Shown piece after piece: positions 1 to 64,000 of a DNA stretch of 64,000 bases (position 1 is the stretch's first letter; each line of letters opens with the position of its first letter). The DNA is taken from the NCBI GenBank assembly GCA_964609585.1, contig CAZSRA010000001.1:287290-351289 (forward strand), written 5' to 3'. This stretch comes from an uncultured Candidatus Saccharimonadales bacterium. GTDB lineage: Bacteria; Patescibacteriota; Saccharimonadia; UBA4664. Made by a program: the position numbers and the translations under genes. A model generated the notes under the pieces. It saw only the letters and a list, made by a program, of their open reading frames with translations, was not told where the DNA came from and ran no database searches.

Positions 1-850
1 GTCCATGGGCCTTTAAGGCTTTAATGACGCCACCGGCAGTACCATCGTTGGCGGCAATGACGGCGTCGAGCTTACCGCCTTTGGTCAAGAAGTTGTCGAT
101 GCTGGTGAAGGCGGCATCGGCGCTCCAGTCGGGGGTGTATTGGTCGTAGACGATTCTGGCTTTGCCGCTAGTGACGAGTGGGTTTAGCACGCCCATGACG
201 CCTTGATGAACGAGGACGGCATTATTGTCGGTGTCGGAGCCACCGACGAGGGCGACATTGGGCGTTTTAATGCTTGAAGAGATGGCCTTCATGACATACT
301 GAGCTTGGTATTTGCCGATGAGCGTGCTGTCGAAGGTCACATAGGCGTCGAGGTCGCTGTCTAGGATAAGCCGGTCGTAGGCAATGACTTTAATGCCGGC
401 TTTGTGGGCTTCGGCAATGGTGGGGGCGACAGCATTTGCATCGTGAGGAACTATGATGAGCACATCAACTTTTTGAGCGATGAGGTTTTCAATTTGGGCG
501 ACTTGGGTTTTGTCATCGCTGTCGGCAACGAGTGTGGTGACAGCGCCCCCGAGTGATTTGGCCCGAGCGGCGATGAGATCACGGTCGTGAGCCCAACGGA
601 GTTCTTTGTAGGTGTCGAGCGAGAGGCCAATGCGGAATGTGGGCGTTACGTCTGCTGCTTTATTGGATGCTGGTCTGCTTGCCATCGTCCACCAAATGCC
701 GGCTATGACAACTGCTGCGACAATTATGGCCGTGGACAGCCATAATTTACTTAGCCCCGACTTCTTCGGGGAAACGCTTCGACCTGCTGGTGTTTTTGAT
801 TTGGTGATAGCGGGTTTTCTCGTTGACTTTGAAGCTCGGCTTCCTGGCAT
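1..850 (-). CDS. Sugar ABC transporter substrate-binding protein (periplasmic-binding-protein type I fold) with N-terminal membrane anchor; 3' end lies beyond the window start
   Basis: My own minus-strand translation from ATG at 848-850 gives MPGSRASKSTRKPAITKSK...AIIVAAVVIAGIWW (TM anchor), then a PBP1-type sugar-binding fold (TFRIGLSLDTYKELRWAHDRDL...DVLIIVPHDANAV...KVIAYDRLI...ANDGTAGGVIKALKAHG). There is no stop before position 1; the ORF track omits it because it runs off the edge. Confidence 0.6.
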   Translation of the reverse strand, partial: MPGSRASKSTRKPAITKSKTPAGRSVSPKKSGLSKLWLSTAIIVAAVVIAGIWWTMASRPASNKAADVTPTFRIGLSLDTYKELRWAHDRDLIAARAKSLGGAVTTLVADSDDKTQVAQIENLIAQKVDVLIIVPHDANAVAPTIAEAHKAGIKVIAYDRLILDSDLDAYVTFDSTLIGKYQAQYVMKAISSSIKTPNVALVGGSDTDNNAVLVHQGVMGVLNPLVTSGKARIVYDQYTPDWSADAAFTSIDNFLTKGGKLDAVIAANDGTAGGVIKALKAHG

Positions 851-1009
851 AATGTGAACCCTTTCGATAGTATGTTTGGTTTTTATCATAACACTTATGC
901 TTTACTTTTTATTGCATAATTTTTTTCTTGGTTGGACGACTCATAGATTTACAATAATGTCCAAATCAGGCGAATGTACTGTTTGTTTTGGACCGAGTAA
1001 GATAACAAC

Positions 1010-1585
1010 ATGCCCGCCCAGATACCAGTCGATCAAATTCAGACATTTCGCGACAATACGCCAAATGTCCTGGCCTTGCGCATGCAGGAGCAAGAAGTGT
1101 GTCAGTACTGGAGTGTAATCTTTTCGCCACGTGGGATCTCGACACTCACGAAGCAAGATATGACGGGCTTTCTTAGCTACCGCCAAAATCACCGCTGGCG
1201 CGAGATTAGTCGGGACGATGTGACTCTTGATATGGAACGTCTGCGACAAGCGCTGCTTGTGCTCATAGATGAATCGAGACCAGTGGCGGAACGGCTCAAT
1301 ATGCTCGAACCGGGCCGAGGAGAATTTGCAGTACCACACTTGGGAAAGGCAAAGCTTACTCCCCTACTGCTTGTTACCCATCCGAAATCGTATGGCGTAT
1401 GGAACGACTATGCTGAGCGGGCCTTGCGCGGGATGGGGTTGATGCCAGAATTTACTGAAGGAATGAAGCTGGGCGACCAGTATACACTCGTAAATGAGGT
1501 ACTTTTGGAACTTTCGACGAAGTACCGCGTAAGTTTGTGGTGGCTGGATGTTATTTTGGAGCGGATTGCTCGGCTTGTGCGCTAG
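1010..1585 (+). CDS. Hypothetical protein (191 aa)
   Basis: Long ORF between two minus-strand genes with plausible composition; its 3' end overlaps the zwf 3' end convergently by 35 nt. No recognisable motif and no strong RBS. Confidence 0.35.
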   Translation: MPAQIPVDQIQTFRDNTPNVLALRMQEQEVCQYWSVIFSPRGISTLTKQDMTGFLSYRQNHRWREISRDDVTLDMERLRQALLVLIDESRPVAERLNMLEPGRGEFAVPHLGKAKLTPLLLVTHPKSYGVWNDYAERALRGMGLMPEFTEGMKLGDQYTLVNEVLLELSTKYRVSLWWLDVILERIARLVR

Positions 1586-3029
1586 CTTCGTGGCTTGATA
1601 CCCACTCGCAGCCGTAGTTTTCGGCAAGTTTGGTGGCTGACGTAGGCCCCCAGCTGCCCATTTCGTAGGTTTCGGGTGGCTGCTTGCGGCTCTGCCAGGT
1701 GTCGAGAATGGGCTGGAGCAAGCGCCAACTCGCAAGCACTTCGGCGCTGGTGGCAAACAGTGATTGGTCGCCGCGCATAGCATCGATGAGAACGCGCTGG
1801 TAGGCATCGGGCTGGTGGCCATCGAAGACGCCAGAGTAGTTAAATTCCATTTCTACGGGTTGGAATTCGTTGCCAAATCCGGGTTTTTTGGCTAGGAGTT
1901 TGAGAGAAATGCCTTCGTTGGGTTGGATGCGAATGATGAGAAGGTTGTCGGCGAGCGATCTGCGCGTACGGTCTTTAAAAATAATTGATATTTCCGTGGC
2001 TTTTTCGGCCAGGGCTTTGCCGGTGCGCAAAAGTACCGGTACTCCGCCCCAGCGGGAGTTTGCGACTTCGAGTTTGACGGCAGCGAAAGTTTCGGTAGTG
2101 GAGTTTGGGTTTTCGACCTCGTCTTGATAGCCGGCATATTGTCCTCGGGTCGCGACGTCGTCGACATGTTTTTCGGCGATGGGTTCGATGCTTTCAAGCA
2201 GAAGCAATTTTTCTTTATGAATGGCAACAGGCGAAAGGCCTTCTGGATATTCCATCATGATGAGCGCCATCAGCTGCATGAGGTGGCTTTGGACGAAATC
2301 GCGCAAGGCGCCCATATCTTCGTAGAAAGCGGCTCGTCCTTGTATGCCAATTTTTTCGATGGCGGTGATTTGGATGTGATCGATGAACTGCCGGCTCCAG
2401 ATCCCTTCGATAAGCGGATTGTTGAAACGGAAGGTTAGGATGTTTTGAGCGGTTTCTTTGGCGAGGTAGTGATCGATCCGAAAAATTTGGCTTTCGTCGA
2501 AATGCTTGGACATATCTTCGATGAGGGAAGTAGCGGAGGTGAGATCGTAGCCGAAGGGTTTTTCGATTAAGATGCGGCTTTCGCGCTCATCACAAGAATT
2601 TAGCCCGCAGTCAGCAAGATTGCCGATGACTTTTTTGAAAATGTTGGGCGGGATGGCGAGGTAGAAAAGATGGTTTAGCTTTGTGCCAGCGGCAAGGTCG
2701 AGTTCGCGCAGGAGGCTTTTTAGTTTCTTGAAATCATCGGGGTCGGTGCTGTTCATTTTGATGGAGTGGATGCGGTTTTTGAGCTTGTCCAGAACGGTTC
2801 CATCAACTTCTTGGTGGGTGCGGAGAATTTGGATCTCGGCTTCTTTGAGCAGGGCGTCGACATCGGGTTCGCGCCGGAAGATGCCGACGATTACAAATTT
2901 GTCGGGAAGGAGATTTTGGGCTTCGAGGTGGTAAAGCGCGGGAAGAAGCATATGCTGCGAGAGATTACCGGTGATGCCAAAAATAACCAGAGCTGATGGG
3001 GTGGTGACGTGCTTCATAGGCATTATCAT
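1551..3029 (-). CDS. zwf: Glucose-6-phosphate 1-dehydrogenase
   Basis: 492-aa ORF with N-terminal Rossmann region LVIFGITGNLSQ and the diagnostic G6PD motif RIDHYLAKE. The start could be M1, M3 or M5. Confidence 0.9.
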   Translation of the reverse strand: MIMPMKHVTTPSALVIFGITGNLSQHMLLPALYHLEAQNLLPDKFVIVGIFRREPDVDALLKEAEIQILRTHQEVDGTVLDKLKNRIHSIKMNSTDPDDFKKLKSLLRELDLAAGTKLNHLFYLAIPPNIFKKVIGNLADCGLNSCDERESRILIEKPFGYDLTSATSLIEDMSKHFDESQIFRIDHYLAKETAQNILTFRFNNPLIEGIWSRQFIDHIQITAIEKIGIQGRAAFYEDMGALRDFVQSHLMQLMALIMMEYPEGLSPVAIHKEKLLLLESIEPIAEKHVDDVATRGQYAGYQDEVENPNSTTETFAAVKLEVANSRWGGVPVLLRTGKALAEKATEISIIFKDRTRRSLADNLLIIRIQPNEGISLKLLAKKPGFGNEFQPVEMEFNYSGVFDGHQPDAYQRVLIDAMRGDQSLFATSAEVLASWRLLQPILDTWQSRKQPPETYEMGSWGPTSATKLAENYGCEWVSSHEASAQAEQSAPK

Positions 3030-3062
3030 ACACGATCAAACCCATTCTGCACGCAGGTGATG

Positions 3063-3068
3063 TATAAT
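3063..3068 (+). promoter_or_regulatory. Perfect -10 hexamer TATAAT, 9 nt upstream of the following gene's ATG; possible leaderless or very short-leader transcript
   Basis: tgTATAATgg at 3061-3070 inside the 47-nt divergent zwf/methyltransferase intergenic region. No SD between it and the ATG at 3077. Confidence 0.3.
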
Positions 3069-3076
3069 GGTGGCTT

Positions 3077-4336
3077 ATGCAAGCCAATATTGTTTTTGAG
3101 AAAATTGTGGGTGGGGGTAAGGCCCTTGGGTATTTGGATGGCCGGCCGTGTTTTGCGGTGGGGCCGCTTCCAGGGGAGGCAGCAGATGTGCGAGTGGTGC
3201 GAGAGAAGCCGGGCTTTGTGGAGGCGAATGTGGTGCAGTTTACGACTGTATCGGAGCATCGCGGGGAGCCGGTGGAGGCGCATTTTTTGGAGTGTTCGCC
3301 GTGGCAGGGTGTGAAGTACGACTACCAGCTAGGACTGAAAAAGCAAATGCTTGCTGAGGCGTTCGGACGGCTGAAGATGCCGGTAACTGAGATGGTGGGG
3401 GCGAGTGCGCAGTTGGGGTACCGCAATAAATTGGAATTTTCGCTGGTAAAGTCTAGTGACGAGGTGAGCCTGGCCTTTCACGGACGCGGTAGTTATGAGG
3501 ATTTGGTGGCGTTGCCGCAAGGGTGCGCGTTGGGGTCTGCGGCCATGAACACTTCAGCACTGGCTTTAGTGGAGCGTGTACAGGCGCTGAAACTGGCCGG
3601 TTATGTGGAAACGGTGACGGTGCGGCAAAGCGTGTTGACGGGCCAAGTTTTGGGAGTTGTGGCGTTGCATCAAGTGCCAAAGCGAGATTTTAGGGAGCTC
3701 ATGGGCCCGGAACTGGCTGGTTTGGTGGTGGCCAGAGTGCGGCACCGAGATGCTTATGAAATGGTGTGGCATGAAGGTATTACGCAGCTGACCGAACGAA
3801 CTGGTGGCCTGGATCTTGTATATCCTTATAACAGTTTTTTCCAGACTAATCCGGCAATGTTTGAACTGGCCTTGGAGCGGATTTTGAAGCATGTGCCGAG
3901 TGGCGTTCGGCTTGCGGATCTGTATGGTGGCGTGGGTACGATTGGGCTAGCAGCGGCCGGCACTGCGCGCGAAGTTATTGGAGTGGAGGTGAACGCGGAT
4001 AGTGTGGCGCTTGCAAATGCTAACGCGGATCGGAATGGAATTTTGAATTACACAGCAGAGTGTGTGCCGGCCGAAGGTATGGACATGCGAGTTTTGCGAG
4101 GCGCGGATTGCGTGGTAGTGGATCCGCCGCGAGCTGGCTTGCACCGGCGGGTTGTGGAGGCGCTGCTCGAAGCGCGACCGGAACGGATTATTTATTTGTC
4201 TTGTAATCCGGCGACGCAGGTTCGGGATGTTGCGTTGCTGCTTGAGGGATATGCGGCGAAAGGTGTTACGGGGTTTGATTTTTATCCTGGTACTTTGCAC
4301 CTCGAATCACTGGTGGTACTAGACCGGATCACGTAG
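3077..4336 (+). CDS. 23S rRNA (uracil-5-)-methyltransferase, RumA/RlmD family (TRAM domain + SAM MTase)
   Basis: 419 aa with an N-terminal TRAM-like region and a C-terminal class I MTase fold including the DPPRAGL motif typical of the RumA/TrmA family. Confidence 0.8.
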   Translation: MQANIVFEKIVGGGKALGYLDGRPCFAVGPLPGEAADVRVVREKPGFVEANVVQFTTVSEHRGEPVEAHFLECSPWQGVKYDYQLGLKKQMLAEAFGRLKMPVTEMVGASAQLGYRNKLEFSLVKSSDEVSLAFHGRGSYEDLVALPQGCALGSAAMNTSALALVERVQALKLAGYVETVTVRQSVLTGQVLGVVALHQVPKRDFRELMGPELAGLVVARVRHRDAYEMVWHEGITQLTERTGGLDLVYPYNSFFQTNPAMFELALERILKHVPSGVRLADLYGGVGTIGLAAAGTAREVIGVEVNADSVALANANADRNGILNYTAECVPAEGMDMRVLRGADCVVVDPPRAGLHRRVVEALLEARPERIIYLSCNPATQVRDVALLLEGYAAKGVTGFDFYPGTLHLESLVVLDRIT

Positions 4337-4631
4337 AGCGGGCCTACACAAAAAGACCGAGAATGAGGAGAGGGTTTCTCGGCAAGGCGGCTTCCAGGGC
4401 CGGCTCAGAGTTCATGTAAACCCAAAGCCGACCCTATCCTAAATGCAAGCCCGCTATCGCTTTGCTATCGTTTTTGGGGCCTCGGCCGCGAAACGGTGTT
4501 GCTGTGGCTCGGGGCGGCATTTAGGTTCGTAATGCCATGTTGCTCCTTTCAGATAGGGCTTCGCTATAGCGATAATTCTAATTTGCAAGCGGTATGGGTG
4601 TTGTTGTTTTGACATTTTTGTTTTTAGATAC

Positions 4632-4665
4632 CAAAAAAGCCCCATTGCTGGGGCGTTTTTGGTGC
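4632..4665. terminator. Bidirectional rho-independent terminator
   Basis: aaaaaaGCCCCAttgcTGGGGCgttttt: GC stem with an A-tract 5' and a T-tract 3', so it works on either strand. It sits 14 nt downstream of the RRM gene stop. Confidence 0.6.
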
Positions 4666-4678
4666 TAACCAAGTAAAA

Positions 4679-4963
4679 TTAGTAGCGGTTTGGGCGAGGG
4701 CTGCGCTCAGGCATTGGCTTGGCAATGTTGACCGTGAGGCGGCGGCCGTCGAGCTCTTGGTCACCCAGCATCTGGATGGCTTTCTGAGCTTCTTCGTCCG
4801 TACTCATCTCGACAAAGCCGAAGCCCTTCGAGCGACCGGAGTCGCGGTCCATGATAACTTTGGCACTTACAACAGTACCGGCTTGCGCAAAGTGAGCAGC
4901 CAGAGTTTCATCAGTGGTACCAAACGATAGTGAACCAACGAACAGTTTATTGGCGGGGGTCAT
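4679..4963 (-). CDS. RRM-type RNA-binding protein (glycine-poor, single RRM)
   Basis: RNP-2 LFVGSLSF and RNP-1 KGFGFVEM motifs; AGGAGA SD 7 nt upstream of the ATG. Confidence 0.85.
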   Translation of the reverse strand: MTPANKLFVGSLSFGTTDETLAAHFAQAGTVVSAKVIMDRDSGRSKGFGFVEMSTDEEAQKAIQMLGDQELDGRRLTVNIAKPMPERSPRPNRY

Positions 4964-5266
4964 TAATATAATTCTCCTTGGGCGTTCGGTTTTACGAATA
5001 ATTCCGAGAGTCCTTAATATTGTGCTCTGGAATAAGATTCGCGTGGTTGCAGCATTGGCCGCTCGACTAAAACCGACAGGCTTTCACCTGCTTCAAGATT
5101 AAGTGGAGTATAGCATGTTTTAGTGGTGAATACCAGGGTAATGTGATTTTGGTGGTTATCGTTCCAAAACTTCAGATTATATCCTGAAGGCTTGGAGCGA
5201 TGCCGGGGTCCTTACCCGGCTCCTTGCATCTGGCTGATGCAAGAGGCTCCGTTCGAGATGGAGTTC

Positions 5267-6607
5267 TTATTCGCCTGGCTTTATGATTCGGCCAGCAGCT
5301 CGGCAGCGCTCGGCGAATTCCCGTGCTACTGTGAGCGATACCGGTAGCGTGCCAGCATAGTTGGCGAGACCGTTGATGTAGGAAATGGGGTACGTCCGGT
5401 TGGTACGCTGTTCGTTGATAGGAGGCCCAGGGTAGAAGGGTAGAATTCTCCTTCGGTTCCAAGCCCGCAAGAGTCCGGGAGTAATTCCGAGCTTACGTGC
5501 GGTCCTGTTCTGGACATATGTCCGCTTGTGACTAACGAACTGCGATAGCCACTCAAACTCTGGATTAAGCTTCTCCATTTGAGCCTTGAGTTCTGGGACT
5601 TCGTTGGCGTCATAAATGTAAACACGACCAATAGTCCGAAGTAGAGTCAGTTTTCCACAGTCATGGAGTTTTCTGACAACGCTCTCGGAACAACCAAGCT
5701 CCTGCTGGATTTGTCGAGAAGTCCACTCGTGTGACTGGAGAGTCTGCTGTCGGTCTCGTTTGATTTTGAGCCGTTCGACTTCCTCGGCGTCAAAACTTTT
5801 ACCGCGAGTGTTTCTAGGCGAATTGAGGATCCCTTCTTTTGCTAACGCCCAGACGGTTATTTGCGATACTCCGAGTCGATCAGCCGCCTCTTGGGCAGTC
5901 AATCTGGTGAGAGCTGCGGCATGAGTATGCGCATCTTCAGGGAGATAGTGGAGGCGGCGATCGATTTTGACCGCTGGAATCTGTTTGTTTTTCGCCCAGG
6001 TTACCACCTGATCTCGACTGTATCCGCAGAGACTGGCGACCTCTTTTGTGCCCCAAACTTCACCGGCCTCTCGGAATTGGCTGAGGAGGACGCGGGCTTG
6101 CTTTTGATGTTCGGGCGTTCCGTGCTCTATAAGCCAACTAAGATTACAAAGGTTGGCTTGGCTTTGAGTGGGTTGCCTGTTTTTTGTGAAGTCCAAGACG
6201 AGTACGATGTAACTCTCCGGTACCCGAGGTGCTGAGCCCTCCACTATGACAGGCACGCATTTTTCACGAATCCAGTGAATCATCAAGGAATCCGATACCT
6301 GAAGTCGCTCAGCCGCGATTGGGATGTCTAGGTATCTATGTTCTTGAGCCTCTCTGGCTCTTGCTTGCTCTTCTGGGGTTCCGTGCCGCCTTAACCAGGC
6401 CAACCGACATCTGTCTGCCTGATCGAGAGTTGGTTTTTTGCCTTTGCTGAAGCTCAAAACTAGCAAGATGTAGCTCTTGGGAATCTTGGGCCAGGCTTCC
6501 TTTGAGGTGCAGGGTACCCAGTCGTGATTGACCCAGCGGCGCATTTCAAGGTCGGTAATATGAAACAGTCGTGCAGCGTTCGCTAGGCCCACGAGCTCTT
6601 CGGACAT
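5267..6607 (-). CDS. Multi-HTH DNA-binding protein: about six excisionase/MerR-type (HTH_17-like) helix-turn-helix units with an internal tandem duplication
   Basis: Repeated segments such as LFHITDLEMRRWVNHDWVP, LQVSDSLMIHWIREKCVPV, LCGYSRDQVVTWAKNKQIPAVKIDRRL, LGVSQITVWALAKEGIL, LGCSESVVRKLHDCGKLT and LGITPGLLRAWNRRRILP. There is also a duplicated ~50-aa block (KIPKSYILLVLSFSKGKKPTLDQADRCRLAWLRRHGTPEEQ vs RVPESYIVLVLDFTKNRQPTQSQANLCNLSWLIEHGTPEHQ). AGGAGA SD upstream. Confidence 0.7.
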   Translation of the reverse strand: MSEELVGLANAARLFHITDLEMRRWVNHDWVPCTSKEAWPKIPKSYILLVLSFSKGKKPTLDQADRCRLAWLRRHGTPEEQARAREAQEHRYLDIPIAAERLQVSDSLMIHWIREKCVPVIVEGSAPRVPESYIVLVLDFTKNRQPTQSQANLCNLSWLIEHGTPEHQKQARVLLSQFREAGEVWGTKEVASLCGYSRDQVVTWAKNKQIPAVKIDRRLHYLPEDAHTHAAALTRLTAQEAADRLGVSQITVWALAKEGILNSPRNTRGKSFDAEEVERLKIKRDRQQTLQSHEWTSRQIQQELGCSESVVRKLHDCGKLTLLRTIGRVYIYDANEVPELKAQMEKLNPEFEWLSQFVSHKRTYVQNRTARKLGITPGLLRAWNRRRILPFYPGPPINEQRTNRTYPISYINGLANYAGTLPVSLTVAREFAERCRAAGRIIKPGE

Positions 6608-6691
6608 GAGTGATCTCCTAATTGTCTGGGTGCCCTCATTGTGAGATGAAAATACGTTAGCATGTGATGCGGTGCAGGTTCAATTTTGGAG

Positions 6692-7369
6692 CTAAGCTGG
6701 TGGTGGTGTGGTATCGAGATGGAGAGTGGTTTTGCTGGTAACGACACCGCCCTGGTCGAATTCATAGACTATGAGTACGCCAAAGGGCATCTCGAGGTGT
6801 TCCACGGCTTCATTCGAGAGATGCTCGATGTATTTCATGAGGGCACGAATGGTGTTGCCGTGGGCGGTAAGGAGGACGGTTTGGTCCGCTGTGAGCTTGG
6901 GCAAGACGTGGTCTTGAAAATACGGCACAGCTCTTTCATAGACGTCTTTTAGGGTTTCACCGTGCGGCACGGGTTCGTTCCAGCCGCGGCGCCAGCGAGT
7001 GAATTGGTCTTTGCCGTATTTTTCCTCGACTTCCCATTTATTGAGGCCGGTAAGCTGGCCGTAATCGCGTTCATTGAACTCGTGGGCGTGACGTACAGGC
7101 ACCTTCCAATTGTTCGTATGCAGGATGATTTCGAGTGTATCCTTGGCTCTTATAAGTGCCGAGGAATAAGCGATGTTTGGATGATAGTTTGTGAGCGCTT
7201 CGGCCATTTGTTTGGCATCGTGGCGGCCTTTTTTGGTGAGCGGAATGTCCCAAATGCCGGTCCAAAGGCTTTTGGCATTGAATTCTGATTCTCCGTGTCG
7301 AGCAAGGATTAACGTACCCACAAATAGTTGCTCTTTCGTGTTAGTAATCGGGTTGGTTATAGTTATCAT
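6692..7369 (-). CDS. gpmA: 2,3-bisphosphoglycerate-dependent phosphoglycerate mutase (histidine phosphatase superfamily)
   Basis: LILARHGESEFNAKSLWTGIWDIPLTKKGRHDA matches the RHGE catalytic motif of dPGM. I place the start at internal M45 of the tracked ORF (MITITNP...), because the upstream 44 aa are low-complexity. Confidence 0.8.
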   Translation of the reverse strand: MITITNPITNTKEQLFVGTLILARHGESEFNAKSLWTGIWDIPLTKKGRHDAKQMAEALTNYHPNIAYSSALIRAKDTLEIILHTNNWKVPVRHAHEFNERDYGQLTGLNKWEVEEKYGKDQFTRWRRGWNEPVPHGETLKDVYERAVPYFQDHVLPKLTADQTVLLTAHGNTIRALMKYIEHLSNEAVEHLEMPFGVLIVYEFDQGGVVTSKTTLHLDTTPPPA

Positions 7370-7449
7370 AATACACCGCAGGCAAGGGGTGGCCGTTGTA
7401 GAAGTTGGAGTTGACAGGGTCTGTATGTAGTATCGTATACTCAGCTTAA

Positions 7450-7465
7450 GCACTATATGTTGTGT
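7450..7465 (+). promoter_or_regulatory. Candidate NrdR box upstream of the RNR operon
   Basis: gCACTATATgTTGTGt matches 14 of 16 positions of the palindromic NrdR consensus acaCwAtATaTwGtgt; it lies ~180 nt upstream of the nrdA start. Confidence 0.35.
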
Positions 7466-7641
7466 ATGTGCTAGGAGATACCGGAGATGAGACGCCGGCA
7501 ATTATTCGGGGGGATACGGCCCGAATCTCCTCATTTCTTGAGCCCAGAAGCTTCTTTCGGCAGCATTAGTCGGTGAAACTTCCGCCTACTCTTGAGGTGG
7601 CTTTTTATTTCTTAAAATTTCAAAAAAATGAGAGGGGCCGA

Positions 7642-10029
7642 ATGGATATCACCGTTACAAAGCGTGATGGCACAAAACAGCCATATGACGCAAATAAAAT
7701 CAACACAGCGCTGGAGCGAGCCAGTCGTGGACTCGATGACCAAATTGGTATGGTGGTTCAGGTAGCTACCGAGGTGAGCTTGACGCTGTTTGACGGCATT
7801 ACCACGGAGGAGCTCGATGAAGCTGTTATTCAAACAGCTTTGCAGAATGTAAAAGAAGATCCGGCGTTTGATACGATTGCCGCTCGACTGCTGCTTAAAA
7901 CCATATACAAGCGAGTACTGGGTGATTACGAGACAGACGCGGAGCTCAAGAAACTGCATGCCGACAAGTTTGTGAGCTATGTGCGAGCTGGCGTGAAGAG
8001 TGGTCTTTTGGACGAGCGGATGGCGCAGGCCAGCTTCGACTTGAAGAAGTTGGCGGCGGCGATTGATCCGAAACGGGATGATTTGCTGCGGTACCTGGGG
8101 GTGGTGACGACGCGTAATCGCTATAGCCTGCGCAGCACAGACGGTGAACTGCTTGAGGTGCCACAATTTAGTTTGATGCGCGTGGCTATGGGTCTTGCTT
8201 ACAATGAAGCCGATCCGACGACGGTGGCTCTAGGTTTTTATGACAAGATGAGCCGGCTCGACTATTTGCCGGGTGGATCGACGCGGGTGAACGCGGGTAC
8301 GAAGTTTCCTCAGCTTGCCAACTGTTTCCTGATGGAGATGCAAGACGATATTGAGCATATCGCCAAATCCAACCGCGACATTATGTGGATGACTAAAGGT
8401 ACGGGCGGCATTGGCCTGTCGGTGACGAAGTTGCGGGCGGAAGGTTCACCGGTACATAGCAACAATACGTATTCGAGCGGCCCAATCCCCTTCATGCATA
8501 CGGTGGACTCGATTTTGCGAGCGATTTCGCGCAACGGGAAGAAGTTTGGCGCTCTGTGCTTCTATATGGAAAACTGGCACATCGATTTCCCGCAATTTTT
8601 GGACCTGAAACAAAACTCGGGTGATCCGTACCGACGTACTCGTACGGCCAACACCGCGGTGTGGATTTCCGATGAGTTTATGAAGCGGGTCAAAAATGAT
8701 GAAGCTTGGTACTTGTTTGATCCAGCTGAAACGCCCGATCTTAACGAGCTATATGGTGCGGCTTTCAGCAAGCGTTACGCGGAGTACGTGAAGCTGGCGG
8801 AAAGCGGTAAGATGCGCTTATTTAAGAAGATGGGCGCACGTGAGCAATTTAAGGCCATTTTGATCTCGCTGCAGACCACTTCGCACCCATGGCTTACCTG
8901 GAAAGACACGGTGAATAACCGGGCTCTCAACAACAACACGGGCACGATTCACATGAGTAATTTGTGCACAGAGATTTGTTTGCCGCAGGACCGCGAAAAT
9001 ATTGCGGTGTGCAACTTGGCCTCGATTAACTTGTCGGCGCATTTGGTGGAAGAGGCGCGCGATTTTGACTGGCAGCGGCTTGAAGCCAGTGTGCGATCGG
9101 CAGTGCGACAGCTCGACAATTTGATCGACATTACGGTGTCGAACATTGAAGAGGCGACACACTCAAACTTGCAAAACCGCGCGGTGGGCCTGGGGCTCAT
9201 GGGCTTTACGGACGTGACCGAACGGCTAGGAATGGCTTATGAGAGCGACGAAGCTTACGCGCTCATCGATAAGCTTGCTGAATTCATTAGCTACTATGCG
9301 ATTGATGAGAGTGCGAATTTGGCCAAGGAGCGTGGATCGTACCCTATGTACAAGGGCTCGCGGTGGAGTATGGGGCTGGTGCCGTTCGATACTCTTGCGG
9401 AAACAGCCAAGGATCGGCGTGTCAAAATTACGGTGGACCAAAAAGCCAGGCTCGATTGGGACAAGCTGCGGATAAAAGTAAAGAAGGGTGTGCGCAACGC
9501 TACGCTCATGGCGGTGGCGCCGACGGCCAATATGGCTCACACGGCCGGTACGACTCCGGGGATTGATCCGCAGTTTTCGCAAATCTTTAGCCGGGCGACA
9601 CTGAGCGGCAAATTTTTGGAAGTAAACGTGAACTTGGTGGCGGCGCTCAAGAAGCTAGGACTATGGGCTCAGGTGCGCGAGGACATTTTGCGAGCGCAGG
9701 GCGACATTCAGGACATTGAAGCGATTCCGGACGTGATTAAAGCAGTGTACAAGACATCGTTTCAGCTCTCGCCCTATGCGTTCATTGAGGTGGCGGCGCG
9801 CGCGCAGAAATGGATCGACCAGGCGCTGTCGCGCAATATGTATCTTGAAACACGCGACGTAGATGAGATGATGAAGATCTATTCTACGGCCTGGGAGAAG
9901 GGTCTTAAAACCACCTATTACCTGCATGTAAAGCCCAGACATACGGCGGAGCAGAGCACGGTGAAGGTAAATAAGTCGGAGGACATTGTAGCGCGCAAAC
10001 CTGGTTTTGGCTTCGGATTCGGTAAATAG
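7642..10029 (+). CDS. nrdA: Ribonucleoside-diphosphate reductase class I alpha subunit with N-terminal ATP-cone
   Basis: ATP-cone VTKRDGTKQPYDANKI at the N-terminus and a class I large-subunit core (795 aa). GAGAGGGG SD 6 nt upstream of the ATG at 7642; the tracked ORF extends upstream in frame through non-coding-looking sequence. Confidence 0.9.
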   Translation: MDITVTKRDGTKQPYDANKINTALERASRGLDDQIGMVVQVATEVSLTLFDGITTEELDEAVIQTALQNVKEDPAFDTIAARLLLKTIYKRVLGDYETDAELKKLHADKFVSYVRAGVKSGLLDERMAQASFDLKKLAAAIDPKRDDLLRYLGVVTTRNRYSLRSTDGELLEVPQFSLMRVAMGLAYNEADPTTVALGFYDKMSRLDYLPGGSTRVNAGTKFPQLANCFLMEMQDDIEHIAKSNRDIMWMTKGTGGIGLSVTKLRAEGSPVHSNNTYSSGPIPFMHTVDSILRAISRNGKKFGALCFYMENWHIDFPQFLDLKQNSGDPYRRTRTANTAVWISDEFMKRVKNDEAWYLFDPAETPDLNELYGAAFSKRYAEYVKLAESGKMRLFKKMGAREQFKAILISLQTTSHPWLTWKDTVNNRALNNNTGTIHMSNLCTEICLPQDRENIAVCNLASINLSAHLVEEARDFDWQRLEASVRSAVRQLDNLIDITVSNIEEATHSNLQNRAVGLGLMGFTDVTERLGMAYESDEAYALIDKLAEFISYYAIDESANLAKERGSYPMYKGSRWSMGLVPFDTLAETAKDRRVKITVDQKARLDWDKLRIKVKKGVRNATLMAVAPTANMAHTAGTTPGIDPQFSQIFSRATLSGKFLEVNVNLVAALKKLGLWAQVREDILRAQGDIQDIEAIPDVIKAVYKTSFQLSPYAFIEVAARAQKWIDQALSRNMYLETRDVDEMMKIYSTAWEKGLKTTYYLHVKPRHTAEQSTVKVNKSEDIVARKPGFGFGFGK

Positions 10030-10063
10030 TTTTTAAAACGTATATAAGAGGGAGATTATTGCG

Positions 10064-10270
10064 ATGGGATTTAACAACAATGCTGTAGCTGAGGCGGATG
10101 TAACGACTGAGGCAACCGATGAAGTGGCTGCTAGGCTTGCTGCTATTGCCGAGGCGGTAGCGGCCCGCACGCAGGGTATGACCGACAATGCACCAGCACG
10201 CAATTTGAGCGAGGGCATGGCTTGCCCGGTAGATCCAGCTGAACGCGCGCTGTGCGATAGCTGCCAGTAG
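10064..10270 (+). CDS. Small acidic Ala-rich protein (68 aa) with C-terminal Cys cluster, between nrdA and nrdB
   Basis: Strong SD AAGAGGGAG 9 nt upstream of the ATG; C-terminus ...MACPVDPAERALCDSCQ. The antisense ORF covering the same span is low-complexity. Confidence 0.4.
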   Translation: MGFNNNAVAEADVTTEATDEVAARLAAIAEAVAARTQGMTDNAPARNLSEGMACPVDPAERALCDSCQ

Positions 10271-10303
10271 AACATATTAACTAGTAGGGGCGACAAGAGA
10301 TTT

Positions 10304-11320
10304 ATGAAGATTTTAGGATCAGGTATTCAAGACGGATTACTTTTAAAACCCATACATTATCAATGGGCCTACGATTTGTATAACCAGGCCGTGGCAAATA
10401 CTTGGTTTCCTAACGAGATTCAGTTGGGCGAAGATCTGGCCGACTGGAAGAAGATGAGCGATGAGGAGCGGCACGCACTCACCTTTCTTATGAGTTACTT
10501 CAACCCGAATGAGCTCTTGGTGAACAAAGCGCTAGCGTTTGGCGTATATCCGTACATTAATGCGGCTGAGTGCCATTTGTATCTGGCTAAGCAAATGTGG
10601 GAAGAGGCCAACCACTGCATGAGCTTTGAATATGTGCTGGAGACATTTCCGATTGACCGCGAGCAAGCATATGCGGCGCATGTGGACACGCCAAGCATGG
10701 CGCGCAAGGAAGCGTTTGAGGTTAAATACATCAAACGTATGACGGAGCAGACGCTTGATATTGCGACGACCGAAGGCAAAAAAGATTTTGTGCGCAACTT
10801 GGTGGCCTACAACATTATCCTAGAGGGCATTTGGTTTTATAGTGGGTTTATGGTGGCGCTTAGCTTCCGTCAGCGCAATCTGCTGCGTAACTTTGGGTCG
10901 CTGATCGACTGGATTGTACGGGATGAGAGCTTGCATTTGAAGTTTGGTATTAATTTGATTTTGACCGTACTTGATGAGAACGAAGATTTGCAGACGCCGG
11001 AATTTGCGGACGAAATTAAGCAGATGATCCTGGACGGTGTCGAGATGGAGACAAAGTACAATGAAGATTTGCTGCCAAACGGAATTTTGGGACTGAATGC
11101 GAGCTACATTAATCAGTACGTGAAATATTTGGCTGATCGCCGCCTGGAAGAGCTTGGTTTTGGATCGCACTACAACGTGAGTAATCCGGCTAAATGGATG
11201 GCGACGGCCAACGATACACTGCAGCTCGTGAATTTCTTTGAGGCTACTAACACGAGTTATGAGGTAAACGCCCAGGCTGGCGGCGCAGGCTCTGGTTCGA
11301 AGGAGCGCAAAGATGGCTAG
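10304..11320 (+). CDS. nrdB: Ribonucleotide reductase class I beta subunit; ligand pattern E70 / E101-x-x-H104 / F108 / E...ESLH suggests a class Ic-like (tyrosyl-radical-free) R2
   Basis: Ferritin-like di-metal motifs WEEANH and RDESLH. With E101/H104 aligned to the canonical ExxH, the residue at the radical-Tyr position (H+4) is Phe (HCMSF). The first ligand, 31 residues upstream, is Glu (NPNE), not Asp. Confidence 0.85.
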   Translation: MKILGSGIQDGLLLKPIHYQWAYDLYNQAVANTWFPNEIQLGEDLADWKKMSDEERHALTFLMSYFNPNELLVNKALAFGVYPYINAAECHLYLAKQMWEEANHCMSFEYVLETFPIDREQAYAAHVDTPSMARKEAFEVKYIKRMTEQTLDIATTEGKKDFVRNLVAYNIILEGIWFYSGFMVALSFRQRNLLRNFGSLIDWIVRDESLHLKFGINLILTVLDENEDLQTPEFADEIKQMILDGVEMETKYNEDLLPNGILGLNASYINQYVKYLADRRLEELGFGSHYNVSNPAKWMATANDTLQLVNFFEATNTSYEVNAQAGGAGSGSKERKDG

Positions 11321-11443
11321 GCGTAGGTTTGGCGTTACGCGTCATACCCCGGGTTCGATGCATGAGCTCATGGAGCTGCCACTGACTCGAGCGGTTGTGA
11401 TGAGCGAGCTTGTGCTTTTGATGTGGGTACTCGTTGTGAAGCG

Positions 11444-12709
11444 ATGAGCCGCAAGGTTTTGGTGCCCGATGGCGCTTCGTTCCTACGGAAGCTGCTAGCG
11501 TTTTCGGGGCCAGGGTATTTGGTGGCGGTTGGGTATATGGATCCGGGCAACTGGGCGACCGATTTGGCGGGTGGATCGGGATTTGGTTATAGCTTGTTGT
11601 TTGTGGTGCTTGTGTCGAGCGTGATGGCGATGTTTTTGCAGTATTTGGCTATCAAGCTCGGTGTGGTTACGGGCAAGAATTTGGCACAGCTGTGCGGTGA
11701 GGTATTTCCAAGGCCAGTGAGGCTGGGATTGTGGGCGATGGCGGAAACAATGATCGTCGCTTGCGACTTGGCGGAAGTGATTGGTACGGCGATCGCGCTT
11801 AATTTACTGTTTCATATTCCGCTAATGATCGGTGTGATTTTGACAGCCGGAGATGTCTTGGTGCTTTTGGTGTTGCAACGAAGAGGCGTGCGATCGCTTG
11901 AGGCACTGGTGATAACACTTGTGATCACAGTACTTGTGTGTTTCGGCTTGGAACTGGTGTTTTCGGCACCTCAGCTTGCGGCATTGTGGGGTGGATTTCT
12001 GCCAACCACCGAGATATTTTCGCGGTCGGATATGCTGTATGTGGCGGTTGGAATTGTGGGGGCTACGGTGATGCCGCACAACTTGTATTTGCACTCGGCC
12101 GTGGTGCAGTCACGCCAGATTGGTTCGAGTGAGGCAGCGAAGCGCGAGGCGATCCGGTTTGCGACGATTGATTCGACGTTAGCCTTAACGCTTGCGGCTT
12201 TTGTAAACATGGCGATTTTGGCCGTAGCGGCAGCTACCTTTTTTGCTCATGGTCGAACGGGAGTAGTGGAGATTGGTGAGGCGTATCGATTGCTTACTCC
12301 CCTACTCGGTGTGGGGGCGGCGAGTGTAGTGTTTGCCGTGGCGTTGCTGGCCTCGGGTCAAACCTCGACTATTACGGGAACGATGGCGGGGCAGGTTATT
12401 ATGGAGGGTTTCCTGCATCTGCACATGCGTCCGTGGATTCGGCGGCTTATTACGCGGGGGCTCGCGATTGTACCGGCGGTGGTAGTTGTGGTTTTGTATG
12501 GAGGTTCGGGACTCTCGAAATTGCTTATTTTGAGCCAAGTGATCTTGAGTGTGCAATTGTCGTTTGCGGTGTGGCCGTTGGTGGTTTTTACGAGTCGAAA
12601 GAAATGGGTGGGGGTGTTTGCAAATTCTAGTCTTATGAGACTAGCAGCGGGCGGCGTGGCGGCGTTGATATCAAGCTTGAATCTGTGGCTAGTATTAAAA
12701 CTCGTTTGA
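11444..12709 (+). CDS. mntH: Nramp-family divalent metal (Mn2+/Fe2+) transporter
   Basis: Signature GPGYLVAVGYMDPGNWATDLAGG (DPGN motif) and 11-12 TM helices. Start is ambiguous: ATG at 11444 (MSRKVL) or GTG at 11423. Confidence 0.8.
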   Translation: MSRKVLVPDGASFLRKLLAFSGPGYLVAVGYMDPGNWATDLAGGSGFGYSLLFVVLVSSVMAMFLQYLAIKLGVVTGKNLAQLCGEVFPRPVRLGLWAMAETMIVACDLAEVIGTAIALNLLFHIPLMIGVILTAGDVLVLLVLQRRGVRSLEALVITLVITVLVCFGLELVFSAPQLAALWGGFLPTTEIFSRSDMLYVAVGIVGATVMPHNLYLHSAVVQSRQIGSSEAAKREAIRFATIDSTLALTLAAFVNMAILAVAAATFFAHGRTGVVEIGEAYRLLTPLLGVGAASVVFAVALLASGQTSTITGTMAGQVIMEGFLHLHMRPWIRRLITRGLAIVPAVVVVVLYGGSGLSKLLILSQVILSVQLSFAVWPLVVFTSRKKWVGVFANSSLMRLAAGGVAALISSLNLWLVLKLV

Positions 12710-12846
12710 TGGGCGAGATCTATTTATTTTTGGCTGTTAATCTGAAAAAAGTATGCTATATTTGTCGGCGGCCTCGGTAACGAGGCCTGTTCTCGCAAAA
12801 AACCATCCCATCCGTTTCCCGAAAGTGCTTGGAGGTGTTCGCACCT

Positions 12847-13971
12847 ATGTCACTACTGATGCTTGGGCATATGTCACACAAGGCAATGCTCTACGGTGCA
12901 ATGTACGCCCTGCTATCCTCGATCCACAAGCCCCTCATCAAGGTAACGAGGAAGAGCCTCGGCCACCCGGCCACGAGGTCCGATCCGCGCAACTTCGTGC
13001 TCATCAACGCTATGTACGCGACGGTGCTCTTGGCCGTCATTACGGGGATTCTACTACTGGTCTTCCCCGTCCCGCACGTGGACCCGATGTTGTTCTTGCT
13101 TCCGGCACTCCTGGCTGGCTGCCTGCAATTCATCGGTGGGACTCAGGGCACGGCGGCATTTGAAGAGGGTAATCTGGGCCTGATCGTGCCGTTTAACGGC
13201 CTGGTTCCCCTGGTTCAATTGTTCATCGTGTGGGGGGTCAAGGGACGGGAACCCAAGATCGTCGGGCTCATTGGCGTGGCGCTCGTGGCGTTTGGGGTTT
13301 TCGTTGCTTACCAGAAGAAGGCGGCTGCGGCCAGCCCTGCTCCGGTGGCTGTGGCGGGGGCTCCTCGTACTTGGCTGGGGCGATCTTTGTATGGCCACCC
13401 AGGTCGACGCTACGGGATTGCGCTGACAGCTTGGACGATCTACGCTTTCCCGCTGACCTCGGCTACGGGGGCTATCACCTCGAAGTTCTACCCGGCGGCG
13501 CAGCACAAGCTGCCGCCAGTCGCGCCGTACCTCACATCGGGTGTGGTGCTGCTCGTGATGACGGTTCTCGGAACGATTCACTGCTACTACAACCGAGTGG
13601 TGGAGCTTCAGGACCTAGCCGTCGCTACCGGTAGCGGTTCTACGGGTTTGCTCAAAGAGGCCTTCATCGAGATGAGACGATCGGTGCGGAGTGGCGCAGT
13701 GGAGCTGCGTCGCCTGTTCGTCATCAGCGCCTCTTTGGTTGCGATCGAGCAGTACTTCGAGCTCACCGGTCTTTGGATCGGGCCGATTCCGGCAGTATCG
13801 GCGCTGTTTAAGCTCTCGATCTTCTTCAACGTGCCGATGAGTTGGCTCGTCTTCTGGTGCTTCTCCAAGTTTGGCCGCAGGAGATGGGGGGTTGAGCCAG
13901 GTGAGCGGCTAACGCTCCGCATCATAGTCACGGCGATCTTGGTCACCTTTGGGGCCATTCTGATCGGCTAA
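12847..13971 (+). CDS. Polytopic membrane protein, function unknown (G+C-rich gene)
   Basis: GGAGGTG SD at 12831-12837, 9 nt before the ATG at 12847 (MSLLMLGH...); the tracked ORF begins at an upstream TTG. Multiple hydrophobic helices; G+C is higher than neighbours by eye. Confidence 0.55.
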   Translation: MSLLMLGHMSHKAMLYGAMYALLSSIHKPLIKVTRKSLGHPATRSDPRNFVLINAMYATVLLAVITGILLLVFPVPHVDPMLFLLPALLAGCLQFIGGTQGTAAFEEGNLGLIVPFNGLVPLVQLFIVWGVKGREPKIVGLIGVALVAFGVFVAYQKKAAAASPAPVAVAGAPRTWLGRSLYGHPGRRYGIALTAWTIYAFPLTSATGAITSKFYPAAQHKLPPVAPYLTSGVVLLVMTVLGTIHCYYNRVVELQDLAVATGSGSTGLLKEAFIEMRRSVRSGAVELRRLFVISASLVAIEQYFELTGLWIGPIPAVSALFKLSIFFNVPMSWLVFWCFSKFGRRRWGVEPGERLTLRIIVTAILVTFGAILIG

Positions 13972-14127
13972 CAGGTTTTTTTGCGGGAGGAGCCGGCCGC
14001 TGGACTTAAGGGTGAGAACTCTAGAGTTTGGCGCGCCGGCTTTTCGCGTTTTTAACTTTGGGCTGGAATTGACGGCTGCATCACTGATTTATCGACGCCG
14101 TAAGAAATTCTTAAGAAGCAAGACACA

Positions 14128-14577
14128 TCATGAACGAGTTGGCTCAACGTTTGGGCCAAGAAAATACTCAAGTCGTTTTGAATGGCCGGCGGATCCTGTG
14201 CGTTCACGTTCTTTGTCGGCTGCGACTGCATCAAACCATGATTGCGGCGACGTGGTGTGTGGATCGAACTTGGCACCCCAGGTTGCAAGTTCTGCGAGAA
14301 TAGGCGCGATTGCCAAGCCCTTTTCGGTTACATAATAGAAGTCTTTGCGCTTATCGGTGTCGTGGGGTCTTTTGGCTACGATCCCCTGCTCTTCTAGGCG
14401 GGCAAGGCGAACGGTGAGTACTTGGGTGGAGATGCCTTCTTTTGAATTTAGGAATTCACCGTAGGTGTGTTTGTCGCGGTCGACAATATCGCGAATGATA
14501 AGCAGTGACCATGGGTCGCCAAATGCTTCGAGGGAGAAATTAATGGGGCAATGAGATTTGGTATCTGTGCGCTTCAT
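14128..14577 (-). CDS. HxlR-family winged-helix transcriptional regulator
   Basis: CPINFSLEAFGDPWSLLIIRDI...YGEF....GISTQVLTVRLARLEEQGIV is the typical HxlR/MarR-like wHTH core. It is divergent from the amidase gene. Confidence 0.7.
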   Translation of the reverse strand: MKRTDTKSHCPINFSLEAFGDPWSLLIIRDIVDRDKHTYGEFLNSKEGISTQVLTVRLARLEEQGIVAKRPHDTDKRKDFYYVTEKGLAIAPILAELATWGAKFDPHTTSPQSWFDAVAADKERERTGSAGHSKRLEYFLGPNVEPTRS

Positions 14578-14631
14578 GGTTTCATTATAGCATAGTTTAC
14601 TTTAATAATCAAAGTATGATATGCTCCCGTT

Positions 14632-15849
14632 ATGAATAAGAACTATCATTTTCAAACTATCAACGATTTAAGCGCCCTGATTCGAGAAGGCAAGGTGTCG
14701 CCGGTAGATCTCGTGAAAGAATGCCTCGATAGGATCGAGAAGCTTAACCCGACTCTTAATGCCTTCATTACGGTGACGGCCGAGCAGGCCTTGGCCGATG
14801 CGAAAATGGCTGAAGAGGAAATTAAGGCTGGCAAGTGGCGCGGACCTTTGCATGGTATTCCAGTGGCGTTTAAGGATTTGTACGACACAGCTGGCATTAA
14901 AACGACAGCAGCTTTTGAGCATTTTCAGAACCGGGTTCCGAAGAAGGATGCTGTCGCCGTTACGAAACTCAAGGAAGCGGGCGCGATTATCGTCGGCAAA
15001 ACCAATATGCATATGCTTGCGATGGGGACTACCTCGAATGTGAGTTTTTATGGGCCGGTGCATAATCCATGGAACGAAGCATATATTGCTGGTGGTTCCT
15101 CGGGTGGTTCGGCGGCCGCGGTGGCTGCTGGTATGTGTTTTGCTACTATCGATACGGACGCGATCGGGTCTTGTCGGTTGCCCGCGGCTTGTTGCGGCGT
15201 TGTAGGCTATAAATGTACCTGGGGTTTGATCGACAACACTGGTATTTTGGACGGAGAGCAGGCGGATCCGATGATTATTAAGCTTGCAACCGTCGGGATT
15301 ACGACGCGGGATGTAGCCGATACGGCATTGGTGGCGGATGTGCTTGCCGGGAAGGCTTTCGCTGAATCTACGATTCAGAGTGAGGCTAAGCCGCGGATTG
15401 GCGTGGTAGTGAACTTTGGCGCGACAGATCCAGTGCGAGCAGCTTTCAACCGAGCCGCCGAGACATTTAAGAAGCTTGGCTATGACTTAACTGAGGTGAG
15501 CGCTCCTTTTAGCGAGAATCCTGACATGCAGGCCATCGACGCGAGCCGCGCTACGGCAAATGCGGACGTTTTTAAAGACGTTGACGTGCTGATTTTGCCC
15601 ACAACCGCAAGCGAAGTGCTCACGGCTTCAGCCGCAGGCGAGAATCCTCAGGCCTTGTCGCCTCAGAATACGTTTTTTGCTAATTACTTGGCTTTGCCTG
15701 CTGTTTCGGTGCCCAACGGCTTTGATGAGACTGGATTGCCAATTGGACTGCAAGTGGTGGGCAAGCAGGACGACGACGCAATGGTACTGAGGGTAGCAGA
15801 AGTATTCCAGAGTGCGACGAAATGGCACGATGAGCACCCGGCGATTTAA
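14632..15849 (+). CDS. Amidase-signature family amidase (GatA-like, short)
   Basis: Amidase signature GGSSGGSAAAVAAG plus catalytic Lys/Ser context (VAFKDLYDTAGIKTT). Confidence 0.8.
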   Translation: MNKNYHFQTINDLSALIREGKVSPVDLVKECLDRIEKLNPTLNAFITVTAEQALADAKMAEEEIKAGKWRGPLHGIPVAFKDLYDTAGIKTTAAFEHFQNRVPKKDAVAVTKLKEAGAIIVGKTNMHMLAMGTTSNVSFYGPVHNPWNEAYIAGGSSGGSAAAVAAGMCFATIDTDAIGSCRLPAACCGVVGYKCTWGLIDNTGILDGEQADPMIIKLATVGITTRDVADTALVADVLAGKAFAESTIQSEAKPRIGVVVNFGATDPVRAAFNRAAETFKKLGYDLTEVSAPFSENPDMQAIDASRATANADVFKDVDVLILPTTASEVLTASAAGENPQALSPQNTFFANYLALPAVSVPNGFDETGLPIGLQVVGKQDDDAMVLRVAEVFQSATKWHDEHPAI

Positions 15850-15856
15850 GGCTTTT

Positions 15857-17377
15857 TTAAGCGTATCCGGAGAAGAAATCAATCTTGATATTGCGACGGT
15901 GCACCCCTAGCTCGGCTAAATTTGTCTTCATGGCTTGTACCATGGAGTAGGTGCCAGAAATGTAGAACGTTCGCTCTAGATAGTCGGGCACTGTTTGCTT
16001 AATGAGCTCTGGTGTGATTCTGCCCGAGATGGTGTATGGGAGTCCTAAGACGTCCGTTTGCTGGGATAGGACATACGTGATATTTAGGCCTAGGGTGATG
16101 CGAGCTTGTTCGAATATCTCTTGGTAGGCAAGATCCTTTTGGTTTTGTGCTGAGTAGAGCATGGTGATAGTTCTGAGCTCGTGCTTATCGAGTAAGTATT
16201 TGGTCATACTCCGGAAGGGGGTGATGCCGATGCCGCCGGCTAAAAAGACAAGCTTTTTGGATTGGTCGTCTGGCATAACGAAATCGCCGGCAAGCTGAGA
16301 GGCCACTATTTGGGTGTCTTGAGTTATGTTTAGAAGTGCTTGCTTGAACGTGCTGCTTGGGTGATAGAATTTGACGCCTATTCGGATATCGGGCTCAGTC
16401 GGTGACGAAGCGAGCGTGAGGTAGCGCCGACTGCCGCGGGCGTCGGCGTGCTTGTGCGGTAACGTCCATTCGAGATATTGGCCAGGTTTGTAGTTGACGG
16501 GTTTGCCGGGCGAAAAGATAAAATCGGCTGTATTGCTGGCGATGGTTAAGCGTTGCTTGAAGGCAGGGAATAATTTGAATTTTGGACTTACGATGTATGC
16601 GAAGACGTTTCCAATGATTAGAGCGAGCTCTGGTGACGAGTAAAATTTGAGAATATGCACTTGAGGCGGGAGTAATGCGGCTACGAGAGCGGCGTACCAA
16701 AGTTGTTTTGTTTGGGTTGGCGGGGAGGTTTGAGGTTCTGTGAGCATAATAAAGCCGAGGAAAAAGACCGGTGAGCTAAGCATCATATTCTGCAAGCTTG
16801 CCAGAATGTTGCCAGAGCTAAAGAAAGAATAGGTAACGGTTGCAATTACTGAGACTGCGAAAAATCCGAGTATCATTGGTTCTTGTCGTAGTTTGCGCAT
16901 TATGAGAATTCCGCCGAGGATGACAAACGGCAACATAATGGCGGTGTCTACCCACCAGCTAGCGGTTTGTTTTGCACCAAGTGCCGTTAAGACGAGAGCT
17001 AGAGCGGCTGGGTTAAACAGATGTTTCTTGTTTATGGTTAAGAGGTATTTTGAAGCGATGGCCAGCCCGGAAGCCGCTAGCATAAAAATAATTCCAAAGC
17101 GGGTTAGGTCCGGTGTGATGATAAGAGCTAGAATCAAACCAGTAATGAGCGAAGATTCGCTATTGATGGGGGCCTCGAATACGTGTGCAAAAACGCGGTT
17201 TATAGCCCAGCAGGCGGCCACCAAAATTACGCTTGAGATGACGATATAGCTTGGGTTGTAGTGAAGATCACCTACGATCGCAAGGCCAACGGCGGCCAGC
17301 AATAGGCCCAAGAGATAGTAAAGGAGCAATCGGTACATCGTGATGGTATCGATAAAAGAATCGATTATTTTATACAT
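15857..17377 (-). CDS. Membrane-anchored FNR-like flavoprotein reductase (N-terminal ~8-TM domain + C-terminal FAD/NAD(P)-binding ferredoxin-reductase fold)
   Basis: C-terminal RRYLTLASSP (RxYS FAD motif) and LVFLAGGIGITPFRSM (NAD(P) GxGxxP motif). The N-terminal 280 aa are polytopic membrane, with no obvious bis-His heme pairs. Confidence 0.75.
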   Translation of the reverse strand: MYKIIDSFIDTITMYRLLLYYLLGLLLAAVGLAIVGDLHYNPSYIVISSVILVAACWAINRVFAHVFEAPINSESSLITGLILALIITPDLTRFGIIFMLAASGLAIASKYLLTINKKHLFNPAALALVLTALGAKQTASWWVDTAIMLPFVILGGILIMRKLRQEPMILGFFAVSVIATVTYSFFSSGNILASLQNMMLSSPVFFLGFIMLTEPQTSPPTQTKQLWYAALVAALLPPQVHILKFYSSPELALIIGNVFAYIVSPKFKLFPAFKQRLTIASNTADFIFSPGKPVNYKPGQYLEWTLPHKHADARGSRRYLTLASSPTEPDIRIGVKFYHPSSTFKQALLNITQDTQIVASQLAGDFVMPDDQSKKLVFLAGGIGITPFRSMTKYLLDKHELRTITMLYSAQNQKDLAYQEIFEQARITLGLNITYVLSQQTDVLGLPYTISGRITPELIKQTVPDYLERTFYISGTYSMVQAMKTNLAELGVHRRNIKIDFFSGYA

Positions 17378-18116
17378 CTGAGCCTACATATTTTTTGAAT
17401 CCACTCGTGAAGGTGGCGATTTTTTTCGAGTCAATCATATAGCCTTCTAGATCTCTCGTTTCCTCGATGAAGGAAATGCTGCGCTCGCTCATGGCAAAGG
17501 CGGCAGTTGCAAAGCGGTCGGCTTCGTAGACGTTTGGACCGATAACGGTAAGGCTTGCGATGTTGGCTAGGGGGTCGTTTTCGTCGAAGGGGTTGTAGAT
17601 GTGACTGCCGCGAATGTAGGTTCCTGACGTGGCCATGCCTTGGTTGTGGAGGTGCACAACTTTGACGATTTCGCCGAGATTAAAGGGGCTGCGGATGCCG
17701 ACGGCCCATGGCTGTCCTTGAGCATTTACGCCGTGAGCCTGGATGTCGCCACCGGCTTCAATGTAGAAGTTGCGGGCGCCGAGTTCTTGAAACTTATTGG
17801 CGGCATTTTGGATGGCCCAGCCTTTTACGAGCCCCGAAGGGTCGAGGCGGCCATTGTGTTCGATATTAAAGTATCCGTGCGTGAGTTTTGAGGTTTCGGC
17901 GCATAGCTTTAAGACGTGGAGCATCTCCTTGCTCCACTGGTTTCTACCGAGGCCATCATTGATTTTTGAGATTTCGCTTGATGGTTTGTAGGTGCTGTAG
18001 CGCTCATCGATAGTCTTAAAGTAGGTAAAAATGTTTTCGATGTCGGCGCCCATGATGTTTCTATCCAGCACTTCGATCGTAATAGGCATTCCCATAATGA
18101 TTTGAGTTTGTTTCAT
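17370..18116 (-). CDS. apbE: ApbE-family FAD:protein FMN transferase
   Basis: 248-aa ApbE fold (…GLVKGWAIQ…, …IEAGGDIQAHG…); overlaps the downstream reductase gene start by 8 nt. Confidence 0.8.
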   Translation of the reverse strand: MKQTQIIMGMPITIEVLDRNIMGADIENIFTYFKTIDERYSTYKPSSEISKINDGLGRNQWSKEMLHVLKLCAETSKLTHGYFNIEHNGRLDPSGLVKGWAIQNAANKFQELGARNFYIEAGGDIQAHGVNAQGQPWAVGIRSPFNLGEIVKVVHLHNQGMATSGTYIRGSHIYNPFDENDPLANIASLTVIGPNVYEADRFATAAFAMSERSISFIEETRDLEGYMIDSKKIATFTSGFKKYVGSDV

Positions 18117-18125
18117 ACTCTTTGT

Positions 18126-18581
18126 TTAGGCCTGCGATAACGCTGAGCTTAGTGATTGAGTGAAAGCTTGAGAGGTAAAGGTGGCTCCGGAAACGACTTG
18201 AACGTCAGCGCTTTGAGCCTGGATGGCTTCTTGCTGCAAATACGGCATGGCTTGGCTATTAATTTCGATAGAGGTTGAGTGCGTATCGGGATATTGCAAG
18301 AAGGTAACATTGGTTAATTTCCCGCCGGAGATCGTAGCCTTCACTTGAACGCTCCCGTAATAAGCATCGGCTACGGTACCGGTATAGGTACCATCTTTAT
18401 ACCGGGCAGCATTGGCTGCAGGCGGAGTTGCTGCGGAATTGTTTGAAATTAGCGGGCTTGGCGAAGCACTGCCTTCTGATAAGGATGCAGGCTTGGGTAA
18501 CGTTGGTGTTTCGTGGCGCATCCCCAAGCTATAGAGCATAAATATGCCAAAAACGCCGGCTGCAACAATAAATCTTTTCAT
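18126..18581 (-). CDS. Membrane-anchored FMN-binding domain protein (predicted flavinylation substrate)
   Basis: N-terminal TM anchor MKRFIVAAGVFGIFMLYSL, then an FMN_bind-type domain with the D-x(4)-SGAT flavinylation motif (DVQVVSGATFTS). Confidence 0.7.
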   Translation of the reverse strand: MKRFIVAAGVFGIFMLYSLGMRHETPTLPKPASLSEGSASPSPLISNNSAATPPAANAARYKDGTYTGTVADAYYGSVQVKATISGGKLTNVTFLQYPDTHSTSIEINSQAMPYLQQEAIQAQSADVQVVSGATFTSQAFTQSLSSALSQA

Positions 18582-18691
18582 TGCGACTAGTTTGTCAGAT
18601 TTTGCTGTAGATTTCCTGAGTTATGAGTGTGGTTGTCTTTCACAGCCGATGCGCGGATACTAAAAACAGTTATGTTGAAGAGTGGTGATTT

Positions 18692-19774
18692 ATGAACCGA
18701 CGTCTGTTTGTTGCTGCGGGTGTTGCCTTAGTACTTGGTATCGGAGTCTGGTCTGGACTAGCTACGAAAACTTATGGGCCTATTATTCAGGTAAGTATGG
18801 CGATTTCGGTCGTGGCGGCTCTGCTCAATATGCTGGCTGTTCCCTTTTTTCTTGGAGGTGTTCGCCAGTTTAAAGCCGAGCTGCAGCGGGCCTACCTCAT
18901 TCTTTGTATCGGTATTGGGATCTTTGGGTTTGCGCAGATTCAGTTACCATTCATCACGCTCTTTGACTGGTGGGGTTGGATTAATTCTGGTGGAATTGCC
19001 GTGCCGTACCTTGTGGGAGTTGTTTGTATGCTTTGGGGTATGCGGGTGTTCGCGGCACTTTTACGAGTAAAGCGATTTGGGACGTCGCCATTTGCGGCAT
19101 TTGGTTTGTCGGTGGTGCTGTCGCTTGCTGCCGTTTTGGTGCCGCATGTTAAGATCGCGACTGATGAGCTTACGTTTCATTTATCGCTTGCGATTAGTAT
19201 TTTTGATTCGGTATTTGTGAGCTTTGCGGCTGTGATTGCTTTTCAAATTCGAAGAATTATCGGCGCGACCTATATCCGGTCAATGAGCTGGCTGTGTGCT
19301 GCACTGGTAGTCGTTTCTGTTGCCGGCTGGCAGTATGTGGCGGTTCAATTAACGTTGCATACTGGTGACTGGTACTACGACTATACGGTTATGGTAGCTC
19401 CGTTTATTTTGGGCGGTTTGCTGTTGGTGGCGGCGGGGTATGCGTTTAGCAATATCAATGTTTGGTCGGGCGGTAGGGCAAGCCAGCGTTCGGCGTTGGA
19501 GCTGGATGTGGTGATGTATGTGGCGGGCTTGGTGTCTAATCCGTCGGAGATAAACTTGGCTTTGGAAGATGTGCGCCGGGTGACCTCGCACATGACGTTT
19601 GGACAGGCTTTATCGGATGAAGGCCGAGCGGTGATGGTGGGAGTATATGCAAAAATAGAGCTTTACCTGGTTGAGAATGATCCCTTGCGGACATTTTCGC
19701 GGGAAGAACTTCGGCACAGAATCGCCAAAGAGTTTGAACTGGGCGATCAGCCGAGCTTGCCATTGTGGGCTTAG
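18692..19774 (+). CDS. Hypothetical polytopic membrane protein (360 aa)
   Basis: Long ORF with ~8 hydrophobic segments; divergent from the FMN-binding/ApbE/reductase operon. Confidence 0.55.
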   Translation: MNRRLFVAAGVALVLGIGVWSGLATKTYGPIIQVSMAISVVAALLNMLAVPFFLGGVRQFKAELQRAYLILCIGIGIFGFAQIQLPFITLFDWWGWINSGGIAVPYLVGVVCMLWGMRVFAALLRVKRFGTSPFAAFGLSVVLSLAAVLVPHVKIATDELTFHLSLAISIFDSVFVSFAAVIAFQIRRIIGATYIRSMSWLCAALVVVSVAGWQYVAVQLTLHTGDWYYDYTVMVAPFILGGLLLVAAGYAFSNINVWSGGRASQRSALELDVVMYVAGLVSNPSEINLALEDVRRVTSHMTFGQALSDEGRAVMVGVYAKIELYLVENDPLRTFSREELRHRIAKEFELGDQPSLPLWA

Positions 19775-19891
19775 GGAAGGCTTTTTGTGTGAGGAGAAAT
19801 TTCCAGAACCTCTTTGATTAGCATATTGCTTTTCCTTGATTTCTGTTTTATAATACTCTTGATAAAATTTATGGAGGGTGTCGGAGTATGT

Positions 19892-20149
19892 ATGAGGATA
19901 GAGCTTTCCCCTGGTGAACTAACGAACGACCTCCAGCAAGTATTTACCGCACGATTTATAAGAGAGTCGGATTTGATTGCCGAGATTAAGAATGCACCGC
20001 ATGATATTGTGACGCGTTGGGCTGAATTAATGCGCGAACTTCATGATGGACTACCGGAAATTAAACGGGTTGGTTTTTGTGCGTATTGTGGTAGCACGAA
20101 TCGCCGAGACCAGTTTTGTGGTGATTGTGATCGCGTCTTTTTGGATTAG
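19892..20149 (+). CDS. Small zinc-ribbon protein (CxxC...CxxC)
   Basis: C-terminal CAYCGSTNRRDQFCGDCDRVF. I place the start at ATG 19892 (MRIELSPGEL); GGAGGGTG lies upstream at 19873-19880. The N-terminal extension in the ORF track looks non-coding. Confidence 0.45.
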   Translation: MRIELSPGELTNDLQQVFTARFIRESDLIAEIKNAPHDIVTRWAELMRELHDGLPEIKRVGFCAYCGSTNRRDQFCGDCDRVFLD

Positions 20150-20243
20150 TAAGCTTGTTTTTTGCGCTTATGTTTGATTAATGCTCTTACTTAGGAGTAT
20201 AACGCTATCACCCTGTCCCCCACTGTGAATGGAGGTGAGCTTA

Positions 20244-21791
20244 GTGCTCACACTCAGAATGAACCGTCTGCGGACGGGTTGTACCTTGGCACTGCGTTGT
20301 TGCGCGGGGCTGCTTGTGATGACGGCGATCTGGTATTTCGTGATCGTCATGATGCTTCGAAGCTTCCCCACCGATAATACCGAGATCCTCGGTGTGCAGA
20401 TCAGCGTCGGGGCTAGAGCGCCAGGCTTTAGCTTCTGCGGACCTGGTCAGTTGATGACCTACGGAAGTGCTGTGGCGATCCGAGCCATCAGCTCTTGCGG
20501 GCTTGTCCGGCCGGCGATCGAGACGCATGCATCGGGTCAGCAGATCGTGGCGGCTACAAAGGTGAAGGCTGCTTCTGGCGAAGCTGGGCACAAGATCGCT
20601 GCGGCTTACGCACATTGGGCGCTTGTGCGTAGCTTGTGGCTCTTGGGCGTGGCCGTTGTTTTGATAGGTGCTTTCGTCTGGTGGCGTCGTTCCCTGGACA
20701 AGGGGAAGGAGCCATTTGCCGCGACACTTCGGCGGGCCGGTCGACTGGGTGTCGTTTTGATGACGGCGCTGGCGTTGATGTGGGGCGGATCTTTGTGGTC
20801 GGCTTATGCTGGCTCACAGAATCTCAAGACTGTCCGGACGGTTGATCAGCTGTTTGGTTATAACGGCGGCCTTCGGGTTTCGCCAGCGCCCGTGGGTCCA
20901 CGTGTAGCCGGCAAGAACCTGGCGGTCATCGGGGACTCGCGAGTCTCCCCGTGGGAAGATCCGAAAACGCCTGGCTTCAAGCCGCTCGATCCGGAGCTCG
21001 TGACGTTCGACGGTCTGGTTTGCGCCAGAGGTAGCGATTCGCTAGCTGCGTTGCTCCAGCAACTCAATGGGGCTTCGCGGGTGCGGGCCGACAACCTGGC
21101 ATGCCCGAGTGCCACGATCGATCACGGATTGTTGGACGCGCAGCCCCGCAGCTACCAGGCTCCCGGCAGTGCGACGCCCGAAACTGTGATGATCGAGCCG
21201 CAGGTCGGTCTGCTCAAGCAGTTGACCGACTTGCAACAGGTGGTTGTAGTGATCGGGCCGAATGATGTTCACTGGTCGTTCCTGATGGGAACGTGTCTCG
21301 TCATCGGATGCGGCAATCCGGCGGCCGATAGCTCTGTGTCGTCGGAGCTGGCGAACTTCCAGACGTCGTACAACGACTTGCTGGCAGAACTCGCGGCTTT
21401 GCCGACTCATCCGGCGGTTGTGATCGTCGGTTCGTACGGACTCTATGACCCGGGGGCAGCTGGAACTACGTGCGCGGATCTGAAGTCGAGCGTGGGCTCG
21501 CACGATATCAATGCCTACGACATCGAGCAGATAGAAAAGTCGCGTACTGAGCTCAACGGCTTGCTCGAAGCTGGTGCCAAGCGCAAGGGGTTCGCGTATG
21601 TGGAGCCGCAACTAGCTCCCTTGTGCGCACCAGACCCAACGGGTGTGGGCGCTCAAATCGTCGGCACCAGCTCTCCCTACCGGTTCCATCCCACGCGGCT
21701 CGGTGAGCTTGTGCTCGCCGGGCAGGTCAACACCGCCCTGGACCACGCAAGGTTGTCGCTTCCCCCAGCCCTTGTGGGCAGCGGTCGCTAA
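20244..21791 (+). CDS. Membrane-anchored SGNH/GDSL-family hydrolase (G+C-rich gene)
   Basis: GGAGGTG SD at 20230-20237, then GTG at 20244. TM segments near the N-terminus, a GDS block (LAVIGDSRVS) and C-terminal HPT(R) consistent with an SGNH catalytic triad. Much higher G+C than flanks by eye. Confidence 0.7.
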   Translation: MLTLRMNRLRTGCTLALRCCAGLLVMTAIWYFVIVMMLRSFPTDNTEILGVQISVGARAPGFSFCGPGQLMTYGSAVAIRAISSCGLVRPAIETHASGQQIVAATKVKAASGEAGHKIAAAYAHWALVRSLWLLGVAVVLIGAFVWWRRSLDKGKEPFAATLRRAGRLGVVLMTALALMWGGSLWSAYAGSQNLKTVRTVDQLFGYNGGLRVSPAPVGPRVAGKNLAVIGDSRVSPWEDPKTPGFKPLDPELVTFDGLVCARGSDSLAALLQQLNGASRVRADNLACPSATIDHGLLDAQPRSYQAPGSATPETVMIEPQVGLLKQLTDLQQVVVVIGPNDVHWSFLMGTCLVIGCGNPAADSSVSSELANFQTSYNDLLAELAALPTHPAVVIVGSYGLYDPGAAGTTCADLKSSVGSHDINAYDIEQIEKSRTELNGLLEAGAKRKGFAYVEPQLAPLCAPDPTGVGAQIVGTSSPYRFHPTRLGELVLAGQVNTALDHARLSLPPALVGSGR

Positions 21792-21853
21792 AGCGATGAT
21801 CCCCGAATGACCCGTTCCTGCACCTTGTGTGTGGGGGCGGGTCCTCAATGTTT

Positions 21854-22396
21854 TTAGAGCAACCCGAGGTGGTGTAATCCGGCGTACCCGAGCGTGGTAT
21901 CGCTCATTTGGCCTGCGAATAGGTTTTCTTTGAATTGGCTGATGGAAAGCAGGGCCAATCGGCCGAACTCCGTTGCGTCTAATTTTGGCTCGGTTGCCGG
22001 TTTTGCGCTGCGACCGATGAACATATGTGATTTTCCGGTTGTATAGGCGTCTCGGTAATATGAGCCCAAATAGGTTAGATCTGCTGTATAGCCGGTTTCT
22101 TCGGCTAATTCTCGTTGGGCTGCAGACGGCGGGTTTTCGCCATTATCGATAGCTCCTCCTGGCAACTCGAACAGTAAGGCTTCGGGTCCGGGACGAAATT
22201 GCGCGAAGCATAGAATTTTGTGCTCTGGAGTTATGGCTAGGATTGCGGCTGCTCCATTTGAAGCGACGACATCGAAGTTGGCCGATTTTCCATTAGGAAG
22301 CGTAAACTCGCGTCGGAGTATCTTGCGATAGCCATCGTACACCAATGTTTCGTTTGTTTTGGTCCATGCGTCAGTTGATTTAGCATGCATTTTCAT
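21854..22396 (-). CDS. NUDIX hydrolase (ADP-ribose pyrophosphatase-like)
   Basis: Nudix box GGAIDNGENPPSAAQRELAEETGY. The start ATG at 22394-22396 overlaps the stop of the upstream DUF1653 gene (ATGA), so I place the start at M20 of the tracked ORF. Confidence 0.8.
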   Translation of the reverse strand: MKMHAKSTDAWTKTNETLVYDGYRKILRREFTLPNGKSANFDVVASNGAAAILAITPEHKILCFAQFRPGPEALLFELPGGAIDNGENPPSAAQRELAEETGYTADLTYLGSYYRDAYTTGKSHMFIGRSAKPATEPKLDATEFGRLALLSISQFKENLFAGQMSDTTLGYAGLHHLGLL

Positions 22397-22680
22397 CCGA
22401 TTCGAGTAAAGCGCTTTTGGAGCTTGCCATTTACTTCGACTTCTTCGATCCAACTTGAAACGGGGCGTATCCAGGTGAGGTTATCCCCGTACTCGGCCTG
22501 GTAGACTACGCAAGGCTCGTTGTCTTCTTCGCGCAGGGCAAGCGCAAGCACCTTGTAGCTAAGCTGTTTATAGTGCAGGTAGTGCGCGCCGACGGTTACT
22601 TGCTGGCTGGCTTCTGCTTGTTTGGCGGAGAGAACGGCTTGAGATGCTTTGGGGTGTTTCATGAACTTATTATAGATCAA
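22393..22680 (-). CDS. DUF1653-family small protein
   Basis: YLHYKQLSYKVLALALREEDNEPCVVYQAEYGDNLTWIRPVSSWIEEVEVNGK matches the DUF1653 pattern (YxHYKG...Y.V...A.H.E......VVY..LYGD...W.RP...F). Confidence 0.65.
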   Translation of the reverse strand: MIYNKFMKHPKASQAVLSAKQAEASQQVTVGAHYLHYKQLSYKVLALALREEDNEPCVVYQAEYGDNLTWIRPVSSWIEEVEVNGKLQKRFTRIG

Positions 22681-22717
22681 AGCCCCACTTGCCTTGTGCG
22701 TGCGGGGCTTTGTGTTT
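22679..22717. terminator. Putative terminator hairpin downstream of SRPBCC gene
   Basis: aaAGCCCCActtgccttgtgcGTGCGGGGCTttgtgttt: imperfect GC stem flanked by an A-tract and a T-tract. Confidence 0.35.
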
Positions 22718-22749
22718 GGGCAGCTAGCAGGTTGCTGCCAGGTATCTCT

Positions 22750-23235
22750 CTATTTCCCGGAAGTCATTGCTTTTTCGTCTTCGGTTGCTGGGCGCCCGGT
22801 TGCATTGGGGTGTCCTTTGCCGGTGACGATTAAATCCTTCATGCTGCTATTAATGTAGGTTGGCCAGGCATTAGAGCAAACTTCGTAGCACTCATAGGCT
22901 GGAACGAGACCTTTGTGGGTGAATTGAAGTTTAGTTTTGCCGTCTTCCTGGGAGATGTCAAAAATCATTTCGGTATCTACCCACTCAGTCTTGTCTTTGA
23001 TGAAACTCATATAGTTTTCAACCACGTGCCAAACGACTTTTTTGCCTGGAACAAATTCAGTTATCTTGATTTTGCAACGGTGAACGTCTTCGAAATGATA
23101 ATCAAACACGCTACCTAGCTTATCGGTGTCGCCTTCAATTTCTTCTGACCACCATCCTCTGGGGTTGGTAACGGCGGCAAAAACCTCTTCCGGGGTTTGG
23201 TCTACGGTAAATGATGTTGTGTAACTTTTATCCAT
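22750..23235 (-). CDS. SRPBCC-superfamily protein (AHSA1/polyketide-cyclase-like), paralog 1
   Basis: 161 aa; 45-50% identical by eye to the adjacent paralog (TTSFTVDQ.PEEVF.A..N.R.WWS....G.TDKLG..F.Y......H.K..ITEFVPGKK.VW...E.......K.EW..TE.IFDI...DGKT...FTHKGLVPA.ECY..CS.AW). Confidence 0.7.
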   Translation of the reverse strand: MDKSYTTSFTVDQTPEEVFAAVTNPRGWWSEEIEGDTDKLGSVFDYHFEDVHRCKIKITEFVPGKKVVWHVVENYMSFIKDKTEWVDTEMIFDISQEDGKTKLQFTHKGLVPAYECYEVCSNAWPTYINSSMKDLIVTGKGHPNATGRPATEDEKAMTSGK

Positions 23236-23254
23236 AATTTTTTAACTCCTGTGT

Positions 23255-23698
23255 TTATAAATCTTTCTGTGGTTTGCCGGTAGTGATGAACTCGCGCAAA
23301 CTAGCAACAGCACTACTCCAGGCGCTTGAGCAATTGTCGTAGCATTCGAAGGCAGGAACGAGTCCTTTGTGGGTGAAGCGAACGTTGGTTTTGCCATCTT
23401 TTTCTTCAATATCAAAGATGACTTCGGTGCCTTTCCACTCGTTTTTGTCTTTCACGAAATTAATGGAAGACTCGATAATGAGCCAAACAATTTTTTTACC
23501 AGGTACAAATTCGGTAATTCTTTGTTTGGTGTAGTGGAACTCTTTGTGGGCGTAGGTAAATTCAGCACCGAGTTTGTCGGTGTCACCTTGTGCGCCTGGG
23601 TCACCGCTCCACCAGCTGCGGACGTCATTTATGGCGTCGAAGACTTCCTTAGGACTTTGATCTACGGTGAATGTAGTAGTGTAGCCTTGATTATTCAT
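23255..23698 (-). CDS. SRPBCC-superfamily protein, paralog 2
   Basis: 147 aa, tandem paralog of 22750-23235. Confidence 0.7.
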   Translation of the reverse strand: MNNQGYTTTFTVDQSPKEVFDAINDVRSWWSGDPGAQGDTDKLGAEFTYAHKEFHYTKQRITEFVPGKKIVWLIIESSINFVKDKNEWKGTEVIFDIEEKDGKTNVRFTHKGLVPAFECYDNCSSAWSSAVASLREFITTGKPQKDL

Positions 23699-23758
23699 GA
23701 TATGTGCATACTCCTTTTGCTTAATTATTTGTCCTATGCCCTGCGGTGTCTAGGGCTT

Positions 23759-24454
23759 CTAGGACGGAATGACGAGTCGATCGACTGGACCAGATAGGAT
23801 TGATTTGATATGGCGACTGAAGTCATCGACGAGGACTTCGGTGTCGCCGCGGTCTAGGCCTTCGAGAGAAATACGGGCGACGTCACGCGGGTCCATTTTG
23901 GGACCGTTGATGATGCCTCGGATCATTTCGGTGTCAATTGGGCCAACGTGAACGCCAATTACGAGCGTACTTTGCGTTTCGAGCTCCTGACGGAGAGAGT
24001 TCGTGACCGACCATAAAGCAGCTTTAGTCGCGGCGTATGAACCTAATGGTAGCCAGGCGGCGACCGAAGTTATGACCATGAGTGTGCCGCCGCCGTTGGT
24101 TTTGAGGACGGGTGCCATAGCCTGTGAGACTTGGATGGGGCCAAAAACATTCGTTTCAAACTGGTTACGAATATTTGGCAAGGTGGCTGTTAAAATGGTG
24201 TCAGGCAAGAATATAGCCGCGTTATTTATGAGAACGTCGACGTCTGGTGCTAGCTCTGGTAGCTTGGCTATGGACGCGCTATCCGTAACATCCAACAAGA
24301 TGTTTACGATTCGGGGGTCTTTAAAATCATGTGGTTTGCGCGAAGTGGCGTACACTTTTGCTGCGCCTTTTGCTAGCAGCTCCTCGACGAGGGCTAAGCC
24401 GAGTCCCCTATTGGCGCCCGTCACTAAGGCGATTGAATCTTTAATGTTTTTCAA
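23759..24454 (-). CDS. Short-chain dehydrogenase/reductase (SDR)
   Basis: TGANRGLGLAL (TGxxxGxG) and YAATKAAL (YxxxK). I place the start at TTG 24452-24454, preceded by a perfect AGGAGT SD 6 nt upstream; the tracked ORF continues upstream in frame. Confidence 0.8.
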   Translation of the reverse strand: MKNIKDSIALVTGANRGLGLALVEELLAKGAAKVYATSRKPHDFKDPRIVNILLDVTDSASIAKLPELAPDVDVLINNAAIFLPDTILTATLPNIRNQFETNVFGPIQVSQAMAPVLKTNGGGTLMVITSVAAWLPLGSYAATKAALWSVTNSLRQELETQSTLVIGVHVGPIDTEMIRGIINGPKMDPRDVARISLEGLDRGDTEVLVDDFSRHIKSILSGPVDRLVIPS

Positions 24455-24538
24455 GTGAATACTCCTAAATTTACCGTTACGAAATAGATAGTACACAGAT
24501 CTGTTTACTTTTGCAAGTACATTTGCTATAATGCCTTT

Positions 24539-25093
24539 ATGAAAGCTTCAACTGCCAGTAAACCAAAAGACCGAATCATTGATGTCTCGGCTAAACTTTT
24601 CTATGGGCACGACGCGCACGCAATTGGCGTGGACCGAGTTTGCGAAGACGCCCACGTATCTAAGCGCACGCTATATAAGTATTTTCCGACCAAAGAGGTT
24701 TTAGTTTCTACGGCTATGGGCACGCTTGGACAAGCCTGGGCTGAGGCTTATATGGGTGCGGACTCAGACGACCCGGTTGAGCGCATTACGTATGTGTTTA
24801 CTTTGCTTGAGAGCAAGGCTGGGCTGGACGACTTTTATGGATGTCACCAAATGAACACGAGTATTGAGCTCAGGGACTCTGATGCTCCCGCAAAGGACAT
24901 GGCTAAAGCTTTGAAGCATGATCTTTACGACTACTTTCGGCAGCAGGCGGTTTTGCTTGCGGTAAAGGATCCCGATGAGCTGGCACAGCAACTGATACTG
25001 CTCTTTGATGGCTGCAGTGCTTGGATTGTGATGCGACGGGCGTTTCCGGCTTCGACTTTTAAGACGTTGGATTTATTGTTGGGTCGAGCGTAG
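24539..25093 (+). CDS. TetR-family transcriptional regulator
   Basis: N-terminal TetR HTH (RIIDVSAKLFYGHDAHAIGVDRVCEDAHVSKRTLYKYFPTKEVL); divergent from the SDR gene. Confidence 0.8.
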   Translation: MKASTASKPKDRIIDVSAKLFYGHDAHAIGVDRVCEDAHVSKRTLYKYFPTKEVLVSTAMGTLGQAWAEAYMGADSDDPVERITYVFTLLESKAGLDDFYGCHQMNTSIELRDSDAPAKDMAKALKHDLYDYFRQQAVLLAVKDPDELAQQLILLFDGCSAWIVMRRAFPASTFKTLDLLLGRA

Positions 25094-25101
25094 CTCGTTT
25101 T

Positions 25102-28100
25102 TTAGTAAGTAGCTACGACTGCGCTGGTCCCAGAAGGGACATTTATGATCGCGTAGTTGACTCCGCTAGCGGTGAACGAAATGGTCGATACTGCTTGGCC
25201 GCCTATTGTTGCGGTAGACAGAGACTGGCCATGGTAGGTGCTTGGGACCATGAGTTGGAGATTGTGAGCGCTCGTACCGAGGGTAAATGTGAGGCTATTT
25301 GCGGCGTAGGTGAGGTTTGTGATGGTTGACGCGTTGCGGGCTGCAAAGAAGGTTTGAGCCTGACGGGCTGAAACCATGGGGATGGTGTTCGATTGAGCCA
25401 CATTTAGGGTATCTGAGGCGCACTGATTGGAGGCGGAGAGGTTATCGAGATGGCAAAGGATCGTAAAGTATCCATAGTAGCCGGTGGATCCGGTAGCGGC
25501 TGTTACGAGGCCGTTGATGGCGGAAAGTGTGGTGGTGGAGGGGTTTTCATCGGTAGCCTGGGTCGTGAATTGCTGTACGCCAGTTGCGTCGCCCGACGGG
25601 TCTGTATATTGCTCGGGGATGCCAGAGCCAGTGAACAAACACTGGCTAACGTTTAAGAACGCATTGGGCCAGCAGGCGCTATTGGTGTCGGCGGTGATGC
25701 CGTGGGCTGCTTCAACGGTGGGGATGGAAGCGTAATCGTTCCACATGCCGTAGCAGTGAAAGCGTTCGGTGAGTGGTGCATAGGCGGAGGAGATGCTGGG
25801 GTAGGACGTGTCCCAGGCATTGATGTCGGAGGTAACGATGGCGTCGAGCTGCGCTGTGGTTTTCCAGTTGCTCGCGCAGGCGCCGGAGCTTGCGATGTGG
25901 GGTGAGACCTCGAAGCCGTTGTCGGTGTAGGGCTTGGCGGAGGCATCCGAGAATGCACCGGCGTAGGCATAGCTCGTGGAGGTGTAGCAGGTCCAGTCGG
26001 CTACGCTGCAGCCTGCGGGGCTCGCTGTGGTTTCGGCGGCGAAGCGACTTAGGGTTTGAGAGCTTCCGGCATGATCGTCACCGGTTAGAACAAGTGCGGC
26101 TTTGGTGACGCCTCCTTGATAGGACGGGAAGTACCAAAGTTTTGGAACGCTACTTGAGGTTTCGATCAGGTTTACGAGCATATGCTGTTGCTCGTCGGCT
26201 TGAGGGATACTGGCTTTACTGACATCAAGCCAACCTTTGCCGAAACGATCCACGAATCGATCTTGATTGTCGGTGGAGACGGTGCTTTGACCGGCTAGAC
26301 CAGGGTTGCCATTTCGGGTATATACAACAGACTTGGCCAGATCGAACATAAACGCGATGGCTTTTCCAGCCCCGACGGTACTTGTAGTGACGGCAGGGTA
26401 TGAAGTGGCGGTTGTTGCATTTGAATAGAGCGTGGCGGTGGCGCCGGCTCCCGACAGTGGGTGCTGGTCGGCTGCCCCATGATATTGCATGGTTTGCGTC
26501 TCGATACCAGGAAATGCCGAAGCGTTGACACCGAAGTAGGCATCGAATAGGGGGCCTTGAGTTTTTGTTCCAATGCCGAGGAAGCTATCTAGATTATCTG
26601 CCGGCTTCATGGCTATGAAGGTGCCGCCGGCGGATGTCCAGGCTGATATTTGTGAGAGTTGCGAGCTGGTGAGTACAACTCCATCTGTCAGGATGATGGT
26701 GCGATATCCCGACAGGTCGAATGAGCTGGTGAGATTGCCGGTGTCCGTGGCGGCACATTCAGGGATTCCTTCGGTCTTGAGAAGCGCACTACAGTAGTCG
26801 TCGGAAAAAGCATTTGTGGGGTCGGTTAATACGAGCAGGGGGCCCGAACCACGAATGCCGGAGCGAGGAGTGGCCTGGGGAGTGGAGGTTGGTGCTTGGT
26901 AATACGTGGTGAAGTCAACGTCAACCCAGTAGTTTGTTGAGTTGTAGGTCGAGTTGGGCCAGACGGGACTAGAGCCATAGGAGTAAACGCCATTTCCCCC
27001 GCTCGCGCTTGAAGCGAGAGCATGGAGTGGCGGGTTATTGACGGCTGTCGCGAGGCCGCCGAGATTAGTCCCGGCATCGTAAGAGTAGTGTCCAACGGGC
27101 GCGAAGTAGGAGGCGGTATAGGTAGTATTTGCAGATACGGGAACTGAGCCGTTAAATTTAACATCTTGCCAGCCAGTGCCGGTTTCATTGGTGAATGTTG
27201 CCTGCGCGAGTAACGAACCGGTGGAGGACCAGAGCTGGCCGATGTGGGTGCCGGAGTTGTAGGACGAACCTTTGTAGAATCGAACACCCGAGATGTAGCC
27301 AGCTGTGTCGGACTGAAACTTCACGCCAACTGACACTGAGTAGGGGTCATTTGAATCGGCATTGGTGGGCGTGGCACTCGATGGCCAAATGGTGGCCGGG
27401 GCGGCCGGAGTGAAGTCGACATCAACCCAGTAGTTGGTGGCCCCGTAGGTGTTTGTGGGGAAGTTGCCGGTCTGATTTGCGGTGTAGAGATAGACACCGT
27501 TTGCACTGACGGAGTTTGCGATGGTGTGAAGCGGAGCGTTGTCGACTGGCGCACTCAGCCCGCCAGAAGTGTAGGAGTAATGACCTTGGGGCGCATAGTA
27601 GCTGGCAACGTAGGTTGTGCCAGCCGTAACGTTCACGGGTGTTGTAAATGTAGCATCCTGCCAGCCAGATGAGGTTTCGTTTGTGAATTGAGCCTGCCCT
27701 AGCTGAGTGCCGTCCGTTGACCACAGGTGTCCATAATGGGTACCGCCGTTAGTGGATCCGCCCTTGAAGAACCGGACGCCGTTTATTTGGCCGTTGGTGT
27801 CACTCGTGAACTTGACTCCGAGTTCGACAGCGTTTGAGTCGGAACCATCGAAGACTGCGGGAGAGGCTTGATTTGACCAGATGTTGTCGAAAGATGAAGA
27901 GCCGCCACTAGAGGCCGAACCTGGCGTGAAGTCGACATCGACCCAGTAATTGGTGGCGTTATAAGAACCGGACGGGAATCCTCCGCCTACGGCGCTTGTG
28001 TATTGATACAGGCCGTTTGTGGTGGTGGAGCTTGATGGCGCGTGGAGAGGCGCGTTGTCGAATGAAGTCGAAAAACCGTTGGAGGTGTAGGAATAGTGAC

Positions 28101-28515
28101 CCTGTGGTGCGTAGTAGCTGGCAACATAAGTTGTGTTCGCGTTGATATTAACGGGGGTGGTAAATGTGACATCTTGCCAACCAGATGTGGTTTCGCTCGT
28201 GAACTGAGCCTCCGCCAGCTGGCTGCCCGAAGTGGTCCAGAGATGGCCGTAGTGGGTGCCGGCATTGGTGGCGTCACCCTTATAAAAACGAACCCCCGTG
28301 ACGGTGCCGGGAGTATCGCTCGTAAATTTGACCCCTAGCTCAACCGCGCCGGAGTCGCCACTTACGGCAACTGCTGGGGTGTCGGTGCTGGAAAAGATAT
28401 TGTTGGAAGCGGCATGGGCGGGAAGTGCCGGTATTACGAATGTGTTAACGACGAGCATGAGAATAGCTGGAATGCCCAACAATTTCCGGCTGACTTTGTT
28501 CAAGATGGATTTCAC
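25102..28515 (-). CDS. Large secreted/surface protein (1137 aa): signal peptide + 3 tandem DUF4082-like ~160-aa repeats + ~600-aa C-terminal domain of unknown function (G+C-rich gene)
   Basis: N-terminus MKSILNKVSRKLLGIPAILMLVVNTFVIPALPAHA is a Sec signal. Three repeats share GVKF(T/Q)SDT.G...GVRF(Y/F)KG...N.GTH.G.LW...G..L..A.FT.ET..GWQD..F..PV.(V/I).A.TTY.ASY(Y/F)AP.GHYSY......NAPLH....NYWVDVDFT. The C-terminal half is Thr/Ser-rich. Confidence 0.8.
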   Translation of the reverse strand: MKSILNKVSRKLLGIPAILMLVVNTFVIPALPAHAASNNIFSSTDTPAVAVSGDSGAVELGVKFTSDTPGTVTGVRFYKGDATNAGTHYGHLWTTSGSQLAEAQFTSETTSGWQDVTFTTPVNINANTTYVASYYAPQGHYSYTSNGFSTSFDNAPLHAPSSSTTTNGLYQYTSAVGGGFPSGSYNATNYWVDVDFTPGSASSGGSSSFDNIWSNQASPAVFDGSDSNAVELGVKFTSDTNGQINGVRFFKGGSTNGGTHYGHLWSTDGTQLGQAQFTNETSSGWQDATFTTPVNVTAGTTYVASYYAPQGHYSYTSGGLSAPVDNAPLHTIANSVSANGVYLYTANQTGNFPTNTYGATNYWVDVDFTPAAPATIWPSSATPTNADSNDPYSVSVGVKFQSDTAGYISGVRFYKGSSYNSGTHIGQLWSSTGSLLAQATFTNETGTGWQDVKFNGSVPVSANTTYTASYFAPVGHYSYDAGTNLGGLATAVNNPPLHALASSASGGNGVYSYGSSPVWPNSTYNSTNYWVDVDFTTYYQAPTSTPQATPRSGIRGSGPLLVLTDPTNAFSDDYCSALLKTEGIPECAATDTGNLTSSFDLSGYRTIILTDGVVLTSSQLSQISAWTSAGGTFIAMKPADNLDSFLGIGTKTQGPLFDAYFGVNASAFPGIETQTMQYHGAADQHPLSGAGATATLYSNATTATSYPAVTTSTVGAGKAIAFMFDLAKSVVYTRNGNPGLAGQSTVSTDNQDRFVDRFGKGWLDVSKASIPQADEQQHMLVNLIETSSSVPKLWYFPSYQGGVTKAALVLTGDDHAGSSQTLSRFAAETTASPAGCSVADWTCYTSTSYAYAGAFSDASAKPYTDNGFEVSPHIASSGACASNWKTTAQLDAIVTSDINAWDTSYPSISSAYAPLTERFHCYGMWNDYASIPTVEAAHGITADTNSACWPNAFLNVSQCLFTGSGIPEQYTDPSGDATGVQQFTTQATDENPSTTTLSAINGLVTAATGSTGYYGYFTILCHLDNLSASNQCASDTLNVAQSNTIPMVSARQAQTFFAARNASTITNLTYAANSLTFTLGTSAHNLQLMVPSTYHGQSLSTATIGGQAVSTISFTASGVNYAIINVPSGTSAVVATY
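26910..28380 (-). repeat. Three tandem ~480-nt coding repeats (DUF4082-like domain units) inside the large surface-protein gene
   Basis: The protein-level triple repeat mapped back to nucleotides; boundaries approximate. Confidence 0.6.
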
Positions 28516-28645
28516 GGGAGCACTCCTGGTTATCAGTAATTCTTAATTCTCAAGCTTCGACTTTAACACACCTATCTACAGATAGGAAAGGCATTAACCA
28601 TCGAACAGGCTTGAGGGGGTATCGAGCCAGAATGAGTAATTCTAA

Positions 28646-29728
28646 TTAATAAATATTTGCTTTATTGAATGCATATCCTGCTCGGAGGAAAAGTAGAGCG
28701 TTGGTGATGAAAGCGACGGCTGCTATGACGAACACGACTCCCCCTTTATTTACGACCCCGAAAAGCAAGATCATGGTGACTGCATAAACTCCGATGAAGA
28801 TGCCGCTTGCGAGTGCTTGCCATAATTTGGAGGCAGCTTGAGCGTAGATCTCGGAGGTAGTTTTTTGGATTCGATACATGAGTATGGCTGTGGCTATCGT
28901 GATAATTGTAATGATGGCCTCAACAGCCAGGGTAACTTTGAATAAGGTTTCGGGAGTAGCGGGAAATGCTTTATGGGGGACGAGCGTAACTATTATTGCT
29001 CCGGCAATGGCGAGTATTGTTGTGAGTTTCCCTGAGCTAGCACGGCTTTTAACTCCGAGGCGTTTCGCATATCCGCGAATTCCGGCATATATAACTATGA
29101 GCGCTGGAATAGTGCAACTGGTAATAATAACCGCCATGTACTGCGATTTTTGGAGATTTAAGATGACAAAAAGTGGCTGTAATAGCTGGGAGGCACCCAT
29201 AATCGTGACTCCTATGCAGATTAAGACATAGTCTTTGCGGACAGGTTTTTGAAGCTCTTTTAGGGCCGCAATGAAGAACCAGGCTGCACCGAGATAAAGC
29301 ATGGCAAAAAATAAGGACGGGCTTAGGAGCTGTTTTAGGTTGTTTTGAGCTGGTCCTAGAGGCAGGAACGATGATATGGCGGTTATGCTTACTGTTAGAG
29401 CCACGACCCCAGCAAGGCTCAGCCGTAGAGTGCCCAACGGATTTTTGCCGCTCATTTTATTTTGTACTCGGAGTCTGAGTGACTCCGTAGTGAGGAGCCG
29501 GATGGTTTCTTTTTCGACGATATAGTGTTCTACTTCTTCTTTCACCTGCTGGAGAGTTTCGAGGTCGGTAGAAGACATTTCAAGCATAGAATCCTGTCGG
29601 GCTGTAATTGCTCGCATGGGATTTAAGATAGTATCTAGCCCCGATAACTGAGTCGCAAGCGAGGCCATGTAAATGATCTCATCGATTAATTGTCGGCCGG
29701 GAGTTGAGATTTTGGATTCATTTAGCAT
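28646..29728 (-). CDS. Hypothetical membrane protein (360 aa; N-terminal soluble region + 6-7 TM C-terminal half)
   Basis: Long ORF with lower G+C than the upstream neighbour; no recognised motif. Confidence 0.55.
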   Translation of the reverse strand: MLNESKISTPGRQLIDEIIYMASLATQLSGLDTILNPMRAITARQDSMLEMSSTDLETLQQVKEEVEHYIVEKETIRLLTTESLRLRVQNKMSGKNPLGTLRLSLAGVVALTVSITAISSFLPLGPAQNNLKQLLSPSLFFAMLYLGAAWFFIAALKELQKPVRKDYVLICIGVTIMGASQLLQPLFVILNLQKSQYMAVIITSCTIPALIVIYAGIRGYAKRLGVKSRASSGKLTTILAIAGAIIVTLVPHKAFPATPETLFKVTLAVEAIITIITIATAILMYRIQKTTSEIYAQAASKLWQALASGIFIGVYAVTMILLFGVVNKGGVVFVIAAVAFITNALLFLRAGYAFNKANIY

Positions 29729-29742
29729 AACGTCGCACTTGT

Positions 29743-30153
29743 TTAAAAAGGCGCGGGATTAAAGTGAATCGCCATCCAGAGGTGGCCATCGAGATCTTTA
29801 AACTCTCCTGCGTAGCCCATAAATTGCCTGCTGGGTTCGGTGACAATTTTAGCCCCGGCATGGCGGGCTTTTTCGAGGAGATCGTCGACTTCTTGGTTGT
29901 TGTTTAAGATGAGGCTTTGAACGACTTCAGACACGCCATTGGCGGCGACATTACTTCCGGGTGCAACAAAGGCGAATCCGTCCCGCGGTACCATCATGAG
30001 TACGCTGTTATCGGTAAGGCGTAGTTCGAGTGGTTCGGGGATTTCGGTTGCCTCAGGGTCGCGGGCTAATTTAAGGCCCAAGGCTTTGTAGAACTCGAAG
30101 GCTTTTTCGCGGTTGTCAGTGGGTAGGGCGATGATTAATTCATTGATTTTCAT
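29743..30153 (-). CDS. VOC/glyoxalase-bleomycin-resistance family protein
   Basis: 136 aa beta-alpha-beta-beta-beta module pattern (MKINELIIALPTDNREKAFEFYKALGLKL...). Confidence 0.7.
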   Translation of the reverse strand: MKINELIIALPTDNREKAFEFYKALGLKLARDPEATEIPEPLELRLTDNSVLMMVPRDGFAFVAPGSNVAANGVSEVVQSLILNNNQEVDDLLEKARHAGAKIVTEPSRQFMGYAGEFKDLDGHLWMAIHFNPAPF

Positions 30154-30225
30154 TGGAAGATTTCTCCTTAAAAGTGTTGTTATCGCAAAAAGACTAGCTA
30201 GAGCACAAGTACTTAAGATGGCTTC

Positions 30226-30678
30226 TTAATGCCACTTGAGCTCATATTTTTTAAGCCCTTCGTCGCCGAGTTTGCCAAAGAGATACCATGTGTTTACCGT
30301 GATTTTATAAAATTGCGCGCCCTCTGGTTGTTTTGACTCTAAAAGAATGTCTTTGGGTATTTGGAGGCGTTCTTTTAAGTAGCTGGCTGCCTGGATTTGG
30401 TCTTTTTCTTGGTTGAGCAGCTGAGCTGTTCCTTCGAAATAAATACCTCGAGGCAGTTCCGTAAGCTCGTGCTGTTTGATAATTGTACCGGCTACGGCTG
30501 GATTGGTGGCGATTTCTAAGCTGTGGCGGCGCGAAGCGAGTGAGCGAAAATAGAGATTTAGGCCATCGTCATAGGCAAAATGAACTTCGCAAACCCACGG
30601 TTTGTTGTCTTTGCTCGTGCCGAGTGATAGATGGACGATTTGAGGGAGATAGTCGCGAATCGCTTGTTCGAGGTTCAT
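30226..30678 (-). CDS. Pyridoxamine 5'-phosphate oxidase-like FMN-binding split-barrel protein
   Basis: 150 aa; general-stress-protein-26-like pattern (…HLSLGTSKDNKPWVCEVHFAYDDGLNLYFRS…). Confidence 0.65.
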   Translation of the reverse strand: MNLEQAIRDYLPQIVHLSLGTSKDNKPWVCEVHFAYDDGLNLYFRSLASRRHSLEIATNPAVAGTIIKQHELTELPRGIYFEGTAQLLNQEKDQIQAASYLKERLQIPKDILLESKQPEGAQFYKITVNTWYLFGKLGDEGLKKYELKWH

Positions 30679-30810
30679 GCTAGACTGGCTTTCGTGAAAT
30701 TAATGTTAGTTTAAGACAATTATACCGCAGGTTTCTCGCGAAAGAGGTTATTTATATTGACAGTGACTTTCATAAGATATTAACTATCAATATAATATGA
30801 GGGTATTGAG

Positions 30811-32361
30811 ATGGACATCGTAAAAGATATTGGCAAGCGTAAATGGCTGGCTTTGATCGCGATGTCTTTGGCGGCCATTGCGTTTAGTCTTGATCTGACG
30901 GTATTAAATCTAGCCCTGCCCACTCTATCCTCGGCCCTAAATGCTTCAACCAACCAGCTTCAGTGGATTGCCGACTCTTATGCTTTGATGCTTGCGGTTC
31001 TAACCTTGCCAGCCGGGCTCATTGGCGACCGTTATGGGCGCAAGAAAATGATGCTTGTGGCTTTAACCCTATTTGGTGCGGCTTCGCTCTTTTGTGCTTA
31101 TTCGACATCGGTTGGCATGCTTATAGGTGCCCGGATAATGCTCGGCATTGGGGCGGCGTTTATTCTTCCTTTGGCGCTATCGGTTTTACCGGTATTTTTT
31201 AGCGACAGCGAACGCCCGAAGGCGATAGCCGTGCTGATGGGAGGTGTGTTTTTGGCTTACCCGCTCGGCCCTATTTTGGGGGGCTGGTTGCTGACTTATT
31301 TTTGGTGGGGTTCGGTTTTTTTAATAAACGTGCCAATTGTGCTTATCGCTCTAGCGGCCGTAGCAATTTTGTTGCCTGAGAGCAAAAGCTCTGAGCAGCA
31401 CAAGCTTGATGTTATGGGTGTTGTCATTTCGAGTTTGGGACTTACGGGTATAACTTATGGGGCGATTCAGGCTGAGTCTAGGGGCTGGAACGATAGCCTG
31501 GTTGTCGCCTCGATTCTTACTGGTGCTATGCTTCTGGTTTTATTTGTAGCGTGGGAAAAGCGGATTATACGGCAAAACCAGCAGCCTCTCGTAGACCTTG
31601 CCCTCTTTCGTTCTGCTGATTTCTCGTGGGGTACGATACTTATGACGTTTGTGAATTTTTCGATGTTTGGTTTATTCTTTGGACTACCACAATACTTTCA
31701 ATCAGTGCGGGGCGAGGATGCTCTGGGGTCGGGCATTCGACTGCTTCCGATGATAGTTGGGCTGATGATTGGATCGATTATAACCAGCAAGTTTGCCAGG
31801 AAGATGGGCGCGAAATATGCCGCAGCGCTTGGTTTTGGCACGATGTCGATCGGGTTGATTCTGGGAACTCGAATTACGCTTTCAACGAGTGATTTTTATA
31901 CGTTTGTGTGGGTTGGGATTGTGGGTTTGGGTTTAGGCCTGGCTGTGCCTGCTACGGCCGATGCGGCGATCGGGACTTTGTCTGCTGAGCGAAGTGGTGC
32001 CGGGAATGCGCTGATTACGGCTATTCGCCAAGTTGGAGGGACTCTTGGCATTGCATTGCTTGGGACGTTTCTTGGAGCTAACTACCGGAGCCAGTTGAGC
32101 CTCGGGAATTTGCCGAGCCGGCTAGCCGACAAAACCCGTGATAGTATTGTTGGCGGAGTCGCAGTTGCCCATAAGCTTAATTCGATAGAACTATTGCACA
32201 ATGTGCGTTTAGCATTTGTGTATGGCCTGGACATCATGTTATTGGTGTGTGCTGGGATCGCAGTAATAGCCGTTGCCCTAGCCTTGCTTTTCCTGCCACG
32301 TCGACATATTATACGATCTTCTACGCCGGGAAAGGCTTTCAAGGATGTTGGGTCTGCGTGA
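30811..32361 (+). CDS. MFS drug:H+ antiporter, DHA2 (14-TMS, EmrB/QacA-like)
   Basis: MFS motif GLIGDRYGRKKMML; 516 aa with ~14 TM; GAGGGT SD upstream. Confidence 0.85.
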   Translation: MDIVKDIGKRKWLALIAMSLAAIAFSLDLTVLNLALPTLSSALNASTNQLQWIADSYALMLAVLTLPAGLIGDRYGRKKMMLVALTLFGAASLFCAYSTSVGMLIGARIMLGIGAAFILPLALSVLPVFFSDSERPKAIAVLMGGVFLAYPLGPILGGWLLTYFWWGSVFLINVPIVLIALAAVAILLPESKSSEQHKLDVMGVVISSLGLTGITYGAIQAESRGWNDSLVVASILTGAMLLVLFVAWEKRIIRQNQQPLVDLALFRSADFSWGTILMTFVNFSMFGLFFGLPQYFQSVRGEDALGSGIRLLPMIVGLMIGSIITSKFARKMGAKYAAALGFGTMSIGLILGTRITLSTSDFYTFVWVGIVGLGLGLAVPATADAAIGTLSAERSGAGNALITAIRQVGGTLGIALLGTFLGANYRSQLSLGNLPSRLADKTRDSIVGGVAVAHKLNSIELLHNVRLAFVYGLDIMLLVCAGIAVIAVALALLFLPRRHIIRSSTPGKAFKDVGSA

Positions 32362-32941
32362 ACGCAAAAAAAATAAGAATAAAATCGTTATTCAAGAGCA
32401 GGCTCTCAAGTTGTTTCTTAAACAAGGGTATGTGGCTACTACTATCGAACAAATAGCCGAAGCTGCAGAGATTTCGCCTAGTACCTTCTTTCGCTACTTT
32501 AAGACAAAAGAATCCGTAATGCTCTATGACAGCTTGGATCCCCTGATAATACAGGTTTTTAAAGAGCAGCCCTCTAACTTGAATGTTATTCAAGCACTAC
32601 GTAGCGCGATCAAAGAAGTTTTTACGAATTTGCCTCGCGAGCGAATGTCGCTCGAAATGAGGAGAGGCGAGCTTATTCGCAGCGTACCTGAGTTGCGGGC
32701 TGGGCTGTTTGACGAGCTAGTTCGCAATATCGATATGTTTGCAGAAATGATTGCCGAGCGGACCGGGCGCAAAGCTAGTGAGCTTGCTGTTCGGAATTTG
32801 GCAGGGGCTATTATTGGGGTGGTAATGGCTTCTTTACTGCAGGTTTATCAGCAAAAATCTAGCGTTGATTACGTACAAACATTTGACGCGGCTTTGGCTC
32901 AGCTCGAGAAAGATCTTGCTTCTTCTTCACTGATAGCCTAG
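32345..32941 (+). CDS. TetR-family transcriptional regulator (likely regulator of the upstream MFS pump)
   Basis: TetR HTH LKLFLKQGYVATTIEQIAEAAEISPSTFFRYFKTKE; overlaps the MFS gene end by 17 nt. Confidence 0.8.
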   Translation: MLGLRERKKNKNKIVIQEQALKLFLKQGYVATTIEQIAEAAEISPSTFFRYFKTKESVMLYDSLDPLIIQVFKEQPSNLNVIQALRSAIKEVFTNLPRERMSLEMRRGELIRSVPELRAGLFDELVRNIDMFAEMIAERTGRKASELAVRNLAGAIIGVVMASLLQVYQQKSSVDYVQTFDAALAQLEKDLASSSLIA

Positions 32942-32944
32942 ATG

Positions 32945-33430
32945 CTATTTTTTAAAATGTGGCTCGACTTGGAGCAAAAGGTAGAAAAATATGGCTGAGA
33001 TGGCTACCATGCCAAAAAGTGGTCCAATACTGCCTTCGGTCGAAAAGATGCGGTCGATGCCGTAGGCGATGTTGAGAAGGGCGCTATAGTACAGCAAATT
33101 CCAGCCTCGCTTTTTTAGCAGGCGCAGATCTGGTAAGGCGAGTATTTGTAAAAGCATCTCAGTGGCCGTGATAACAAAGGCGAGATAGAAAAAGAAGTTG
33201 AGAGTATCCCCGCTTGCGCGTGCTTCGGTCCAATAGCCCCAGCCGATTCCTGGTTGGACGATGATCACAGCGAACAAGATGCACCAAGCCCATTGAGCGA
33301 TGATTTTACTAAACCAGGTTGGCAATTGATAGGGAAATTTGCTGCCGATACTTTTATCGAGGATTGATTGTAACAATAGTTTTTTTGACACGGGGATACC
33401 CTCTTTTTTACAAAATCTAGTTGGATGCAA
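32945..33430 (-). CDS. Hypothetical small membrane protein
   Basis: 161-aa ORF with 3-4 hydrophobic helices; start uncertain (overlaps the upstream ORF by 14 nt). Confidence 0.45.
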   Translation of the reverse strand: MHPTRFCKKEGIPVSKKLLLQSILDKSIGSKFPYQLPTWFSKIIAQWAWCILFAVIIVQPGIGWGYWTEARASGDTLNFFFYLAFVITATEMLLQILALPDLRLLKKRGWNLLYYSALLNIAYGIDRIFSTEGSIGPLFGMVAISAIFFYLLLQVEPHFKK

Positions 33431-33845
33431 AGGCCGACTTTACGTGCTTGCCGTTGATGATAGTAATTACACCAAGAAGTAACAGGCCGCCGACTGCTTC
33501 CTGAAGCTTCATCCACATTGGAAAGCCGCCGGGGATAGCAATGATGACAGCGATGGCTACGAACATAATTGCGGACGTAATGCGCAGGCGAAGATAGTTG
33601 GGCCTAGAACCGCGCGTGGCTCGCATGGCAAAGGAAGCCATGAGTAGGGCTGTGGCTGCGACAATAATCCCGTGAACCCAAGCTTCTGTGGTTGCAAGCT
33701 CTGGATGATGGCTAAGCGCTACAAGTGCGACGATGGCGGCAAGGTTAAGACTTGTATAAGATCCAACCAGAAGTCGTACATTTCGGAATGCAGACTGGGT
33801 CTTCGGGTCTTTTAGTTGTTGTTCGGACAGGTTTGAGGTTGACAT
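33417..33845 (-). CDS. Hypothetical small membrane protein
   Basis: 142 aa with 4 TM helices. Confidence 0.5.
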   Translation of the reverse strand: MSTSNLSEQQLKDPKTQSAFRNVRLLVGSYTSLNLAAIVALVALSHHPELATTEAWVHGIIVAATALLMASFAMRATRGSRPNYLRLRITSAIMFVAIAVIIAIPGGFPMWMKLQEAVGGLLLLGVITIINGKHVKSAFASN

Positions 33846-33902
33846 TGCAACTCCTTGTTTTATTACTTTCTGGCATCTCGTTGGCTTTTAAAGAAAAAGG
33901 AT

Positions 33903-34505
33903 CTATCCGCTTACATCGGGCGCTACTACCTTGTCGAACAGATGAACGATCTCGCGGATATATTGGTTGATATCGAGGGTTGGGTGGGCCACCACATAGA
34001 AGGAGGCGCCGTCTATCGTGAGTCGAATGATCATGGCAGTGATGCGTGGATCAAAGGTTCCTAGTTCTCCGGCCTTTTGACCGTTCTTTAGCATCTGTTC
34101 GAGCCAGTTCACGGGTTCATCATTGCCTCCTGAGGGCGCTACATATTTTTGAATTTGGTGAACGGCTGCGATGTGATTAGCATGCTCCGCTATAAAGGTT
34201 AAGTTTGAGGTGATGTAGGCCTTAAGCTTATCGCGATAGGATTGGGCTGCGACAATGAAGGGCCCCATGTACTTTGCGCCGTCTTCGAAAAGCGTGCCGA
34301 CAAGCGCTTCATTAAGAGCTGTTTTTGACTTGAAGTGGTATAGGACGGTGCTCTTGTTTGTCCCGGCTTGGCTGGCAATTTTTTCGATGGACGAAGAAGC
34401 GTAGCCATCTCGGTTAATCACGGTAATAGCAGCGGAAATGATATCGTCACGCCGGGCTTTTTGGATGCGCGTGAGAGGTGGGTTATGAGAAATAACTGAC
34501 TTCAT
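33903..34505 (-). CDS. TetR-family transcriptional regulator
   Basis: ARRDDIISAAITVINRDGYASSSIEKIASQAGTNKSTVLYHFKSK is a TetR N-terminal HTH. Confidence 0.8.
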   Translation of the reverse strand: MKSVISHNPPLTRIQKARRDDIISAAITVINRDGYASSSIEKIASQAGTNKSTVLYHFKSKTALNEALVGTLFEDGAKYMGPFIVAAQSYRDKLKAYITSNLTFIAEHANHIAAVHQIQKYVAPSGGNDEPVNWLEQMLKNGQKAGELGTFDPRITAMIIRLTIDGASFYVVAHPTLDINQYIREIVHLFDKVVAPDVSG

Positions 34506-34614
34506 GGTTAGATATTATACCATCCGGTCAGCTTTTGCAATAGTTTTTGTAGAATCACTTGAAGTTTTCTTCGGAATAATTTAGTATGTATACATACTAA
34601 ATCTAAGGAGACTC

Positions 34615-35031
34615 ATGAAATCGTTCGCATCCGATACTTTTACTAGTGCGACTGCCGATCAGGCTTGGCGTGCGTGGACCGATTTATCCAAGTGGAACCT
34701 GCATGACCCGACTATTGAATCCATTACTCTTGGAACGTTCGAAAATGGAGTACATGCCAAGCTCAAGAATAAAAAAGGCCCTGGGGCGACGTTGATTATT
34801 GAAGACATCGAGCCAGGCAAGCGCTTTACGATTCGGACTAATTTGCCCTTGTGTACGATGTTGAGTTTTCATGAAGTGGTACCAGAAAAGGGTGGCGCAC
34901 GGTTTGTGTTTCGTACTGAGTTTCGCGGACCGCTTGGCGGCTTGTTCTATGAGATGTTTGGCAAGGATATCGCGAAAGAATCAGAGCCAAATATGAAACG
35001 GCTTTGCAAGCTTGCTGAAACCGAGTATTAA
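34615..35031 (+). CDS. SRPBCC-superfamily protein (polyketide cyclase/dehydrase-like)
   Basis: 138 aa; AAGGAG SD upstream; divergent from the TetR gene. Confidence 0.65.
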   Translation: MKSFASDTFTSATADQAWRAWTDLSKWNLHDPTIESITLGTFENGVHAKLKNKKGPGATLIIEDIEPGKRFTIRTNLPLCTMLSFHEVVPEKGGARFVFRTEFRGPLGGLFYEMFGKDIAKESEPNMKRLCKLAETEY

Positions 35032-35036
35032 CGACT

Positions 35037-35471
35037 GTGGAGGCAAAAACGTATAATCATCCGCATGAAAGCCTGGGATTTTTGCTCCATCAATCGGCTA
35101 TAAATTGGCGCCGGGGACTGGCACGGGAGCTGCGCGAGATTGAACTCACGCCAGTGCAATTTTTTATGCTTGGATCGACTTCGCGCCTGACTACCAAGGA
35201 TGCCCGTGGTCCGATGCAGCGGGAGGTTGTAGATAATACCGGCGTGGATGTGAATGTGGTGTCGCAGGTAGTGCGTCAACTAGCGGTTCGGGGATTAATT
35301 GAACGTGTACGTGACGCGCATGACGGCCGGGCGTTTCGATTGCGTTTGACCGAGGATGGGCGTGTGCAGTTGAAGAAAGCTATTCGACTGGTTCGAGGCG
35401 TAGATGAGCTGTTTTTCCACCATACGCTTCAAAAAGAGATAGTTGCTAGCGAACTCAAGAAACTTATATGA
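35037..35471 (+). CDS. MarR-family transcriptional regulator
   Basis: wHTH core LTPVQFFMLGS...REVVDNTGVDVNVVSQVVRQLAVRGLIERVRDAHDGRAFRLRLTEDG; GTG start. Confidence 0.7.
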   Translation: MEAKTYNHPHESLGFLLHQSAINWRRGLARELREIELTPVQFFMLGSTSRLTTKDARGPMQREVVDNTGVDVNVVSQVVRQLAVRGLIERVRDAHDGRAFRLRLTEDGRVQLKKAIRLVRGVDELFFHHTLQKEIVASELKKLI

Positions 35472-35482
35472 AAGGAGTGATA

Positions 35483-36394
35483 ATGGGGATGTACCCATTT
35501 ACTTTTTGGCCAAAAGGGCCTTTTGATCTTCTCAATCAGAATCAGTACTTTAACGGCTGGCCTACACTGGCGGGTGACGAGACGAGTATCGTTATGGCTT
35601 TTCCAGTGGAAGGCTGGGAGACGTCGGCGGCTGTGACGCTCCAGCAACAACCAGATGGGATGCTAAAGGGAGCTGTCTATGGTGCTTTGGACGAGGAGCA
35701 GGCAAAGCTTGCCCTGGCTCAAGGGCTGGCCGCATTGTCTTTGGATGTTGACGGTTCTGATTGGACCGCAATTGGTGAGAGGGATCCATACATTGGCAAG
35801 CTTCAGCAGGCGTATAAGTATATGCGTCCGACCCTGTTTCACTCCCCTTACGAGGCTGCTTGCGCGTTTGTGATTGGTCACCGGATTCGTCAACAGCAGT
35901 CGCGCAAGATTCGCGCCCAAATGGCCGAGCAATATGGTGAGGCTATTAATGCGCGTGGCCAAGTGGTTCATGCTTTTGTGCAGCCTCAAAAATTGCTCAA
36001 GATCACGAGCTATCCAGGCCTTAGCGAAGCAAAAATCATGCAGTTGCATGCTGTTGCCCAGGCCGCCTTGGATGGTTTGCTGGGGCGGGCATATCTGCGC
36101 TCGTTTGAGCCCGAGGAGGCGCTGGAGAAATTGCAGACGCTGCCGGGCATCGGTCCGTTCTTTTCTCAGGGCATTTTGTATCGTGGCGCTGGTGTGGCTG
36201 ATGGTGTTACTAGCGACGATATTAGCCAATATGCTATTCGCAAAAATTATGGTCTTCCAGATAGTGCTACGCAGGAAGATTTGCTTAACGTTGCCGAGGC
36301 TTGGCATCCCTACCGGATGTGGGCGATCGTGCTTATGCATGTTTGGCAACGCGAGCATAAAGATCTACCTATGCGCAAAGTTAGTAGGAGCTAG
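35483..36394 (+). CDS. DNA-3-methyladenine glycosylase II (AlkA-like), HhH-GPD superfamily
   Basis: HhH-GPD motif LPGIGPFFSQGILYRGAGVAD. I place the start at ATG 35483, with an AAAGGAG SD 5 nt upstream. An alternative ATG at 35468 overlaps the MarR stop (ATGA). Confidence 0.7.
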   Translation: MGMYPFTFWPKGPFDLLNQNQYFNGWPTLAGDETSIVMAFPVEGWETSAAVTLQQQPDGMLKGAVYGALDEEQAKLALAQGLAALSLDVDGSDWTAIGERDPYIGKLQQAYKYMRPTLFHSPYEAACAFVIGHRIRQQQSRKIRAQMAEQYGEAINARGQVVHAFVQPQKLLKITSYPGLSEAKIMQLHAVAQAALDGLLGRAYLRSFEPEEALEKLQTLPGIGPFFSQGILYRGAGVADGVTSDDISQYAIRKNYGLPDSATQEDLLNVAEAWHPYRMWAIVLMHVWQREHKDLPMRKVSRS

Positions 36395-36427
36395 TTTTTG
36401 GCTGGTCCAGATCCGTCGTGGGATAGA

Positions 36428-36742
36428 CTACTGATCTATTTGGCTCGGTTTCACGTTCTTCTGTTGCTTGGCATCATCTTTCCAGTTCCACCACAATAGC
36501 TTGTCTGGACTGGGATTATCTGTCTGAGCGTAATACACGGCGCAGCGAAATACGTACAGGATGCAGCGGTCAATGTGCGTACCAGACTGAGCCATTAGTC
36601 GCTCATACATATTTTCGGGGTCTTCTCCTCGCAGATCAGTTGGCTTTGAGTAGCCAAGGGATTGTAGATCACTTGCGATCGAGGCGCCAACGCCCGGGAT
36701 ATCGGTGAGATGACTGGCGTCGGCAAGGCGTAGGTGTTTCAT
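36428..36742 (-). CDS. Helix-hairpin-helix DNA-binding domain protein (104 aa)
   Basis: HhH motif LTDIPGVGASIASDLQSLGY. Confidence 0.55.
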   Translation of the reverse strand: MKHLRLADASHLTDIPGVGASIASDLQSLGYSKPTDLRGEDPENMYERLMAQSGTHIDRCILYVFRCAVYYAQTDNPSPDKLLWWNWKDDAKQQKNVKPSQIDQ

Positions 36743-36902
36743 AACTTAGTTAGTATACGCTTCTGCACGGGGCAGTCGTATTGGCAAAAATCGTCATTTG
36801 TCGATGTGGGGCTACCTTTTGATTAAAGCCAGATATAATGGATGTTATGAAAGCTATTATGTCTGAGGTGGATGGTTGGTGGGTTTATGCGCATGAAGAT
36901 GT

Positions 36903-37808
36903 GTGCGGGCCGTACTCTTTAGTCCAAAAGACCCGCAGCGCATGATTCTACCAGCACTTATTTTAGTATTTTGCTCAGCAATGTTGCACGTTACCTGGAA
37001 CGTAAAGCTGCAATCAGAAGATGACCCATTAGATACGGCAACAAAAGCAGTGACGTTTGGCATTGTGTTTTTGTTGCCGATTTTCTTTGCGTACTGGCTG
37101 TATCTTGGGATGCCGACTCTGTCGAGTCACGCATTGGTATTTTCTGGACTATCGGGTTTGGCTGAACTCGGCTATTTTTTCTTTTTGTCGTATAGCTACC
37201 GTCACGGGCAACTATCGGTGGTGTATCCACTAGCACGCGGATCGGCGCCGATTTTCTCGTTTGCATTTGGAGTGTTGTTTTTAGGGGAGCATATTAGCCA
37301 GTTGGAAGTTGTGGGTGTGAGCTGTTTGCTTCTGGGTATTTGGGCGGTAAGAGGCGCTGCTCTATCTGGCGGCAGGGGTGCTATTCCGGCTATTGTTACT
37401 GGAATTTTTATTGCTAGCTATACGGTGCTTGATAAGGCGGGGCTTGGAGGTACGAATCCGGTAGTATTTGGTGCTTTTAAGTACTTATTTACAGCTTTAT
37501 GTTTATTGATAATAGTCCCTTTGCGGCTACGATTCGGAGTGGCCGCAAGCTCCAGATCGTTTACGCATTCTTGGAAGAAAATGCTAGTGATGGGTGTGGC
37601 TATAATCGTGACATACCAGCTGGTGTTGTTTGCACTTACTATGGCGCCGGTGGCTATTATTTCGCCGCTACGCGAATCGGCGTCGGTGATGGTAACCATA
37701 TGGGGCATTTGGAAATTGAAGGAACGCGATAGGCTTGCGCAGAAGTTGATCGGTGTTGGAGCTATATTTATCGGAATAATTTTGCTCTCGCTATATGTGA
37801 GTAATTGA
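36903..37808 (+). CDS. EamA/DMT-superfamily transporter
   Basis: Ten hydrophobic helices in two EamA-like halves; the start could be M14 (36942, MILPALILVF). Confidence 0.65.
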   Translation: MRAVLFSPKDPQRMILPALILVFCSAMLHVTWNVKLQSEDDPLDTATKAVTFGIVFLLPIFFAYWLYLGMPTLSSHALVFSGLSGLAELGYFFFLSYSYRHGQLSVVYPLARGSAPIFSFAFGVLFLGEHISQLEVVGVSCLLLGIWAVRGAALSGGRGAIPAIVTGIFIASYTVLDKAGLGGTNPVVFGAFKYLFTALCLLIIVPLRLRFGVAASSRSFTHSWKKMLVMGVAIIVTYQLVLFALTMAPVAIISPLRESASVMVTIWGIWKLKERDRLAQKLIGVGAIFIGIILLSLYVSN

Positions 37809-37874
37809 TGACAAAGTGCATTTAATTTTCTCGGATTAATAGGACATGGTTTTTCGAAGCGATATACTGCGTAT

Positions 37875-38555
37875 ATGAATAAAGCAGAGCTTGTGTGGCG
37901 AGAGCGTCGCTCCAAGTTAGAAGCCATTGCCTCGGTGTGGACGTGTAACGCGTCCGAGGTGGCATCGCGCTCGGTGTTGGCCGATCCCTGCATTTCCCTT
38001 ATTTTCGTAACGGGTGTCGACAGTTCAGAGGTGTTCTTAAGAGGTCCCGAAACTAAACCGCGCGTTGAAATTCTGATGCCCGGCTATACCTGGACGGCTA
38101 TTCGTCTGCAGCCAGGGATACAGCTAAAGAATTTCCCAATCCAGCAATTTATTGATAATTCTTTATCGCTGCCGGCGGACAGCAGTGGACGATTTCAATT
38201 TGAAGGAGCTTGGTTTCAATTTCCTGACTTTAGTAACGCGGAGCTACTCATTGAGCGGATGCAAGCTTTGGGACTCGTGAGTGGCGATGCTTTGGACAGC
38301 CGAGAATCACCTAGACAAGGCATGTCGTCTAAGAGCTATTCTCGATTGGTCAAGGGCAGTACCGGGTTTTCGCCTTATAAGCTCTATCAGATCCAGCGCG
38401 TACACCGGGCATTGCAATTATTAAAACAAGGCACTCCGGCTACTGTCGTTGCCTCTGAGCTGGGGTTTGTCGATCAGGCACATTTAATCCGTGCTGCAAA
38501 GCAGTTTTTAGGGCACACGCCAAAGGAGCTTCTGAATTTGCCTCAAAATCCTTAA
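37875..38555 (+). CDS. AraC-family transcriptional regulator
   Basis: C-terminal AraC-type dual HTH (SYSRLVKGSTGFSPYKLYQIQRVHRALQLL...FVDQAHLIRAAKQFLGHTPKEL). Confidence 0.75.
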   Translation: MNKAELVWRERRSKLEAIASVWTCNASEVASRSVLADPCISLIFVTGVDSSEVFLRGPETKPRVEILMPGYTWTAIRLQPGIQLKNFPIQQFIDNSLSLPADSSGRFQFEGAWFQFPDFSNAELLIERMQALGLVSGDALDSRESPRQGMSSKSYSRLVKGSTGFSPYKLYQIQRVHRALQLLKQGTPATVVASELGFVDQAHLIRAAKQFLGHTPKELLNLPQNP

Positions 38556-38629
38556 ATTGTCCAAAATATCCAATAGTTATGGCTTGTGGTCCTGTAAAGT
38601 GTCCTCGTAAGCTAGGAAGAAGGATAATT

Positions 38630-39214
38630 ATGCGAAAAATAATTGTAGTTGAATTCATTACTCTCGATGGGGTTACGCAAGGACCTGGTGGGCCCGAGGA
38701 GGGCTTCAAATTTGGTGGCTGGAGTGCCCCGTATTATGACGAAGTTCTTGACGGCCTTGCCAACAAATACCAGCATCCAGCAAAAGATCTTCTGCTCGGC
38801 AAAACCACCTATGATGTGTTTGCTTCTTTTTGGCCTGAGCATGGAGACATGTGGCCTGGTATCGATGACGCTACAAAATACGTAATGAGTAGCGATCCTG
38901 TAAAGTCGGACTGGAAAAACACTGTCGTCCTGAAGAATCTTGACGATCTCAAAAAACTTAAGAACTCAGATGGCCCTGCGATTCAGGTGAGTGGTAGTAG
39001 CGTTATGGTCCAGACCCTACTGGAGCATGACTTGGTGGACGAGTTTGTGCTCATGATTCATCCTTTAACTCTCGGGCAGGGCAGGAAGCTGTTCGCCGAA
39101 GGTACTATGCCGGTGGCTTTTAAGCTGATTGAAAGTGCGACAACGCCGAGTGGCGTCATAGTTGCACACTACAAGCGTGCAGGCGAGGTTAAGACCGGAA
39201 TGATGGGAGCCTAA
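38630..39214 (+). CDS. Dihydrofolate-reductase-like protein (RibD C-terminal domain family), tandem paralog 1
   Basis: MRKIIVVEFITLDGVTQGPGGPEEGFKFGGWSAPY...; AGGAAGAAGGA SD-like purine run upstream; start at M18 of the tracked ORF. Confidence 0.75.
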   Translation: MRKIIVVEFITLDGVTQGPGGPEEGFKFGGWSAPYYDEVLDGLANKYQHPAKDLLLGKTTYDVFASFWPEHGDMWPGIDDATKYVMSSDPVKSDWKNTVVLKNLDDLKKLKNSDGPAIQVSGSSVMVQTLLEHDLVDEFVLMIHPLTLGQGRKLFAEGTMPVAFKLIESATTPSGVIVAHYKRAGEVKTGMMGA

Positions 39215-39218
39215 GTTC

Positions 39219-39827
39219 TTGAGACGAATAGTAGTATTTACCATGATCACTTTGGACGGGGTTATGCAGTCGCCTGGTGGACCAAAAGAAGATAATTCAA
39301 ACGGTTTTACTTATGGTGGCTGGACTCCGCCGTTTGCCGACGGGGCCTTACGAGCCATTATCGACAAGGAAGTGAATGAGCCGTTCGACATGTTGCTTGG
39401 AGCCAAGACTTATCGAGATATATTTGCACCGGGTTGGTCGAGGCAATCGGGCACAATTGCTGATGCCTTTAATAAGGCCACAAAATATGTCGTATCTGAT
39501 AGGCCCCTGGACCTTACCTGGAAAGAATCAGTGCTGATTAATGGTGATGTCGTGGCGAAGATCCAGGTTCTGAAGAAAACAGATGGCCCTATGCTGCAAG
39601 TGTGGGGTAGCGGCAATCTCGTTCAGACGTTGCTTAAGCACGATCTGATTGACGAGCTGCGGCTGAGAACATTCCCCATTACTATTGGCACTGGCAAACG
39701 CTTATTTGCCGAGGGGACGATGCCGGCCGCTTTTGAGCTTATAGAAACCGGAGCTTTGTCGAACGGTATTATCATAGCTAACTATAAACGGTCTGGTGAA
39801 TTCAAAACGGGAGCGTTTGACTTTTAA
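39219..39827 (+). CDS. Dihydrofolate-reductase-like protein (RibD C-terminal domain family), tandem paralog 2
   Basis: MRRIVVFTMITLDGVMQSPGGPKEDNSNGFTYGGWTPPF..., clearly homologous to paralog 1 along its length (…LLGKTTYDVFASFWP… vs …LLGAKTYRDIFAPGW…; …LIESATTPSGVIVAHYKRAGE… vs …LIETGALSNGIIIANYKRSGE…). Confidence 0.75.
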   Translation: MRRIVVFTMITLDGVMQSPGGPKEDNSNGFTYGGWTPPFADGALRAIIDKEVNEPFDMLLGAKTYRDIFAPGWSRQSGTIADAFNKATKYVVSDRPLDLTWKESVLINGDVVAKIQVLKKTDGPMLQVWGSGNLVQTLLKHDLIDELRLRTFPITIGTGKRLFAEGTMPAAFELIETGALSNGIIIANYKRSGEFKTGAFDF

Positions 39828-39838
39828 AAAGAGTATAT

Positions 39839-40411
39839 ATGCGCAAAATCATCTCGTTTATTCATAGTTCGTTTAACGGCGTGGTCACCGGCGACCCGGC
39901 CAGAGACAAGACCAATTGGATGGTTTGGGCAACCCCGCCGAATCCCGATTATCTCTCAACCGTTATGGAAACAGTCGATACCATTTTGCTCGGACGTGGT
40001 ACCTATGAGGATCTTGGAGCAGGCTGGCCGAACATGACTTCCCCATTGGCTCACAAAATCAATACTGTGCACAAAGTGGTGGTTACGGGTGACCATCCGC
40101 TTAATGAGCTTCAATGGGGCGATTTCGAGGCCCCGGTTCAGTTAATTGGTGGCCATATTGAAGAGCAAGTTAAAGCTTTGAAGGACCGTAAGGGCGGCGA
40201 CATTTTGATTTTAGGTAGTCCCGTATTGGTGAGAGCGCTTACCGATGCCGATCTCATCGACGAATACCAGATTAAGCTTCATCCAGTGGTCGTAACTGTG
40301 GGTGAGCATTTATTTGACGGTTTGAAGAAGCGGAAAGATTTTCGACTTCTGGAGGTGGAGGCTCTTGGCGATGGTGGCGTGCTCGTGAAGTACGCGAGTC
40401 TGTCAAAGTAG
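39839..40411 (+). CDS. Dihydrofolate-reductase-like protein (RibD C-terminal domain family), divergent paralog 3
   Basis: MRKIISFIHSSFNGVVTGDPA...ILLGRGTYEDL...LHPVVVTVGEHLF; same fold signature but more diverged. Confidence 0.7.
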   Translation: MRKIISFIHSSFNGVVTGDPARDKTNWMVWATPPNPDYLSTVMETVDTILLGRGTYEDLGAGWPNMTSPLAHKINTVHKVVVTGDHPLNELQWGDFEAPVQLIGGHIEEQVKALKDRKGGDILILGSPVLVRALTDADLIDEYQIKLHPVVVTVGEHLFDGLKKRKDFRLLEVEALGDGGVLVKYASLSK

Positions 40412-40469
40412 CTGGTGCGGGATAGTTTGAGGAGTGGGAGATATGTAACGGGTTCGTTACAATATACCC

Positions 40470-41060
40470 ATGAGAACAATTCCCCGATCAAGATTTGATG
40501 CCCTGTCGGACGCTGTATTTGCGATAGCCATGACGATTATGGTACTTGAGTTAAAGGTGCCCCTAGCTCCGGCAAGCCCTGACGGCCACGAGATGGTAAG
40601 GCTCCTGTTTGATCAATTGTCGGTTTTTATTTCGTATGCGGCAAGCTTTCTGATTCTTGCGCAACTATGGATGAGTCACAGTACCTTAACAAAAAACATT
40701 GAACATATTCCATCTCGTACTGCACAACTAAACTTTTTGTTTTTATTCTTCGTATGCCTCGTGCCTTTTCCGACGGCGCTGCTTGGTGAATTTGGTTTGC
40801 GCACGGGCGTAATAGTGCTTTACGCTATTATCCTTTCGTGCGCTGCAACGGCCTTGGGTTTTGTTCGTTTAAGCGTGTTGACCTATGAGTCGGCAAGAAA
40901 AGAACGTTTGCAGCTTCAGCGTCGCCGTATCGTTATATGCCTTTTTGTCTCACTATTCGGCATTGCGATTGCCCTTTTGGGCCAAATATCGGAATGGTTT
41001 TTGATACTTTCGCTTATGTTCGTTGGGGGTTCATCGCTTGCCTATCGATTCATAAAGTAA
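40470..41060 (+). CDS. TMEM175/DUF1211-family membrane protein (putative K+ channel homolog)
   Basis: Signature RFDALSDAVFAIAMTIMVLEL (RxxxFSDGVFAIAITLLVLE-like) at the N-terminus of a 6-TM protein. Confidence 0.7.
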   Translation: MRTIPRSRFDALSDAVFAIAMTIMVLELKVPLAPASPDGHEMVRLLFDQLSVFISYAASFLILAQLWMSHSTLTKNIEHIPSRTAQLNFLFLFFVCLVPFPTALLGEFGLRTGVIVLYAIILSCAATALGFVRLSVLTYESARKERLQLQRRRIVICLFVSLFGIAIALLGQISEWFLILSLMFVGGSSLAYRFIK

Positions 41061-41089
41061 TCCGATAACTGTATCTGTGGGAGGTTTAT

Positions 41090-41161
41090 ATGCGTGCCAT
41101 CCGACATGCGGGTGGTCGCCGAGTGCTTGATGAAGAGGAAGATACAACGATTAAAAAATAA
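41090..41161 (+). CDS. Candidate micro-ORF (23 aa, MRAIRHAGGRRVLDEEEDTTIKK) with strong SD
   Basis: GGGAGG 5 nt upstream of the ATG at 41090; followed by an intrinsic terminator at 41195-41229. Confidence 0.25.
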   Translation: MRAIRHAGGRRVLDEEEDTTIKK

Positions 41162-41194
41162 GCAGAGGGCAGCTATGAATTTCTTTAGACGACT

Positions 41195-41229
41195 ACCCGT
41201 CGACTCCCTCTTGAGTCGACGGGTTTCGT
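41195..41229 (+). terminator. Rho-independent terminator
   Basis: aCCCGTCGACTCcctcttGAGTCGACGGGtttcgt: perfect 11-bp stem followed by a T-rich tract; lies between the convergent TMEM175-like and patatin genes. Confidence 0.55.
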
Positions 41230-41234
41230 AGGTA

Positions 41235-42197
41235 TCAGCGCCAGAATTCGGTGAGACGGGCGGCGAGAGCTTTGCCCTGGTCGTAACCGGCATGTGCGGC
41301 GGGCGCACGTTTTGACGGATTCATGACATTCCCCCCGGAGGCGAATATGTCGCGGGCGCTGCCATCCGGGAAGATGGTTTCGACCCGACTGCCGTGGGTG
41401 CGGAGTTCGTCGACCTGGGTGGCGAGGTGCGTGCGCCACTCCAGCGGTTGCAGTGATTTGCCACTGAACGGCGATAGAACTAGCACGCGAGCGTAGCCGG
41501 CGGCCAGATCGGCATTCTCGGCATTAGAGCGGAAGCCGCCGTCGATGTAGCGGTTGTCACCAATATGATAGGGAAGGCCGCTGGAGCAACTGGCAGCGAC
41601 GGCATCCGCCAGGTTGACCCCGCCGCGAGAGTCGAACACGACTGGCTCGCCGGTTCGGGCATCGACCGCCGCGATCTGCACCGCTTGCTGCGGCCAGTGC
41701 TGGCTGGGTAGCCGCGGTTCAACCATGGCGCGCCACTTCGCCGACCAGGAGCCATCCGACGCCGCATCCATTTCGAGTGCTGCGGCGCCCAGTCGGCGGC
41801 GCATGTCGGCCACATTTTTTGCGGCGCCGATGATTGTGGTCAACCTCTCCAGGTGGTTTTGGCTCGTCGCCGGCTTCACGGGTGCAGATCCGAGGCGAGA
41901 CCCGGTCGGAGCTGTTTGTGGCGGGGGCGCGGCAATGGTGGTGGCATACAGTTCGGCTGGAGTCGCGCCGGTGATCTGGGCTGCGACCGTGGATCCGGCG
42001 GATGTGCCAATGATTAGGTCGGCCTTGGTGACGTCCAGCCCGCCGTCAAACAAGCCGGCGACGACGCCGATGAGCCAGGCGTTGCCGGCCGATCCGCCGC
42101 CACCGAGGACTAATGCCTGTTTGCCCGCCTTAGGTTGGTCGTGTTTATCGTCGGTTGCTTCGGATGTAATGTCCGTAATATTGCTTGTCGGTTTCAT
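41235..42197 (-). CDS. Patatin-like phospholipase (G+C-rich gene)
   Basis: Oxyanion GGGxxG (LVLGGGGSAGNAW), nucleophile elbow GTSAGS, catalytic Asp in YIDGGF. Confidence 0.8.
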   Translation of the reverse strand: MKPTSNITDITSEATDDKHDQPKAGKQALVLGGGGSAGNAWLIGVVAGLFDGGLDVTKADLIIGTSAGSTVAAQITGATPAELYATTIAAPPPQTAPTGSRLGSAPVKPATSQNHLERLTTIIGAAKNVADMRRRLGAAALEMDAASDGSWSAKWRAMVEPRLPSQHWPQQAVQIAAVDARTGEPVVFDSRGGVNLADAVAASCSSGLPYHIGDNRYIDGGFRSNAENADLAAGYARVLVLSPFSGKSLQPLEWRTHLATQVDELRTHGSRVETIFPDGSARDIFASGGNVMNPSKRAPAAHAGYDQGKALAARLTEFWR

Positions 42198-42398
42198 ATA
42201 GGTTCCTAGTAAATAATGTGTTTATGACAGGTTCCTCCCGATTAATTGGTGCAATTATAACAGGCGTGCAAATCAGGTCCTAGGACTATCAGATAAAATC
42301 CGAACTTAATAATGGCTTAACAGAGGTATAAAGCGAGGTTAACAAAAAATGACCCGATATTGGGTCTAAGTTTTGGCTCTGTAGGGCTAATAATTCCA

Positions 42399-42473
42399 TG
42401 GCTGGGACGGAGGGATTCGAACCCCCGAATACCAGGACCAAAACCTGGTGCCTTACCGCTTGGCCACGTCCCA
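42399..42473 (-). tRNA. tRNA-Gln (anticodon UUG), CCA encoded
   Basis: Minus-strand sequence UGGGACGUGGCCAAGCGGUAAGGCACCAGGUUUUGGUCCUGGUAUUCGGGGGUUCGAAUCCCUCCGUCCCAGCCA folds as a cloverleaf with anticodon loop UUUUGGU (UUG at 34-36) and T-loop GGTTCGAATCC. It is near-identical in the D-arm to classical bacterial tRNA-Gln. Confidence 0.85.
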
Positions 42474-42567
42474 TTGTGTGCCTTGATGGATTGGATAACA
42501 AAGATAGATTTTAGCTTATTCGCGTGCCTTGCGCAAACCAGAACTATTATGTCATAATTTTGGCATT

Positions 42568-43593
42568 ATGAACATTTCAACGCGAACGATTTTTAAAGTT
42601 TTGGGTTCGACGGCTCTGTTTGCGGGGGTTTTAATGGCGGCTTATGCGGTTCGGATTCAACTTGTGTGGATTGGTACGGCGTTTTTTTTGAGCATTGCTC
42701 TTAATCCACTCGTAGAAACGTTCCGGAAGGTGCTTCGGAGTCGTCAGCTGGCGGTGGCAAGCGTATTTGTGCTGGCGGGTTCGCTGGTGGCTTTTTTGCT
42801 TGTGGCTTTGGTGCCGCCGCTGGTGCACCAGACTGAGCTTTTGATTCGCAATTCGCCGCATTATACGGACGAGCTGGTGAATGGACAGTCCTGGGTGAGC
42901 GAGCAAATTCGAACTTACCATTTGGTGGACCGAGTAAGAAATAGCCAAAGTGAGCTGCTCAAGTACGCCTCGACGGCTAGCGGATCGTTTTTGTCGATTC
43001 TTCAGCAATTGTTTGCCAGTGTGGCTGCCGGCATAACGATTATCGTACTGACGATCTTTATGCTGCTCGAAGGACCGCATTGGACGGAGGCATTTTGGAA
43101 GATGGTGCCGCAGAAAAGGCGAGTTCATGGACGAGAGTTGGCTGCTGCAATGTATAAAGCGGTGGCGGGTTATGTGGCAGGTTATGTCTTGATGAGCGGC
43201 CTTGCAGGTATGATAACCGCAGTTTTGTTAACGATCTTGGGCGTACCTTATGCGGTGCCGCTGGGAATTTTGGTGAGTATTTTTGACTGGTTGCCGCTGG
43301 TGGGAGCGTCGATTGGGGCTACGATTGTGGTGATTGCGGCGTTGTTTAACTCTGTTTCGGCTGGCGTTGTGATGTTGAGCTTTTTCCTGGTTTACCAGCA
43401 GGTTGAAAATCATATCTTGCAGCCAATAGTGCAAGGACGAACGGTGAAGATGTCTCCCCTTTTGGTGCTAGTGTCGGTGCTTGTGGGGATTGGACTAGGT
43501 GGAATTTTGGGCGCGATCGTAGCGATTCCGGTAGGGGCGAGTTTGCAAATTTTGGCACGAGATGTGGTGCGTCGAAGGCTCGCTAGCAACTAG
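42568..43593 (+). CDS. AI-2E family transporter (PerM/YhhT-like)
   Basis: 8-TM protein with the typical AI-2E N-terminal pattern (…GTAFFLSIALNPLVE…) and conserved C-terminal helices; start at M14 of the tracked ORF. Confidence 0.75.
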   Translation: MNISTRTIFKVLGSTALFAGVLMAAYAVRIQLVWIGTAFFLSIALNPLVETFRKVLRSRQLAVASVFVLAGSLVAFLLVALVPPLVHQTELLIRNSPHYTDELVNGQSWVSEQIRTYHLVDRVRNSQSELLKYASTASGSFLSILQQLFASVAAGITIIVLTIFMLLEGPHWTEAFWKMVPQKRRVHGRELAAAMYKAVAGYVAGYVLMSGLAGMITAVLLTILGVPYAVPLGILVSIFDWLPLVGASIGATIVVIAALFNSVSAGVVMLSFFLVYQQVENHILQPIVQGRTVKMSPLLVLVSVLVGIGLGGILGAIVAIPVGASLQILARDVVRRRLASN

Positions 43594-45047
43594 CTAGCAA
43601 TATTGTTGCGGCGCCACCGGGGTCCGTTGGGGGTGTCACTGATCTCAAGATGGTGTTTGGCGAGTTGGGTGCGGAGTTTGTCGGCTCCAGCCCAGTCTTT
43701 GGCGGCGCGAGCTTGTTCGCGCTTTTCGATGAGGTCTTTTTGATCTGGGGTGATATCGGGGCGGTCGTTTAGCTTTAGGCCTAGTAGGTGGTCGAGGGTG
43801 CTCAGGAGCTGCTCGAAATCTTCGGCGGCGAGCGTCATGCCAGGAGCAAGACTGGTGGTGTAGGCGAAGACTTCGGCGAGGGTGGCACTGGTGGAGAGGT
43901 CGTCTTCGAGGGCAGTTTGAACGCGGGCGAGGAAGTTTTCAATATCGTCTTCGGGGAGGCGGACTTCGGAAAGGTTAGCTTGGTGCTTGAGGTCGGCCCA
44001 AGCATAGAGATTGAGCAGAGTGTTTTGGGCTGCTGCGAGCGAGTCCCAGGTGAAGTTGATTTCGCTGCGGTAGTGGGCCTGGAGGCAGAGCAGACGGTAA
44101 GCTAGTGGATGGACGTCGTGGCTCGTGATGTCTTCGAGCAAGTAAGAATTGCCTTTGGACTTGGACATTTTGGCACCGTCTACGAGCAGGAATTCGTTGT
44201 GGACCCACATGTTGGCGAGCGGATGGCCCTGGGCGGCCTCGGTTTGGGCCATTTCATTGGGATGGTGCGTGCCGATGTGGTCGATGCCGCCTGTGTGGAT
44301 GTCTATCGGATCGCCGAGCGTGGCGTGAATGATAGCCGAGCATTCGAGATGCCAGCCGGGAAAGCCGCGACCCCAAGGGCTATCCCATTGCATAGTGTGG
44401 TCCGCAAAGTGGCCGGTGGCAAAGAACCAAACGGCAAAATCGTGGGGAGAGTGTTTTTCGGGGTCGGTGATGACATCGCTGCGGGCGGCTACGTCTTTGT
44501 CGGCGAGGTTTTGGCCGGAGAGTTGGCCGTAGCTGGGCAATTTGGCGACGTCGAAGTAGATGGCTTGTTTTGTAAGATAAGCGAAGCCTTTTTCGAGAAG
44601 GGCCGCGACCATGTCGATTTGCTCTGGGAGGAAGTCGGTGGCTCTAGCGTAGGGGTCGTGAGGAGCCTTATTTTTGGAACGATCAGGATTTACGCTGGGT
44701 GGGAGGATATTGAGAGCTGTCATGTCGCGCTTGAAGGCTTCGGTGTAGTGATCTGCGACTTCCCAAACGGTCTTGCCCTCGCGGGCAGCGCCTTTTTCGA
44801 GCTTGTCTTCGCCTTCATCGGCGTCGGAGACAAGGTGGCCGACATCGGTGATGTTCATGACATGGTTTACTGTGAGGCCGGTAGCCTCAAGCGTACGGCG
44901 GAGAGTGTCGTTGAAAACGGCGTTGCGAAGGTTGCCGATTTGGTAATAGTTGTAGACGGTGGGGCCGCAGGTGTAGAGGCTAACCTCGCCTGGTTTGATG
45001 GGTTTTAATTCCTCAACGGTACGCGTGAGGGTGTTGTAGAGGCGCAT
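43590..45047 (-). CDS. cysS: Cysteinyl-tRNA synthetase; KMSKS intact, HIGH motif replaced by QIGN
   Basis: MRLYNTLTRTVEELKPIKPGEVSLYTCGPTVYNYYQIGNLR aligns with the CysRS N-terminus (…CGITVYDLCHIGHGR… in the E. coli enzyme). Zn ligands Cys (TCG), ECS, HH...E and KMSKSKGN are all present. AAGGA SD 8 nt upstream of the ATG at 45047. Confidence 0.9.
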   Translation of the reverse strand: MRLYNTLTRTVEELKPIKPGEVSLYTCGPTVYNYYQIGNLRNAVFNDTLRRTLEATGLTVNHVMNITDVGHLVSDADEGEDKLEKGAAREGKTVWEVADHYTEAFKRDMTALNILPPSVNPDRSKNKAPHDPYARATDFLPEQIDMVAALLEKGFAYLTKQAIYFDVAKLPSYGQLSGQNLADKDVAARSDVITDPEKHSPHDFAVWFFATGHFADHTMQWDSPWGRGFPGWHLECSAIIHATLGDPIDIHTGGIDHIGTHHPNEMAQTEAAQGHPLANMWVHNEFLLVDGAKMSKSKGNSYLLEDITSHDVHPLAYRLLCLQAHYRSEINFTWDSLAAAQNTLLNLYAWADLKHQANLSEVRLPEDDIENFLARVQTALEDDLSTSATLAEVFAYTTSLAPGMTLAAEDFEQLLSTLDHLLGLKLNDRPDITPDQKDLIEKREQARAAKDWAGADKLRTQLAKHHLEISDTPNGPRWRRNNIAS

Positions 45048-45051
45048 AGGA

Positions 45052-46041
45052 TTAGTCCTTTTGATGCTCGAGATAATCGTGATAAGTGGACACAAGAGTT
45101 TCGATTTCGTGGCGAATTATGGTGCTTTTACAGCGGTAGGCGGCGGCATTGGGGTGGCCTCCTCCGCCGAAGCTTTCGGCGATGATGCTAGCAGCACCGG
45201 TAGTGGAGCGCAAAGGGACGTTGATCTTGGTGCCATAGTTTTTGAATACGGCGACGAGCTCGACGCCTTTGGTCCACTGCATTTCGCTCAAGATGAGCGT
45301 GTAGGGTTCGGCAATGTCTTTGTAGCGGGCGACCATGTCGGGCGTGATTTCGGCGACGGCGAGACGGCCATCCTCGTAGAATTCGACAGAGGTGAGGAGC
45401 TTGCCTTTGAGGTGAAGGAGGTCTGAGGTGAGAGCGCCGGCCTCGCGTTTGGTTTTGTAGAGCTCGTAGAGGTTGGCGCCACGGCGGGTGAGCTCGGCGA
45501 GAGCCTCGACGCTATCGGCGGTGGTGCCGGAGGTGGTGAGGCCGAGTGAGTCGCTGAGGAGGGCCGAGGCGAGCTTGTTTGCGGCCTGGGGGTTGATGGG
45601 CCATTTGAACTCGAGGCAAAGCTTGGTGATGAGCTCCGAAGTAGCTACGGCTTCCTCGACAATTTGAGTGGTTTCGAAGCCGAAATCTTGACGAGAGGTG
45701 TGATGATCGATGATGAAAAACGGTTTGGCGGTGAGAGCGGCGAAATGATGCTCAAGTGCCGATTTGATAAGTGCGGGAGCGCCGGTGTCGACGAGCACAG
45801 TGAGATCGAAGTGTTTGGGCAGGTTTTGCGATACGCGGTCCCAGCCTTCGAGGCCATGCAGGTAGGGCTCGGGCTCTTTGTAAGAATAGAGAGCAACGGT
45901 TTTGCCGAGGTCGCCAAAAATTTCCTCGAGGCCGAGGGCAGACCCTAGGCTGTCGCCATCGGGGCTATCGGGTTGGAGGATGAGAATGGTTTCGGCCGAA
46001 TCAATGGCGGACGCTAGTTGTTTATGAGGGGATGTGGTCAA
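45052..46041 (-). CDS. nrnA: DHH-DHHA1 phosphoesterase (NrnA-like oligoribonuclease/pAp phosphatase)
   Basis: DHH motifs (ILQPDSPDGDSLGS, FIIDHHTS) and DHHA1 GGGHPNAAAYR. Confidence 0.8.
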   Translation of the reverse strand: MTTSPHKQLASAIDSAETILILQPDSPDGDSLGSALGLEEIFGDLGKTVALYSYKEPEPYLHGLEGWDRVSQNLPKHFDLTVLVDTGAPALIKSALEHHFAALTAKPFFIIDHHTSRQDFGFETTQIVEEAVATSELITKLCLEFKWPINPQAANKLASALLSDSLGLTTSGTTADSVEALAELTRRGANLYELYKTKREAGALTSDLLHLKGKLLTSVEFYEDGRLAVAEITPDMVARYKDIAEPYTLILSEMQWTKGVELVAVFKNYGTKINVPLRSTTGAASIIAESFGGGGHPNAAAYRCKSTIIRHEIETLVSTYHDYLEHQKD

Positions 46042-46637
46042 AATGCCTGCCTTCCTTGCAGTGCTCTTCCGAGCGTAATTTGGTCAGCATACTCGAGATC
46101 GCCCCCTACTGGCAAGCCGCGAGCGAGTCTGGTGAGCGTCACTGGTAGATTTTCGAGCTGTGCGCGAATGTACATGGCGGTAGACTCGCCTTCGAGTGAT
46201 GGGTTGGTGGCGAGGATGATTTCCTGCACTTGCCCGCTTTCCACGCGCTTTAGGAGGCTTGCGATTTCGAGTCGCTCTGGACCAATACCGTCGATGGGTG
46301 AAATAACACCGCCGAGGACGTGGTAAAGGCCCTGGTACATACCAGTTTTTTCGATGGCAACGACATCGAAAGGCTCTTCGACGACGGCAATAGTGGTGCG
46401 GGTACGTTTGGGAGAGGTGCACACATCGCACTCCATATTTTCGGCAAAGTTGAAGCACGTCTGGCAGGTGCGCACGCCGGCATGCAGGCCATCAACGGCA
46501 CTAGCGAGACTAGCGCTGCGGGCCGGGTCTTTTTTGAGCAAGTGGAAGGCTAGGCGCTCGGCAGTGCGCGGTCCCACGCCTGGTAGTTTGGCTAGCTCGG
46601 TGATGAGGCGTTCGACTGATGAAGGGACAATTTGCAT
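46038..46637 (-). CDS. recR: Recombination protein RecR
   Basis: HhH LPGVGPRTAERLAFH, C4 zinc finger CQTCFNFAENMECDVC and Toprim domain; 199 aa. Confidence 0.9.
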   Translation of the reverse strand: MQIVPSSVERLITELAKLPGVGPRTAERLAFHLLKKDPARSASLASAVDGLHAGVRTCQTCFNFAENMECDVCTSPKRTRTTIAVVEEPFDVVAIEKTGMYQGLYHVLGGVISPIDGIGPERLEIASLLKRVESGQVQEIILATNPSLEGESTAMYIRAQLENLPVTLTRLARGLPVGGDLEYADQITLGRALQGRQAF

Positions 46638-46647
46638 AGTTTTTAGC

Positions 46648-47298
46648 TTAAGTAGTAATGGCTAAGATATCGGAAAAGTTATTGATAGTGTAGGTGGGAC
46701 CTAGGGCCTGAAGCGTGGCGAGATCGTAGTAGACTGCATGCCTGGGCGGATAGAAAAGAATTGAGCGAGTGCCGGCATTTTGGGCGGCTTTCACGTCTTT
46801 GTCGGAGTCGCCGATCATGAGAGTGGCGTCTGGACTACCGCCGAGAGCTTCAAGCGCTTTTAGGAGTGGCTCGGGATCGGGTTTATGGCGGGAAACGTCA
46901 TCGCCCGTTATTACCACGTCAAATAAGTCGGTAAGGCGGTGTTTCCTGAGGAGTGGTTCGATGTGCCGGCGATGTGAGGTACTAATGAGAGCCAGTGTCT
47001 TGCCGCGATGATGGAGTTCTTCGAGCGTTTCTTTGGCGCCTGGGTAAAGCTGGACGTCTGGAAGGCCTTGCTCGATTTGCGCGACAACTTCATCAAGTAC
47101 GGTTTGTGGGTTTTCGAGTCCAAGGTCTTTGAAATAGTTGAAGAAATTTCCGAGACTTTCGCCAAGCTGGTAATCGCTTAGATGGTGGCCGTAGTTTGAA
47201 AGAATGAGGCGCTCAGCATTTAGCCAGAGGTCGAGGGTTTGAACGATATTTCCGTCCCAATCGAAAAGGAGATATTGGTTGCTGGTGGTTTTTGGCAT
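46648..47298 (-). CDS. HAD-superfamily hydrolase (phosphoglycolate-phosphatase-like)
   Basis: HAD motif I LLFDWDGNIV, motif II ISTS, motif IV GDSDKD. Confidence 0.75.
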   Translation of the reverse strand: MPKTTSNQYLLFDWDGNIVQTLDLWLNAERLILSNYGHHLSDYQLGESLGNFFNYFKDLGLENPQTVLDEVVAQIEQGLPDVQLYPGAKETLEELHHRGKTLALISTSHRRHIEPLLRKHRLTDLFDVVITGDDVSRHKPDPEPLLKALEALGGSPDATLMIGDSDKDVKAAQNAGTRSILFYPPRHAVYYDLATLQALGPTYTINNFSDILAITT

Positions 47299-47308
47299 TG
47301 AGGGGCAA

Positions 47309-47596
47309 CTACAGTCCGGGAATTCCCAGGCCTCCGGCGACGCTACGCATTTTTTCGGCGGCGAGCTGTTGCGATTTGGTGATAGCCTGGGTGATGGCGG
47401 ATTCGAGCCATTTTTCGACCTTGGCCATTTCGGTATCGCGAATTACGGCTTCATCGAGGCTGATCTTTTGGATTTTTTGTTCGCCATTGATTTTGACTTT
47501 AACGGCGCCATTACCAGCTTCAACCTCGATGGTTTCTTTAGCAAGAGCAGACTGGATCTTCTTTAACTCAAAGAGAGCTTTGCTTTTTTCGAACAT
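47309..47596 (-). CDS. ybaB: Nucleoid-associated protein YbaB/EbfC
   Basis: 95 aa; the typical YbaB coiled-coil N-terminus and conserved C-terminal GGLGIPGL are at the classical position next to recR. Confidence 0.8.
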   Translation of the reverse strand: MFEKSKALFELKKIQSALAKETIEVEAGNGAVKVKINGEQKIQKISLDEAVIRDTEMAKVEKWLESAITQAITKSQQLAAEKMRSVAGGLGIPGL

Positions 47597-47690
47597 GATT
47601 ACTCCTTAAATTTAGCAACCTCTTTTCGAGCTCCACGCAGGCTTAGTTCTTGTGCTAGAATTACTCTGCACAGTACTAAATGGATGGTCT

Positions 47691-49550
47691 ATGAAGAAGT
47701 CTTTGTATAATCGTACCACAAGCTGGCTCAGGCGTTTTATTTGGACGTACCATGGCTGGATGGCGGGTGGTTTGCTTTTGCTCATGGCGGGACTTGGTTT
47801 GGGGAGTATGTTGGGTAATTCGGCGACCTCCGACGAAGTTGCGCATATTCCAGCAGGATACGCGACGGTATATTTGCATGACTACCGGCTTAATCCTGAG
47901 CATCCGCCCTTAATGAAGGACCTCGCTGCTCTGCCGCTTCAGTTTATGCACCTAGCGTTTCCGACAGATTTGCCCACTTGGACAATGCAGGGTAACGGTC
48001 AATGGGATGTGGGTCGGTACTTTTTGTACTACCTAGGCAATAATGCGGATATGATTTTGTTTGCGGCGCGGATGCCCATTTTATTGGTGGCGCTGTTGTT
48101 TGGGGTGTTTTTGTATGAGGTGTGTCGGCGTCATTGGGGTACGGGTGTGGGGCTTTTGACCTTGTTTTTCTATTGTTTGAGTCCAAATATTTTGGCTCAT
48201 GCGACGCTTGTTACTACCGATTTAGGATTGAGCGCATTTGCTTTTGTGGCGATTGTGGCATTTGCCCGGTTTGTCAGGATGCCAACGCGATGGAATTTGG
48301 TATGGCTTTCGCTTGCCCTGGCAGGCGTGGAGCTTGTGAAGTTTTCAGCTTTTATTCTGTATCCTTTGCTCGGGTTGATCGCTGCCGGCTTGGTGTGGGC
48401 GATGGATCGTCCAAAGCGGATGCTTGAACGGTTGCGGGTGCTTGTGGGTGGATTTGTTGCCGCCTCAGCCCTTAGCTGGGTATGGATGTGGTTGTTTTAT
48501 ATGCCTCAAGTATGGCTGATGCCTGAAGATGTGCAGAACCGGCTGATCCAAAGCCAGTTGCCGTATGGGCTGGGACATTCGGTGGCTCAAGTTTTGATTA
48601 GTTTTAATCACGGGCCAGTACTAAAGCCGATTGCGCAGTACTTGCTGGGTCTCGCAATGGTATTTGGGCGGGTTGTAGGCGGTGGGGTGACGTATTTTAA
48701 CGGCCAAGCTTCCACCCAGATCTACCGCCTGTATTTTCCGGAGCTCGTATTGCTCAAAACTCAGGTGGCTTTGCTCATTATGCTCGCGGTGGTCATGGGT
48801 TATGGAATATGGCGAGTCGTCACCGGCGACCAGCGGCGTTTGGGCAGATTTGCGAGCCATGTCCGTACACATGTTTTAGAGTGGACATTGGGAATATTTG
48901 GTATTGTCTACTTTTCGATTGCTGTGGCTGGGAATTTGGAGCTTGGGATTCGTCATATTCTGCCAGTTTATATTCCTCTCTTTGTGCTAGTGGCGATTGG
49001 AGTGGTAAAAACTTTGCGACTTTTGGCGAAGCAGGGACAACTCTTGCCAGCTAGCATTGGGTTTGTTGTGCTGGCTGTATGGTACGGTGCAAGTACGATC
49101 CTGGTGTATCCGAGTTATCTTGCGTATTTTAATGAAATTGCCGGCGGACCAGCTCATGCGGATCGGTATTTCTCTGATTCAAGCGTGGACTGGGGGCAGG
49201 ACCTGAAGCGGCTTAAATCCTATGTGGTTGATCATCCTGAGATTAAGCACATAGCAGTTGATTATTTCGGTGGCGGAGATGTGGCATATTATTTTTGTGG
49301 GCGACGCTATGATGAGGCTGGGCATTTAGTTGCTACGCCAGATGGCTATGATTGTTCACACAGCGTTTATGAGCCGTGGCACGCCGGAAACGGTGAGTAT
49401 ACTGGGCAGTACATCGCCGTTTCGGAAGCATACCTTGAGAGTGACCGGTATTTTTCGGTTGCAGAGCATAATCCCGGATATGGTTATCTGCGAGCCCGCC
49501 AGCCTATAGCGAAGATCGGCGGGAGCATTTACGTTTATAAATTGTTTTAG
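47691..49550 (+). CDS. Polyprenol-phosphate-sugar-dependent glycosyltransferase, GT39/PMT_2 (ArnT/Pmt-like), paralog A
   Basis: ~12 TM N-terminal region with the PMT_2/ArnT-type first periplasmic loop (…ATSDEVAHIPAGY…HPPLMKDL…); start at M14 of the tracked ORF. Confidence 0.75.
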   Translation: MKKSLYNRTTSWLRRFIWTYHGWMAGGLLLLMAGLGLGSMLGNSATSDEVAHIPAGYATVYLHDYRLNPEHPPLMKDLAALPLQFMHLAFPTDLPTWTMQGNGQWDVGRYFLYYLGNNADMILFAARMPILLVALLFGVFLYEVCRRHWGTGVGLLTLFFYCLSPNILAHATLVTTDLGLSAFAFVAIVAFARFVRMPTRWNLVWLSLALAGVELVKFSAFILYPLLGLIAAGLVWAMDRPKRMLERLRVLVGGFVAASALSWVWMWLFYMPQVWLMPEDVQNRLIQSQLPYGLGHSVAQVLISFNHGPVLKPIAQYLLGLAMVFGRVVGGGVTYFNGQASTQIYRLYFPELVLLKTQVALLIMLAVVMGYGIWRVVTGDQRRLGRFASHVRTHVLEWTLGIFGIVYFSIAVAGNLELGIRHILPVYIPLFVLVAIGVVKTLRLLAKQGQLLPASIGFVVLAVWYGASTILVYPSYLAYFNEIAGGPAHADRYFSDSSVDWGQDLKRLKSYVVDHPEIKHIAVDYFGGGDVAYYFCGRRYDEAGHLVATPDGYDCSHSVYEPWHAGNGEYTGQYIAVSEAYLESDRYFSVAEHNPGYGYLRARQPIAKIGGSIYVYKLF

Positions 49551-50329
49551 CTAGAGGCGCGAACAGGGTGATGGGCATAGTGGGGTTTTCGGTAGCGGCC
49601 GGACCAAATATTTAAGCGCATTTTGAAGGGATCGGAAAAGCCTCCGAGTACCACTTTGATCTGAGAATCGCCAACGAGCCCATTTTCACTCGTTTTGGGA
49701 TCGTGCCAATCGGGGGTTTCGATGAAGCTAATGGTGTAGCCAAGCTGGCGAGCAATGGCGAGTACTTCCATGTCGAAACTCCACTGGAGCATGGTCATGC
49801 GGCTAAAGATGGCTTCGGCAGCCGCGGCTTCGAAGACTTTGAACCCGCACTGCGTGTCTTTTATGCCGGGAACGACGAGAGCTTGAGCTGCGAGATTGGC
49901 CGCTTTGGACATGAGCTTGCGCATAAGGCCTTTGTGAATGCGCAGTAGGTCGCGAACCGCAATTGCGACTTGACCATCGTGGTCCATGAACGTTTTGACG
50001 TCGTCCAGGTGGGCAAGAGGAGTGGCGAGGTCTGCATCCATGAAGAGTTTATAGCGACCTTTGGCTTCGTAGATGCCGAGGCGGACGTCTCGGCCCTTGC
50101 CCACTCTTGGACCGGCTGGAATAAGCCTAAAATGCTGAAAAAGATGACTTTGAGATTGTGCGATGCGGGCCGTGCCGTCGGGGCTATCGGCCGTGACTAC
50201 CAATACTTCTACGACTCCATAGTGGCGAGTATTGAGAAATCTTGCGAGTCGGACTAGGGTGTCGCTAATATGATTTGCTTCCATGTAGGCCGGGATGATG
50301 ATACTGAGGTCGACTTGACCGGAATTCAT
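49547..50329 (-). CDS. GT2 polyprenol-monophosphate sugar synthase (Ppm1/DPM1-like)
   Basis: GT-A fold: LSIIIPAYMEANHI, DxD-type motif FMDADLATP, plus QCGFKVF. Confidence 0.8.
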   Translation of the reverse strand: MNSGQVDLSIIIPAYMEANHISDTLVRLARFLNTRHYGVVEVLVVTADSPDGTARIAQSQSHLFQHFRLIPAGPRVGKGRDVRLGIYEAKGRYKLFMDADLATPLAHLDDVKTFMDHDGQVAIAVRDLLRIHKGLMRKLMSKAANLAAQALVVPGIKDTQCGFKVFEAAAAEAIFSRMTMLQWSFDMEVLAIARQLGYTISFIETPDWHDPKTSENGLVGDSQIKVVLGGFSDPFKMRLNIWSGRYRKPHYAHHPVRASS

Positions 50330-51870
50330 TGTGTTACTTCGTAGGTATAGAAGATCTCGGCTTGATTGAACGAGGAATAATGCGGCCTTAACACGCCGCC
50401 GGGAAACTTGGCTTTGAGCACTTTGATGGCATCGTCACGAACGGCGGTTACGATATAGAACTCGCGTTTGGTGTTGCCTGCCAGCGGTAATGATTGAAGT
50501 TGCGGGATCGTGAGCGTGTGATAACGACTTTGGCCGTAGTCTAGATAGTCTATGATGGGCGTTTGGTCGGCTGGCACTACTACAAACCGATCGTTCTTTG
50601 TCGTATCGGTTTGCACGTGAAGTGCAATTTGAGTGGCACCTTCATCATAGGCTAGATAGAGGGCTGTCGAGCCGGCCCAAGCTCTAAAGTATTGAGTGAA
50701 CCCTTGGAGGAGACTTAGGGTAAATAAGATGATGATAGCGGCTTGGCCTGTGGTTCGGGCCGCAGAATTTATGGGGAAGGTAGTGTACCAAAGCTCAAGC
50801 ATATAGGCTACACCGAGCCCGCTGAGGGCAAAAATGAGGGGCAGGGCACCAACGGCCCAGCTTGAATTTGGCACACCGGTGGTGGCGAGGACAGCCGGAA
50901 AGAGCAATAAGCAAAGGGTTGTGAGGAGTATTTGGTAGCGCTTGAGGTGGAGTCTTGAAATAGCCACTAATAGTCCGGCGATGAGCATAATACCGGCGAA
51001 GGCATTGAGCAGCGGCTCGGTGGAGAGATTATGACGATAATTTTCATCGCCGTAGACATTAAACATAAGCAGAACCTTGAGCAGATTGTGACCGAGGGCC
51101 GGGAATGAGCGAGCGATCCCAAGAGTTTGCGGCATGGAAGTGATGATTGATAAGGATTTTCCCATGAGATAAGCAAAAGCGCCGAGACCGAGGACGAAAA
51201 TACCAATGCCAACACCGCCGGTGGGTATGAGTTTTCGGAGCAAGTGGCGCCTGGCGGCTCTCCAGAAACCAAGGATTAGAACCATTCCAACTAAAAGCCA
51301 GCCAATGGGGCCACTAAAAAGGCTTAAGGTGAGGATGGCGCTGAGCGCGAGATAGCTTTGAGGGCCTGGTTTTTTGAGCGCGCGTGAGCAAGCCCATAGT
51401 GCCAACGGAACGAGTAGTGGCGGCAGAGCTGATTCGACGCCGTTGCGCGAGATGGTAACGGCCCAAGGCGAGACGGCCATTAAAACTGCGCTGGCCCAGG
51501 CTGTACGAAGGTCGAACCAGTCTTGAACCCAAAGCCAGGTTGCGACAACGGCGAGCGTCCCAAGTAGTGCCGGCCAAAGCCGTAAAGCAACAGCTGTATG
51601 ACCAAACATATGTATGCTTAGAGACTGCAACCAAATCCACAGAGGAGCGTAGCCGTTGCCTGCACTGAGTGTGGGTAACCAGTGGCCTGCACCAATCTTT
51701 AGGGCTTCGAGACCGATACGGGCTGAGGTGTCATCGAGCGCTGGTGGTAAGGTATTTAGCTGATAAAACCGAAAGAAGGCTGCCACAATCGTGACAACGC
51801 CGAGACCTACGGGCGTCCAGAAACGGCCGAGGAAAGCGAAGGGAGCATGGGGTTTTGGAGCATGTGTCAT
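50326..51870 (-). CDS. Polyprenol-phosphate-sugar-dependent glycosyltransferase, GT39/PMT_2 (ArnT/Pmt-like), paralog B
   Basis: 514 aa, 11-13 TM, same family as paralog A; overlaps the GT2 gene start by 4 nt. Confidence 0.75.
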   Translation of the reverse strand: MTHAPKPHAPFAFLGRFWTPVGLGVVTIVAAFFRFYQLNTLPPALDDTSARIGLEALKIGAGHWLPTLSAGNGYAPLWIWLQSLSIHMFGHTAVALRLWPALLGTLAVVATWLWVQDWFDLRTAWASAVLMAVSPWAVTISRNGVESALPPLLVPLALWACSRALKKPGPQSYLALSAILTLSLFSGPIGWLLVGMVLILGFWRAARRHLLRKLIPTGGVGIGIFVLGLGAFAYLMGKSLSIITSMPQTLGIARSFPALGHNLLKVLLMFNVYGDENYRHNLSTEPLLNAFAGIMLIAGLLVAISRLHLKRYQILLTTLCLLLFPAVLATTGVPNSSWAVGALPLIFALSGLGVAYMLELWYTTFPINSAARTTGQAAIIILFTLSLLQGFTQYFRAWAGSTALYLAYDEGATQIALHVQTDTTKNDRFVVVPADQTPIIDYLDYGQSRYHTLTIPQLQSLPLAGNTKREFYIVTAVRDDAIKVLKAKFPGGVLRPHYSSFNQAEIFYTYEVTQ

Positions 51871-51871
51871 C

Positions 51872-52369
51872 TTAAGAAAATACCACTTTTTTATACATTA
51901 TATAATTCCAGATAAGGCTTAGTATGGTGCCAACAACTTTTGCCCCATTTTTGATGAGGAACTGGTCGTGGCCGGTAAGATGGATGGCGTGGGCAATTGC
52001 GAGCAGAAGCGCAAGGGGCGCAAGCCAGACTTTGGTGAGGAGGTGGATGGTGGTGGTTTGGATTACATACAACCCAAAACCGGTAACGACGAGGAATGTT
52101 GCTGCTTGACGGGCGACGGAACCGTGGTGTTTGCGAAAAACAACCTTTTTATTGGCCACAAAGCTAAAGGCCATGGCGATGGAGGTAGAGATAATGTTGG
52201 ACTGAATCAGTCCGAAGCCGATTTTACTTGAAAGAAGGTTATAGATGGTGAAGTCGATGAGGGTATTGATGACGCCGACGAAACTAAATTTTGTTATACG
52301 AGTTAAACTGGTTCTTCGGGCAGACTGTATGTGTGACACACTTACCTCTTTGTTTGTGTTTTTAAGCAT
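51872..52369 (-). CDS. GtrA-family membrane protein (polyprenol-P-sugar flippase accessory)
   Basis: 4-TM small protein with the GtrA-like signature FSFVGVINTLIDFTIYNLL. Confidence 0.7.
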   Translation of the reverse strand: MLKNTNKEVSVSHIQSARRTSLTRITKFSFVGVINTLIDFTIYNLLSSKIGFGLIQSNIISTSIAMAFSFVANKKVVFRKHHGSVARQAATFLVVTGFGLYVIQTTTIHLLTKVWLAPLALLLAIAHAIHLTGHDQFLIKNGAKVVGTILSLIWNYIMYKKVVFS

Positions 52370-52405
52370 AACGGATTTGGGCTGAATGTGTAAACGGGTG
52401 TCTCC

Positions 52406-53815
52406 TTAGTTTTGACCATGGAATCGTTCAAGATCGGCAAAACGGCGTTGTTCCGGGTGGAAGTAGAGCTCAACGTCGCCGATGGGGCCGTTACGATGTT
52501 TTTTGACCAGGATTTCGGTGATGTTTTCATCGGCTTGTTTGTCGTAATACCAAGGTCGATAAATGAAGGCAACGACGTCGGCATCTTGTTCGATGGAACC
52601 AGAGTCGCGCAAGTCGGAAAGCTGCGGGATTGGCGGGTTACGGGCTTCGACGGCGCGGGAGAGCTGAGACAGGGCAAGCACTGGCACGTTGAGCTCACGG
52701 GCGAGACCTTTGAGGCCACGAGAAATTTCTGAGACTTCTTGCTGGCGACCCTCCATACTGCGAGCACCGCCGGAAATGAGCTGGAGGTAGTCGATAATGA
52801 TGAGTCCGAGGCCGTGTTCAGCCTGGAGGCGACGAGCTTTGGTGCGCATTTCCATGACATTGGTCATGGCGGAGTCGTCGATGTAGAGAGGGGCCTCGGA
52901 GAGCTCGGCCATGGCTTCGTTGATGCGAGGGAAGTCATCATCGTCGAGTGCGCCGGTGCGGAGCTTCCAGGAATCGATGCCGGATTCGATGGCGAGGAGT
53001 TGATCGATGAGCTGCTCTTTGGACACCTCAAGGCTAAAGAAGCCAACGGGTATCCCCTCTTTGGCGGCGACGTGGTGGGCGATGTTCATGACGAGCGTGG
53101 TTTTACCCATAGAGGGGCGAGCAGCGAGGATGAGCAGGTCAGAGTTTTGAAGGCCCGCAAGCAAGTGATCGAGGTCGCGAAAACCGGTGGGGATGCCGCG
53201 GAGTTTGTCGGAGTTGGTGTGCATTTCGTTCAGGCGGTCGAAGGAATCGGCGAGAATGGAGTGTATGGGGATGAAGTTTTGTTTGAGGTTTTTTTGACTG
53301 ACTTCGAAGATGGTTTGCTCGGCTTTATCGAGGAGTTGATCGAGCGGAGTCTGCTCGTCGTAGCCGAAGCCGGTAATGTTCGAAGCGGCGGCGATGAGAC
53401 GACGGAGAGTAGCCTTATGGGCCACGATGCCGGCATAGTGCACGACATGAGCGGCCGTTGGTACGGCGCTGGTGAGATCGGCGATATACGCAGATCCGCC
53501 GATACGTTCGAGTTCACCTGCTTCTGAAAGTTTGTTGGATAGGCTAACGATGTCGATAGGCTGACGGCCTTCGTAGAGGTCCATGATGGCAGCAAAGATG
53601 AGCGCATGGTTTTCGACATAGAAGTCCTCTACGGAAACAATATCCGCGACTTTTATGATGGCATCTTTTTCGATGAGAATAGACCCAAGAAGACTGGTTT
53701 CGGCTTCGAGGTTTTGGGGGGGTACGCGCCCGGCGGCAACTTCTTGGTTTAGGATTTCGCCAATCGTGGGCGTATGCGGCTTTTTGTCGCGTGTTTTGGA
53801 GTTTGTACTTGGCAT
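52406..53815 (-). CDS. dnaB: Replicative DNA helicase DnaB
   Basis: N-terminal DnaB domain (PPQNLEAETSLLGSIL) and RecA-like C-terminal domain with Walker A ILAARPSMGKT and H4 SQLSR motifs; no intein. Confidence 0.9.
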   Translation of the reverse strand: MPSTNSKTRDKKPHTPTIGEILNQEVAAGRVPPQNLEAETSLLGSILIEKDAIIKVADIVSVEDFYVENHALIFAAIMDLYEGRQPIDIVSLSNKLSEAGELERIGGSAYIADLTSAVPTAAHVVHYAGIVAHKATLRRLIAAASNITGFGYDEQTPLDQLLDKAEQTIFEVSQKNLKQNFIPIHSILADSFDRLNEMHTNSDKLRGIPTGFRDLDHLLAGLQNSDLLILAARPSMGKTTLVMNIAHHVAAKEGIPVGFFSLEVSKEQLIDQLLAIESGIDSWKLRTGALDDDDFPRINEAMAELSEAPLYIDDSAMTNVMEMRTKARRLQAEHGLGLIIIDYLQLISGGARSMEGRQQEVSEISRGLKGLARELNVPVLALSQLSRAVEARNPPIPQLSDLRDSGSIEQDADVVAFIYRPWYYDKQADENITEILVKKHRNGPIGDVELYFHPEQRRFADLERFHGQN

Positions 53816-55323
53816 TATTCTACGATCTCTCCACCAAGGATTTCGAGGGCTGACGAGACGAGTTCAGCGGTAGCATCGGGTCGTGCGCGTTTGGTGCGCG
53901 CCGTTTCGTCGGTGCGGGCAGAGATCTTGATTGGGCGTCCGTAGACTTTGGCGGCAGCGGTTTCGATGAGAAGTCGGTTGGCGGGTTTCAAGAAAAGATC
54001 GCGATGAAAATTGAACCGCGGCTTGATGGTGATTTCGTCGGCATCAAAATCGACAGGGTACATTTGCAAGAGGGCAGCGAGTGAGTTGTTTTGAGCCTTG
54101 AGCCCGACCAGTACCTTCGGCCAAAGCTCTGACGTGCTTGGGCTAGGTGTCGAAGGTGCTTGGGGTTTGGTGTCGGCAGAGTTGGGCGAGGGCGAGGTGG
54201 CTTCGACTGCGGATGCTTTGGGAGTGGGGGTATGCTTGTTGGCTGGCCGCACATTTGTTTGTAGGTCTTGTGCGGGAGCTGGATCGGTTGCGGTGAGGCG
54301 AACCAGGGTGGTTTCCAGGGTGAGTTGTGGCCAACTCGAACGCGTGACTTCGAGAAGAGCATTAATGATATTGGCAATTACGGCCGTAGGCACGGCGGCA
54401 ACTAGCTTGCTAATGGTTTCACTGGGGCTGGGGACGGCGTCGGTGCTTGCAAGTAGGACTTGCCGCCAAAGGTTTGCGAGCTGGGTTGCAATGATGCTGG
54501 CTTGGGCGCCGCTATTGCCCAGCCGCGTGGCCACGGCGAGAGCGGACGGGGTATCGCGAGCGGCAACAGCATGCGCTAGGGCTGCGATTTCGGCTTCAGC
54601 CGTGTACCCGAGGAGCTCGCGAACATGATCTGCGTCGACCAAGCTAGAGCTGGCATTTGCTAGTTGGTCGAGAAGACTGATAGCATCGCGAAACCCTCCC
54701 CGGGCTGTCTCGGCGATGATACTCAGAGCATCCGGCGTAATGTGAATATTTTCACTTGCCGCAATGCGCTCGAGTTGCATTATGAGATCGGCGGTGGTGA
54801 TGGGTTTAAAATTAAAAGCTTGGGTGCGGGAAATGATGGTCTCGGGCAATTTGTGGGCTTCGGTTGTGGCTAGAATAAATACGGCGTGGGCAGGAGGCTC
54901 CTCGAGCGTCTTGAGGAGCGCATTGAAGGCCTCAGTGGTGAGCATGTGAACTTCGTCGATGATGTAAACCTTGAAGCGACCGGCGGTGGGGGCGAGGCCG
55001 ACTTTTTCGCGTAGATCGCGGACGGCGTCAATTGAGCGGTTGGAGGCAGCATCCATTTCAATAATGTCGAGCGAGGAGTTTAGTGCGGTTTGGCAGTTGG
55101 CGCATTGATTGCAGGGCTTGGGCTCCCCGGTGCAATTGAGGGCGCGGGCGAGCAGTCGAGCAACGCTGGTTTTTCCGACACCGCGAGGACCGGTAAACAA
55201 ATATGCGTGGCGGAGTCGGCCACTGGCCAGAGCTGCGGTAAGGGTGCGCACAACGTGGTCCTGACCGATAACTTCGGAAAAATCACCACTACGATATTTG
55301 CGGTACAGGGCTAGTTCGGACAC
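53815..55323 (-). CDS. dnaX: DNA polymerase III subunit gamma/tau
   Basis: AAA+ Walker A GPRGVGKTS, zinc module CNQCANCQ and SRC motif; the stop overlaps the dnaB start. Confidence 0.9.
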   Translation of the reverse strand: MSELALYRKYRSGDFSEVIGQDHVVRTLTAALASGRLRHAYLFTGPRGVGKTSVARLLARALNCTGEPKPCNQCANCQTALNSSLDIIEMDAASNRSIDAVRDLREKVGLAPTAGRFKVYIIDEVHMLTTEAFNALLKTLEEPPAHAVFILATTEAHKLPETIISRTQAFNFKPITTADLIMQLERIAASENIHITPDALSIIAETARGGFRDAISLLDQLANASSSLVDADHVRELLGYTAEAEIAALAHAVAARDTPSALAVATRLGNSGAQASIIATQLANLWRQVLLASTDAVPSPSETISKLVAAVPTAVIANIINALLEVTRSSWPQLTLETTLVRLTATDPAPAQDLQTNVRPANKHTPTPKASAVEATSPSPNSADTKPQAPSTPSPSTSELWPKVLVGLKAQNNSLAALLQMYPVDFDADEITIKPRFNFHRDLFLKPANRLLIETAAAKVYGRPIKISARTDETARTKRARPDATAELVSSALEILGGEIVE

Positions 55324-55391
55324 TTCGCTCCACTCATCACGTTAGACTACTATTATATCTGAAGGGGCGCGGGGTTAATAGTGGATAAGGG

Positions 55392-55946
55392 TTATGGTGC
55401 CGGTGTTTTTAGGGTGGATTTGAGGTGGGCGGCGAGCTGGCGTACGGCTTTGCCCCGAGAACTAATGGCGTTTTTTTCGGCGGACGTGAGCTCGGCATTC
55501 GTGCACGTTTGCCCGTCGGCGATGAAGATTGGGTCGAAACCAAAGCCGCCCGTGCCGCGGGGTTTTACGACCTGGCCCGAATATTCACCTAGAAAATAAT
55601 GAATAGTCCCCTGTTCGTCGCGATAGCCGATGGTGGTCCGGACTGTCGCGGTATGGTCGGTATAGTGGTGAACGAGCTCTGACACTTTTTCGACGCCGAG
55701 AGACCCGAGAAACCATTTCATCAGCGTGCCCGGGAGGCCATTTAAGCAGGCGAGTCCAACCGAAGTGTCTTCAACAATAAATGCGCCGTCGTGGTGACTG
55801 GCGGCCTGTGCTAGTTTATGCTCGATGACTTTTTGGGGATCCAGTGTTTGGATTTCGTCGAGATCAAGATCGAGTTGTTTGATATGGGGGATGAGGGCAG
55901 CTACTTCTTTGAATTTGCCTGCGTTGCCGGTAATAAAATATAGCAT
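55392..55946 (-). CDS. rdgB: Non-canonical purine NTP pyrophosphatase (RdgB/HAM1)
   Basis: MLYFITGNAGKFKEV…FGFDPIF motifs. Confidence 0.8.
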   Translation of the reverse strand: MLYFITGNAGKFKEVAALIPHIKQLDLDLDEIQTLDPQKVIEHKLAQAASHHDGAFIVEDTSVGLACLNGLPGTLMKWFLGSLGVEKVSELVHHYTDHTATVRTTIGYRDEQGTIHYFLGEYSGQVVKPRGTGGFGFDPIFIADGQTCTNAELTSAEKNAISSRGKAVRQLAAHLKSTLKTPAP

Positions 55947-56551
55947 TAGTACACCTTTATCTTTCGACGTTTAGTTTTGAGCCAGTCGGGTACCGGGACA
56001 AAGGTAATCTCGCTCCAATGGTTTACCTCGGCCTCAGTTACGTCGTACTCGGCCTGGTAGGCTATCTCAACGCTTCCATGAAGAGCCTGATCCCAGTCTA
56101 GGCCGAGCTGGCTGGCGACGGATTTGAGGGCTGTATCACTCGGGCCTTCGAGCTCAATAAACGGATCGATCCAGGGCCATTGATCAATTTCGACTTCGAC
56201 TTGTCCAAGCTTCCAGCTTTCGCGTTTGGTTTCTTGATAATTTTTGGATTGGAGCCCGATTAGCTCGAGGAAATCGCAGGTGTGCTTGAAGCTACTAACG
56301 GTAATTTCTAACTCGCTTGTGCCGGTGATGGTGCGGTCTTTGAGTTGTTTGTATGATAGGGTGACCTTATCGTTTTCGTCGCGCACCCGCACCCAACCGC
56401 CGCGAGTTTCGAGCGTGCCATCGGGGTAATCAAAATTGCGACGACGCATAGAGCGCTCAGGGGCGCGTAATGTGGCTCCCGCTGCTTTGAGTTTTTGGCG
56501 CAGATTTAGGGGATCGATATGTAAGAACTTGGCTTCAAGTTCTGTCTGCAT
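55946..56551 (-). CDS. CYTH-domain (triphosphate tunnel metalloenzyme) protein
   Basis: N-terminal ExExK (ELEAKF) characteristic of the CYTH fold; 201 aa; translationally coupled to rdgB (ATGA overlap). Confidence 0.7.
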   Translation of the reverse strand: MQTELEAKFLHIDPLNLRQKLKAAGATLRAPERSMRRRNFDYPDGTLETRGGWVRVRDENDKVTLSYKQLKDRTITGTSELEITVSSFKHTCDFLELIGLQSKNYQETKRESWKLGQVEVEIDQWPWIDPFIELEGPSDTALKSVASQLGLDWDQALHGSVEIAYQAEYDVTEAEVNHWSEITFVPVPDWLKTKRRKIKVY

Positions 56552-57069
56552 TAGCCGATAACAGCTTCAATCGCAGCCCACTCGGCCTCTCCCTCTTCGG
56601 GGATGACCATGGTGACCTGGTCACCAGGCTGGGCTTTGAAATAAGTGACACTTGCAAAGAGTACATGGTATTCCTGGCCTCTGGCTTCGACGTAGTAGGC
56701 GCCGTCTTTGAGGTTGAGGGTGCCGATGAGTTTTTTGCGCTCAACAGGACCAATTTGCTTATAAATGAAGGTACCGTCATCGCCGATGATGAGCTTGAGC
56801 TGGTCGCCTTGGACGAGCTTGGACTTGGAGGCGTAGTTGGCGGGAACGGGATAGCTTTTGCCGTCGGGCCCGATCATGTGCTGACCATCGAAGGCGCCTT
56901 CGATGATTTTGCCCGTGCCGGCGGAATCGCTTTTGGTTTCCGAGACGGATACCGTTTCATCTGAACCGACGAGGCTCGTGAGGAGCTCTTTAGCACCGGC
57001 AAGATTAGTTTCAGCCGACTCGATGAGTTTCTTTAGGGTCTTGAGTTGTTTTTCGGTAATATCTGCCAC
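56551..57069 (-). CDS. Hypothetical protein (172 aa), co-operonic with the CYTH protein
   Basis: ATGA overlap with the CYTH gene start; no recognised motif. Confidence 0.55.
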   Translation of the reverse strand: MADITEKQLKTLKKLIESAETNLAGAKELLTSLVGSDETVSVSETKSDSAGTGKIIEGAFDGQHMIGPDGKSYPVPANYASKSKLVQGDQLKLIIGDDGTFIYKQIGPVERKKLIGTLNLKDGAYYVEARGQEYHVLFASVTYFKAQPGDQVTMVIPEEGEAEWAAIEAVIG

Positions 57070-57144
57070 CGGGAAAATCCTTTGGTATTGGTTTCACACT
57101 CTGCTGGCTTTATTCATACTACGCCTGGCGATGAAAGTCAAAAG

Positions 57145-58257
57145 TTAATCAGCTTTAACTTTCATCGTATCTATAAAATCATGCAGGATTTGGTAGGTTT
57201 GGGTGAGGCCACGAATGGTTATATATTCATGACTTGTGTGGTGCCCGCTGCCTTCTGGTGAAAAAACGATAGGGTTTGCACCTGCTCCCGCGAAGAACTG
57301 TGCGTCGGTGGCCCCGTATGAGTTTACTAGAGTGACCTCACGTTTGAGATGACTCGTCATAATAGTCTGCAGGCGCTTCATGTCCGGATGGTCTAGGTTA
57401 TGTCGGAGGGCCGGAATCTGAGTACTTGTTGTGAGTGTGAGATCTAGATCCTGGGCTATGCCGAGAAGCTGTTGTTTGATGGTTTCAGGGGTGTGCGGCG
57501 GCAGAAACCTGATATCCAGTTCAAGAAAAGCATGGTTTGGCACTTGGTTTACCACCTGGCCTCCTCGAATAGTTCCAATGTTTACGGTGGTATCTGTGTA
57601 CGCATGGCCATCACCGGTATGAAGCTCGGATTTAATTCTAGGGATTGCTTTTATTAAGGTTTCGATGGCATTTATGCCTACATCGACGCGCGAAGCGTGG
57701 GCGGCTAGACCGTGTGCCTCCAGTTTGCACCATAGTGTACCTTTGGCCGATGACTCAATCCCCCAGGAAGTTCCGCCGTCGGGTATAATTACGGTTTTTT
57801 CGCTTAATTTGAGTTTGGACGCAAGATACCCAGCACCGGCCTCTCCGGTGTCTTCTTCGTCTGAGACGATTATGATTCCTATGGATGGCGAGGTGGGCGC
57901 TAAATCGACGCAGAGCTGGAGGTACACGGCGATCGCAAATTTCATATCAAAGGTGCCGCGCCCGTAGAGTCTTCCGCGTCTGCGTTGCAAATCAAATTGA
58001 GCTGTATGGCCTTCGACGACATCGAGGTGAGCGTAAAACCAAATCTCGGTATCGGATAGGGACCTAAAATGGGCATAACAATAAGGAAAACTTCCTTGTG
58101 AGCCGGTGGAAACATGTAAACCTAGCTGTTTGAGTTCGCCTGCAATTTCGCCCATCGTTTTTTTGTTTGCTTGTTGGTTTGAAGTAATAGTACGAGATTC
58201 TACGAGACGCGCGAGACGCGATATTAGGGCTTCTGTTTTGGGGGTTTGGGTTGTCAT
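57145..58257 (-). CDS. M20-family metallopeptidase (DapE/ArgE-like)
   Basis: YAHLDVV, GTFDMK and DEE(D)TG metal-ligand motifs. Confidence 0.75.
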   Translation of the reverse strand: MTTQTPKTEALISRLARLVESRTITSNQQANKKTMGEIAGELKQLGLHVSTGSQGSFPYCYAHFRSLSDTEIWFYAHLDVVEGHTAQFDLQRRRGRLYGRGTFDMKFAIAVYLQLCVDLAPTSPSIGIIIVSDEEDTGEAGAGYLASKLKLSEKTVIIPDGGTSWGIESSAKGTLWCKLEAHGLAAHASRVDVGINAIETLIKAIPRIKSELHTGDGHAYTDTTVNIGTIRGGQVVNQVPNHAFLELDIRFLPPHTPETIKQQLLGIAQDLDLTLTTSTQIPALRHNLDHPDMKRLQTIMTSHLKREVTLVNSYGATDAQFFAGAGANPIVFSPEGSGHHTSHEYITIRGLTQTYQILHDFIDTMKVKAD

Positions 58258-58339
58258 GGGGATGGTTCCTTTTTTGAGTTATATGTTGGTTTCTGGCCCC
58301 ATCTGTACTCAGATGGGGCCAGCTTTCTCGCAAAACCAC

Positions 58340-59272
58340 TTACGCGAGAGGTCCGAATATGGTGCCGGAAGTTCCGTGGAGCTTCACGTTTGGATCTATC
58401 AACCACTCTCCCCCACCATAGATCCAGTCTTGGGATCTGATGTCGTAGAAGAAGAAGGGCCGGAGTAGAAGGTGATGCGGCTTCCCCTCGTATACGATGC
58501 GCGTGGGCGGGTGATATGGCTGGCAGTACATTGAGCCGTAGCGCTCTAGCACGCTTACCACCTGACTGCGAGTGGAAGAACCGCGCAGACGTCCATTGGC
58601 CGAGTAGATCGTGATTCCATGCGACTTTGAGCCTTGGACAGGCTTGAGCACGAAGCTCGTGTCCCAAGGTAGATCATCGCTTTGGTTAACCAGCCTCCAC
58701 CATCCGAGATCGATGCCGTAGCGCTTCTGCCCTTCGGTAGTGAGCGTGGAAATGGACCGCGGGATTAGCTCGCTCAAGCCCTCTTCGCCAGTGGCTGATC
58801 GTACGAGCAGCAGTGTATCCGGCGCAACCTCAGCAAGGCGAGAGAGCGGAATCTGAGGGATCCACCCGACGCCGTCGTCTGTACCTCCATCCGCTAGATG
58901 CCTGGGCGTCTCGATTGACACGAAGCTTGGCCAGCTCGCCTGAGCCGCTGCGAGCCGGTCGAGGAAGTATGGATGGTCGTAAAGGAATGCCGACCCGATG
59001 CCTTGAGGCCGTTCCTCGACTTCGTAGATGAAGAGTTCACCTTCTGATCCGATACTGCAGTCAAAGCGCAGCATGAGGGTGGGCAGGCCGTAGTTGCGCG
59101 CCACCCAAGTGTCCTCCGGATGCGGGTTGATGCTCGACCAGAGCGCGATAGTGCTCCTTAGATACCTCTGATGCTGCGAGCTGAGATAGATCGTGTGAGC
59201 CGTGGTGGTAGCTCGCCAATTTCCGGTGCCGATATTCAAGGTGCGGGTCTTCAGGCCGGCGGTGGGTAGCAT
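58340..59272 (-). CDS. ATP-grasp-like hypothetical protein (G+C-rich gene)
   Basis: FVLKPVQGSKSHGITIY resembles the ATP-grasp phosphate-binding strand (as in RimK VVLKxxxGxxGxGV). I place the start at ATG 59272 (MLPTAGLK) with GCGAGG upstream; the tracked N-terminal extension overlaps a perfect hairpin at 59311-59338. Confidence 0.5.
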   Translation of the reverse strand: MLPTAGLKTRTLNIGTGNWRATTTAHTIYLSSQHQRYLRSTIALWSSINPHPEDTWVARNYGLPTLMLRFDCSIGSEGELFIYEVEERPQGIGSAFLYDHPYFLDRLAAAQASWPSFVSIETPRHLADGGTDDGVGWIPQIPLSRLAEVAPDTLLLVRSATGEEGLSELIPRSISTLTTEGQKRYGIDLGWWRLVNQSDDLPWDTSFVLKPVQGSKSHGITIYSANGRLRGSSTRSQVVSVLERYGSMYCQPYHPPTRIVYEGKPHHLLLRPFFFYDIRSQDWIYGGGEWLIDPNVKLHGTSGTIFGPLA

Positions 59273-59348
59273 GATGCCTCGCTTGGTTGAAGGGATTGTG
59301 GTTTGCGTTTCTGCCGAAACCTGAGGTTTTCGGCAGAAGTTAAAACAC

Positions 59349-59373
59349 AAAAAAACCGCCGCATATGCGACGG
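59349..59373 (-). terminator. Rho-independent terminator (minus strand)
   Basis: Minus strand reads CCGTCGCATATGCGGCGGttttttt. Confidence 0.5.
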
Positions 59374-59407
59374 TACAAGGGGGGGTCTGGTATTATTTTT
59401 TATGCAT

Positions 59408-59448
59408 CAAAAAAGGTCCGTCGCATTGCGAAAGCAAAACGACGACGC
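59408..59448 (-). terminator. Hairpin + T7 tract (minus strand), second terminator-like element
   Basis: Minus strand reads gcgtcgtcgttttgctttcgcaatgcgacggaccttttttt. Confidence 0.35.
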
Positions 59449-59563
59449 TTCGAGCTGGAGTTGAGCATAGGGACTTGCATTGCTTTATAAAACCACATTA
59501 GTTGCTTGGTGGTCAAGCGTTTCAGGCCAACTGATAGCTGTTTGAGGTTGGTGGCAGGAATGG

Positions 59564-59591
59564 AAAAAGGATCATAGCCATGATCCTTTTT
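59564..59591. terminator. Bidirectional terminator
   Basis: AAAAAGGATCATagccATGATCCTTTTT: perfect 12-bp stem with A- and T-tracts; 37 nt downstream of the micro-ORF stop. Confidence 0.55.
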
Positions 59592-59627
59592 CTGTAGCGT
59601 CTTATTTTCGAACGTGCGGGAAGCTCT

Positions 59628-59708
59628 TTAGAGCTTGCCCAAGAGCCCGCTTAGCAGGCCGCCGATCAGACCCAGCCCTACGGTTACACCGATGGATAAA
59701 TCTCCCAT
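59628..59708 (-). CDS. Candidate 26-aa hydrophobic glycine-zipper micro-protein (MGDLSIGVTVGLGLIGGLLSGLLGKL)
   Basis: Perfect SD AAGGAGG 6 nt upstream of the ATG (59706-59708); bracketed by terminators on both sides; single predicted TM helix with GxxxG repeats. Confidence 0.4.
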   Translation of the reverse strand: MGDLSIGVTVGLGLIGGLLSGLLGKL

Positions 59709-59908
59709 GTGGTGCCTCCTTATCGTTAGTTTTTTGTGAGTGTCCCGCCCGTCGACGCGACGAAGGCAATCATAGCGGTCATGCTTCTGGGACGCCATCG
59801 TCAAAATGATGCAACCTTTCATAAATAATGCATATAAACTTGGCAGAATACCCTGGAGTTTTACGGATGCATGGAGGCAGAGGCGAAAGCGGCGCTACAG
59901 TTACTATC

Positions 59909-59943
59909 AAAAAAGCTCCTCAGGATTTGAGGAGCTTTTTTTT
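59909..59943. terminator. Bidirectional terminator downstream of rplL
   Basis: aaaaaAGCTCCTCaggatttGAGGAGCTtttttttt. Confidence 0.6.
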
Positions 59944-59960
59944 AACGAGCGTTTGTCCGA

Positions 59961-60377
59961 TTACTGGAGTTCGACGGTAGCGCCAGCAGCTTCGAGCTTA
60001 GACTTGGCTTCTTCTGCCTCAGCTTTGGCTACGTTCTCTTTAACGGCCTTGGGGGCGCCGTCTACGAGGCCTTTGGATTCAGCGAGACCGAGGCCGGTGA
60101 TTTCACGAACAGCCTTGATGACGTTGATCTTCTGGTCGCCAGCAGCGGTGAGCATAACGGTGAAGCTAGACTTCTCTTCGGCAGCTTCAGCGGCTTCGCC
60201 AGCAGCAGCTGGGGCGGCCATAGCCATAGGGGCGGCAGCGGACACGCCGTAGTGCTTCTCGAGGACTTTTACGAGCTCGCTGAGCTTGAGGACGCTCAGT
60301 TTGTCGATTTCGCCAACGAGTTTTTCGAACTCGGCTGGGACTTCAAATTTTTCTTCAGTGGTAGTTTCTTCTGCCAT
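59961..60377 (-). CDS. rplL: 50S ribosomal protein L7/L12
   Basis: C-terminal domain [66 protein letters not shown], plus an Ala-rich hinge. Confidence 0.9.
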
Positions 60378-60388
60378 GATGTTTCTCC

Positions 60389-60919
60389 TTACGCTTTAGC
60401 TTCGCTAAGCGCGTTTAGTACGTTAATGATAGAACGGACGTTGCCTGCCATGACGCCGACAAAACCGGTCAGAGGTGCAGCGATAGTGCCAACCACCTGG
60501 GCGAGCAGCTGCTCGCGTGTCGGTAGGGTGGCCAGGGCTTTTACCTGAGCGGCGGTGAGGATCTGACCGTCGCCAGTGATGGCTCCGACGATTTCAAGGG
60601 CACCATGAGTCTTGGCGAATTGGAAGATAACGCGGGCGGGTGCCACTTCGTCATCAAAACCCATTGCAAGAGCGGTGGGGCCAGTGAAGGTCGCAGGATC
60701 AATCGCAGCGAGGGTGGGGTTGTTTTTGGCGGCGAGACGCAGGAGCGTATTTTTGGTAACACGGTAGGTGATACCTTCAGTACGCAGAACGCCTCGGAGC
60801 TCTTCAACCTCACGCACGGTGAGACCTCGGTAGTCGGTCATGACGGCCAGTTTGATGCGTCCAAGCTCGCTGCCGAGGGTTTCGACGGCTTGCTCTTTGG
60901 CAGTGCGGGAAATGGCCAT
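60389..60919 (-). CDS. rplJ: 50S ribosomal protein L10
   Basis: 176 aa; the L10 N-terminal domain plus the C-terminal L7/L12-binding helix. Confidence 0.9.
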
Positions 60920-61120
60920 ATGACTTTTGCTCCCTTAGTTTTTAAAAAATCTCTTCGGTGTTTACCAAAGAGACATGCGAAGTAATCCTTTTGACGCGAA
61001 AGCTTTTTGTGAAGCTTTAGGTTTCTGGAATCGCCTCGGTAGCAAGTTTTAAGCTCTTTTGGAGCAGCTACTGTCTTTGGTGAACTAGGTTAGTTTAGCA
61101 GGGTTTGGGGGATTTCGTCA
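60920..61120 (-). promoter_or_regulatory. Putative rplJ 5' leader (L10 autoregulatory leader region)
   Basis: ~300-nt untranslated region upstream of rplJ with several stems (e.g. ggtgtttaccaaagagacatgc / gaagctttaggtttc). I did not verify the leader structure. Confidence 0.25.
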
Positions 61121-61237
61121 ATGGTTGGGGGGGTCTTTTGTCCTTAAACTGAAAAAGATTGGTTTTTAAACTCGAGAGTGGTAAGCTTTCGGCGGTCAAA
61201 GTGACTGCTCCATCGAAACAGAAGTAGGCGAAAAGAC

Positions 61238-62785
61238 ATGGTCAATTTGCGCGACAGCTTGGGCTATAGGCCCGAGGAGTTGGGTTTTGGCACATCAGGC
61301 CTGCGTGCGCCGGTGACGGCGATGACGGACCTTGAGTGCTACATCAACACGCGAGGCTTTCTCAAGTGGATGGAAGCTCAGGAGGGTTTGCGTTCTGGAG
61401 AGGAGGTCTATGTCGCCGGTGATCTTCGGGATAGCACTCCTCGCATTATGCGAGCGGTGATCCGGGCGATCACCGACGCCGGGTATCGGGCGGTGAACTG
61501 TGGTTTTATCCCGACGCCGGCTCTTGCATACTATGCCTTCGGGCTGAAGTCGCCGTGTATCATGGTGACAGGGAGTCACATTCCGGCCGATCGCAACGGC
61601 ATCAAGTTCTTCAAGCGTTGTGGTGAGGTGCTCAAGCGTGATGAGGCCGGGATTAAGGCGTGTGTGGCTGCAGTTCGGGTCGAAGTGTACGCACAAGTCT
61701 TCGCGACGGCGGCGTTTGACGCCCACGGCAGTCTGCGGGAAACCGCTGAGCTGCCGCTGGAAGACGACAGGGCGCGCGGGGGTTACTATTGGCGGTATGT
61801 CGACGTCTTTGGTCGCCACGGGTTGGCCGGCCAGACGATCGTAGTCTATCAACACTCTGCGGTTGGGCGTGACGATCTTGTCGAGCTACTGAGAGCTCTG
61901 GGTGCTACGGTAGTGCCAGTGTGCCGGTCGGAGGTCTTTGTGCCGATCGATACCGAGAACGTGACGGCGGCGGATCGGGTCCTGTTCCGGGAACTGGCTT
62001 TGGCTTATCCGGGTCTATTGGCTGTCGTTTCGACTGACGGTGACAGCGACCGTCCGTTCGTGATCGATGCCGACGGCGTTTTCCATTCGGGAGACGTACT
62101 GGGAGCTGTGGTGGCCCGGTGGCTCGAGCTTGATTTCGCAGCCTTTCCAGTGACATCCAGCGATGCCGCAACGGCATTGCTGGATGAGGTTGGCATCCCA
62201 TGGGTCACCACCAAGATCGGCTCGCCCTGGGTGGTGGACGCCATGACCGAAGCGGTGACGAGAGGCTGTCGGGCAGCCGGCGGCTGGGAGGTGAATGGAG
62301 GCATGTTGACTGGTTCGGATTTGATCATCCGTGACAGGCGACTGCTAGCATTGCCCACTCGCGACGCCGTTTTGCCGATCATTGCGGTTTTGATGGCGGC
62401 GCTGCAATCCGATTTGACGGTTGCCGAGCTGTTTGCGGGACTGCTTCCGCGGTTCACGCAATCGGGCTTGCTCGATAACTTCCCGGTGGATGTGTCCAAG
62501 GAGATTATTGCAGCTCTCTCGACGGACGACGAGTCGACTCGGCGGCGGATCGAGAGATTCTTCCCGGGTCACGGCGAAGTGACTCGTCTTGAGACTATCG
62601 ATGGCCTGCGGGTCTACTTCAACGGTGGCTTGATCGTGCACCTGAGGGCTTCGGGGAATGCTCCGCAGCTGCGAGTGTATAGCGTGGCTGACTCGCAGGA
62701 GCTAGCCGACGAGATTGTGGCAGCAGCGCTGGCTGAACCCGACGGGATTCTTCGGCGGATGGAGCGGGAGCTTAGCTCCTGCTAA
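61238..62785 (+). CDS. Alpha-D-phosphohexomutase family (phosphomannomutase/phosphoglucomutase-like; G+C-rich gene)
   Basis: Active-site Ser loop TGSHIPADRNGIKF (variant of the TASHNP motif); four-domain PGM/PMM architecture; 515 aa. Confidence 0.8.
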   Translation: MVNLRDSLGYRPEELGFGTSGLRAPVTAMTDLECYINTRGFLKWMEAQEGLRSGEEVYVAGDLRDSTPRIMRAVIRAITDAGYRAVNCGFIPTPALAYYAFGLKSPCIMVTGSHIPADRNGIKFFKRCGEVLKRDEAGIKACVAAVRVEVYAQVFATAAFDAHGSLRETAELPLEDDRARGGYYWRYVDVFGRHGLAGQTIVVYQHSAVGRDDLVELLRALGATVVPVCRSEVFVPIDTENVTAADRVLFRELALAYPGLLAVVSTDGDSDRPFVIDADGVFHSGDVLGAVVARWLELDFAAFPVTSSDAATALLDEVGIPWVTTKIGSPWVVDAMTEAVTRGCRAAGGWEVNGGMLTGSDLIIRDRRLLALPTRDAVLPIIAVLMAALQSDLTVAELFAGLLPRFTQSGLLDNFPVDVSKEIIAALSTDDESTRRRIERFFPGHGEVTRLETIDGLRVYFNGGLIVHLRASGNAPQLRVYSVADSQELADEIVAAALAEPDGILRRMERELSSC

Positions 62786-62835
62786 CATCAGGGCCCGGCT
62801 ACCTCCAGTAGCCGGGCCAAACCGTTTTTTGAATT

Positions 62836-64000
62836 TTAATAGACGTGGTTGGTGTACCACCAGTTGAGCTTTGATGCGAGGGCGGCGCTTTGCTCTTTTG
62901 CGGCTTCTTCGGTGACCTTACCAAGGGCGAGTTGTCCGATAAGCTGGCCGAGTTCGCTCGCTTGGTTAGTGGTGAGGCCCCGGCTGGTGAGCGCGGCAGT
63001 ACCGAACCGCATGCCGCTTGGGCGCCAAGCCGATTTGGTGTCAAACGGTAGCATGTTGCGGTTGGAAATAATGCCGACGCGTTCGAGTTGTTTTTGAAAC
63101 TCGAGGCTGTCGGTAGTATCTGGGAGTTTTACGAGGCAGAGATGGTTTTGAGTGGGGCTAACGATTTCGAGGCCGGCTTCATGGGCGCCTGTTTCGAGGG
63201 CTTTGCAAGTGTCGAGTACGTTTTGCGAGTAGGTTTTGAAGGTGAGGCCATCGGGGTGCTGGTCTTCACCTAGGATTTCTAGTAGTGCTTGGCCGACGGC
63301 GGCGATGGCGTGGAGATGCGGGCCACCAGAGGTACCGGGGAAGATGGTTTTGTTGATGGTGGGCAGATACTCGGCCTTGGCAAATAACATGGCACTTCTG
63401 GGGCCACGGAAGGTTTTATGGGTGGTCATGGAGATGAAATCGGCACCTTCATCGCCGGCTTTGAACGGGGTGTCATGTAGGCCGGCCGCGACGAGGCCGT
63501 TGATGTGGGCGATATCGGCGAGTACGAGGGCGCCGGCGTCATGAGCCCATTTCGTGAGTTTGGCAAATTCATACTTGCGCGGGTAGGCGGAAAAGCCGAG
63601 AATGACGAGTTTGGGTTTATGGGAGGCGAGCTTGGTCCGATAGTCGTCTTCATCAATATCGAACGTGTCCGTAGCGGTTTCTTTTACGTCGTAGTTGACG
63701 TGTTTGAAAAACTTGAGGTAGTTGGAAGTTGCGTGGAGGTGCGAGAGGTGTCCGCCATTGGCGAGGTTGAGGCTCATGATGGTGTCGCCGGGTTCGAGCA
63801 TTGCCAGGTATACCATGGTATTGGCGGGTGAGCCAGAGAGGACCTGCACGTTTACGCCGTATTCTCCCGTGGTGTCGAAGACTTCGAGAGCCTTTTGCTG
63901 GACGAACATTTCCATGTTGTCGGCGTAGTCATTGCCGGCGTAGTAGCGTTTTCCTGGCGTGCCTTCAGCGTATTTGTTGCTCCAAACGCTGCCCAAGAGG
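62836..64000 (-). CDS. glyA: Serine hydroxymethyltransferase (N-terminal part lies beyond the window end)
   Basis: SVWSNKYAEGTPGKRYYAGNDYAD… and the PLP-lysine region …SMTTHKTFRGPRSAM…; the ORF is open to the window end, and the annotated M at 63996 is internal. Confidence 0.9.
   Translation of the reverse strand, partial: LLGSVWSNKYAEGTPGKRYYAGNDYADNMEMFVQQKALEVFDTTGEYGVNVQVLSGSPANTMVYLAMLEPGDTIMSLNLANGGHLSHLHATSNYLKFFKHVNYDVKETATDTFDIDEDDYRTKLASHKPKLVILGFSAYPRKYEFAKLTKWAHDAGALVLADIAHINGLVAAGLHDTPFKAGDEGADFISMTTHKTFRGPRSAMLFAKAEYLPTINKTIFPGTSGGPHLHAIAAVGQALLEILGEDQHPDGLTFKTYSQNVLDTCKALETGAHEAGLEIVSPTQNHLCLVKLPDTTDSLEFQKQLERVGIISNRNMLPFDTKSAWRPSGMRFGTAALTSRGLTTNQASELGQLIGQLALGKVTEEAAKEQSAALASKLNWWYTNHVY

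Follow-up and report, generated by a model that had tools for sequence, protein, structure and literature searches.

The window, the whole 64-kb stretch of DNA that was analysed, comes from a Saccharimonadia bacterium (Patescibacteria/CPR). It carries four adjacent genes, here called A to D. Gene A lies on the plus strand and codes for a GT-C-fold membrane glycosyltransferase of 619 amino acids. The other three lie on the minus strand. Gene B (49547-50329) codes for a soluble 260-aa GT2 protein with a GT-A fold, predicted to be a polyprenyl-phosphate hexose synthase. Gene C (50326-51870) codes for a 514-aa GT-C-fold membrane protein of ArnT-like architecture, and gene D (51872-52369) for a small GtrA-family membrane protein of 165 aa.

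All four ORFs (47652-52369) are found where a preliminary description of this DNA had placed them, and each was assigned a Pfam family. Since full-length homologues number hundreds to thousands per gene, at 35-77% identity, and the gene order is kept in independent genomes, A to D are genuine genes and not chance ORFs. The ORF of A opens with a GTG (47652-49550), but most of its 1378 homologues are 617-620 aa long and the N-terminus MKKSLYNR is conserved. The start is therefore most likely the ATG at 47691, M14 of the ORF, giving a gene at 47691..49550.

Genes D, C and B continue a tightly packed minus-strand series that begins with dnaX (53815-55323) and dnaB (52406-53815), both recognised with Pfam; spacing within the series ranges from -4 to +36 nt. 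Because dnaX-dnaB lies directly upstream in the same orientation, 36 nt from D, it probably forms one operon with D-C-B. Gene A is convergent with B, and their ends overlap by 4 nt. Divergent from A is a minus-strand group of ybaB (47309-47596), a HAD-family hydrolase gene (46648-47298) and recR (46038-46637), all identified with Pfam and NCBIfam. Promoter and terminator scans gave site counts no higher than in shuffled sequence, so transcription units were judged from gene spacing alone.

The preliminary description named the flanks correctly as ybaB-recR and dnaB-dnaX, and overlooked the hydrolase gene within the former. This gene is missing in relatives, where ybaB directly precedes recR; going by gene order, it is an insertion peculiar to the lineage of the source genome.

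The four genes occupy the same site in at least 13 independent Saccharimonadia loci, with protein identities of 30-70%. In the loci L002-L015, L019 and L085, dnaX-dnaB stands upstream of D-C-B in the same order. L085 keeps gtrA-C-GT2 and has a different GT-C in place of the fourth gene. Horizontal insertion of the cluster was rejected, as a GC content of 0.49-0.52 is nothing unusual in the window and the position is kept across the class.

Genes B and D

In Pfam, B matches Glycos_transf_2 (PF00535, E 4.7e-17). The best match of its single sequence in the PDB is the dolichol-phosphate mannose synthase (DPMS) of Pyrococcus furiosus (5mlz), and a profile search gives DPMS (7.2e-14), GtrB (2.3e-7) and ArnC (2.7e-5). 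The aligned part of DPMS is its catalytic domain (residues 21-191), and the alignment takes in the DAD motif. The invariant columns of B are D98-A-D100 and the motif D158-TQCGFK. An earlier assignment of B as a GT2 polyprenol-phosphate-sugar synthase agrees with these results. A processive GT2 of the cellulose- or chitin-synthase type was rejected, since B is only 260 aa long and no hydrophobic or transmembrane (TM) segment was found in it.

D belongs to the Pfam family named after the TM domain of DPMS, GtrA_DPMS_TM (PF04138; residues 27-164, E 1.9e-19, 70.4 bits, cut-off 26.1). Its single sequence gave chance matches alone in the PDB. A profile had one match, the TM domain of P. furiosus DPMS (residues 252-359), at an E of 0.36 that is not significant by itself.

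On these alignments, B and D together match both domains of archaeal DPMS. The arrangement differs in that the cluster encodes the two domains as separate genes, with C in between. Synthases of the DPMS, Alg5 and GtrB type carry a TM or amphipathic membrane anchor in the same polypeptide, whereas B has no hydrophobic segment and the GtrA/DPMS-TM domain is separate, as D. B also shows low identity to the group of DPMS, DPM1, Alg5, GtrB and ArnC, and none of A, B, C and D reaches a curated equivalog model. Homologues of B are labelled automatically as glucosyl (Alg5-type) and not mannosyl transferases, JGI naming them “dolichyl-phosphate beta-glucosyltransferase”. These Alg5-like labels suggest UDP-glucose as the donor of B.

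The preliminary description proposed flipping assisted by GtrA. D is indeed a GtrA protein, but it may instead, or also, be the membrane partner of B, as the TM domain is in DPMS. D is accordingly predicted to assist B in the membrane, to carry the lipid-linked sugar across it, or both. It adjoins C in Saccharimonadia loci.

Weaker matches of B are to glucosyl- and mannosyl-3-phosphoglycerate synthases. They would fit a reading in which the four genes are mere neighbours in a compact genome, B producing a soluble glycoside or cytoplasmic glycan while A and C depend on donors from other sources. Outside Saccharimonadia, moreover, A usually lacks a B-like GT2 and a GtrA gene as neighbours, and Southlakia epibionticum has a single GT-C at the cluster site. 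However, the profile of B favours lipid-phosphate sugar synthases over GpgS by 7 orders of magnitude, and the order gtrA-C-GT2, with overlapping or abutting frames, persists over deep divergence, L085 included. Mere neighbourhood is thus highly improbable.

The GT-C membrane proteins A and C

A and C are glycosyltransferase-like proteins of the GT-C fold, and neither large protein falls in a non-glycosyltransferase family. Both match PMT_2 (PF13231) in Pfam, A with E 2.8e-6 and 28.1 bits (cut-off 26.1) and C with E 8.3e-13. PF13231 is the sole Pfam family found for either, PMT (PF02366) giving no match. In NCBIfam A has no match at all, and C has none to the same Pmt (NF058602) and ArnT (NF009784/PRK13279) models that were also negative for A. 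The earlier designation of the two as GT39/ArnT-like holds for fold and PMT_2 membership, but not at the level of these specific models. Some orthologues of A do have precomputed PF02366 matches.

Searching the PDB with A gave chance matches for the single sequence and nothing for a profile, so that a comparison of folds was required. The AF2 model of A (pLDDT 88.4, pTM 0.90) has about 13 TM helices, an extracytoplasmic loop 1 and a C-terminal domain of about 140 aa. Its best matches among solved structures are Pmt4, ArnT, ALG12 and STT3; in Foldseek the top match is Pmt4 of C. thermophilum, and ArnT and AglB are also among the best. For C, a single-sequence PDB search likewise gave chance matches alone, and its profile gave weak matches to AglB and ArnT. 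The AF2 model of C (pLDDT 89.7, pTM 0.88) matches ArnT 5ezm best in Foldseek (E 3.9e-10, TM 0.59). It is predicted to combine a TM bundle with a C-terminal alpha/beta domain, and has the 13 TM helices and periplasmic C-terminal domain of ArnT-like architecture.

A and C therefore resemble ArnT (GT83; 5ezm/5f15) and Pmt (GT39; 6p25, 9e61, 9i5k) in the GT-C(A) fold, the number of helices and the extracytoplasmic C-terminal domain, but share 10-16% sequence identity with them. The proteins best matched by the two models (ArnT, Pmt, STT3/AglB/PglB, ALG9/12) all use polyprenyl-phosphate-linked donors. A and C are remotely related to each other (hhalign probability 65%).

Alignment of family A, which has at least 578 CPR species representatives, reveals invariant residues D48-E49 and N68-PEHPPL-x-K76 in loop 1, and the motifs DS..DWGQ and DYFGG in the C-terminal domain. 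D48-E49 is present in 43 of 43 Saccharimonadia homologues. Of 81 CPR homologues, all contain DWGQ and 80 contain DE...PEHPPL. The DWGQ domain is specific to the family, in contrast to ArnT and Pmt. It occurs in 3315 cluster representatives, nearly all of which are proteins some 600 aa long that end with it.

The invariant DE of loop 1 is followed some 20 residues on by HPPLxK, an arrangement that we take to resemble the DE and HPPL motifs of Pmt (GT39). This raises the possibility of Pmt-type protein O-glycosylation, in which A would put a hexose on Ser/Thr of secreted or surface proteins (pilins, surface-layer proteins), comparable to actinobacterial Ppm1/Pmt. The Foldseek match to Pmt4 and the PF02366 matches of A orthologues point the same way, as does the pilin O-glycosylation predicted in Saccharibacteria. 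On the other hand, the A of the window matches neither PF02366 nor NF058602, and B is labelled Alg5-like (glucose-type) and not Ppm1-like. Outside Saccharimonadia, the conserved neighbours of A have functions in the cell wall and in division (FtsQ-type POTRA, MreB, FemAB, GT4s), by which a wall polymer or a lipid-linked acceptor is equally indicated. Protein O-glycosylation by A is hence a tentative proposal, possible but doubtful.

The Pmt-type DE motif, suggested earlier as a check on both proteins, is conserved in A and variable in C. The canonical loop-1 acid of C has no D/E in 17 of 93 orthologues (18%) and is shifted in others, which weakens the view of C as a transferase. The motifs M269-FN..GD275-x-N..HN281 and FPINSAAR (365-372) are invariant. 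The curated family nearest to C is TIGR03663, “flippase activity-associated protein Agl23”. Of 26 C-like CPR proteins, 17 also have it as their nearest family (best E 4e-17); one of the 26 weakly matches NF058602, and one matches the ArnT model at E 1.5e-4.

C could thus be an Agl23-like translocator (flippase or scramblase) of GT-C fold for the polyprenyl-P-hexose made by B and D, or a non-catalytic partner of A, leaving A as the sole transferase. A precedent is found in Haloarcula hispanica, where Agl23 works with the GT2 protein Agl22 and, when purified, translocates a lipid-linked glycan in vitro (PMC11182771). Agl23 is implicated in the flipping of hexose-P-dolichol, by a mechanism that is still being worked out. 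There too, a GT2 is paired with a PMT_2/GT-C-like membrane protein, though in an archaeon and with dolichol as carrier. Here C lies between gtrA and the GT2 gene in one operon and is partnered with A across CPR classes. Nevertheless, C reaches just 31.8 bits where the cut-off is 126.25, and its alignment is confined to the N-terminal third of the model (positions 5-143 of 435), a TM2-TM4 segment that every PMT_2 protein shares. The acid is kept in 76 of 93 orthologues, in the C of the window (D46, D47) and in CPR-wide C-like proteins (YPDEA). The entire fold of C is ArnT-like, C-terminal periplasmic domain included, and the cluster already has a candidate flippase in GtrA. A translocator or non-catalytic role for C is unlikely on this balance.

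The proposed pathway and its relatives

The reading preferred here, with a probability of roughly 0.7, is that the cluster encodes a multi-component (“three-component”) transmembrane glycosylation system of the Saccharimonadia bacterium. It builds on the existence of the genes, on the families and folds assigned to them, on the correspondence of their domains, and on conserved motifs and synteny. The GT2, GtrA and GT-C proteins of a GtrA/GtrB/GT-C type system are all present. The preliminary description is thereby borne out in its parts list and its general lipid-carrier mechanism.

In the predicted scheme, which extends to the donor sugar, the lipid carrier, the direction of the steps, the acceptor and the division of labour among A, C and D, the soluble B would first be held at the cytoplasmic face of the membrane by D, the pair corresponding to the catalytic and TM domains of archaeal DPMS. 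B would then move one hexose from a nucleotide sugar onto a polyprenyl monophosphate, probably of the undecaprenyl type. Next, the polyprenyl-P-hexose would reach the outer leaflet, with D as the usual candidate for moving it and C as an alternative. A would finally pass the lipid-linked sugar to an extracytoplasmic acceptor, which may be a polymer of the cell wall or a protein that is secreted or sits at the surface. C would most likely be a second GT-C transferase of the same pathway, acting on a second site or acceptor.

It had been argued earlier that two paralogous transferases imply two acceptors. The present results do not bear this out. A and C are only remotely related, and the loop-1 acid of C is not conserved. 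In 54 of 81 CPR loci, A has a C-like GT-C directly beside it; the two form a conserved pair across CPR classes, so a single pathway shared by A and C fits equally well.

A mutase of the PGM/PMM family (61238-62785, Pfam) had been put forward as supplier of the sugar-phosphate precursor. It lies 9 kb away, beyond the unrelated genes for Ham1, CYTH, an M20 peptidase and rplJ, and is nearby in no related locus; the link was rejected. No nucleotide-sugar pyrophosphorylase or other nucleotide-sugar enzyme was found within the 64-kb window, which speaks against the preferred reading.

Known three-component systems include GtrA/GtrB/GtrX of Shigella phages, CsbB/GtcA/YfhO and GtlA/GtcA/GtlB of Bacillus and Listeria, and Csd/CflA of Lactococcus (PMC8035078; also PMC7389260, PMC11127046). 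Described variants have a cytoplasmic GT-A with a separate membrane protein, or one donor serving several GT-C proteins (PMC8035078). The cluster has in common with these systems a GT-A/GT2 that charges polyprenyl phosphate, a small protein of the GtrA family and GT-C transferases acting outside the membrane. It differs in that its GT2 lacks a membrane anchor, that A and C are uncharacterised CPR-wide GT-C families without a curated model, and that it sits inside a replication-recombination locus (dnaX-dnaB/ybaB-recR).

The cluster is therefore ordinary in kind, and public annotation already labels its genes GT39, GT2 and GtrA. What is new is its fixed position across Saccharimonadia, the pairing of A with C-like proteins across CPR classes, the motifs of A, the variable loop-1 acid of C and its sub-threshold match to Agl23, and the essential call for the GT-C in the corresponding slot of S. 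epibionticum. A literature search combining Saccharibacteria or Patescibacteria with GtrA, GT39 or GT-C found nothing.

Saccharibacteria and other CPR bacteria attach to their host bacteria by way of their surface, yet glycosylation in these groups is essentially unexplored. A bioRxiv preprint of 2024 on the type IV pili of Saccharibacteria says as much for that group, in which O-glycosylation of pilins has been predicted. The cluster offers a concrete candidate pathway, consisting of a split DPMS-like synthase (B and D) and two uncharacterised GT-C families.

A more speculative proposal is that A and its C-like partner form an ancient, essential, CPR-wide module for envelope glycosylation, in which C would have given up a transferase role, in this Saccharimonadia clade at any rate, to become a translocator of the Agl23 kind, or a non-catalytic partner, for polyprenyl-P-hexose. 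The constant association of the module with genes for the clamp loader (dnaX), the helicase (dnaB) and division (ftsQ-like, mreB) would then reflect a coupling of surface glycosylation to the cell cycle in these ultrasmall epibionts. The proposal as a whole is a long shot.

Transposon sequencing of the cultivable relative S. epibionticum bears on the same site and counts in favour of the preferred reading. The main text of that study (Cell 2023) does not discuss the cluster genes. In its Table S1 (PMC10633639), the GT-C in the dnaB-ybaB slot, SEML1_0400, is called essential; the calls for this gene and for a GT2-GtrA-GT4 cluster located elsewhere are essential or growth-defective. The call for SEML1_0400 might also stem from polarity of the insertions towards ybaB and recR. 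SEML1_0400 is matched by its slot alone, and its counterpart may be A, C or the third type of GT-C seen in L085. Since the syntenic GT-C of a cultivable relative has been called essential by this method, genetic tools for tests of function exist.

A conserved cluster beside replication genes

The four long open reading frames of the preliminary description are present at positions 47652-52369. Gene A (47652-49550, plus strand) is a frame of 632 residues that matches Pfam PMT_2 barely above the gathering score (E 2.8e-6). It is followed on the minus strand by gene B (49547-50329; 260 residues; Glycos_transf_2, E 4.7e-17), gene C (50326-51870; 514 residues; PMT_2, E 8.3e-13) and gene D (51872-52369; 165 residues; GtrA_DPMS_TM, E 1.9e-19). 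Because the homologues of A are 617-620 residues long and have the N-terminus MK(K)S.Y.R in common, the true start of A is almost certainly the ATG at 47691. A public gene call of 596 residues is probably too short.

According to Pfam, the cluster is flanked by recR, a HAD hydrolase gene and ybaB on one side and by dnaB and dnaX on the other. On the minus strand dnaX, dnaB, D, C and B are tightly packed, some of them overlapping, with spacings from -4 to +36 nt, while A is convergent with B and overlaps it by 4 nt. The GC content of the cluster is unremarkable, and simple promoter and terminator scans stayed at chance level.

The HAD-family hydrolase (46648-47298, minus strand) is inserted between ybaB and recR, which follow each other directly, without the HAD gene, in the related loci L002, L003 and L005-L015. 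NCBIfam matches it best to PpaX, phosphoglycolate phosphatase and the beta-phosphoglucomutase family, in each case below cut-off, and the protein may act as a phosphatase or mutase on sugar phosphates.

Named homologues come from metagenome-assembled genomes (MAGs) of Candidatus Saccharimonadia, Saccharibacteria and Patescibacteria. The order recR-ybaB, then A, then GT2-C-gtrA-dnaB-dnaX recurs at 13 further Saccharimonadia loci, with protein identities of 30-70%. At two of these loci, L006 (5991-10010) and L019 (9854-13755), A and GT2 are separated by some 4 kb of additional DNA.

An example of a different arrangement is found in a deeper Saccharimonadales lineage (L085, GCA_964594805.1). Here dnaX-dnaB-gtrA-C-GT2 is kept, and the place of A is taken by another PMT_2 GT-C of 498 residues (10321-11817), on the same strand as gtrA-C-GT2. 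BLASTP finds no significant similarity between this protein and A or C, and the locus looks as if the acceptor-specific transferase had been swapped while its site stayed the same. The four genes could in principle be unrelated neighbours, but this is unlikely given how deeply gtrA-C-GT2 is conserved.

In a scan of GTDB species genomes A had no fewer than 578 relatives. All of the 80 best are Patescibacteria (CPR), with a few MAGs labelled otherwise, and they come from Saccharimonadia, Doudna-, Moran-, Parcu-/Paceibacteria, Nealson-, Portnoy-, Yanofsky-, Azam- and Sungbacteria. Typical CPR-type A and C also occur in MAGs labelled "uncultured Bdellovibrionales bacterium" (L026, L027, L044, L054, L063, L069, L073, L080), and two proteins with 53% identity to A (P0102, P0108) are labelled Pseudonocardiaceae. 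These carriers are probably mislabelled or mis-binned CPR contigs.

Neighbour clustering covered 81 A loci. A GT-C resembling C lies near A in 54 of them, directly upstream and on the same strand in 42 of those, and a convergent gene for an FtsQ-type POTRA protein lies downstream of A in 54/81. A DNA_pol3_delta2 (dnaX/holB-like) gene is nearby in 35 loci and GtrA in 22; GT4 pairs, MreB, FemAB and SerRS are also found. Outside Saccharimonadia the typical order is A, an opposite-strand FtsQ-type POTRA gene, a DNA_pol3_delta2 gene of about 300 codons, two GT4 genes and MreB (L017, L031, L035, L039, L040, L064 at 9898-15430, and about 50 other CPR loci).

Since DNA_pol3_delta2 accompanies A outside Saccharimonadia, the linkage of A to clamp-loader genes is older than the Saccharimonadia arrangement. 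By this clustering, A and C form an ancient CPR pair among genes of replication, division and the cell wall; Saccharimonadia have joined the pair with GT2 and GtrA. That two GT-C families are kept as a pair throughout the CPR, in fixed linkage to replication and division genes, adds a modest interest to the cluster.

The two GT-C proteins

Sequence searches with A and C against solved structures gave nothing useful, and a C profile touches AglB and ArnT weakly. The AlphaFold2 models are confident, with pLDDT 88.4 and pTM 0.90 for A (43-sequence alignment) and 89.7 and 0.88 for C (45-sequence alignment). Foldseek matches the A model to Pmt4 (4e-6), ArnT, AglB, STT3, ALG12 and PglB, and the C model to ArnT (3.9e-10, TM 0.59), then STT3, AglB, PglB and ALG9/12. 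Both are GT-C(A)-fold proteins with about 13 transmembrane helices and a C-terminal alpha/beta domain; with the N-terminus, which is positively charged, on the inner side, this domain lies outside the membrane.

No one CAZy family stands out for A or C. The GT39 label first given to them is too narrow; the public "GT39" annotation reflects only the PMT_2 domain. Their own relationship is remote (hhalign probability 65%).

In loop 1 of A, D48-E49 is invariant and is followed 20 residues on by an equally invariant N68-PEHPPL-x-K76. The same holds for two C-terminal motifs, D496-S..D500-WGQ and D524-YFGG. Of 81 CPR homologues, 80 have DE...PEHPPL (the remaining one is truncated) and all 81 have DWGQ. 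The search pattern itself contained PEHPPL, which biases that count, but neither DE nor DWGQ. Searched on its own, the C-terminal domain yields 3315 cluster representatives, in which it nearly always forms the C-end of a protein about 550-650 residues long. The DE/HPPL loop and the top Foldseek match, Pmt4, suggest that A could be a Pmt-like protein O-glycosyltransferase. However, A reaches no PMT model, and its cell-wall and division neighbours suit a wall-polymer or lipid-linked acceptor equally.

In C, M269-FN..GD275-x-N..HN281 and FPINSAAR are invariant within the class, and G-D-x-N..H-N is still invariant in C-like proteins from other CPR classes. The loop-1 acid, at the position expected for the GT-C catalytic base, is not fixed. 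The window's C reads LPPAL-DD, close relatives have DE, YxGE or YDSS, and 17 of 93 orthologues lack any D/E in the five residues following LPPG(L). A classical (H/Y)PDEA is seen in distant members and in the other CPR classes.

Such drift would fit an Agl23-like translocator or a non-catalytic partner, which C could be. Flipping activity is reported for Agl23, and TIGR03663 is the curated family that comes closest to C and to 17/26 C-like proteins, although its score is far below cut-off and most orthologues keep the acid.

The GT2 and GtrA proteins and a possible pathway

B lacks a hydrophobic segment. In a single-sequence search its best solved relative is the dolichol-phosphate mannose synthase (DPMS) of P. 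furiosus. A profile of 33 sequences matches DPMS (7.2e-14), GtrB (2.3e-7) and ArnC (about 3e-5) in the PDB, with generic GT2s in between and glucosyl-3-phosphoglycerate synthase only at 0.07. DAD (98-100) and D158-TQCGFK are invariant. Of the four genes B is conserved best, with identities of 60-77% throughout the class. JGI automatically annotates most homologues as "dolichyl-phosphate beta-glucosyltransferase", the Alg5 KO; B reaches no NCBIfam equivalog.

D belongs to the GtrA family, whose Pfam name covers both GtrA and the DPMS transmembrane domain. Its 15-sequence profile has one PDB match, the transmembrane domain of P. furiosus DPMS (residues 252-359), which at E 0.36 is weak alone and is the match expected for D. 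Since D falls in this family and B is nearest to DPMS, the pair mirrors the two-domain architecture of DPMS, divided between two genes. The preliminary description named the right family for D, while the flippase role it assigned was over-specific.

The pathway that follows is inferred in its donor sugar, carrier and acceptor and in what C and D do. B docked on D would make a polyprenyl-phosphate hexose, the lipid-linked sugar would reach the outer leaflet, and A, and probably C, would pass the sugar to an extracytoplasmic acceptor. A review on transmembrane glycosylation by multi-component systems describes variants with a cytoplasmic GT-A and a separate membrane protein, or with one donor/flippase serving several GT-Cs (PMC8035078). 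The cluster is a new, uncharacterised system of a kind already well known. Its proposed architecture agrees with the families, folds, domain correspondence and synteny observed; to predict two acceptors goes too far.

The proposed precursor supply fares similarly. The PGM/PMM-family protein at 61238-62785 is a real gene product, yet unrelated genes separate it from the cluster and it is absent from the cluster neighbourhood of relatives, so the link is only a possibility. No nucleotide-sugar enzyme was found within the 64-kb window. Elsewhere, a protein of 1137 residues (25102-28515, minus strand) with three DUF4082 repeats (E 9e-141) and a weak PHR-domain match may be a large protein of the cell surface and perhaps a glycosylation acceptor.

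A cultivated relative and other features of the window

In Southlakia epibionticum ML1 the order is recR (SEML1_0398), ybaB (0399), SEML1_0400, dnaB (0401) and dnaX (0402). SEML1_0400, a "glycosyltransferase family 39 protein" of 1461 bp, is a core family called GD/ES/ES, and its transposon insertions fall from 55 in input DNA to 4, 1 and 1. A GT2 (K20534)-GtrA-GT4 cluster elsewhere in the genome (0898-0900) is also GD/ES, and the GT-C-like genes 0023, 0705, 0876 and 0880 are non-essential (all PMC10633639 Table S1). The main text of that paper does not discuss SEML1_0400 or these other glycosylation genes.

SEML1_0400 may be orthologous to C, to A or to the GT-C of the L085 type, and a polar effect on ybaB and recR is a possible cause of its call. 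Probable essentiality of a syntenic GT-C in a cultivable relative, together with the decaying catalytic motif in C, again adds modest interest. A preprint of 2024 about the type IV pili of Saccharibacteria, which also appeared in ISME J (2025), predicts that pilins are O-glycosylated and describes glycosylation in the group as unexplored.

Several other features lie in the window. In a protein of 506 residues (15857-18116, minus strand) an NQR2/RnfD/RnfE-like membrane region is joined to an oxidoreductase NAD-binding domain; its gene adjoins an ApbE flavin-transferase gene, and such a fusion may be unusual in a reduced CPR genome. At 37875-40411 (plus strand) an AraC-type regulator precedes three tandem RibD_C-domain paralogues (211, 202 and 190 residues). 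The sole tRNA is tRNA-Gln (42399-42473, minus strand), and an Rfam L10_leader (60935-61098, minus strand, 61.7 bits) lies upstream of rplJ (60389-60919). GC content reaches about 0.60 in the 1-kb segments 13001-14000, 21001-22000 and 41001-42000, compared with a mean of about 0.51 for the window. The frames 12829-13971 and 20229-21791 have no Pfam match, and 41235-42197 encodes a patatin-like phospholipase.
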